NCBI GenBank assembly: GCA_038087875.1 | Contig: CM075985.1 | Location: 40,610,001 to 40,674,000, forward strand | Reading direction: 5' to 3' | Source: Malacoraja senta | Taxonomy: Eukaryota | DNA length: 64,000 nucleotides | In this document: positions 1 through 64,000 of the stretch, in pieces | Layout: every line of letters starts with the position of its first letter | How positions within the stretch are numbered: the first letter of the stretch is position 1 | Position numbers and translations under genes: made by a program | The notes under the pieces: model-generated | What the model was told of the DNA's origin: nothing | The model's input: the letters and a program-made list of their open reading frames with translations, nothing else | The model's database searches: none

Positions 1-134
1 TAGAACGTACTTTTGAATAACGTTCAGAGTCCAGTGGTAGTTTTAAGGTTCCCTTATTCACAGTTTGCAGTTGTTAGATATCCAGGACAGAGATCACAAG
101 ACAAATTAAAAGGACCGACAGAACAAAGCTGAAA

Positions 135-505
135 CCATGCATGAGTCGCTGCATTCAAAAGGCTGCCAGCATCATCAAGGATCCACACCATCCTGGCCAC
201 TGACTCATCTCCCCACTGCTTTCAGGTAGAAGGTACAGGAGCCTGACATCTGCAACATCCAGGTTCAGGAATAGCTGCTTCCCCATAGCCATCAGGCTAT
301 TAAACACAACTCAATCAAAACTGAACATTAATAGCTCATTGCACTTTATCTGATTATTTATGTGTGTATATATACATTCAATAGAATATGGTCACTGATC
401 TGTTCTGTACTTATTTATGCCTACTATATTCTGTTGTGTAGTTGTGCTGTGTTGTGCAAGAATTTCATTGTCCTATCTGGGACACATGACAAACTCTCTT
501 GAATC
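135..505 (+). mobile_element. Rex1/Babar-type LINE, degraded 3' fragment
   Basis: Sequence (gcatcatcaaggatccacacc...caggaatagctgcttccccatagccatcaggctatt...gacacatgacaaactctcttgaatctcttgaatcttga) resembles Rex1/Babar 3' ends with a short tandem tail; related pieces at about 14075-15290 and 60150-60455. Family name from recall; boundaries approximate. Confidence 0.55.
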
Positions 506-1631
506 TCTTGAATCTTGAAAACAGCAGGATAAGGAATTCATCAGGTAGACACAAAATGCGGGAGTAACTCAGCGGGTCAGGCAGCAACTCTGGAGCGAAG
601 GAATAGATGATGTTTTGCGTTGAGACCCTAATCAGAATAAGACGGGTCACCGTTTCTCCAGAGATGCTGTCTGACCCGCTATTACTCCAGCTTTTTGATT
701 CTGCTTTTGGTTTAAACCAACATCTGCAGTTCCTTGTGCACACCCAAGTTGTGTCCTTTCTTTATTGGTCCTGATCCCAGGGGGTTGGTTGGCATTACCT
801 ATTTACCTTTGTCCTATTAAGGGATTGTTGGTCACATTTCTGCCTTTGTCTTTTATCAATTATCATCTTACGTTCACAAGTTGTTCTTTGCCTCTGGGCA
901 TGTTCAGACTTCTTTTCAAGGAATCGGTAGTTTCTCGCAAACACCTCAGCAATTCTCTTCAAATCCCTAAAGATCGTAGCCTGTGCATTATCCAGAGATG
1001 CTGCCTGACCGGCTGAGTTACCCCAACACTTTGTGTCTTTCTTAATTTTAGGAAGGAACTGCGGATGCTGATTGAAACCGAAGATTAACACAACAAGCTG
1101 GAGTCACTCAGTGGGGCCAGGCAGCAAGTCTGGAGAAAGGGAATAGGTGATGTTTCAGGTTGAGGACCTCCTTCACACCTGCCACCAAAATGTCACATAT
1201 CTTTTCATCTGAGAGGCTGAGTGGACTCCAGCTTCTGGTGTCTATCTTGTATCTTTCTTAAATTGTGTTTTACTTCATGCATGTGGCAATAGTTGGTTTT
1301 ATATTATTGGCAGAAAATCCCATTGAAAGTAGGAAGTATTCTGTATTATAAGCAACAGGTGGAATGGAGATGCATCTGTTTACAATGCCCTGTTACAATG
1401 TCCTGTTACCGTGACTCCCATGACTTATTTACGAGTTATTTAATCACCAGTTCCAGTGTGAGGAAGGATGAGAATGGCAAAGGAAGGGAAGCTTGCATAA
1501 CCAAAAAAGGTTGTAAATATAATTAGAAAGAAAAAAAAAAGAAAGTGCATGTAAGGTTCAGGAGGATGGAATCAAGCAGGAGCTTTGAGGAATGTAAAGA
1601 AAGGAGGAAATAACTCAAGTGGGTGAGTAGA

Positions 1632-1908
1632 GGGTGGGCACAGCGGCACAGCTGGAGAGTTGCTGCCTTGCAGCACGTGCAGCGTTGGAGACCTGCCTTC
1701 AATCATGACTACGGGTGCTGTCTGTAAGGAGTTTGTACGTTTCTCCCGATGACTACGTGGGGTTTCTCCGAGATCTTTCGGTTTCCTCCCACACTCCAAA
1801 GACATACAGGTATGTAGGTAAATCGGGATTAGAAAAAATGTAAATTGTCCCCTAGTGTGGGCTGAAGGGTCTGTTTCTGCGCTGTATCTCTAAAGCTTAA
1901 AAACTAAA
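1632..1908 (+). mobile_element. tRNA-derived SINE (HE1/V-SINE-like)
   Basis: tRNA-like head (ggcacagcggcacagctggagagttgctgcc...ttcaatc), central block tttgtacgtttctcccc...ggtttcctcccacactccaaagac, and a CR1-like tail (gggctgaagggtctgtttctgcgctgta). Many copies in the window. Confidence 0.75.
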
Positions 1909-2212
1909 GGGGCTTATTGGCTTTGGCGAGTCGGATTACAGAAAATCCCACATCTTTTTCAAGGTTTCAAGGTCAGTTTATTGTCACATGTACCAATTAA
2001 AGTGCAATGAAATTCAGATTACAATACAGCCACACTAAAAAAAGAGCAAAGGCCGCCAACACCTCGAAGTTAGGCCGCAGTGTGGGACGGAGATGCTGTA
2101 CGGAAAAAAATAGCATCTAAATCGAGGTAAGAGATTAGAAAAAATTTCCTCCATCCCCCCACGCCACCCCCCCCCCCCCCCCCCACCCCCAAAACAAGCT
2201 AAAGAACAGTAA

Positions 2213-2545
2213 TGGGGCCTGTCCCCACTTAGGCGATTTTTCAGGCAACTACAGGCGACTAGTTTATGGCCACATGCTCACCGGTGGTCGCCGGGAGTAG
2301 TCTCAGTCGCGGAAAAAGTCGTAGTGTCTTACTGGTCACCGCTAAATTTAGAACATGTTGAAAAAAATTTCGGCGACAGTGGGTTTTAACGCCATTGAGC
2401 ATAGCTTGACTTGTCCTGGCGTAGGTGCTGTCGTAGGTTGTCGCCAGGATGACATAAGTTTGTCACTGGTTTTTTCGGCGACCCGCTACGACTATGACAG
2501 TCGCCGGCAGTTGCCCTAAAAAAATCACCAAGTGGGACAGGCCCA
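2213..2545. mobile_element. PIF/Harbinger-type MITE, 333 bp
   Basis: TIRs tggggcctgtccccactt / aagtgggacaggccca flanked by a TAA direct repeat (2210-2212 and 2546-2548); no ORF. Confidence 0.8.
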
Positions 2546-2769
2546 TAAAGAACATGCATTTTAACACATACAAAACAGACAAAAAGGAGGAAGGGACAGG
2601 CAGGGACTGTTGGCGAGGCAGCCAGTGCACCAAAACACGAGGGAAATGGTGGGGATTGCTTAAAGATGTAGCAGGGAATATTTGCTTGTTGTTTTGTGGG
2701 CGGAGGCGAGGTACAAAACAAATACTTTGCATTTGGTTTCACCAAGAAAGACATGGTGAAAAGTAAGGA

Positions 2770-3600
2770 CTTTTAATAGTAAGTACAGCATATAATCCCT
2801 CCAACATTTTTCGCCACCTGCACAGGATCCGACTACTGGCCACATCCTCTCCATCTCTACCACTTTCTGCTTTCCGCAGAGATCGTTTCCCTCCGAAACT
2901 CCCTGGTCACAACTCGTCCCATCACACCCAAACCACCCCCTCCCCAGATACATTCCCCTGCAACCGCACGAGATGCAACACCTGTCCCTTTACCTCCCTC
3001 TCAACTACATCCAAGGACCCAAAGTCTTTCCAGATGAGGTAGAGGTTCACTAGCTTCTCCTCCAACCTCATCTACTGTATCCGCTGTTCCAAACCAGTTG
3101 TCAATTTCTCTGCATCGGCAAGGACCAAGCGCAGGCTCGGCAATAATTTCGCTGAACACCTCAGCTCAGTCCCGTCTTAACGTATCTGATCTCCCGGTGG
3201 CCCAGCACTTCAACTCCCCTTCCCATTCCCAATCTGACCTTTCTGTCCTGGGGCCCTCCTACATTGTCAGAGTGACGCCCAGCGCAAATTGGAGGAACAG
3301 CACCTCATATTTCGTTTGGGTAGTTTGCACTCCAGCGGTATGAACATTGACTTCTCTAACTGTCGATAGCCCTTGATTTCTATCTCCATCCCCTCCCCCT
3401 TTTCCAGTTCTCCCACCAGTCTTACTGACTCCGCCTACATTCTATCTTTGTCCCTCCCCTAACATCAGTCCGAAGAACGGTCTCGACCCGAAACTTCGCC
3501 CATTCCAGAGAAGCTGCCTGTCCCCGCTGAGTTACTCCAGCATTTTGTGTCCTACCTTTGATTTTACCATCTGCAGCATCTGCAGTTCTTTTCTTACACA
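2770..3600 (+). mobile_element. Penelope-like element, degraded 3' part (GIY-YIG region plus terminal repeat)
   Basis: Degenerate match to the GIY-YIG segment at 14460-14780 (tccaacctcatctactgtatccgctgttcc; gtggcccagcacttcaactcc), followed by the terminal block with gaagaacggtctcgacccgaaac. Confidence 0.75.
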
Positions 3601-3744
3601 TGGAGAATCAGTGTGGGGGAATGCTAACATGCAGGGGCCACTTTGATGTTAAGCAAGAACGAGGGTGTTGTGTCACTTGAAGAGCATTAAGGTGGATAAA
3701 TCCCCAGGACAGAGGGGTGTAGTGGACAATAATAATAATTGTTG

Positions 3745-4215
3745 AAAACATTAACGATGCAGTGGTGCTGGTTTCCGGACGGGTGCGATGACGGACGCAC
3801 CACACATCTCTATCCTCCATGGCAGCTGGCAAGCTCCTCTTTTGTCCTCTACACACGCGTCTTCCATCTACGTCTTCAGCATTTGTCTTGATTGGCCGTC
3901 CCGGGTCAAGTCTTCCATGGGTTGGTACCCACAGCACAACCTTGTTTTGCTGGCATTTCTGGGGTGGCGAAGCCAGTAAACCAGCGAGACTCATCCTTCT
4001 CTACGTGATCTTCTCGGTCAGAGGTGGAGGTCTTCCCATAGAGCTGGGCGTTGGTGATGTGGTCACTCCAACTGACAATTTGAACTTTTTCAAGCATTCA
4101 GGTGTAGGTACCAGCGAGAGACATGGGACAGTACTCGAGGGAGTCTATGGCTCACACCCGTACAATAATATGGTCTCTACAGTAACACGGAAGGCCAAAT
4201 ATTCAGGTTTGTACT
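3745..4215 (-). mobile_element. RTE-clade (RTE-X-like) LINE, 3' fragment
   Basis: Minus-strand frames give ...TRMLEKVQIVSWSDHITNAQLYG... and ...VVLWVPTHGRLDPGRP..., resembling the C-terminus of RTE-clade ORFs; frameshifted. Confidence 0.65.
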
Positions 4216-4225
4216 TCAGTAACAA

Positions 4226-4411
4226 GTAGACAAAAAATGCTGGAGAAACTCAGCAGGTGTGGCAGCATCTATGGAGCGAAGGAAATAGGCAACGTTTCGG
4301 GCCGATACCCTTCTTCAGTCTGACGAAGAGTTTCGGCCCGAAACATTGCCTATTTCATTCGCTCCATAAATGCTGCCGCACCCGTTGAGTTTCTCCAGCA
4401 TTTTGGTCTAC
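4226..4411. repeat. Fold-back (inverted) pair of Penelope terminal repeats
   Basis: Arms of about 90 bp (gtagacaaaaaatgctggagaaactcagc... / ...gagtttctccagcattttggtctac) centred on cagtctg near 4316-4322. Confidence 0.85.
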
Positions 4412-4585
4412 CTTCGATTTTCCAGCATCTGCAGTTCCTTCTTGAACAGTGACAAGTAGAGTTCTGCAGGGATCTGTCCTGTGACACTTGCTACTTGTGA
4501 CATATATAAATGACTTGGGTCTTGATGTTCAGAAATTACCCCAGTCATAACAATTAATCAAATAATGATTTTGTTTTTCTTTCAG

Positions 4586-4860
4586 AATATCACTATGTTC
4601 AAGGACAGTTTGGTTGTGAGGTGAACGATCACAGTCCCACTGTAGGGATATTGAAGTTGGCTTTTGACGGAAGATATGCATTTAGTTTTGATAAGGACAA
4701 ACTAAAGTGGACAGTGCATGATCCAATAGCTGAGACCTCCAAAGAGAAATGGGACAAGAATGAAAAAATGAACCGTTATTTCAAGAGCTTGTTAGAAATG
4801 ACTGTGTGGCTCTATGGGATACATACTATGCAATTGGAAAGACATACCTGACCAGAAAAG
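4586..4860 (+). CDS. MHC class I-like heavy chain, alpha2 exon (1-nt frameshift at about 4796-4799)
   Basis: ttttctttcag acceptor and gtgag donor, phase 1/1. Reads YHYVQGQFGCEVNDHSPTVGILKLAFDGRYAFSFDKDKLKWTVHDPIAETSKEKWDKNEKMNRYFKSLLE, then after a frame shift DCVALWDTYYAIGKTYLTRK. Both alpha2 cysteines and the AFDG, SFDK and KW motifs are present. Length is 275 nt, one short of 276. Confidence 0.9.
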
Positions 4861-5157
4861 GTGAGTTCAGACCAAAGGGTGTTGTTTTGTGATGATAGGC
4901 ATTGAGTAATATTTCACTCTGAGGCAATGAGTAATATTATCTCTGACCCAATCATGACAGAGGGAAAGGTCATTTGGCCCATTGAGTCTATGCTAGTTTT
5001 CAATGCAATGTCGAAAAACGGTTCCACACCTCTCTCACAACGTGCACTCAGCTCCCTCGGATTCTCCTTTCATTCAGCTGCATTACGGATAATTTGCAAT
5101 GTCCAACTAACTCACTGGCACGTCTTTGGTATATTGGACAAAACTGGAGCACATGGA

Positions 5158-6200
5158 GTAGGTATGTTACAAAACTTACCTTCAGCGGCGCTGCAGACCT
5201 GTCACTGGCCGTGTGCGCGACTTTGGCGCCTTTGAGGGGGGGCGGGGTTAAAATGCGGTTTTCTCCTGCCTGCCGGAGTTTTATTTTCTCGGGGTGCGGC
5301 TAATGCTGAGGAATTGTTCCGACTGCCGGTCTGTGAATAATGTTTTAAACATCGCTGGACAATTTCAGCGCTGGAGTAAAATAAAAATCCGCTTCTAATG
5401 CCGTGAACGCCGATAAGCGGGACGCATCTCACGTACGGGACACCTAAAGGTAAGCCCTTTATTTTACATATAAACGTGCTGCTTAGGATGACCTTAATCC
5501 AAATTTTACGTTGCGAAAAGGTGATTTAGGCCCCATACAAACCGGCAGTGTTTTTCCTGCCGATATGGGGTTCAAATTCACCGCAAATGCAACGTTCCAA
5601 TCGATCGCGTTACACAAAATCCCACTCGCAAGATGATTTAAATAGCCATTAATTTACGGGATTTAAACGCTAAATTCCTTCCATTTGGCGTATAAATTCA
5701 TGACAATAAGATTAAAAATTATGTTATATTGTGAATCCTTGTGTGAATGTTATTTGGACACTTAGGGTATTTAAAAATGTTAATCTTTTCTTAAGGAATG
5801 GATAGATGTTTAGATCTAGTAATTGAATTTTGTAATTAGCTACAAAATTCGGTAACTATCTAATTATATGCTTTAATTTCAGGTCATCCAAGTAAGATTG
5901 GTTCATATTTGTTTCAGAATGCTTCAATCTAGAATAACTGAAAATGTATTTCAGTTCTCATAATTTTTGAGAAAGTTATAGGCTTTTCACTGTCCTCGAT
6001 CACAGCTTTTGTGTTCAGTCAATGGAAAAGCAATAGGGAACAAAATGCTAATTTCCGAGTATTTAAATGGCCATACATTTTTTAATACTTAAGGTATGAA
6101 AGTGAATTAGATGTCAAATTGAACTTCTTTTTATGCTTTATCTGATGGGATAAATTGCAGACTTGATTTTTAAAATCTCAAAATGTTGTAAGATTGCTAC
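5158..6200. mobile_element. Non-autonomous DNA transposon with imperfect TIRs (possibly hAT)
   Basis: Left end gtaggtatgttacaaaactt vs reverse complement of right end gtagcaatcttacaacattt (15/20 match); flanked by ATGGA on both sides; no ORF. Confidence 0.65.
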
Positions 6201-9200
6201 ATGGAAGAAGCCAACTGAGTCATAAGGTCAGAAGTGATGGGTGCAGCATTAGAACATTCGGCCCATCAAGTCTACTTCGCGATTCATTCATGGCTGATCT
6301 ATTTTCCCTCCTAACCCCATTTTCCTGCCTTCTCCCCATAACCCCTGACGTGCATGCTAATCAAGAATCTATCTATGCCTTAAAAATATTCATTGACGTA
6401 CTCCAAAGCCTTCTATGGCTAACAATTCCACAGATTCACCACCCTCTGACTAAATAAATTCCTCCTCAACTCCTTCCTAAAGGATTGTCCTTTAATATTG
6501 TGACTATGACCTCTAGTCATAGACTCTCCCACCATTGGAGACATCCTCTCCACATCCACTCTATCCAAACCTTTTCACTATTTGGTATGATTCAATGAGG
6601 TCCCCCCTTATTCTTCTAAACTCTAAACGCCGTCAAATGGGCATCATATGTTAACCCATTCATTCCTGGGATCATTCTTGTACACCTCCTCTGGACCCTC
6701 TCCAGAGCCAGCACATCCTTCCTCAGATATGGTTCCCCAAATTGCTCACAATGCTCCAAATGTGCATTGACTGGCACCTCAGCATTACATCCCTGTCTGA
6801 CAGGGAGAAAGTGTCATTGATGTCTTTCATATTACTTAACCATGGATTTTCTTAACCACAGTTGACAGCCCCTAATGGGATTGCATGTCTATCACACATC
6901 TCTATAGAGCAGAGCGTTAAGCTTCGAAGGGCAACATTTACACGAGTTGTGCAGGCAAGTGTTTTTTTTGCGCAAAGAGAGTTTGATACCTAGAATGTGC
7001 TACCAGGAGTGGTGGTAGAGGAAGACATGATAATGGTGCTTAAGAATGTTTTGGACAGGCTTGTGGATATGCAGAGAGAATGTACAAACTCCGTCCAGAC
7101 AGCACTCTAGTCAGGATCGAACCCGGGTCTCTAATGCTGGAAGACAGCCACTCTATCGCTGTGCCACTGTGTTGCCTTAGTTTAACTTGGTATCCTCTTT
7201 GACATGGACATTGCAGGCTGAAAGTCCTGTTCTTGTGCTGTACTGTTCTATGTTCTACATATTCTCATTGGACAGGGCAGGGATACGTTTTCCACTCCTC
7301 CAGTCTCCATGTTGAGTACTTCCTCCCAGTTTAAATCTGATTCAATTAGTCAATCCATTTCTCCCTCCCCTCTTCCTGCCCTGCTCCCCATTCTATATTT
7401 TGAAGTAGTCATTCCCTTTTTCGCTCCCTGGTCTGCTCTACTATCCCCACAAATGTCCTCTACTTTACTATCTTGGTGCATGCAACATCTATCCATTTAC
7501 CTCTTCCCTTCCCACTGTCCATAGACCCAGGCAGTTCTTCAAAGTGAAACGGCGTGAAACACTTGCACTTCCAGTCAAATCTACTGCATTCGTTTTTCAT
7601 GACGTAATCTTCCACATTGCATCAATGAAACAAATTGAGTGGCTGCTTTCTGGAGAACCTGCATTCAATCCATGGGACCTTCTAAGATTCCTAATTCCTG
7701 CCACTTTAATTCTCCATTCAACCCACCATGATCCATCCATCTGTATCTCTTACACTAGGATAACAAGGGTGAAAGTAACCTTGAGGACCAACAACCCAGC
7801 TTCTGCCTGGATATGTTGCAGCCTTTCAAACTCAATTTCACATTCAACGAGTTGCATTCCCTGTCGATAAAAGAACTGGTCCTTTCAACTGTTAAGTTGA
7901 AGTCAGAAAGAACTGATACAAGAAGTATGAAGAAGGATTCAAAGCTGAAACATTACGTAACCATGCCTTGCAGATGCTGCCTGAGCCACTGAGTTACACC
8001 TGCACGTTTTTGTGGAGGGTTTTAATTACAGTTAAGTTACCTACCTGCAAAATCAGAACAGCGTGACCTACTTGAGTACTGCATTATGTGCTGCATTTTA
8101 TTTAACCCTGTTTAGTTTCATGCATGCAAAGATGCAGTGAAATGGTTTGGATGGAACAGCAGATGCTGGACACCCCATCCCCATCGCACCCCAGAGATGC
8201 TGCCTGTCCCGCTGAGTTACTCCAGCATTTTGTGTCTATCTGCTTTGAAATGGTTGTTCTGCATGCTCTCCAGTCAAGTCATACTGTACATCAGTTCAAT
8301 TCGTCCTCTTCTGGAACAGCTCGCAGAGATCCACCACATTCCAGGACTATCTTGCAGCTTCCAAGTCTCTGAAAAGTCTGATTTTGCCCCAAGGAAATAC
8401 CCAATTTCTCATTTTCTCATGTCAAGGACCAATGTCATAACAGCACTGGATTGATGAAGTAGTGGCGCCTGCCTCAGTTTACAAAATCCACCTGCCACAA
8501 AATCCCACTCGCAAGATGATTTTAATAGCCATTAATTTACGGGAATTAAACGCTAAATTCCTTCCATTTTGCGTATAAATTCATGACAATAAGATTAAAA
8601 ATCATGTTATATTGTGAATTCTTGTGTGAATGTTATTTGGACACTTAGGCTATTTAAAAATGTTAATCTTTTCTTAAGGAATGGATAGATGTTTAGATCT
8701 AGTAATTGAATTTTGTAATTAGCTACAAAATTCGGTAACTATCTAATTATATGCTTTAATTTCAGGTCATCCAAGTAAGATTGGTTCATATTTGTTTCAG
8801 AATGCTTCAATCTAGAATAACTGAAAATGTATTTCAGTTCTCATTATTTTTAAGAAAGTTATAGGCTTTTCACTGTCCTCGATCACAGCTTTTGTGTTCA
8901 GTCAATGGAAAAGCAATAGGGAACAAAATGCTAATTTCCGAGTATGTAAATGGCCATACATTTTTTAATACTTAAGATATGAAAGTGAATTAGATGTCAA
9001 ATTGAACTTCTTTTTATGCTTTATCTGATGGGATAAATTGCAGACTTGATTTTTAAAATCTCAAAATTTTGTAAGATTGCTACATGGAAGAAGCCAACTG
9101 AGTCATAAGGTCAGAAGTGATGGTGCAGCATTAGAACATTCGGCCCATCAAGTCTACTTCGCGATTCATTCATGGCTGATCTATCTTTCCCTCCTAACCC

Positions 9201-11363
9201 CATTCTCCTGCCTTCTCCCCCTAACCCCTGTCGTGCATGCTAATCAAGAATCTATCTATGCCTTAAAAATATCCATTGACGTACTCCAAAGCCTTCTGTG
9301 GCAAACCATTCCACAGATTCACCACCCTCTGACTAAATAAACTCCTCCTCAACTCCTTCCTAAAGGATTGTCCTTTAATATTGTGACTATGACCTCTAGT
9401 CATAGACTCTCCCACCATTGGAGACATCCTCTCCACATCCACTCTATCCAAACCTTTTCACTATTTGGTATGGTTCAATGAGGTTCCCCCTTATTCTTCT
9501 AAACTCTAAACGCCGTCAAATGGGCATCATATGTTAACCCATTCATTCCTGGGATCATTCTTGTACACCTCCTCTGGACCCTCTCCAGAGCCAGCACATC
9601 CTTCCTCAGATATGGTTCCCCAAATTGCTCACAATGCTCCAAATGTGCAATGACTGGCACCTCAGCATTACATCCCTGTCTGACAGGGAGAAAGTGTCAT
9701 TGATGTCTTTCATATTACTTAACCATGGATTTTCTTAACCACAGTTGACAGCCCCTAATGGGATTGCATGTCTATCACACATCTCTATAGAGCACAGCGT
9801 TAAGCTTCGAAGGGCAACATTTACACGAGTTGTGCAGGCAAGTGTTTTTTTTGCACAGAGAGAGGTTGATGCCTGGAATGTGCTACCAGGAGTGGTGGTA
9901 GAGGAAGACATGATAATGGTGCTTAAGAATGTTTTGGACAGGCTTGTGGATATGCAGAGAGAATGTACAAACTCCGTCCAGACAGCACTCTAGTCAGGAT
10001 CGAACCCGGGTCTCTAATGCTGGAAGACAGCCACTCTATCACTGTGCCACTGTGTTGCCTTAGTTTAACTTGGTATCCTCTTTGACATGGACATTGCAGG
10101 CTGAAAGTCCTGTTCTTGTGCTGTACTGTTCTATGTTCTATATATTCTCATTGGACAGGGCAGGGATACGTTTTCCACTCCTCCAGCCTCCATGTTGAGT
10201 ACTTCCTCCCAGTTTAAATCTGATTCAATTAGTCAATCCATTTCTCCCTCCCCTCCTCCTGCCCTGCTCCCCATTCTATATTTTGAAGTAGTCATTCCCT
10301 TTTTCGCTCCCTGGTCTGCTCTACTATCCCCACAAATGTACTCTACTTTACTATCTTGGTGCATGCAACATCTATCCATTTACCTCTTCCCGTCCCACTG
10401 TCCATAGACCCAGGCAGTTCTTCAAAGTGAAACGGCGTGAAACACTTGCACTTCCAGTCAAATCAACTGCATTTGGTTTTCATGACGTAATCTTCCACAT
10501 TGCATCAATGAAACAAATTGAGTGGCTGCTTTCTGGAGAACCTGCATTCAATCCATGGGACTTCCTAAGATTCCTAATTCCTGCCACTTTAATTCTCCAT
10601 TCAACCCACCATGATCCATCCATCTGTATCTCTTACACTAGGATAACAAGGGTGAAAGTAACCCTGAGGACCAACAACCCAGCTTCTGTCTGGACATGTT
10701 GCAGCCTTTCAAACTCAATTTCACATTCAACGAGTTGCATTCCCTGTCGATAAAAGAACTGGTCCTTTCAACTGTTAAGTTGAAGTCAGAAAGAACTGAT
10801 ACAAGAAGAATGAAGAATGATTCCAAGCTGAAACATTACGTAACCATGCCTTGCAGATGCTGCCTGAGCCACTGAGTTACACCTGCACGTTTTTGTGGGC
10901 GGTTTTAATTACAGTTAAGTTACCTACCTGCAAAATCAGAACAGCGTGACCTACTTGAGTACTGCATTATGTGCTGCATTTTATTTAACCCTGTTTAGTT
11001 TCATGCATGCAAAGATGCAGTGAAATGGTTTGGATGGAACAGCAGATGCTGGACACCCCATCCCCATCGCACCGCAGAGATGCTGCCTGTCCCGCTGAGT
11101 TACTCCAGCTTTTAGTGTCTATCTGCTTTGAAATGGTTGTTCTGCATGCTCTCCAGTCAAGTCATACTGTACATAAGTTCAATTCGTCCTCTTCTGGAAC
11201 AGCTCGCAGAGGTCCACCACATTCCAGGACTATCTTGCAGCTTCCAAGTCTCTGAAAAGTCTGATTTTGCCCCAAGGAAATACCCAATTTCTCATTTTCT
11301 TATGTCAAGGACCAATGTCATAACAGCACTGGATTGATGAAGTAGTGGCGCCTGCCTCAGTTT
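5614..11363 (+). repeat. Tandem duplication, 2,883-bp period (5614-8480 and 8497-11363, 16-nt filler 8481-8496)
   Basis: Constant offset of 2883 at both ends and at paired ORF-track entries (6194/9077, 7309/10192, 7544/10427, 8124/11007); scattered substitutions between copies. Confidence 0.95.
6280..6790 (-). mobile_element. CR1 LINE, degraded 3' fragment (duplicated at about 9163-9673)
   Basis: Minus strand reads like a CR1 RT C-terminus/3' end (MDRVDVERMSPMVGESMTRGHSHNIKGQSFRKELRRSLFSQRVVNLWNGLP in the duplicate copy). Confidence 0.75.
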
Positions 11364-11588
11364 AAGTTTTTCTGTTTCAAGATTGTGATCGAACCCTCGT
11401 CACTGGAACTGTGCCGCAGTGCCATCCCATTACGTATCCGTCTCAATTATCTTTCAACATGCTGGAATCACTTTTTTAAAAAATCCTTTTTAGACTTTTT
11501 TCCTGAATTGTTCAACATAAACAGTTATGCTACAACAGTTAACCGCAGCTACCACTTAGTTCCAGAGACGTAACAACACAAGATATAG

Positions 11589-11774
11589 TGTTGGAAGAAT
11601 GATCAAACTCACACATAGTGGTTAGAATCCATAGTCTATTATTAGTAACTCTGCAGAAGAAACACAGGGTGCTTTCTTCTCAGCGTGCTTACTACTAGTC
11701 TACCAGAGAGAGAAGGAGAGAGCTCTCTAATAAGCATGTGGGCAGAGCCACGGTATGAGTGACACTAATATACA
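11589..11774 (-). mobile_element. Probable solo LTR, 186 bp
   Basis: Begins tgttgg and ends ataca (TG...CA); flanks tatag / gatag (4/5 match, candidate 5-bp TSD); no internal coding sequence. Confidence 0.5.
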
Positions 11775-11799
11775 GATAGGCACAGGGGTAAGTTTAGGT

Positions 11800-12105
11800 T
11801 TATTATTCTCACATTTAGTTTCGAGGTACAGCATGGAAATAGGCCTTTCGGCCCACTGAACGTGTGCTGACTAACGACCACCCAAACATTAGTTATATCC
11901 TACAAACTAGGGACAATTTACAGAAGCGAAAACACTTAGAAACCTGCACGACTTTGAATGTGACGGAACTGGAGCACCCGGAGATAACTCACATGGTCAC
12001 AGGGAGAATATATGAACTCCATATAGACAGCACCCATTGTCAGGATTGAACTTGGGTCTGTGGTACTGTAAGGCAGCAACTTTGCCGCTGCGCCACTGTG
12101 CTGCC
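11800..12105 (-). mobile_element. tRNA-derived SINE (same family as 1632-1908)
   Basis: Reverse complement of the SINE head (ggcagcaactttgccgctgcgccactgtgctgccc) and tail. Confidence 0.75.
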
Positions 12106-13409
12106 CATGTACTGAGGTACAGTGTAAAGCTTTGTTTTGCATGCTATTCAATTGGATGCGATGACAACATACATATATATGATCAAGTCAAACTCAAGTA
12201 CTGTAGGTAGGGCAAAGGGGAAGGTACAGATTGCAGAATATAGTTCTCAGCAATGCAGCACACCAATTCCATTAGATAAGGGTTTTGACACGAAACGTGA
12301 CACATTCCTTCTCTCCAGAGATGCTGCCTAACCCGTTGAGTTACTCTAGCATTTTGTGTCTATCTGAGGTTTAAACCAGCATCTACAGTTCCTTCCTACA
12401 TAGTTCCATAAACAAAGTCCACTGTCTGTAATTGGGTAGTGGTCAATTGGGCAGTACCCTAGCTTATGGAACGATCATTCAGAAGCCTGATTTTCTCCTT
12501 GGTTATCAAGTATCCGAGTAACTAATTTGGTCCTCAAACCTGCCCACCATTCAATATGACCATGGCTGACGTTCCTCAGGCATCAACTCCTGTTCGGTGT
12601 CAGTTCCTCGTTGCACTCAATTCTCAATCTTTCAAAAGATTAACTACCGCCACATTAACTACTTCCAATGATTTTGTCTTCACAAATCTCTGGGGTCGAG
12701 CATGCCAGAAAATGACCACACTCTGCAAAAATAGATTTTGTAAATAAATGACTGGTCCCTTTTATCTCGTATTGAAGAGGAGTGGAAATACGGCCAATTT
12801 TCAGATTTTCCCCTCCGCTAATTGGCCCTCATTTCGTAACTTGTCAATTATTTATTATTGTCAATAATATGTCGTAGTGAAAGGATTTGGCGTTGGTATT
12901 AGTTTATTATTGTCACGTGAACTGTGATATAGTCTAAAGTTTGTCTGTGTGTTATCCAGTCAGATCATACTACACATGTGCAATCAAGCCATCCACAAGT
13001 AGAACAGTGCAAAGAGAACAATATTCAGAGTGCAGAATTAGAATATCATAGCATTACAGTTACAGAGAAAGCGCAGATCAAAAAGAGTTGCAAGGATCAC
13101 AATGAGATTGGTTGGAAGATCAGGACAACACCTTATCTTAAATGAGAATCATTCAGTAGTCCAATAACAGTGGGGAAGAAGCTGATTCTGAATTTAATGG
13201 TACGTGCTTTCAAACTTCCTTGTGTACTGTCTTAACAGGGAGCATACGATCCCTTTTAAACCACGTGGTTGGTTGATGGTGACGAAAGAGGCAAAATGGG
13301 GTAGATGTAGACAGTAACCTGGTTGTTGTTGTAGACTGAAGAATATTTTGTGGTGGGTGACTGTGCAAGTTTTACTGAAGATGAAAATAACCATCTTCCT
13401 GTCTTGTAG

Positions 13410-13676
13410 TTTCCCCTGAGGTCACTCTCACTGCCCGCCCTGATGATCATTCAGTCCTGTACTGCACTGTATTTGGATTTTACCCACCGGCCATCAATGT
13501 CAGCTGGTTGCAGAATGGTCAACATGTCTCTGAGACCAAATCTTCTGGGGTCATACCCAACAACGATGGAACATATCATCTAAAGTCTGTCCTTGAGTAT
13601 GATCCGTATGATGGGAAACAGTATTCCTGTCATGTCGATCACAGCAGCCTGCCAGGTGGGAAGACCATCATCTGGG
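13410..13676 (+). CDS. MHC class I-like heavy chain, alpha3 (Ig C1-set) exon
   Basis: cttcctgtcttgtag acceptor and gtaag donor, 267 nt, phase 1/1. VSPEVTLTARPDDHSVLYCTVFGFYPPAINVSWLQNGQHVSETKSSGVIPNNDGTYHLKSVLEYDPYDGKQYSCHVDHSSLPGGKTIIW, with C1-set motifs LxC..GFYP..W, PNxDGTY and YSCHVxHSSL. Confidence 0.95.
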
Positions 13677-14217
13677 GTAAGAACGTTAAATATTCTTTCG
13701 TAGATAATCATTATCTTCTGTTGTTTCCATTTTAATCATTGTGACTACATCCCATATTCCAAGATGCTTAAACTTTCTTTGTTTAGTGGTGTTGCTCTAA
13801 GCAATCACGTAATCAGCACCCACTCTCCACATGAGCAGAAGACTTTGTCAACAGTAAATTTATCAAAAGTAAATATATAACTAATATACAAGGAAGGAGT
13901 ATTTCGGATTCTCAGTGGTGGAACTGAAATCCATGAAAGGTATATATAAATAAAAAATGAATCTTTCCTCATGATGTGATTAACAGCAAGGCACTGGGGG
14001 AGTACATGCCCCCAATCCGAATCAATGGTTTGAAGTGGAAATTATTGTGAGCTTCATGTTCCTTGGCATGAATATATCCAATATTCTGTCATGGACTGAC
14101 CACATAGCTAAGGAGGCACACCGACACATCTACTTCCTCAGGAGACTGAGAAAACTCATCATGTCTCTGGCGACTCTTGCAAATATCTATATATGCCGCT
14201 AGAGAAAGCATGTTGTT

Positions 14218-14784
14218 AAAGAAGGAACTGCAGATGCTGGAAAATAGAACGTACACAAAAATGCTGGAGAAACTCAGCGGGTGCAGCAGCATCTATGGAG
14301 CGAAGGAAATAGGTAACGTTTCGGGCCGAAACCCTTCTTCAGACTGATAGGGGATGGGGAGAAGAAAGGAAAAAAGGAAAAAGGCGGAGGAGGAGCCCGA
14401 GGGCTGGGGGAGGGTAGGAGACAACCAGATGGCTGATGAAGGGGAGGGGACAGCAAGGGCTAGCAGAATTGGGAGAATTCAATGTTCAAGCCCCCAACAT
14501 GTAGACTGCCCAAGCGGAATATGAGGTGCATTTCCTCCAATTTACGGTGTTGCTCGCTGTGGCCATGGAGGAGACCCAGGACAGAGAGGTCAGATACGGA
14601 ATGGGAGGGGTAGTTGAAGTGCTGAGCCACCGGGAGGTCAGGTTGGTTATTGCGGACCGACCGGAGGCGTTCGGCGAAACGATCGCCAAGCCTCCGCTTG
14701 GTCTCACCGATGTAGATCAGCTGGCATCTAGAGCAGCGGATGCAATAGATGAGGTTGGAGGAGATGCAGGTGAACCTCTGTCGC
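14218..14784 (-). mobile_element. 5'-truncated Penelope-like element (GIY-YIG C-terminus plus terminal repeat) with 16-bp TSD, nested in a Rex1 fragment
   Basis: ORF 14460-14894 contains FTCISSNLIYCIRCSRCQLIYIGETKRRLGDRF (GIY-YIG); direct repeat gagaaagcatgttgtt at 14202-14217 and 14785-14800. Confidence 0.9.
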
Positions 14785-16909
14785 GAGAAAGCATGTTGTT
14801 GGGTTGCATCACATCTTGATTTGGGAACTGCACTGCCCAAGACTGCAAGAATATACAAAGAGTTAAAGATCATCACACAGGCCAGACTTCCCACTATTGA
14901 CTCAATCTACACCAGGTTGCCTTGGTACACCCCGGTCATTCCTCCTTCCTGCTCCCATCAGGCAATTGGTGCAAAAAGTTGAAAATATGCACTGCCAGAC
15001 TCAGGAACACCCCTTTTCCATCTGTTATCAGGCTTCGGAAGGGTCCTTCCATAATGTAGGTTTAATGCCCGATTCACCTCTACCTCATTGCACATTGAAC
15101 TGATGTGTTACAATGCTGAGAACAATATTCTGTACTTTGTATCCTCCTCTTTGCTCTATCTATTGTTTTTGAGTTTGTATTTATGTATAGTCTTATCTAA
15201 TTTGTTTCTATAGCATGCAAAACAACCTTTGCACTGTATCTTGAAACATCTGGCATTAATAAAACTAAACCTAATGAAGTAAGTTCCGCAAGTTACAGTT
15301 TCTGCAATGAAAAATATAACTGCTTGACAAACAGCGATCGTACTAGTTTGATTCCAGGTATGCTGCACTAACCTTCGTAAGTGCTCACTTTTGAAGATTC
15401 CCTCGAACAATGCACAACTAAGGAATCTGATGTTTCACTGTGAAGACTGATGACATACTCCAGAACTTAATTTCCAACCTATCTATGTATCATCAGCAAT
15501 CTAGGCTACAGCACCGTCAGTCCCTTCATCTGCTCTTAATACCAACGATAAGTAGTTTATTTCTTGCATTGATTCCCAACCTGCAGTTGCAGTTTCCCCA
15601 ACCTGAACACTCCTTTAAGACAACTCTCTGCTTGCTCTTAATTGTTTTTCCATTCATGCTAATTATTACCCCAAATGTCATAAGCCATGTGCCTTTGCAT
15701 CGCTTGATCAGATATCTTATGAAAATCCAGATATTGTGGCGACATATGGTGGTCAGGCCACTTATTGCTAGAACCCTCGTCAGGGGAGCTGGGACTATCA
15801 CGTGACAGGGTTTTGGTGGGAGTTGGTGACGAGTCAGTCGCCAGTCAACTGGTTTGCCCGATTGCGGCAGGAACTTTGCTCAAGTCCTTACTAAACGCGC
15901 GTGTGTGCCAAAACTATATTTCTTTTAAAAAAAAAGATTTGTTGATGACGTTTGGATCTCTACAATATATTGTATTTCTTTTGTTTCTCATTCCAATTTT
16001 GTTACCTATTCTGCTTTTCCATCATTTTGTTTTTGAATTTTAGGCTTTTCACACCTGCAAACTACTGCTGCTTGAATATACACTGTCTACGGGTTCCTGT
16101 TGCATTTTCAAAGAATTCTAATCAATTTCTCAAACAAAGTTTGAACAAGGGCCCCAAAACGAAACCCAAGATGGACACACATTGCTGAAATCATTCAGCT
16201 GGTCAGGCAGCATCTCTGGAGAAAAGGAATAGGTGATGTTTCGGGTCACGCTCCTTCTGACTGAGTCCATGCTCACCAGAGATGCTGCCTGCCCCGCTGA
16301 GTTACTCCAGCATTTTGTGTCTATCATGTATATCCTTTCCACTCACTGGTTAGCACATAACAAAACCTTTTTCACTGTAACTCAGTACACATGACAATAA
16401 AATAAACTGAAGCTTTTGTGTAAATCAATATCCGCATCTCTTTATTTCTACAATGTTCCTGTTAATGCCTTGTTAATGCACTTTATTGTTCTGTTATTAA
16501 TAAAATGTTCTGCCATTACTGAAGGAAATCCAGCATTTTCCCCCAAACAGATGTTAGATTATATAGGGTTAAAGCTTTCTGCTTTCAATTCGTCTTCTTT
16601 CATGAATTAAGCTGTGGCTGTCATGGTGCCATAGATCATAGAGTTGTACAGAACATATATTGTCCCTTTGCCATGCTGCAGAACTCCGTGATTCAAAACA
16701 CCACATCATTTTATATACCTTGAAAAGTGCCAAAGACAGACACAAAATGCTGGAGTAACTCAGCGGTTAGGTAACATCTCTGGAGAAAAGGAATAGATGG
16801 CATTTCGGGTCGAGACACTTCTTCACCCTGAAGTCTTCAGACAGTGCCAATCCATTTAGCTGCACAGCTTAACAATTGATTTGTAAAATTATGCATTCTT
16901 ATTTTTCAG

Positions 16910-17017
16910 AAGGAAATAGGAAGAAAGACAAGCACATTGGCCTTATTGCCGTGTGTGTGCTGATATTGCTGGCTATTGTCTTGGCAGTAATTGTTTGGTG
17001 GAGAAAAAAGAGGAGAG
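16910..17017 (+). CDS. MHC class I-like heavy chain, connecting peptide/transmembrane exon
   Basis: ttcttatttttcag acceptor and gtaag donor, 108 nt, phase 1/1; (E)GNRKKDKHIGLIAVCVLILLAIVLAVIVWWRKKRR is a hydrophobic span followed by a basic stop-transfer. Confidence 0.85.
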
Positions 17018-17254
17018 GTAAGATGGAAAAATCGTGATGCACATTTGCTAATAAAGGTATTGAAGAAATGATTGATCTCAAGTAGGATAACGCAGCAGCT
17101 ACACTTGAAATGCCTTGGCAGTCACCACTGTCAACTAGCCGTTGTGCTGTTGTTAAATGTTTCTGATAATCAGATATTTGAAAATTGTGAATTCCTTGTA
17201 AAAAGAAAAGTTTAACATTATGGATTCACTGCACCAAATCATAGAAATATAATT

Positions 17255-17950
17255 GAGTCATTGAAAAGTACAGCATGGAAGCAGTCCTTTCGGCCCATCG
17301 AGTCCATGCCAACCACCTGTTCTCGTGAATTATATCTCATTGCACCTTCTCATCCAGTCACCCACCCACTAGGGGCAATTTACAGTGGCCAATTAAACTA
17401 TAAACGGACACATTTTTGGGATGTGTAAGGAAGCCGGAGCCCCTGGAGGGATCCAATGCAGTTACACGGAGAACGTGCAAACTCCACATTGATGGCACAA
17501 GAGGTCAAAATTGAACCCGGGTCTGTGTCGCTACGAGGCAGCAGCTCTACCAGTTATGACACTGTGCTGCTCTGTTGGGGGCTCGCACTGTTTATGATCC
17601 GTCAGCTACGAGGCAGATTGGTTGCAGTTTAACATTTACTAGTTTTGTTTAGTTTAATTTAGAGATACAGTGACGAAACAGGCCCTTCGGCCCATCGAGT
17701 CTGTGCTGACCAGCGATCCCCGCACATTAACACTATCCTATACACACACACACACCAAGCCAATTAACCTACATACCTGTACGTCTTTGGAGTGTGGAAG
17801 GAAACCTTATATCTCGGAGAAAACCCACGCAGGTCACGGGGGAAACGTACAAACTCTGTACAGACAGCATCAGTAGTCGGGATCGAACCCGGGTCTCCGG
17901 TGCTGCAAGGGCTGTAAGGCAGCAACTCTACCGCTGTGGCACCATGGTCG
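17255..17950 (-). mobile_element. Two adjacent tRNA-derived SINE copies (about 17255-17575 and 17650-17950)
   Basis: Both are reverse complements of the SINE family seen at 1632-1908. Confidence 0.75.
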
Positions 17951-18814
17951 CCACTGAGGCCACAGTTACTGGAAGTCTCAAAATTAAGTAGTGGTAGGAA
18001 AAATGGTTCAAGGTGGAATGAATGAGCAACAACATGACAGGTGGACTGCAATGTTAAAGGGCAGCGCGGAGCCAGAGACCTGAATTAAATTCCAACATCT
18101 GTGGAGTTTGCATGTTGTTCCTGTGGCCAAGTGGTTTCCCCAGGTGCTCTGGTTTTCTGCCACATCGCCAAAACATGGTTTGGTAAGTTAGTTGTCCCCT
18201 AGATTGTGCATGATACAATGTGGGGAGAGCTGATGAGAATGTGGGACAAATGTAGGATTAGTGTACATGAATGGTTGGTGCAGATCAGTGGGACAAAGGC
18301 CATGTTTGTATATTTCCATGACTCTTTATGATGTAGAAAGATGCTGACTATTTTTGAATTATAAGATTGGAAAAGACTGTGAGGGACGGTGCTAGAGTAA
18401 CTCAGCAAGTCAGGCAACATATAGGTGACATTCTGGTTCGAGACTCTTCAGGCAAATTAAAACGGTTATTCCTCCGCTTAAGTCTGATAGTAGTGTGCAG
18501 TTGCACCTCAACAACTGACTTGCTCAACAAGTGCCCCAATGAGTTGAATTAAAGTATGTTTGGAGTAACATGCAGCAGTCCTTAAAATCTACAATTTCCC
18601 AAATCCCAAGAGAGCTGGATGATCAGGGATTTGGTGTAAATTCAAAGTCATCTATATCACTGGTTTCTTGCCTGTGATCACACTGTTGTAAGAGATATTT
18701 TAGCGATGAATTGCAGTTCACTTTACCCCTGTGTAAAGGAGTTATTGAGATAAATATTGCATCATAACAAGTGGAAGGGAAAGGCAATGTAGGATTTAGA
18801 GTTTGTACGTAGTG

Positions 18815-19110
18815 CAGCATGGTAGTGCAGCTGGTAGAACTGCTGCCTCACAACGCCAGAGACCCAGGTTCAATCTGGACCTCGGGTACTGTCTACGTGG
18901 AGTTTGCACGTTCTCCTTGTGACTATGTCGGCTTCCTCAGGGAGCTCCGGTTTCCTCCCATATCACATAGATGAGCGTGTTTGTAGGTAATCAGCCTCAG
19001 TAAATCACCCTGACAGTGCAGGGAGTGGATGGGAATCTATTAAGAATAGGCGATTGCTGGTTAGTATGGATTTGGTGGCACAAATGGACTGTTTACACAC
19101 TGTATCACTG
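18815..19110 (+). mobile_element. tRNA-derived SINE
   Basis: gcagcatggtagtgcagctggtagaactgctgcc...cccaggttcaatc head plus the central block. Confidence 0.7.
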
Positions 19111-20656
19111 TTTTCAAGAGAGAGTTAGATTTAGTTCTTAGGGCTAAAGAGATCAAGGGATATGGGGAAAAAGTCGGAACGTAGTACTGATTTTGGATGA
19201 TTAGCCATGATTGTATTGAATGGTGGTGCTGGCTCGAAGGGCTGAATAGCCTATTCCTGCACATATTTTTTTACGTTTCTATCTTTCTATTAAATAAGCT
19301 AAATTGGAAGTCAGAAGGTATTGACTGATGCATCTTCAAGCCAGCTGTAAATGTCATAAATTGTGAGAATTGATTGCAAATGTGATACAATATTATAAAC
19401 AAAACTTGGTGATCAAAATGACAAGATGGATGAAGAGCAGAGTTTTCTTTGAAATAACAGATGTGCTGCTTTTCTCGAGCACTTGGCCTTGGTTGTACAA
19501 TATTTCCCTTTCAAAATACAATGTTCACAGGCACTGCTGGTCTGAGACACCACTCAGCAAGTATATTTCCTGAAACGGTGGTTCTGCTTTCATGGTATCA
19601 AGATGTCTAGCAGCTCGAGCACCCAGATCAACCAACCAAGATGCCATGTTGAAACTAGTCCCCTTTTCCCTGCAATTGACCCATATCTCACTGAACCATT
19701 CCTATCTACAGTATGTACCTGTCCAAGTGTGTTCTAAATGTGTTTTAAGTCCCTGCCTCAACTACTTCCCCTCGAATGTTGTTCCATATTTCCACTTCTT
19801 CTGGTTTCGAGTAACTAATTTTCCTTCAACTTAAATCTAAGTCCTCTGTTTCTTGCTTACACAAGGCTGGTTAAAATATTCTGTGCATTCAATCTATCTA
19901 TGCTCCTTGATTTTATAAACCTCTATAAGATCACCCCTCAGCCTCTTGAATGCCAAGGAATAAAGTCCAAGCATTCTCATCCTCTCCCTGAATCACAGGC
20001 CCTGTTAATGACATCCTTCCAATAGTGGAGCGACCAAAACTTAACACAATACTCCAAATGTGGCCTCACCAACATCTTGTACAACTGTAGCAGAACATCC
20101 CAACTTTTTTATCCAGTACCTTGACGGCCAGAGAAGGTTGTGCTGTGAGGAGGAAATGTCATGTTATTGATGTTCCTGATTATTCTGTTCTATGTGCCGG
20201 GCCATTTTGACTTTGCCCCATTTTACTTTGTGTATGATATTGTACAAGATTTGTAATCACACCTCCCAATTGACTAAAATTATCTTAATTAACTAAATGC
20301 CTAATATGTTATAAGGCCCAATTAGGCATTTAGTTCAGTAGGATAATTTTCTGTGGCGGGTAGAAGATGCAGTTTTTATTACACACTATGTGGTGTGTGC
20401 CTGGAATGTACTGCCAGGGATGGTGGCGTTTGGGGTGCAGCTTCGTGGATGCAGGGGCTGAAGGGACATGAATCATTTGCAGGCAGGTGCTGCCTAACTG
20501 GTGTCTGTCCGACTGATTGGGAAGCATTTGAATGGGCTCTGATCGTCAGGCATTGAATACTTCCAGTGACACTATTATGCTGATTTCCCAGAAGATTACG
20601 ATGGCAGAACAGGTCCTTCGGCCACCAATGTTTGTGCTGAATATGATGAAAATTAA

Positions 20657-21170
20657 GGCAGAGTGGCGCAGCAGAGAGAGCTGCTGCCTCAGAGCGTCAG
20701 AGACATGGGTTCAATCCTAACCTCGGTTGTTGGCTGTGTGAAGTTTGTATATTTTCCCTGTGACCGCATGTGTTTCCACTGTGCTCCAGTTTCCACACAC
20801 ATACCAAAGATGCCAGGGTTTATGGGTTAATTGTCTCTGTAATTTAACCCTAGTGTGGATGCGAAAGTTGGATAACATAGAACTTGTGTGAAAGAAACTA
20901 ATTGGAGGAATATTATGTTTTTTGTTTAGTTTAGTTCAGAGACATAGCGTTGAAACAGACACTTCAGCCCACTGAGTGTGGACCAACCAATGATCACCCA
21001 CGCATGCTAGGGACACAAGACAATTAACCTACAAACCTGCATGTCTCTTTTTGTAATGTGGGAGGAAACTGGAGCACCTGGCGAAAACCTGTGCAGTCAC
21101 AGCGAGAAGGTACAAACTCCGTAGAGACAGGACCCGTAGACAGGATCAACCCAGATGTCTGGTGCTGTGC
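20657..21170. mobile_element. Two SINE copies in opposite orientation (about 20657-20890 on +, 20925-21170 on -)
   Basis: Head ggcagagtggcgcagcagagagagctgctgcc on +; reverse-complement copy follows. Confidence 0.65.
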
Positions 21171-21328
21171 CATTATATCTGGAAGGAAGATGTTATGTGG
21201 AATAAATCATCAGTTGAAGCAAATAAACTAGTTGCATCATTTTGAGCTCTGTCCTCTGCGAATGGACTACTGCATCTTTTGTCTATTTTCTATTTCACAG
21301 TTGTCTAATATTTAATTTCCCTCCTCAG

Positions 21329-21369
21329 ATTATAAAACTATTCAACCAAACCAGAACGTGCACTGCTAA
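21329..21369 (+). CDS. MHC class I-like heavy chain, probable terminal cytoplasmic exon
   Basis: aatttccctcctcag acceptor, phase 1 compatible with the TM exon; (D)YKTIQPNQNVHC then TAA at 21367-21369. The exon is short, so the assignment rests on splice phase, acceptor quality and the YxxPhi motif. Confidence 0.65.
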
Positions 21370-24300
21370 CCTATCGCTGAATAGAAGATTTCATGGATGT
21401 GATTGAAATGCAGGATCTGAAATATATCGAAAGAGTTAAATTAAATTTACTAAACATGACAGTATTTCTTAATAGACTGTCCTGCATTTGTACACATTAA
21501 CGCTATGTTGCAATTTTTGCTGATCACAGCTGATCTGACTTAGGCCTCAACTCCTTTACTGTACTTCTTCCACATAGGATACAATCCCCTGTTATTTTAG
21601 AATATATCCTATTTATGTTTAAATATCTCCAATGTTCTAACCTCCTTGGTGTCAAAATGCAGCTCTGCAAAATGGTTGACCTGTCTATGCTATGTTCTCC
21701 AATGTAGAAGAGGCCACATTGTGTACACTGAATGCAGTGGACGTGGTTGGACGCGGTGCAGCTGAATATCTGTTTTCCATGGAACTGTCTTCTCCCTTTG
21801 TTTCCATTTTCCACCACACATTATCCATTAATTCACCACCCCATCATGCCTCTTTGATACCCTCATAAGGTTAACTCTGGTTTTCGTCAACTCCAAGGAA
21901 TACGGAGCCAACGATTTCAGCCATTCGTGGTAAGGCAACACTTGCTTATTCCAAGAATCTCTTCTAGCTGATATCCAATATTAATATATCCTTACTTAAA
22001 TCTGAGAACCAAACTGTACACAGTGCTTCTGATATATTCTTAGCAACATCATGTACCATAATTACAATAGTAACCTACTTTGAACGCCAATATGCTAATC
22101 ACCTGCTTTGTGTGCTGCATCTACCTGGCGGCTTTTTTTTGCACCTTAAGCACTTGAATCTCTTGCACTCTACTCATTTGCAATCTCACTCCATTTAGAT
22201 AATAGCTTCCTTTGAATCACTCTTATCAAAGTGTGCGAGCACATATTTTCCAGTATATTAAACTCCATTTGCCAGTTTTATGTTCATCTAACAAAGAGTC
22301 GTGGAGCCATATAGCATGGAAACAGGTACTTCAGCCCAATGCTCCAAGTTGAACAAGATGCTACATCAAAGTTTGTCGCATTTGCCAGCATGTGGCCCAC
22401 ATTCCTCTCAACATGTTCTATCGATGTACCTGTCCAAGTGCCTTTTCAATGTTGTTATTCTACCTTCTCTGTCAGCTCATTTCATACACCCAGTAACCTC
22501 TGAGTGGAAATGGATGCCTGTCAGATTCCTACTAAATCTTCCTCCTCACCTTAAACCTGTTTTTGCTGGTTCTTGATTACCCTACACTGGGTAAATGCAT
22601 TAGTGCATTCCCCTGATCTATCGCCCTCATGATTTTAGATAGCGCTATAAGATCACCAATTAAAAGGTTTCAATTATAGATAGTGAGATGTTGTGGTTAT
22701 TTCCATCAAGAATTATAGACTAAAGAAAGGCCAGTAGATGTACTTGGTCAAACAGAATCTGTGGAGGCAAATGGCAAAAACCAGCATTTCAAGTCAAGGC
22801 ACTGCCTTAGAATTGAAAGAGAGGATGGGACGATTCTAACAGTTTGAAGGAGGAATGGGGCAGAGGCTGGTAAGTGGCAGGTGAAATCTTTTGGGGGGGG
22901 GTGGGGATGATGGGCAGATGGAGCAAAGTTGATGTAGGGGTGGTTGTGGGAGAACAAATGAACACCAGTGGTGTCGATAAGCTGAAATGTGAAAACTTAA
23001 TATACCATGAAGCTACCCAGGTGGTATTTTGTTTACAATTTTCAGTGCACAAGGTGAACGACAGACGGGTCAATGTGAGAGTGGGAAGGGGTGTTAAAAT
23101 ACCACACAACAGATCTCACGATGATCTTTGTTTCAAAGCGTATGTGCTCTGCAAAATGGTTGACGTCTAAGCTAGTTTCTCCAAAGTAGAGGACAACAAT
23201 GTGAATGCTGAATGCAGTGGAGAAAGTTGAAAGAGGTGCAAGTGAGCCTCTGTCTCACTTGGAAAGTTTATACTCCTGTTGTTCACCTCTTCCTCCTCCT
23301 CTCCTACCTGTTTCCATCTACTCATTATCCTCTCCCCACTTGGTTCTATTTTTAAGCTACCAGCCTCTGTCCTATCCCTCCCTGATTGCTATATATTGGC
23401 AATCCATCCTCTTCCCTAACTGGTGCAGGTTATTGTCCCTATTTGTGACATAAACCACTTGTCCCAATAATTTTGCTTGAGCCATTAAATGCTTTCAGTC
23501 TTCTGTTTTTAGATGCCATTAGCTAGTCATTATTGGATAGAATGTATGTTGTTTCAACACTGCATTTAGTTTGAGACTCAGCACCAATAAATTTTGTTAC
23601 ATAATGCTAGGTTATTTGATGGTCAAATTCTTGATTGTCAGTACTTTAAAAATTTCTAATCTAATGCAAATAACTTATCCATAAGAATATAAAATTATCC
23701 ACAGTGACTGGTGGTACAGTGATCATGTTCATTTTATGTGGCTGGTCTGGCACAAGTGCTGCTCTTGAGATTTTGCCTGATAATAGTTGCCTGCAGAATG
23801 TGCCCGATGACTAGACCATTGCGTATAAGAATGTTTTTAATAGATGGGCAGTAAATCCAAGTAAACGCATTGCATTGCACCCTGTATGATAGTGGTTTCA
23901 TTTTGTAAAGTAAAGCCAAGATATGGTCAATTAATATGCAAGGGACACAATTAAATTGTTGTTAAGAAAATGTATTCCCTCCATTTATTTGCAACAGCAT
24001 CAATCACAGTTATCTTCCGTCAAAGTTGATTTTGTATTTTCTAAAGAAAGAATGGAACAAAATGATCAAAAATGAATTGGCAGTCAAAGTAATACAAGGT
24101 TGTAGTGAAGACAAGTGTGTAGGAACAGGCCACTCTGCCTATCCTGCCAATACTGGTGCATATGGTCCACATGAGCCTCTTCCCACCTTATGCGATCTGC
24201 AACATGGTTGGCAAGTCTATTCTGGATTCTCCAAAGTAGAACCGACTGTTCTTTTCTCTTTTGCATTTGCCCAGCCTTCCCCTAAATGCAATTAATTGAT

Positions 24301-25265
24301 CTGGATCCTCATTCTCACCAGTAGTGGGTGTGAGGGGAGGAGAGGGAGCATTCTCTATAGAATTCCCAGCTGGATTTTATGGTGGAAATGTTTTCACCAT
24401 AGTAAGTCATTTAAACCCTTTACGTATTTTAATATCACCGTTCAGCCACTTCTCAAAGGGGTGGAGGGCAGGGGGTGGAAGACTTACCCAGGTAGATTCG
24501 ATGACCATGTTCTGTTGATTTTTATCCAAGAATTATAGGTTAGTACATTTTCAGTGCTTATAAACACAGTAGTATCCTTTTTACATCCTGAGTAAACACA
24601 TTGAAATAGCAATGGATGGCATGTTCAGAACATTATTTTTGATATGCCTCTTCTTATTATTATTCTTCTTTCGTGTGGCGTGCACAGCCTAAAGTTGTTG
24701 CACAACTCGTTCTATTTGATCTTCCGTTTGTGCACGTCGAGTTGATTGCATTAGTCGAAACAGGGAGGACCACGTGAAGGTAGCAATCTTCCACCTCTTT
24801 GATATTGCCTTATCTTTGTTAACACCAAACCAATGCATGTATCTGTCTTATCTGCATAAAGGCATATGCACCAGTGACTCTGTTCCTTTTAAGCATCCCA
24901 GTTATCATGTTCCTCGATGCAGAGGAAATGGTGCCTGGATAATTCAAAAATGTTGAAATGTAGAAAATAAAAGTAATAGGAATTCAGGCATTTGAGCCTC
25001 AACTATTATTCAATGTGATCAATTGTGACCCAAATGTTATACCTTGATCCCTTTATTTCTCCGCATCATCTCTGATCCTTTAACCATACAAATAACATAT
25101 AACTCCTTGAATAAATGTAATGACCTGTGTTCAACTGCTTCCAGTGGTATAACATTCCACACGTTCATCATTCTGTGGGAGAAGTAATCGCTCTTCATCT
25201 CAACTTTATGCCTGAACATCAGATTGTGACCACTGGGTCCTGAACTGACCTGATTTCCCACTTGA

Positions 25266-49696: not shown

Positions 49697-51398
49697 CCTT
49701 CGATTTTCCAGCATCTACCTTCTTGAATAGGATAGGCTTAGTGGTATATGGACGCGTGTAGAAGGGGCATGTTGGTTGGAGCGGGCAAGTTGGGCCGATG
49801 GGCCTGTTTCCACGCTGTATGACCCTATGCCTCTTTGATTGAATTAGTTTCATTTAGATTCGGAGATATACAGCTATTAGTTTTGACAAGGAGATGAGCC
49901 TTTTTATGAAGGTTATCTAAATAGATGGACCCGGCGAGTTACTCGGTAGACCACAGGTTTAACATAGAACATTGATTTCTGGGGCAGTCAATTTGAATTG
50001 AAGGGCCGCCCATCTCAGCGAAGGAGGTATGATGGATTCGTATTATTGTCACGATGGAGCATTCTTCTGCTTCTTTACTTTAATATTCCGGCCCGATGCG
50101 AAGATCGTGAACCACACATTTTAGCCGTGATTTCACCATCTACGTCAGTCTGCCATCTCCGGACGCACACCCATTTATTGGTCGATTGAAAAAGAAAACG
50201 TTTGAACTTTCTTCTAAACGTTATAGGCCTAAGCCGACCATTGTCTTGTTTGTGAGAAATAATTAATACCTCTTTACTATTGCGAAACGTTACCTCAATT
50301 TTAGTGACTTCAGTTATATCTCCTCATCAGTCTCCTTTGTTCGACATGCAATACATCCGCTTTCCACTGTCATTTCTTGTCAATCGCTTCTCCGTCCTCT
50401 TCAGTGTTATCCAACAAAACGCGGCGAATCCCACGGAATTGAACATTTATAGAACTTGAGTAAAAACAAAGTGCGAGTGGAACGCACAAGTCACGCATTA
50501 TCCGTGGAGGAACATGGTCAGACGATGTTTAAGGCCGGGACACTTCTTCTGCCTAATTATAGAGCGATTTATTTCTAAAAGACTTCACAATATCGACTTT
50601 ATATTTTTGCGTCATGCAGACGTCTAGATTTAGTAACGTACAGTGACATTATCAAAAAGCGCACAGTTTCCTTGTGTGTTGATGTTTTGGTTAATTTTCA
50701 TTTAACATGGAAGGGGAAAACTGCCCAGGAACAACTCGTCGCCGAGTGGGGAGGTGGGAGGGAGGAGAGCGAGGTTGATCAAGGTGGCTGCACTGGTAGA
50801 AGAGGTGGCTGAGCATTAATGTGGCGCTGATGGGGTGGGGTGGTACAAGGAAAAGAGTAAGGTATTCCTTGAAACTGGATAAATGAATGTTCATCCCATT
50901 GACGGTAAGCTACCCAGGAGCAATATCAGGTGCGGTTCTTCTAGTTTGTGGGCGCACCCACTCTATCAATGGAAGAGACGAAGGCCATGGGAATGAGCGT
51001 TAAAATGGCTAGCAAGCTAGAACTGCAGCATGCCTTGACAGACAAAAATATGCCCCCATGTTGTCCCGCGTTGCTTACCTTTCCGTTTTCTGCTCTCCCA
51101 GTTTCCACCGGCACTGACACCCTTCTCCTGCCCAAAGAGCACCTCATCCATCCCCGGTCACGCATTTCCTCATATCTCCCGTTTCTAATTTCCCTACTCT
51201 CATTCCACACATACTGTTTTATATTCAATTCCACCTCGTCTTTCCGTATCTGACAACCTTTTGACTATATTTCAACTCGAGCCTTTGTCACATCTCCACC
51301 CATCTGCCAGTCACCCGTACACAACTAGCTCACCAGTCTTTATCCCCTCCCCAGCTCTCTTTTCTAACTGTTCCCTCCCGATTCCATCAGAATGAGTA

Positions 51399-52269
51399 AA
51401 GCCCCTGTACCACTTAGGAAACCTGAACGGAAACCTCCGGTGACCTTCCCCGCGACCCAAGGTTTCCATGAGGCCGCCGCAGGTTTTGGTCACTCTCCCT
51501 AATGGTCGAAAGTGGTTTCTGCGTGGTCGAGGCTTCTTCTAGGTTGCTTCGATTGTTTCAACATAATCAAAACCGGCCTCGACTAAAAATAGGTTGCCGT
51601 TTGGTTGAAGCCAGTGGAGTGGGTCGCAATTTACTTACAGGCATTCGAAGACTATCTCCTTCGGTGACCGGCCATTTTGATTGGCTCATTGGAGTTTCAC
51701 GACCTAGAATACCCACCGGTAGGTAAAATGCCCGCTAACCTTTATTAAACTTCTGAAAACTGTCTCCACTCCTTCTCCCCCATCCCGTTCTCTCCCCTTC
51801 TCCCCCCCTTCTCTCCCCTTCTCCCCTCTCCTCTCCCCTTCTCCTCCTTCTCTCTCCCTTCTCTTTCCCATTCTCTCTCCCCTTCTCCCTCCCCTCTCTC
51901 TGCTCCACTCTCCTCTCCNNNNNNNNNNNNNNNNNNNNNNNNNNNNNNNNNNNNNNNNNNNNNNNNNNNNNNNNNNNNNNNNNNNNNNNNNNNNNNNNNN
52001 NNNNNNNNNNNNNNNNNNNNNNNNNNNNNNNNNNNNNNNNNNNNNNNNNNNNNNNNNNNNNNNNNNNNNNNNNNNNNNNNNNNNNNNNNNNNNNNNNNNN
52101 NNNNNNNNNNNNNNNNNNNNNNNNNNNNNNNNNNNNNNNNNNNNNNNNNNNNNNNNNNNNNNNNNNNNNNNNNNNNNNNNNNNNNNNNNNNNNNNNNNNN
52201 NNNNNNNNNNNNNNNNNNNNNNNNNNNNNNNNNNNNNNNNNNGGTTTCCGTTCAGGTTTCCTAAGTGGG
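51399..52269. mobile_element. MITE-like element related to the Harbinger-type TIR family, spanning a gap
   Basis: Left ...ccacttaggaaacctgaacggaaacc and right ggtttccgttcaggtttcctaagtgggac are inverted repeats; interior has a CT-rich repeat and a gap; right end appears clipped. Confidence 0.6.
51919..52242. other. Assembly gap (324 N)
   Basis: Run of n. Confidence 1.
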
Positions 52270-52559
52270 ACCGACGTGAATCCGACGTGAATCGTCGTTA
52301 TCTTACAGTATACAGTTTAGTTTATTGTCGCGTGTGCCGAGGTACAGTGAAAAGCTTTTGTTGTGTGTTATCCGGTCAGCAGAAAGAGAATACACAATAA
52401 CCTCCACCTCTACCTCCACTACATGACCACATATATTCCCTCCACAGATGCTCGCTGTACCGCAGGGTTGTTCCTGCACTTGGTGTATTGCTCACGTTTT
52501 GAGCCTCTGCAGGTTCTTGCCGTCACTCACATATTACTCCGACAATAAACTCGGTATTT

Positions 52560-52872
52560 GGGTTTAGTTTAGCTTCGGGATACAGCGCGGAAACTGGCCC
52601 TCCCGCCCACCGGGTCTGCACCAAACAGCGATTCCCGCATATTAACACTATCCTACACACCAGGGACAATTTTTATATTTACAAAGCAAATTTACCTACA
52701 CACCTTTGGAGTGCGGGAGAAAACCGAAGGTCTCGGAAAAAACCGACGCGGTCCCGGGGAGTAGGTACAAACTCCGTGCAGACAGCACCCGTAGTCGGGA
52801 TCGAACTCGGGTGTCCGGCGCTGCCAACGCTGCCAACGCTATAATGCATCAACTCTACCGCTGCGCCACCTT
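52560..52872 (-). mobile_element. tRNA-derived SINE
   Basis: Reverse complement of the SINE family; has a 9-bp internal tandem duplication gctgccaac. Confidence 0.75.
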
Positions 52873-53149
52873 GCCGACACCATTGATCCGACTTTTACAT
52901 AATCACTCCGAGATTATATTCCTCACTTCCACACAACTGTCAATTTACAGTGGCCAATAGTTCTATTAACTGCACGTCTTTGGGATGGGTGAGAAAACTG
53001 GAGCAGCCGTATGAAACACACTCAATCACCCAATGTATATGAGCACTCCACACAGACACTACGAAAGGTAAGCATGCAACTGGTTATACTGGAGCTGTGA
53101 GACAGGCGGTCTGCTGGCTCCTCCACTCTGCTTTTCAGATACAATGCAA

Positions 53150-53470
53150 GAGAATGAAATTACAGAACCAGGGGCCACAGTTTAAGAATAAGGAGTAAGC
53201 CATTTAGAACGGAGACTAGGCAACACTTTTTCTCACAGAGAGTGGTGAGTCTGTGGAATTCTCTGCCTCGGAATGCGGCGGAGGCCGGTTCTCTGGATGC
53301 TTTCAAGAGAGAGCTAAATAAGGCTCTTAAAAATAGCGGAGTAAGGGGATATAGGGAGAAGGCAGGAACGGGGTACTGATTGGGGATGATCAGCCATGAT
53401 CATATTGAATGGCGGTGCTGGCTCAAATGGCCGAATGGCTTACTCCTGCAACTATTGTCTATTGTCTATA
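53150..53470 (+). mobile_element. CR1 LINE 3' end
   Basis: agaaccaggggccacagtttaagaataagg...ttctcacagagagtggtgagtctgtggaattctctgcc...; tail ctattgtctattgtcta. Confidence 0.75.
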
Positions 53471-54099
53471 ATTCAAGTAATCATCTTACACAAACCTCAG
53501 AAACATAAACAGCGAACGCTGAATAGTTAGAATACAAACTAAGGGCACTGGAACACTCAGCTGCCCAAACATCATTTGTGGCGAAAGACACAGGGGTAAT
53601 GGACTTCATGTTTCACGGTGATGACTGAAATGCCGTTGAACATTCACAGAACTTCAATATTTTAATTTCCAATTTAACGCAAACCCATTTCTTAAGCAGA
53701 GCATTGGAATGAAATAAAACAGTATAAATAGGGTTCCAAGTTACAATTATTTTATTGCCTATTTTCACAGACTAGGAGTGGGTTGAAACTCAACCAATAT
53801 TTATATAAAATAGTCGAACGCGTTCGTCTTCAGTGACGTTTGATATCCGGTCGCAAACTCGTGAGTGATATGAAATTGAATATATGGGTAAAATGAGGCG
53901 AAAGATGTGTAACTGGGCCCATCTTTACGTTATCTCCACAAGCAAAAACCTCTGGGCGCTTTCTTCTTCCAGCTTTGTTGAAAGAACGGATAAATGGGTC
54001 GTCTTAGTGCAGTCAAATACATTAGTACTTCATTTGGATTTGAATATGAGGGGGCATTGCAATGTATAAGTATCAGTGTTTTGTACCAGCCCGCACAAT

Positions 54100-55092
54100 T
54101 GCAAGTAGCACCATCATAGATGAGGCCCTCACTAGTGTCTCCTCGATATCCCGCAGCTCCGCACTTGCTCCCCCTCCCCACAGTCGTAACAGGGACAGAG
54201 TCCCCCTAGTCCCCCGAGTCCCCACCTTCTACCCCAACAGCCGTCGCATACAGCGCACAATCCTCCGATATTTTCCCCACCTCCAACGGAATCCCACCCC
54301 TTTCCATTTTCTGCAGAGACTGTTCCCTCCGCAACTCCTGGTCAACTCGCCCCTTTCCACCCAAACCACCCCCACCACAAGTAGTTTTCCCTGCAAGCGC
54401 TTGAAATGCCTCACCTGTCCCTAACCCCCCCCCCCCCTTCGATTCCGCCCAACGACCCCGACAGTCTTATCAGGTGAGACAGAGATTCACTTGCTCCTCC
54501 TCCAACCTCGAGCTGCTCGCGGTGTCGTCTCATATATATCGGCGCGACCAAGCGCAGGCTCGGCGATCGTGTCGCTGAACACTTCCGCTCAGTCCGCCTC
54601 GTCATACCAGATCTCCCGGTTGCTGAACAGTTTAACTCCTCCTCCCATTCCCACACTGAGCTTTCTGTCCAGCGTATCCTCCGTTGTCAGCGTGAGGCCC
54701 AGCGCAAATTGGAGGATAGCACCTCATATTTCGCTTGGGCCGCTTACACCCCAGCGATTGAACATTGACTTATCTTACTTCAAGTAACCATTGTTTCCCT
54801 ATCTCACCATCCCTCCCCTCCCAGTTCTCCGATCAGCCTTACTGTGTCCAAGTAAATTTTATCCCTGTTTGCTTTGTTGTTACCTTCTCTCCGATAACAT
54901 GATCTATTCTACATTTTCCTCGATCTGCATTCCCTTTGGCCTGTTTATACACCCTACACTTCCTTATCTATATATCTCCCTCTCCCCTGACATCAGTCTG
55001 AAGAAGGGTCTCGACCTGAAACCTCACCCATTCCTTCTCTCCGGAGATGCTGCCTGTCCCGCTGAGTTACTGCAGCATTTTGTGTCTATCTT
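54100..55092 (+). mobile_element. Penelope-like element, degraded 3' part
   Basis: Same GIY-YIG region and terminal block (cagtctgaagaagggtctcgacctgaaacc) as 2770-3600. Confidence 0.75.
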
Positions 55093-56014
55093 CTGCACAA
55101 TCGCAATCCTACTTCAAAATCAGAGCGCAACGATCTACATCGTTCACCATCATGGACATAGCGTGAGAAATGGATCGGACCCGAAACATCACATTAGCAT
55201 GTTCTTCGGGGATGCTGCCTGACCCGCTGTCACTCCAGCATTTGTGTAAAATGGACTTGTTCTTTCCACTTGTGTTTTTCATTTTGAAGTATTTTCCCTT
55301 CTACTGAGTTGCAGAATCTATGTGTAATATGCACTACATGTATGAATTATGCGCATGTTTGTTTGTCTGAGTCTATATACCTGCGATGCTGCACGCAGGT
55401 ACCAATACCTCAATCAATTTGTGGAATACATTCGAACTGCCTGGACGGACATTGCGGCAGAATCGGATGTGACGTCATGTGCCCGATATTTTAAATTTCA
55501 AGTTAGTTTTAAATTTGCATAAACATCTAAACGTAAATCCATAGATTAACAGATTTTCATTGTACCCTAGGAATTAAAAATAAATCAATATGAATCTAAA
55601 CATTGTGTCCTGCAGATCTTGCAAAGAATGTGGAGAGTCAAGATGTGTGAAATCCAAGCAGGATATCTCGGTGCCGTCCTGCTCACTTCGGTGCAGTGTT
55701 TGATGCCCGCGGTCCATTTGAGTTGTTCGTCAATAGTGAGTCCAGATAGATGATGGCAATGGGATAAGCAAGCCTAACATCACCGAATATCAATGGAAGT
55801 TGGTTTGTTAAAACTCTTGTTGGAGATGCTTATGCCCTGGTTATTCTTGTAGTAATCTTGTAGTAAACACTGCTGAATGTGTTTGTTTTGGTGTGACTAA
55901 TTCCAAACATTAGGCAAAACGCACTGATCTCCGTCTCTTTTCCTGTTTAAATACGACCTTGGTTCGAAAGCTGAAGTGTTCTATGTTCACACCCCCGTCA
56001 AGAGCAGTTTATTC

Positions 56015-56081
56015 ATGCAGACTATGAGGCAGCCGGTCATCATACACATAGAGAATATCTACATTGGGCTTGGATTTCTTG
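56015..56081 (+). pseudogene. Candidate GPCR exon 1 (partner of 58412-59309), degraded
   Basis: MQTMRQPVIIHIENIYIGLGFL+G resembles exon 1 at 47656 (LIIRQIEEIYY..LIGIPG); no canonical GT donor at the expected position. Confidence 0.4.
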
Positions 56082-56202
56082 GATGAACGCTTATTATAGT
56101 GTTATAGCTTTGTCCTTTAATAGTAATTTAAGAACAATATTTCTTATTTCGAACTTGAAGTTGTCTGATTATTTCCCTTGTTAAAACGACGCTGTTTATT
56201 AC

Positions 56203-57995
56203 CATATAACCATATAACCATATAACCATTACAGCACGGAAACATGTTTAATCTCGGCCCTTCAAGTCTGTGCCGAACATTTTTTAAATTTTTTTTTTAA
56301 AATAAATGCTTCCCCCTAGTCCCATCTACCTGCACTGAGACCATAACCCTCCATTCCTTTCCCGTCCATATACCCATCCAATCTATTTTTAAAGGATAAA
56401 ATCGAACCAGCCTCCACCACTTCCACTGGAAGCTCATTCCACACAGCTACCACTCTCTGAGTAAAGAAGTTCCCCCTAATGTTACCCCTAAACTTCTGTC
56501 CCTTAATTATCAAGTCATGTCCCCTTGTTTGAATCTTCCCTACTCTCAATGGAAAAAGCTTATCCACGTCAACTCTTCTAACCCGTCATAATTTTAAAGA
56601 CCTCTATCAAGTCCCCTCTTAACCTTCTGCGCTCCAAAGAATAAAGACCTAATTTGTTCAACCTTTCTCTGTAACTTAGTTGCTGAAACCCAGGCAACAT
56701 TCTAGTAAATCTCCTCTGTACTCCCTCTATATTGTTGACATCCTTCCCATAATTAGGCGACCAAAATTGTACTCCATACTCCAGAATTGGCCTCACCAAT
56801 GCCTTGTACAATTTTAACATTACATCCCAACATCTATATTCAATGCTCTGATTTATAAAGGCCAGCACCCCAAAAGCTTTCTTTACCACCCTATCTACAT
56901 GAGATTCCACCTTCAGGGAACTATGCACAGTTATTCCTAGATCCCTCTGTTCAACTGCATTCCTCAATTCTCTACCGTTTACCATGTACGTCCTATTTTG
57001 ATTTGTCCTGCCGAGATGTAGTACTTCACATTTATCAGCATTAAACTCCATCTGCCATCTTTCAGCCCACTCTTCCAAATGTCCTAAATCTCTCTGTAGA
57101 CTTTGAAAATCTACTTCATTATCCACCACACCACCTATCTTAGTATAATCTGCATACTTACGAATCCAATTTTCCACACCATCATCCAGATCATTGATGT
57201 ACATGACAAACAACAGTGGACCCAACACAGACCCCTGAGGCACCGCACTAGTCACCGGCCTCCAACCTGACAAACAGCCATCCACCATTACTCTCTGGCA
57301 TCTCCCATTCAGCCACTGTTGACTCCATCTTGCTACTCCACCATTAATACCCAACAATTTAATCTTCTTAACCAACCTTCCATGAGGAACCTTGTCAAAG
57401 GCCTTACTGAAGTCCATATAGACAACATCCACTGCTTTACCCTCATCAATTTCCCTAGTAACCTCTTCGAAAAATTCTAGAAGATTAGTCAAACATGATC
57501 TTCCAGGCACAAATCCATGTTGACTGTTCCTAATCAGACCCTGCTTATCCAGATGCTTATATATATTATCTTTAAGTACCCTTTCCATTAATTTGCCCAC
57601 CACTGACGTCAAACTAATAGGTCTATAATTGCTAGGTTTACTCTTAGAACCCTTTTTAAACAACGGAACGCCAATCCTCCGGCACTATTCCCGTTTCTAA
57701 TGACATTTGAAATATTTCTGTCGTAGCCCCTGCTATTTCTACACTAACTTCCCTCAATGTCCTCGGGAATATCCTGTCAGGACCTGGAGACTTATCCGTT
57801 TTCATATTTTTCAAAAGTGTCCGCACCTCCTCTTCTTTGAATCTCATAGTTTCCATTGCTACTCTGCTTGTTTCCCTTACCTCACCTAATTCCATATCCT
57901 TCTCCTTGGTGAATACCGAAGAAAAGAAATTGTTCAATATCTCCCCCATCTCTTTTGGCTCTGCAGATAGCTGTCCACTCTGACTCTCTATTGCT
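56203..57995 (-). mobile_element. 5'-truncated CR1 LINE, well preserved RT region
   Basis: ORFs 56578-57663 (NYRPISLTS, DFSKAFDKVPH, VPQGSVLGPLLF, YADYT) and 57656-58030; 3' tail of GGTTATAT repeats at 56203-56228. Confidence 0.9.
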
Positions 57996-58411
57996 TCCAC
58001 TTTGTAACTCTGCTGGCCAGTAGCACGCAAACAAGCCTGAAAGTAGCTGTGGGACGTGAGGCAGGCAATTTGTAGAGCTAACTAGCCGATCGTTTTACAT
58101 GGCATCAAACGTTTTGTGAAATAAATCGTCCTTAAATTAAGTCTGAGATCAACAGAATAAGACATGACGCAGGGCAGCGTACTTATTGGGTATGGTACAG
58201 TTTACAGATGAAGACAATTGAAATAACAGTTAAGAGGTCACTTTTCCGTTCTAAATAACTGCTCGCTATGTACAAATGTCGACTTTCTACACTGAGGATT
58301 GCAGCGTAATAATAGGATTGACAACGTAAAACACCGTGTAAAAACACCGAAATCTCTGTCGACTGACCTTTGAAGAACCTGTGTAATTATACTTTTGTTG
58401 TCTTTTCGCAG

Positions 58412-59309
58412 CTAATCTGATGGCGATCATGATTCTCCGCCGCAGAATTGCGGTCTATCGAAATGCATCACGCGTAATTTGGTCTACATGACAGCTGCCG
58501 ATCTAATGGTTCTGATATTTTAAGTGATTTTGTATGAGATAAAAGATGCCTATTGGCCATATTCATATCTCAATTATACTGCTGTTTGCAGCGTTAATCT
58601 CGCGCTGTTGTTTGTTTCTATTGATTGTTCGGTCTGGTTAACTCTGGCCTTCAAATTTGACCGACTTATAGCTATTAGTTGCCAGTCGCTGCGAACAAAA
58701 TACTGCACCAAAAAGATCGCGTCAATGGTCATTACAATTGTATGTTTTTTGAGCGTGCTGGAAAACATTCCGATCTTCTTTATTTATGATCCTCGGGAAA
58801 TACTTGATGGTCAGCCATGGTCATGTTATGTAAAGTCAAGCTTCTACACCGCCCCAATATGGATCGCATTTTTATGGTTGGACACTATTTTATGCTCATT
58901 TGCACCTTTCGTTTTGATCATGCCCCTTAATTCTCTGACCATCAGGCATATCGTACGGCTAGTAGTGAGGAGCGCTCTCCGAGGAACCAACTGGCCTACC
59001 AGTCACACAGATCCAGAAATTGATAACCGTAGGAAGTCAATCATATTATTGTTGGCAATTTCAGGCAATTTTATACTCCTATGGATGGTGCTTTTCATTT
59101 GTTATCTGTTTGTGCACTTTACCGACACTCAGTTTTTAGAAGCAAATTACAATGACCCTTTCACTATTGCGGAACAATCCGGATATATGCTGAGGTGCTT
59201 AACTGCTTGCACACATACTTTTATTTATGCAGTGTCTCAGGATAAATTCAGAGAGGAATTGAAGAATATAGTTAAGCGTCCACTAAGTATATTCACCAGT
59301 TTTAAATAA
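58412..59309 (+). pseudogene. Class A GPCR (GPR139/GPR142-like), exon 2, disabled
   Basis: tcttttcgcag acceptor; ANLMAIMIL, frameshift near 58440, NCGLSKCITRNLVYMTAADL, in-frame TAA at 58521-58523, then a 261-aa open stretch through FDRLIAI...RRKSIILLL...YNDPF...HTFIYAVSQDKFR. Confidence 0.85.
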
Positions 59310-61649
59310 ATAATTAATTTTAATCACCTGGAGTGAATTTGTTGTTCACGCAGCACATCTACATGAGCCCCCAGAGGACAGTCGGAGAGACAACATGTCC
59401 CTCACATATCATTCGGCACCTCCAACACCAGACCATTTCACGTGGAATGAGAATACACGTGTTTTGCGAAGGTATTCCTACACTCCTACATTCTACCGAC
59501 ATTTTGTCGAATTATGTGAAACATTACCGATTTTCAGGTCAAAATAAAATCAATTCGACAAGATTAATTGCAGTTTTGTATTGTTCTACCTCTAACAAAT
59601 CCCTTCAATTCAATTTCTGTAAGTAACGTACTTTGAAAAGTTCTGAATAACATATTTCTAGCAATGGACCATTTGAGAGAATTGTTACACACGCGTTTAA
59701 TACTTCCAAAGCTGAGATCATATATGATTTGAAGTGTTTTCTTGGTTCGAGATTTACAACTTAATTGACAGAATTACACGGTGACTCACAAATGCCATTT
59801 GATTCCATCGGATATTGTGGGATGTACGAATAAGGAACTGCAAATGCTGGTTTACACAAACTGACAAAAAATGCTGGAGTAACTCAACGGGTCAGACAAC
59901 ATTTCTGGAGAACATGGATAGATGACGTTTCAGATCGAGACCCTGCTTCAACTGGTGTTGTGGGGTGTTGAAATGCATGAATGTGCGGAATGTGAGTCTG
60001 TTTCTCATTAACTACTGTATATGGGATGTATAAAGTATAATCTGTGTCCGAAACATATGAAATGTTAATGTTTGAACGAACCTATAAATGACTACGGGTG
60101 AGATATGCTTGGATATCAAAAAGCTAGGTAGGCTTTGGCGGCAACTGTGTGGATGATGGTGTGTGAATTCATCGTGTACTGTCACCAATATCAGTGGACG
60201 GACGAAACTGAGGGGACCTGTCTCCACCAAGATGCAGTACAGAACGCCACAGGAGTTCTCTTTTCCCTGTGGCTGTCAAACTGTACAAATCCTCCTCTTC
60301 TGTCGTGGGGTAGACTGACACCCCCTCTCCAATCTTTGCAGATCCGCAATCCTTTCCACTCGTCACTTAAATTTCATGTTTGACGTATCTTGTGTTTTAT
60401 GACTGTTGGCAGACCAATTTTCCTCCTAAAATAAATAAAGTTCTATCGTATCGTATCGTGGTTTGCAAGATAACGACTACCGCATACAGAATGAGCGAAT
60501 TATTCATGGCACCTTGTCACGAAGGTCCACACATGTTTGGAGGAATTGATGTAACAATGGCGAGAGAGGATAGTGTGGGAGGGACTTGTGTGTTGGACCG
60601 GTACCCTGAAGCTTTCTTTCACGTGGGGCCCAGTCTCCCACTTAATTACTGCTCAGATCGGGGGAGCACATACAACAATCTCATAGAGCAGATGTGTATT
60701 TCTCAAACACTTGCTTTATTCAAAGCCTGAGAATGCCGGAAAACATTCTACGAGGACCCAATGTGTTTTCACTATTTCACAGCCTTGGCAGCCATTATAG
60801 TCTGTGATTCAATAGATCCACATGCATTTTACATTTTTAAACTAATTGATCAGTTATTAAAGTGTATTTGCAGTATTTCATCTTTGATTCCCTTTCTTAG
60901 AGTTGCTTCCAACTTTCTGTTCTCATTTGCTTGGAAAACAATTCTCCCATCTGTGTGACACATGGGTATACGTGAGATATAATCTTACGATCAGTTTTAT
61001 TGTCCGCAGCCTGTATTACAATATCCGATGTTTCGGAAGGAACTGCGGATGAATTTTAGTTTAGTTAAGTTTAGAGATACGGCACGGAAACAGGCCGAAT
61101 GTGTATGGAGAGCTAGAGTACACGTACAAAAGCAAAGGTACACTCGGATATCTCACAAGAAACTGACTATGAGTTAGCTTTTGACAATTTATTGAAACTA
61201 AATATATAGAAGAAACGGGCAAATTAAAATGGAGGAAGTGTGGTTGATCATAAAGGGAAAAGCAAAGACAAAAATAGATATTTTATTTCATTTCTGAAAA
61301 TAAAAAAATACCTTTAGTTTATGCGCATTCAATTAACAAGAATGAATAGCAACTTTGGAGGGAATGTATCTGGGTCTCCAGGTAGAATGTTAATACAGGG
61401 CATAATATAGATGAGACAATTAATGCACATGCCAGAAAGATAGTCATGGGCAATTTGACCGAAATCATTATTTCGCAAACTAAATTGGTCCTTAAATATT
61501 ACATTCCGGTAGCGTCATGGAACATTGAGGACGCTGCAGTGAGCTTCACTCCCGTAAAAATTATCAAAAAGCCGTTTTAAAGTTAAAAATAACTCAACGG
61601 AGCTGCTTGGTTTGCATAACGAAAACATCATTAGATAACGGACTTTTAA

Positions 61650-62675
61650 ATGAGCAAGAGGACTTGTTCACGCGCACCAAAAAAAACTACTATAAGCCTC
61701 CAGCTGAAAAGTGTGTTGGATACTCTGCAAACAACTGAAGACGGTTCTGAGGAGGAGCCCGATAGCCAAGGAGTTGTGCTGGAAATGGCTACAAAAGGAG
61801 GAAAGAAAGAGATGGAGGTAAAGGAAATGTTTGTAGAAATTACTACTACAATTAAGAGTATGGAGAATAATATGGAAATATTTTCTCATAAAATTGATGG
61901 TGCCTGTGATGAGTTAAAGGAGCTGAAGAAGCAACATAATGAGTTTGATAAAAAACTTAACTCAGAAATTGTTAGAGTCGAAAAGGATTATAATAAGAAG
62001 CTTTCTGGGGTAAATGCTAAGATGGACAACATTGACGAGAGAATGGAAGAGATGGAAAGTGATATGAAAGAGATGATCACGGAAATAAACAGTCTGAAAA
62101 GATCAAATAAAGATGAAGCAGAAAAGCTGGCAAGAATGACTGACAAATGTTTGGACTTGGAAGCGAGATCAAGGAGGCAGAATTTGAGAATTGTTGGAGT
62201 AAGAGAAGGACGAGAAGAACATGTATCTCAAACACGTACTTTCGTTACTGAATTACTCAAAGAGGTTCTTAAACTGCCGGGAGAACTAAGAATAGATACT
62301 GTTCAACGAGTTGGACGTGTCTCAAGAGGCATAAATGCTGCTCCAAGACAGATAATTGTGAAATTTCTTGATATCTCTTCAGTGGAAACTATACTGAAGA
62401 AGATTGTTCATGGTGAAAATTTGATATATCGTGGGGAAAAGATCCGATTTTTCCGTGATTATCCTCCAGAGATTGTCCAGAGAATGAACCTGTTTACACC
62501 GACAAGAAACATATTGAGGGGTATTTCTAAAGTCAGATATGGTATTGTTTTTCCTGCAAAAATGAAAATTACATATAAGGAAATTGAGCGCTCATTTACG
62601 GACCCAGAAAAAGCATTTAAATATGCAGAAGATATCATGAGGAAAGCATCCAAAACTTCAGAAGAAGACGACTAA
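61650..62675 (+). CDS. L1 ORF1p (coiled coil, RRM, CTD)
   Basis: 341 aa; heptad-rich central region, DLEARSRRQNLRIVGVREG, and IRFFRDY...YGIVFPAKMKI. Confidence 0.9.
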   Translation: MSKRTCSRAPKKTTISLQLKSVLDTLQTTEDGSEEEPDSQGVVLEMATKGGKKEMEVKEMFVEITTTIKSMENNMEIFSHKIDGACDELKELKKQHNEFDKKLNSEIVRVEKDYNKKLSGVNAKMDNIDERMEEMESDMKEMITEINSLKRSNKDEAEKLARMTDKCLDLEARSRRQNLRIVGVREGREEHVSQTRTFVTELLKEVLKLPGELRIDTVQRVGRVSRGINAAPRQIIVKFLDISSVETILKKIVHGENLIYRGEKIRFFRDYPPEIVQRMNLFTPTRNILRGISKVRYGIVFPAKMKITYKEIERSFTDPEKAFKYAEDIMRKASKTSEEDD

Positions 62676-63600
62676 AGGAATGAACATGGAACTTTTTAAT
62701 TTCTAAGATGGAGCTGGAACCGGCGGATTTCTCAGACAGTTACTGAGCTTATCTGTCTGGAATGTATTGGACAATATTGTTTAACCTTGAATGAAAAGCT
62801 CTCGTACAAAGAACGAGATAACCTGAGTATTTAACTATTATATGCTAATTACAATTAACTAACTAACTTTAACAAAACTAATGTGAGTGTGTGTAGTAAA
62901 TATGTATATTCATGAATAAACCATTGCTTATAAATTGTAATTAACCAAAATGTCTATAACATTACTAACATTTTCTCTCTTTCTTTTTGAGTGGGAACGC
63001 AACATAAACTTGGAAATGAGGTTAACCCCTCGGTATCTGCTTGTAGGGTAGCTGGCTAGATAAATTGGTACAGTACTGGTTTATATTTGGATTTGGGGTT
63101 TAATTACATTAATGTTTTCTTTTTTTTTAACTCTTTAATATTTTATTTTTGCATATTTTTGTTATTATTATTATTATTATTACTAATTTTTTTTTTTTTT
63201 TATTAAATTAATTTTTTGGGGGGCATTTCACTAACGCTAGTTTGATAAAGTTATACAAGAATAAACGAGACGGTTTGTAGGTTTTTTTTAAATTATTTTT
63301 TACGAGGTGTTAATAAGGGATTGGGGCTCACTGTAAAATAACATCAACGGAAGTCGATATTCTTTCGCCACCTTAGGTGGCTATTTGTCTTTAAGGTACC
63401 TGCTTTTAGATACCTTAATTTCACTTTTTTTTTTAAATCACTTAATTAATTGTAAATCACAACTTTTCTTGCTTTATCTAAGGCACTTTTGGAGATGGAG
63501 ATGTAATGTAAACTTAAAAATTTGGAATGACCACCCAACGTCCAGAACACGGAGGTATTTGTTTGCACCATATGTTTCAAGAACATCACTTTGATATACA

Positions 63601-64000
63601 ATGCAGGACGATAGGCAAATAAAGAATGGAGGAATCACATTCTGTAGTTGGAATATAAGGGGTGCCAATGAACCAATAAAGAGGGGTAACATTTTTGCTC
63701 ACCTAAAATCTTTGAAAAGCGACATAATCTACTTGCAAGAAACTCACATGAAACAGGAAACACAAATGAGATTAAAGGCGAAGTGGATAGGCCAAACATA
63801 TTATTCGTCATTTACTTCTAAATCTAGAGGTACGGCTATTCTTATTCGAAAAGGTATACCGCTCAAATTAAAGAATACTATATCAGATAAAGAGGGAAGG
63901 TATATTATAGTTTCGGGAGAAATTTATGCTACCCCAATAACTATGGTAAATATTTACGCTCCGAATTTTGATAACCCTCAATTTTTTGAGAAAATTATAG
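63601..64000 (+). CDS. L1 ORF2p N-terminus (APE endonuclease), incomplete
   Basis: MQDDRQIKNGGITFCSWNIRG...DIIYLQETH...SKSRGTAIL...DKEGRYIIV...VNIYAPN; open to the window end. Confidence 0.9.
   Translation, partial: MQDDRQIKNGGITFCSWNIRGANEPIKRGNIFAHLKSLKSDIIYLQETHMKQETQMRLKAKWIGQTYYSSFTSKSRGTAILIRKGIPLKLKNTISDKEGRYIIVSGEIYATPITMVNIYAPNFDNPQFFEKII

Follow-up and report, generated by a model that had tools for sequence, protein, structure and literature searches.

The alpha2, alpha3, transmembrane and cytoplasmic exons of a class I gene

The window (the whole 64,000-nucleotide stretch of Malacoraja senta DNA that was analysed) contains four exons of an MHC class I heavy-chain gene on the + strand. 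Their positions, and that of the first intron, are as follows.

4586–4860, + strand: alpha2 exon, skate UGA; 275 nt, acceptor cag/AA, donor AAAAG/gtgagt
4861–13409, + strand: alpha2-alpha3 intron; 8.5 kb, aligns collinearly with its counterparts in Amblyraja and Rhinoraja
13410–13676, + strand: alpha3 exon (Ig C1-set); 267 nt, phase 1-1, intact
16910–17017, + strand: exon for the connecting peptide, transmembrane helix and RKKRR stop-transfer signal; 108 nt, phase 1-1, aligned to skate UGA proteins
21329–21369, + strand: cytoplasmic exon, D-YKTI-QPNQNVHC followed by the stop codon TAA; aligned to skate UGA proteins

All four exons have canonical AG/GT borders, with splice sites intact at 8 of 8 positions, and the alpha2-alpha3 intron carries an internal 2.9-kb tandem duplication. 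The alpha2 exon matched Pfam MHC_I at 41.4 bits (cut-off 28.3) and the alpha3 exon matched C1-set at 3e-20; these domain matches are far beyond chance. The alpha3 domain shares 90–93% amino-acid identity with the skate proteins. Exon sizes and phases are those of the UGA orthologues, with the alpha2 exon at 275 nt in the window vs. 276 nt in Amblyraja and Rhinoraja.

The first-pass annotation had proposed four phase-compatible exons over this span and the retrieval of alpha1 from upstream. The exons and the span stand, with their AG/GT borders; phase compatibility does not, because the 275-nt alpha2 exon ends in phase 0 and alpha3 requires phase 1. In positions 1–4585, tblastn with six relatives detected neither the leader nor alpha1. 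Both would lie upstream of the window, which would then hold exons 3 to 6.

A missing base breaks the alpha2 reading frame

The alpha2 exon carries two linked defects, both overlooked in the earlier gene model.

4795–4800, + strand: frameshift site, one base missing after 4797 (DNA alignments with Amblyraja and Rhinoraja)
4849–4851, + strand: premature stop (TGA) in the upstream frame (ORF 4621–4851)

At the site the window reads GAA-ATG, vs. GAA CAT G in Amblyraja and GAA AAT G in Rhinoraja. The alpha2 codons run in one frame from 4588 to 4797 and in a frame shifted by one base from 4800 to 4859, and residues 90–147 and 152–179 of the structure 9ch4_A match these two frames. The one-base deletion renders the exons phase-incompatible as assembled. 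The last 20 alpha2 codons, DCVALWDTYYAIGKTYLTRK, which include the disulphide cysteine C164, are readable only in the shifted frame; the upstream frame meets the TGA nine bases short of the last alpha2 base (4860). A frameshift in the A6 run at 4763–4768 was ruled out, since the 9ch4 and skate alignments place it after 4797.

By reading, no alternative in-phase GT donor lies upstream of the stop, and no splice choice puts both alpha2 halves in one frame. Independent short ORF fragments, with or without the frameshift, were looked for and gave no candidates. The assembled copy lacks a full heavy-chain ORF by virtue of the deletion and the TGA, a result that bears on function, not on descent. 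Its truncated product would be missing C164, alpha3 and the membrane anchor, and no UGA protein would be possible. The gene model at 4586–21369 needs a frameshift flag.

The gene belongs to the UGA lineage

The top PDB match of the window exons was 9ch4_A (alpha3, 3.4e-35, 50/87 identical; alpha2, 6.2e-19), with 50–57% identity over the aligned parts of alpha2 and alpha3. This entry is titled 'Crystal structure of shark nonclassical MHC CLASS I, UGA' (released 2026-03-18). It was also the best match listed for the AlphaFold model of the Amblyraja orthologue (Z 28.7, 58% identity, 268/268 residues aligned). In the tree the Stegostoma protein P0158 stands in for 9ch4, to which all 268 residues align with scattered mismatches (E 6.7e-170).

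Maximum-likelihood analysis with IQ-TREE placed the window gene inside the skate, batoid and UGA clades, each at 100/100. This UGA clade stood apart from a sister lineage (100/100) and from the remaining class I clades, and a quick tree built besides this careful run is cited for the same UGA placement. The nearest relatives are the shark UGA 9ch4 and the orthologues of Amblyraja radiata (XP_032898133.1), Rhinoraja longicauda and Leucoraja erinacea (XP_055521885.1). With them the window gene shares its clade (100/100), exon sizes and phases, L159, L167, K146, W147 and Y171, a YxxPhi tail and a collinear locus, and it is 92% identical in amino acids to the Amblyraja protein over the parts present. 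It differs from them by the one-base alpha2 deletion with its premature stop and by S rather than F at position 143.

The locus is collinear with those of Amblyraja (L001) and Rhinoraja (L002) through the introns. Nucleotide identity is ~90% with Amblyraja and ~83–91% with Rhinoraja in the introns, and 93–97% in the exons. GPR139-like genes lie nearby, as they do on the Leucoraja contig. The relatives have one UGA orthologue per species and up to three (Pristis), with UGA on two contigs in Leucoraja.

A 2025 review (PMC12562908) names UGA and describes it as CD1-like, lipid-binding and present in sharks and rays as a single or low-copy gene. UGA is a low-copy, MHC-linked non-classical class I lineage common to both groups. 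Literature searches on 9CH4, UFA/UGA and shark CD1-like structures returned passing mentions and no primary UGA paper, and the terms UFA and UDA and the accessions were absent from the supplements of PMC10751288. UGA is nonetheless already known: it is named, its structure is solved and its skate orthologues are in public annotation. As a discovery the gene carries little weight; the useful points are corrective.

The description of the gene as non-classical class I was borne out by the UGA clade (100/100) and by 9ch4, and the IQ-TREE phylogeny places it outside the classical clade. The label 'unassigned lineage' has to be dropped, as the gene falls squarely in UGA (PMC12562908; 9ch4). Membership in an already characterised lineage is what the first-pass annotation itself had set as refuting novelty. 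We conclude that the gene is very probably the rajid skate positional orthologue of UGA, represented by exons 3–6, with a proposed CD1-like working and a copy that is broken as assembled.

The lesion is recent or an assembly error

The four exons show no further stop or damage, which suggests that the lesion is young. Relative to Amblyraja, dN/dS is 0.38 overall (alpha2, 0.21; alpha3, 0.28) and dS is 0.09, equal to the intron divergence. Intact splice sites together with a dN/dS of ~0.4 leave two options for the break, a recent origin or an error of assembly. If the ancestral codon was AAT, as is probable, the deletion would be an A4-to-A3 run-length change.

That the gene is an intact, working UGA whose missing base is an assembly or consensus error is a serious prospect, if somewhat short of even. 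The lesion is single, the 20 codons past it remain conserved (2 differences from Amblyraja) when read in the shifted frame, and the low dN/dS of alpha2 and alpha3 (0.21–0.28) and the retention of splice sites, cysteines and YxxPhi tail count in its favour. The site would be a short A run if the ancestor had AAT, as Rhinoraja does. The window also has seven runs of N, and near-identical duplicated blocks bordered by N, suggesting an imperfect assembly. A run of 3–4 A, however, is not a typical error hotspot, and on the window's own branch non-synonymous changes (7, among them F143S at a groove position otherwise conserved as hydrophobic) outnumber synonymous ones (3). On balance we slightly favour a genuine lesion, either a null allele or a pseudogene of very recent date, over an assembly error.

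It is improbable that the window holds a dead extra duplicate with an intact UGA elsewhere in the genome. Leucoraja, with UGA on two contigs, and Pristis, with three copies, offer precedents, but Amblyraja and Rhinoraja each have a single locus, with which the window aligns collinearly across introns and downstream region, and the window's branch (0.04) is no longer than those of the relatives.

We consider it unlikely that the deletion is both real and fixed and that this skate species has just lost UGA. In that event the species would be a naturally occurring knockout for a CD1-like lineage conserved in every examined shark and ray, and could serve in cartilaginous fish as a loss-of-function case for a presenting molecule of CD1 type; F143S would then reflect ligand binding that was relaxed or altered before UGA was lost.

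The gene set against other class I lineages

Membership in a new, undescribed chondrichthyan class I lineage is barely credible. The automatic names of the relatives are generic (e.g., 'F10 alpha chain-like') and the literature searches described above gave no primary paper, yet the gene nests at 100/100 in the clade containing Stegostoma P0158, nearly identical to the PDB UGA chain, and is itself at 50–57% identity to 9ch4 over the aligned parts, and UGA is already named. The proposal is refuted unless the PDB title is wrong.

A classical (UAA) gene or a UAA-derived UBA gene is the least tenable reading and is refuted by the tree: Y7, Y59, R84, K146, W147 and Y171 are retained in the lineage, but it forms a clade different from the P0061 group, whose 4/4 members keep Y7, R84, W147, Y159, W167 and Y171, identity to the shark class I structure 6lup (a structural match of the Amblyraja orthologue model) is 32%, the full anchor set with W167 is missing (L159, L167, S143), and L159, L167 and F/S143 are fixed with one orthologue per species (three in Pristis), unlike a polymorphic locus.

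UDA reportedly keeps eight of nine invariant anchors and is present in chimaeras. In the UGA gene three anchor positions are changed, and identity to PDB 8kcv ('UDA01') is 31%, the tree being one without a named shark UDA. UEA is said to be a large multigene family, restricted to sharks and absent from rays. Skate, sawfish and stingray genomes carry one to three UGA orthologues each, and the gene was rejected as a UEA member; UEA is multicopy (PMC10751288).

Groove residues are lineage signatures

When the frameshift is allowed for, the window gene has S143, K146, W147, L159, L167 and Y171 as first listed, together with C101 and C164, the latter in the shifted frame. Because of the missing base, the first-pass residues past ~161 came from the wrong frame; by chance, L167 and Y171 are also what the correct frame gives. 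L159 was found in 15/15 and L167 in 14/15 UGA sequences. These residues are signatures of the UGA lineage and not peculiar to the window copy. Position 143 is S on the window's own branch and F in the other three skates.

Relative to the classical peptide-terminus anchors, the UGA groove shows T143 to F (S in the window), Y159 to L and W167 to L, and the lineage retains Y7, Y59, R84, K146, W147 and Y171. The suggestion that the anchors are partly lost thus proved sound, with peptide-terminus anchors partly replaced by hydrophobic residues. A non-peptide ligand is the accepted reading for the UGA lineage; what does not survive is L159 and L167 as an oddity of this gene, as both are lineage-wide.

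The cytoplasmic tail and a proposed CD1-like working

The window tail carries YKTI (YxxPhi) and a terminal Cys. The motif is present in 12/15 aligned UGA proteins in forms such as YQNI, YQTI, YENI and YNAV. Batoid UGA tails extend nine residues past YxxPhi and end in Cys, whereas the five shark tails that carry the motif end at it. A tail motif of this type, YXXZ, is found in CD1 (PMC11481681). The window gene thus has the CD1 tail motif, a resemblance confined to function.

Through its C1-set alpha3, an intact UGA chain would associate with beta2-microglobulin, and its groove would have three classical anchors replaced by hydrophobic residues. Its YxxPhi motif is of the kind that sends CD1b-d through endosomes, so far as trafficking may be predicted from a motif. 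The hydrophobic groove and the YxxPhi tail together lead us to propose CD1-like sampling and display of lipids. UGA is reported to bind lipids in the review, which cites a 'personal communication' of unpublished structure and mass-spectrometry data (PMC12562908).

UGA compared with CD1, chicken YF1 and a sister elasmobranch lineage

The CD1 molecules of mammals, birds and reptiles resemble UGA in lipid binding (reported for UGA in PMC12562908), hydrophobic groove replacements, a short tail with a YxxPhi motif for endosomal sorting and a beta2m-type alpha3. They show no specific closeness in sequence or fold: Pfam MHC_I scored above its cut-off and MHC_I_3, the other Pfam model of the class I family, below, and no CD1 entry was present among the 50 structural matches listed for the Amblyraja orthologue model. 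CD1 membership was rejected on these grounds, and UGA-CD1 orthology is undecided even for the authors of PMC10751288. In both sequence and fold, CD1 is more distant from the UGA protein than are class I proper, chicken YF1, MR1 and ZAG.

Chicken YF1*7.1 (PDB 3p73, 9eb2–9eb6) was the second-best structural match among those listed (Z 25.2). Like UGA it is class I-proper with a hydrophobic groove, and it presents lipids or lipopeptides; at 30% identity, it represents an independent avian lineage.

The sister elasmobranch lineage (P0017, P0164–P0174; automatically named 'MR1-like') joined UGA at 99/96, and in several species the two share contigs. Both have L159 and a hydrophobic residue at 143. 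They are ~38–40% identical, and the sister lineage differs in having F7, H59 and R146, in keeping W167 and in being without N86. We infer that it is possibly UFA.

Assignment of the window gene to UGA

The window is repeat-rich vertebrate DNA with seven N runs. Four + strand exons of a class I gene, all with canonical borders, were delimited:

4586-4860, +, alpha2 exon (275 nt), borders tttcag/AATATCAC ... AGAAAAG/gtgagt; Pfam MHC_I, 41.4 bits (cut-off 28.3)
13410-13676, +, alpha3 exon (267 nt, phase 1-1), borders ttgtag/TTTCC ... TGGG/gtaaga; Pfam C1-set, 3e-20
16910-17017, +, connecting peptide and transmembrane exon (108 nt, phase 1-1), borders tttcag/AAGG ... AGAG/gtaaga
21329-21369, +, cytoplasmic exon, ctcag/ATTAT ... 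TGCTAA

The span and domain order of the first-pass annotation are right, because the exon borders and the Pfam matches agree. No leader or alpha1 exon was detectable within window positions 1-4585.

When the first 70 alpha2 residues were run with HMMER against 1.84 billion representative proteins, three close matches came back, a Leucoraja erinacea protein (93% identical) and two Pristiophorus proteins (75 and 71%), and all remaining matches were at most 45% identical to the query. Relatives of Amblyraja radiata XP_032898133.1 (P0135), all with automatic names, were found by word-indexed search in skates, sawfish (three copies), manta, stingray and seven shark species. The conceptual product of the window gene is 92% identical to the Amblyraja protein and 90% to those of Leucoraja and Rhinoraja.

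The AlphaFold model of P0135 (pLDDT 81.8) was compared with solved structures. The top match was 9ch4_A (Z 28.7, 58% identity, 268/268 residues aligned), from the entry 'Crystal structure of shark nonclassical MHC CLASS I, UGA' released 2026-03-18. Chicken YF1*7.1, chicken BF2, 6lup (shark classical, 32% identity), ZAG and MR1 followed, all at Z 24-25. The Stegostoma protein P0158 matched all 268 residues of 9ch4 with few mismatches (E 6.7e-170), and therefore stood in for it in the trees. In a 41-row IQ-TREE analysis (LG+C20; ultrafast bootstrap/SH-aLRT support), the window gene fell inside skates (100/100), within a batoid subclade (100/100) and a UGA clade (100/100), and a quick 61-row tree gave the same picture. 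The sister of UGA (99/96) is a second lineage from sharks and rays (P0017, P0164-P0174), which is, we infer, probably UFA; UFA is also mentioned in PMC10751288. The gene had been left without a lineage, but the 9ch4 match and the phylogeny place it in an already characterised one, UGA. Sequence and fold place UGA in class I proper, apart from CD1.

The Amblyraja (L001, CM021389.1) and Rhinoraja longicauda (L002) loci are both collinear with the window. Identity to Amblyraja is 95-97% in exons and ~90% in introns, and to Rhinoraja 93-95% in exons and ~83-91% in collinear blocks. GPR139-like genes downstream of the UGA exons correspond to neighbours on the Leucoraja contig. The window gene is the positional orthologue of the UGA loci in Amblyraja, Rhinoraja and Leucoraja, in a further rajid species distinct from these.

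A one-base deletion in alpha2

From the acceptor, the alpha2 frame reads ...KEKWDKNEKMNRYFKSLLE, then MTVWLYGIHTMQLERHT, and ends at TGA 4849-4851. A one-base shift of the frame yields DCVALWDTYYAIGKTYLTRK, which runs to the donor and matches 9ch4_A residues 152-179 and skate proteins. The exon is 276 nt in both A. radiata and R. longicauda, and DNA alignment with these exons showed that a single base is absent from the window copy (GAA-ATGAC, against GAACATGAC, E-H-D, in A. radiata and GAAAATGAC, E-N-D, in R. longicauda). If the ancestral codon was AAT, the change would be one of run length, from A4 to A3. No in-phase alternative donor exists for alpha2, and its two halves cannot be joined in one frame by any splicing. 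As assembled, the product would stop within the alpha2 helix, without C164, alpha3 or a membrane anchor. The exons had been called phase-compatible through an out-of-frame reading; the first-pass observation was largely right, with the frameshift missed.

Because all splice sites are intact, a second stop is absent and conservation persists in the codons 3′ of the deletion, the lesion must have arisen recently, as a null allele or young pseudogene, or else reflect a fault of the assembly. In the comparison with Amblyraja, dS (0.09) matches the divergence of the introns, and dN/dS is 0.38 overall (0.21 in alpha2, 0.28 in alpha3). With Rhinoraja as outgroup, synonymous and non-synonymous changes numbered 3 and 7 on the window branch, 8 and 9 on the Amblyraja branch, and 7 and 16 on the Rhinoraja plus root branch, numbers too small to demonstrate relaxation. 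A search for independent sequence bearing on the deletion found none. We lean slightly towards a real lesion over an assembly error.

Groove residues and cytoplasmic tail

The classical anchor columns were tabulated clade by clade, with 15 UGA sequences. Y7, Y59, K146, W147, Y171 and both alpha2 cysteines are kept in UGA. L159 occurs in 15/15 and L167 in 14/15, and both are therefore lineage signatures; they are present in the window gene, as had been noted, but are not oddities of one copy. Residues past ~161 had been read out of frame, although L167 and Y171 also hold in the true frame. At position 143, 13 of the 15 carry F, L or M, and the S143 of the window gene (TTC to TCC) arose on its own branch.

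The tail of the window gene is RKKRR-D-YKTI-QPNQNVHC. A YxxPhi motif is found in 12 of the 15 aligned UGA proteins; it forms the very C-terminus in all five shark proteins carrying it, and in batoid tails it is followed by nine residues, the last a Cys. CD1b, CD1c and CD1d recycle through endosomes by means of such a motif (PMC11481681). UGA is conserved across elasmobranchs and combines class I architecture and a beta2m-type alpha3 domain with hydrophobic replacements at three anchor positions; lipid binding by UGA is reported in the review PMC12562908. UGA may thus recycle through endosomes and might display lipids to T cells in a CD1-like manner.

Other features of the window

Read-through of the alpha3 donor (13677-13735) gives GKNVKYSFVDNHYLLLFPF and then a stop. 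Leucoraja model XP_055486429.1, which has no transmembrane region, ends in an almost identical peptide. The read-through could represent a soluble form made by conserved intron retention, or merely an annotation artefact common to both.

Neighbouring genes, repeats and duplicated blocks were as follows:

58443-59309, +, GPR139-like receptor ORF of the rhodopsin family (Pfam 7tm_1), with 87% identity to Leucoraja XP_055521888.1
36164-37223, -, second GPR139-like copy, broken across three reading frames, 42-63% identical to the Leucoraja protein
6199-8481 and 9082-11364, 2.9-kb tandem duplication in the alpha2-alpha3 intron, 98.1% identical, period 2883
25622-28314 and 30467-33153, two N-bounded 2.7-kb blocks, 98.4% identical
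38014-42263, -, LTR-retrotransposon remnant, G+C-rich, whose long gag-pol ORFs encode 656 and 529 aa
56310-57990, LINE-type reverse-transcriptase ORF (361 aa; RVT_1, 7.5e-32)
14460-14894 (-), 21524-21817 (-) and 3098-3343 (+), related repeat-family ORFs with the common motif CxxCxxC...YIGE...PVAQHFN..PSHS

The receptor frame is open only from a GTG at 58524, and its N-terminus may therefore be damaged; the second copy is probably a pseudogene. NCBI Leucoraja models LOC129716032 X1-X4 run the class I gene and a GPR139-like receptor together, in what looks like a read-through mis-annotation.

The intronic duplication has a single matching stretch in the Amblyraja and Rhinoraja introns. Both 2.7-kb blocks, bounded by N runs 25266-25621, 28316-28617, 30312-30466 and 33154-33536, match one stretch of the Amblyraja locus (93533-95153) and may reflect either genuine duplication or an assembly/haplotype artefact. 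The LTR remnant carries RVT_1, RNase H, integrase zinc-binding and rve domains and adjoins the N run 42513-43332. The longest of the repeat-family ORFs had no Pfam match, and one copy lies a short way 3′ of the UGA stop codon. The LINE-type ORF has many copies in the Amblyraja UGA locus.

Follow-up and report, generated by a model that had tools for sequence, protein, structure and literature searches.

Positions 16910–21369 take in the final two coding exons of a skate copy of UGA, which is a non-classical MHC class I gene found in sharks and rays. The short cytosolic tail encoded there carries a YxxPhi motif that would probably route the molecule through endosomes by way of AP-2 and AP-3. 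The elasmobranch UGA lineage has already been named; the window, by which we mean the whole stretch of 64 000 nucleotides that was analysed, adds one more, possibly dead, copy to it.

Identification of the gene

The gene was identified by comparing its ectodomain exons with protein chains in the PDB and with annotated class I models. The alpha2 exon matched chain 9ch4_A with an E-value of 2.2e-25 (8.5e-10 for the next PDB chain) and the alpha3 exon matched it with 3.6e-35, far above all other PDB chains, while the whale-shark orthologue aligned with the same chain over the whole ectodomain (4e-177). We infer that PDB 9CH4, the nearest solved structure, is UGA from a review of 2025 (PMC12562908), the entry itself being titled only 'Ig-like domain-containing protein'; in this review UGA is called CD1-like and is said to bind lipids, the latter statement being a personal communication. 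The alpha2 query was 93%, 75% and 71% identical to its top three matches (Leucoraja and two Pristiophorus models) and 36–45% identical to the remaining class I sequences. Both alpha2 and alpha3 were closer to UGA-type sequences (9CH4 and annotated orthologues) than to other class I.

By sequence, UGA classes with MHC_I and not with CD1. The Pfam model MHC_I scored 75–88 bits on UGA proteins (cut-off 28.3). Of three UGA proteins scanned with MHC_I_3, which we take to be the CD1-type Pfam model, two scored 19.5 and 25.4 bits (cut-off 35) and one gave no match, so that alpha1–alpha2 was not recognised as CD1-type. CD1 chains were absent among the 60 best PDB matches, in which 9ch4 was followed by MR1 and classical class I.

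Exon structure and transcripts

The UGA layout of six exons was found, with the transmembrane exon followed by one short exon carrying the tail and the 3' UTR; coordinates are given in Table 1. Compared with UGA orthologues from 20 species, the window copy agreed in exon layout and tail, and differed in a frameshift of its own in alpha2 and in K and T at two free positions of the motif. The leader and alpha1 exons lie beyond the window, mRNA positions 1–411 having no match within it.

Table 1. Features of the UGA copy in the window
Feature	Positions	Strand	Remarks
alpha2 exon	4586..4860	+	275 nt, a length not divisible by 3
alpha3 (C1-set Ig) exon	13410..13676	+	267 nt, intact; 9ch4_A match and mRNA alignment
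Exon with connecting peptide, transmembrane span (IGLIAVCVLILLAIVLAVIVWW) and basic stop-transfer RKKRR	16910..17017	+	last base is the split G
Transmembrane cysteine codon TGT	16954..16956	+	in all sampled rays; variable among sharks
TM-to-tail intron	17018..21328	+	4311 nt, gt...ag
Last exon, coding part (D)YKTIQPNQNVHC and stop	21329..21369	+	TAA at 21367-21369
YxxPhi motif codons Y-K-T-I (TAT AAA ACT ATT)	21331..21342	+	
C-terminal cysteine codon TGC	21364..21366	+	
3' UTR, within the tail exon	21370..23693	+	mRNA L001 1064-3455 aligned to 21327-23693, 86% identity
Skate tail peptide			RKKRRDYKTIQPNQNVHC
C-terminal sequence of the window copy's product, if in frame			DYKTIQPNQNVHC

The transmembrane exon is bounded by the acceptor ttttcag/AA and the donor AGAG/gtaaga and reads in phase 1 as (E)GNRKKDKHIGLIAVCVLILLAIVLAVIVWWRKKRR followed by the split G, which after the acceptor cctcctcag/AT of the last exon completes GAT (D), with YKTIQPNQNVHC to follow. 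Joining the two exons yields ...VIVWW-RKKRR-D-YKTI-QPNQNVHC and a stop. The sequence-only reading had proposed a splice from 17017 to 21329 giving WWRKKRRDYKTIQPNQNVHC up to the stop, with a transmembrane and a C-terminal cysteine; the peptide was reproduced exactly, both cysteines are present in the window copy, and the junction is precisely the one used by three skate mRNA contigs. These contigs (L001, SRR11241640; L005, SRR13269316; L006, SRR13269358) were assembled independently from separate sequencing runs, and each contains one uninterrupted coding sequence of 1005 nt. Each aligned to the window in four blocks with boundaries at 4860 / 13408-13676 / 16909-17017 / 21327 onward, at 93–95% identity (94–95% for the transmembrane exon), and no mRNA block fell inside the intron between the last two exons. 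The acceptor and frame of the tail exon were identical in the genomic loci of Rhinoraja, Pristis and Stegostoma (L002, L003 and L004).

This evidence bears on the suggestion that the motif arose by chance or that the terminal exon was wrongly chosen, to which we give next to no credence and which is refuted for the family. Arithmetic from average residue frequencies indicates that a tail of 18 residues would contain one Y-x-x-[LIMFV] by chance in about 1/10 of cases, and both the intron and the region downstream offer numerous AG sites that have pyrimidine tracts; however, the junction is shared by the three mRNAs and the exon by gene models of 20 species. Alternative terminal exons listed in the intron and downstream were not backed by the mRNAs. 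One candidate alternative, the tail of the Leucoraja 'isoform X5', maps to 55970-56062 of the window, about 35 kb downstream, next to a GPR139-like gene and in the 5' portion of a GPCR gene nearby; this isoform is a read-through chimeric model. Because of the chance expectation of about 1/10, the motif by itself means little, and it is its conservation that raises it above chance.

Conservation of the tail motif

An alignment was made of 50 columns of stalk, transmembrane span and tail from 21 sequences, representing 20 shark and ray species and the window. Four of the 50 columns were invariant, the tail tyrosine among them. In the window copy this is the seventh residue past ...VIVWW, and the cytosolic segment contains the Y-x-x-[LIMFV] sequence YKTI after a 22-residue hydrophobic span and RKKRR. 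The tyrosine was present in 21/21 sequences and the Phi position was I or V in 20/21, the exception being Thr in the whale shark (GYSLT). While Y and Phi are kept, the x positions vary freely (Y+1 is K, Q, E, N or S; Y+2 is T, N, S, I, V, A, F or L). Rays encode the tyrosine by TAT, the zebra shark by TAC; the isoleucine codon ATT is kept. The tyrosine of the YxxI motif noticed earlier in the single skate sequence is thus conserved in orthologues from 20 species, with Ile or Val at position 4. Lysosomal-type YxxPhi signals lie 6–9 residues from the membrane and at or near the C-terminus; the UGA tyrosine has this spacing, and shark tails end at Phi.

Sharks and rays differ in what follows the motif. 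The protein ends there in sharks, with tails DYNIV, DYNTV, DYNVV, DYSVV, DYSFV, EYNAV, AYNAV and GYNVI, for example RRQR-DYNTV-COOH including the stop-transfer. In rays, eight extra residues follow and close with a conserved cysteine, as in the skate orthologues (DYQNIQPNQNVPC, DYQNIPPNQNVPC and DYQTIQPNQN[MR]RC), sawfish (AYENIRANQNLRC), stingrays (DYESIRAHRRVNC) and mantas (DYENI[PR]AHRNVNC). The C-terminal cysteine was found in 8/8 ray species and is absent in sharks, whose tails stop past the motif. The transmembrane cysteine is kept in rays and in only some sharks. Neither cysteine is a family-wide requirement, because the terminal one occurs in rays only and the transmembrane one in only some sharks. 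Like the whale-shark Thr, the different endings of some predicted isoforms and paralogues count against an endosomal role of the tail (Heptranchias X2, Chiloscyllium X1/X2, Rhincodon X1, Pristis b and c, and Pristiophorus models).

Frameshift in the alpha2 exon

The window copy lacks an intact open reading frame. Its alpha2 exon lacks a single base between 4797 and 4798 (GAA-ATGAC in the window versus GAA-C-ATGAC in the mRNA L001), the frame shifts from ...NRYFKSLLE to NDCVALWDTYYAIGKTYLTRK, and a premature TGA follows at 4849-4851. The frameshift had been overlooked in the sequence-only reading. The copy may be a pseudogene or contain an assembly slip, and it may be that the full-length protein is not made.

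We put at about even the chance that the copy is a pseudogene, its tail exon intact as the damage is recent and the motif idle at this locus. The alpha2 exon is one base short relative to both the Leucoraja mRNA and the Rhinoraja genes; UGA is multi-copy in skates, with at least nine models on a single Rhinoraja chromosome; a 2.9-kb tandem duplication within the alpha2–alpha3 intron is found only in the window copy; and 8/8 differences between window and mRNA in the transmembrane and tail exons alter the amino acid. Against this, the frameshift is the single lesion seen in the window copy and could stem from an assembly error, every splice site and the alpha3, transmembrane and tail exons are undamaged, and comparison with the Leucoraja copy, which is expressed, gives a dN/dS of 0.55 overall and of 0.32 for alpha3, with no pointer to long neutral drift. 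A pseudogene at this locus is compatible with the interpretation of the tail at the level of the family, which stands for the UGA genes whatever the state of the window copy.

Proposed route of UGA and its alternatives

A CD1-like AP-2/AP-3 endosomal route is the best reading of the UGA tail, because the motif is conserved, is placed as in CD1 and is absent from the tails of classical class I and of the sister lineage. From the observed exons, splice and conservation pattern we infer adaptor binding and endosomal routing as follows. Clathrin adaptors would bind the Tyr and the Ile/Val of the motif, here D-Y-K-T-I, through their mu subunit. Uptake of UGA from the cell surface would be the work of AP-2, and AP-3 would probably deliver it to late endosomes or lysosomes, where CD1b, CD1c and CD1d exchange lipids; delivery by AP-3 is considered probable because the motif lies close to the membrane and near the C-terminus, contains Ile and is flanked by acidic residues.

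The conserved tyrosine might instead be the old class I tail tyrosine (mammalian Y320, shark GYNPT), serving a class I-type role in recycling or cross-presentation trafficking or in phosphorylation and not CD1-style lysosomal lipid sampling, which we regard as unlikely. Classical MHC class I and UGA both have a single conserved tyrosine a few residues into the tail, elasmobranch classical tails likewise show G-Y-N a few residues past the anchor and shark UGA tails read G/D-Y-N, and UGA is MHC_I in its sequence. The conserved single tail tyrosine of MHC-I is reported to affect endolysosomal trafficking in mice (PMC12518231). However, the classical-type tails (P0172, P0173 and P0176) are about 33 residues long and contain GYNPT without YxxPhi; their Y+3 is Thr or Ala, thus not bulky, and about 20 further residues follow up to a Ser-rich end, whereas UGA has Ile or Val at Y+3 and ends immediately or within eight residues, the pattern of CD1 and LAMP. 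Even the old class I tyrosine would itself still imply endosomal trafficking. In the linked sister lineage (P0016, P0211–P0221) the tails are long and Gln/Arg-rich and lack the motif.

There is a slight chance that the endosomal or surface location of UGA is independent of the tail and that the motif is kept for another partner, for example one that recognises the C-terminus of the shark proteins in the PDZ manner or otherwise. The shark tails DYSVV and DYSFV match S-x-V, a PDZ-type C-terminal pattern, yet most shark tails (DYNIV, DYNTV, EYNAV) fall outside S/T-x-V, and in rays the motif is internal and its Y and I are nevertheless invariant. Trafficking of Atlantic cod MHC I was unchanged when predicted tail signals were mutated (PMC9905690); these too are class I molecules of a fish, they reside in endolysosomes and their tails bear predicted motifs, but the motifs are not conserved like the UGA tyrosine. 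On inspection, a PDZ ligand was ruled out for the tails in general, most lacking S/T-x-V, as was an ITIM, Y-2 being Arg or Lys.

Returning to the CD1-like route, a wider interpretation can be put forward only tentatively, at rather less than even odds: in sharks and rays the UGA tail would function as an AP-2/AP-3 signal and direct a class I-like molecule that binds lipids to late endosomes; if so, CD1-style endosomal lipid sampling, with the tail and the six-exon layout, would predate the split between cartilaginous and bony lineages; and in rays a change of the stop TAA to CAA/CGA would have added eight residues with the invariant terminal cysteine. This cysteine may add control of sorting by lipid modification. 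If the signal works as in CD1, tail-tyrosine endosomal routing, which is the cell-biological side of presenting lipid antigens, would date back to the origin of jawed vertebrates, and the relationship between UGA and CD1 would be directly testable with simple tail mutants.

Comparison with lysosomal proteins and CD1

Lysosomal membrane proteins carry YxxPhi signals at the C-terminus, 6–9 residues from the membrane, such as GYQTI in LAMP-1, GYEQF in LAMP-2 and GYEVM in CD63. The YQTI of skates is identical to the tetrapeptide of LAMP-1, and the zebra-shark GYNVI shares the Gly-Tyr start. These proteins are unrelated to UGA, and the likeness is a lead, not a test.

The architecture of the CD1b, CD1c and CD1d tails, which the sequence-only reading had seen in the skate exons, was borne out: Y-x-x-I/V stands seven residues past the membrane span, behind a basic stop-transfer (PMC5002277). 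Tails of CD1 confirmed by cDNA include RRRSYQNIP, RRWSYQTIL and RRRSAYQDIR (Table 2 of PMC5002277), and the human CD1b RRRSYQNIP and bovine CD1b5 RRWSYQTIL resemble the skate RKKRKDYQTI... and shark RRQRDYNTV. The CD1d tail binds AP-3 in a Tyr-dependent manner (PMC2194227). CD1 genes have a six-exon layout (PMC5002277), and UGA shares with CD1 and MR1 genes the arrangement of six exons with the tail and 3' UTR on one exon. In UGA as in CD1b, CD1c and CD1d, the short tail occupies a separate last exon that also carries the 3' UTR, a feature of the CD1 family, and in both a basic stop-transfer is followed by Y-x-x-I/V at or near the C-terminus, shark UGA ending at the motif like CD1b, CD1c and CD1d. 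UGA differs from CD1 in the residue before the tyrosine, which is D, A, G or E and not S because the split G-codon forces it, in having no dileucine overlap, in the eight extra residues ending in Cys in rays, and in an ectodomain that is not CD1 by sequence.

Gene structure and splicing of the tail

The window contains one class I gene, whose leader and alpha1 exons are absent from it, positions 1-411 of the homologous mRNA having no match there.

Exons of the class I gene located in the window
Feature	Position	Strand	Remarks
alpha2 exon	4586-4860	+	
alpha3 exon	13410-13676	+	
TM exon	16910-17017	+	after ttttcag, before gtaaga; phase 1
Tail exon, coding part	21329-21369	+	after cctcctcag; 41 coding bases

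Translated in phase 1, the TM exon encodes (E)GNRKKDKH, a hydrophobic span of 22 residues (IGLIAVCVLILLAIVLAVIVWW), RKKRR and a split G that completes GAT (Asp) in the tail exon; YKTIQPNQNVHC and the stop TAA (21367-21369) follow. This reproduces exactly the tail peptide and exon coordinates proposed in the sequence-only reading. The closest database protein to the window gene was a class I model of Leucoraja erinacea (little skate), the 90% cluster of which comprised three 334-residue proteins from run assemblies. Their source contigs came from three different runs (L001, SRR11241640, 3455 nt; L005, SRR13269316, 1435 nt; L006, SRR13269358, 1992 nt) and represent spliced mRNAs, because each carries one uninterrupted 1005-nt CDS. 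Each mapped to the window as four blocks (4583-4860, 13408-13676, 16909-17017 and 21327 onward), with 93-95% identity over the coding exons. The proposed splice from 17017 to 21329 was crossed by gap-free mRNA alignment, the junction being common to all three skate contigs. Beyond its coding bases the last exon includes at least 2.3 kb of 3' UTR, since the alignment of L001 extends to 23693. A tail exon with the same acceptor and frame was present in the genomic loci of a second skate (Rhinoraja), a sawfish and the zebra shark.

An alternative AG acceptor lies 28 nt upstream (21296-21309; cacag followed by TTGTCTAA) and would give a tail ending in RRVV, without the tyrosine; its use was not found in the three mRNA contigs. 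An equivalent AG-TTGTCTAA context also occurs in Rhinoraja. Read-through of the alpha3 donor (13677-13735) yields W-GKNVKYSFVDNHYLLLFPF and then a stop, and two annotated skate models (P0154, P0163) close with the same ending; these may represent soluble forms that retain the intron, or else truncated predictions. Shark models P0201 and P0204 are predicted isoforms in which the 108-nt TM exon is skipped in frame, joining alpha3 directly to DYNTV or DYNVV; such an isoform would be a soluble molecule.

Lineage and state of the window copy

The alpha2 and alpha3 exons matched chain 9ch4_A of PDB 9CH4 (E 2.2e-25 and 3.6e-35, respectively), in both cases well ahead of all other chains, and the whale-shark orthologue aligned with it over the whole ectodomain (E 4e-177). 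Based on this match and a published review (PMC12562908), we accept the gene as belonging to UGA, a non-classical class I lineage of sharks and rays. The window gene is thus a further member of a lineage that has a name and has been described as CD1-like before. Lipid binding by UGA has been suggested by crystal structure and mass spectrometry, the review citing a personal communication (PMC12562908).

The alpha2 exon is 275 nt long and lacks one base between 4797 and 4798, as judged against skate mRNA (GAA-C-ATGAC) and Rhinoraja genes (..ENDC..), shifting the frame to a TGA stop at 4849-4851. The rest of the copy looks intact, and dN/dS against the expressed skate copy was 0.55. Unless the gap is an assembly slip, the window copy is a young pseudogene.

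The alpha2-alpha3 intron holds a tandem duplication of approximately 2.9 kb (6167-8451 and 9050-11334; offset 2883); both repeat copies map to a single Rhinoraja segment (L002:30203-31083), which makes the duplication a peculiarity of the window copy. Elsewhere in the window are two GPR139-like intronless receptor ORFs, at 58443-59306 (+; 86.5% identity to L. erinacea protein P0156) and 37085-36218 (-), and a Pro/Gly-rich low-complexity stretch with long ORFs on both strands (28700-29800), close to N runs at 28316-28617 and 30312-30466. The odd C-terminus of a Leucoraja class I model, 'isoform X5', maps to 55970-56062 (+), indicating that X1-X5 are chimeric models in which UGA reads through into the + strand GPR139-like gene; the X5 end was ruled out as an alternative UGA tail.

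Conservation of the tail

Canonical-isoform tails were compared across 20 species.

UGA tail sequences in rays and sharks
Tail	Source	Group
DYQNIQPNQNVPC	Leucoraja	ray
DYQNIPPNQNVPC	Amblyraja	ray
DYQTIQPNQN[MR]RC	Rhinoraja, at least 9 paralogues	ray
AYENIRANQNLRC	Pristis	ray
DYESIRAHRRVNC	Hemitrygon and Hypanus	ray
DYENI[PR]AHRNVNC	Mobula, two species	ray
DYNIV	Heptranchias, Scyliorhinus canicula, Carcharodon	shark
DYNTV, DYNVV, DYSFV, EYNAV, AYNAV, GYNVI		shark
DYSVV	two species	shark
GYSLT	whale shark	shark

The tyrosine of the YKTI motif was invariant, one of only 4 such columns among the 50 aligned across stalk, TM and tail, and Y+3 was Ile in every ray and Val or Ile in every shark except the whale shark; the conservation in orthologues on which the earlier proposal depended is thus present. 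Five residues occurred at Y+1 and eight at Y+2. Rays encode the Tyr as TAT and the zebra shark as TAC, and the preceding residue is D, A, G or E in all tails because the split G from the TM exon is the first base of its codon. Such a pattern would be expected if a YxxPhi signal were under constraint.

Each shark tail in the table ends the protein. The shark stop TAA (Stegostoma locus L004, around 44065-44080) aligns with CAA/CGA in skates and sawfish (window 21343-21369), so that the ray-specific eight-residue extension ending in Cys looks like the result of a stop-codon change. The two cysteines emphasized initially, in the TM and at the C-terminus, are conserved in rays, but the terminal one is invariant in rays only and the TM one is kept in only some sharks; their palmitoylation is possible.

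In elasmobranchs, tails of the classical type run to about 33 residues, contain GYNPT and are rich in Ser at the end. A class I-like sister lineage (P0016, P0211-P0221), which may be UFA, gave weak hits to the Pfam model MHC_I_3 and shares a 127-kb Leucoraja scaffold with the skate UGA copy P0154; its tails are long and Gln/Arg-rich, and the YxxPhi motif was not found in them.

Proposed sorting and comparison with CD1

The UGA tail fits signals of the lysosomal class in its 7-residue distance from the membrane, terminal position and acidic neighbours. The Tyr and Ile/Val would bind adaptor mu subunits, with AP-2 driving uptake and AP-3 delivering the molecule to late endosomes. In Atlantic cod MHC I, mutation of hypothetical tail signals had no effect (PMC9905690).

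UGA has a tail and a gene layout of the same kind as CD1. Tails of CD1 confirmed by cDNA include human CD1b RRRSYQNIP, bovine CD1b5 RRWSYQTIL, human CD1c KKHCSYQDIL and mouse CD1d RRRSAYQDIR (Table 2 of PMC5002277), and the genes for CD1 and MR1 each comprise six exons, the last combining tail and 3' UTR (PMC5002277). The YXXZ motif directs CD1 recycling to intermediate and late endosomes (PMC5002277), and the mouse CD1d tail is bound by AP-3 in a Tyr-dependent manner (PMC2194227). For the gene family, the CD1-like endosomal reading appears largely correct; at this locus it is weakened by the alpha2 frameshift. In sequence, however, UGA is a class I molecule: its proteins scored 75-88 bits against Pfam MHC_I and, where matched, 19-25 bits against the CD1-type MHC_I_3, below the cut-off of 35, and the 60 best PDB matches of whale-shark UGA included no CD1 chain, those after 9ch4 being MR1 and classical class I. 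In tail and layout UGA thus resembles CD1, but its sequence does not place it in the CD1 family.
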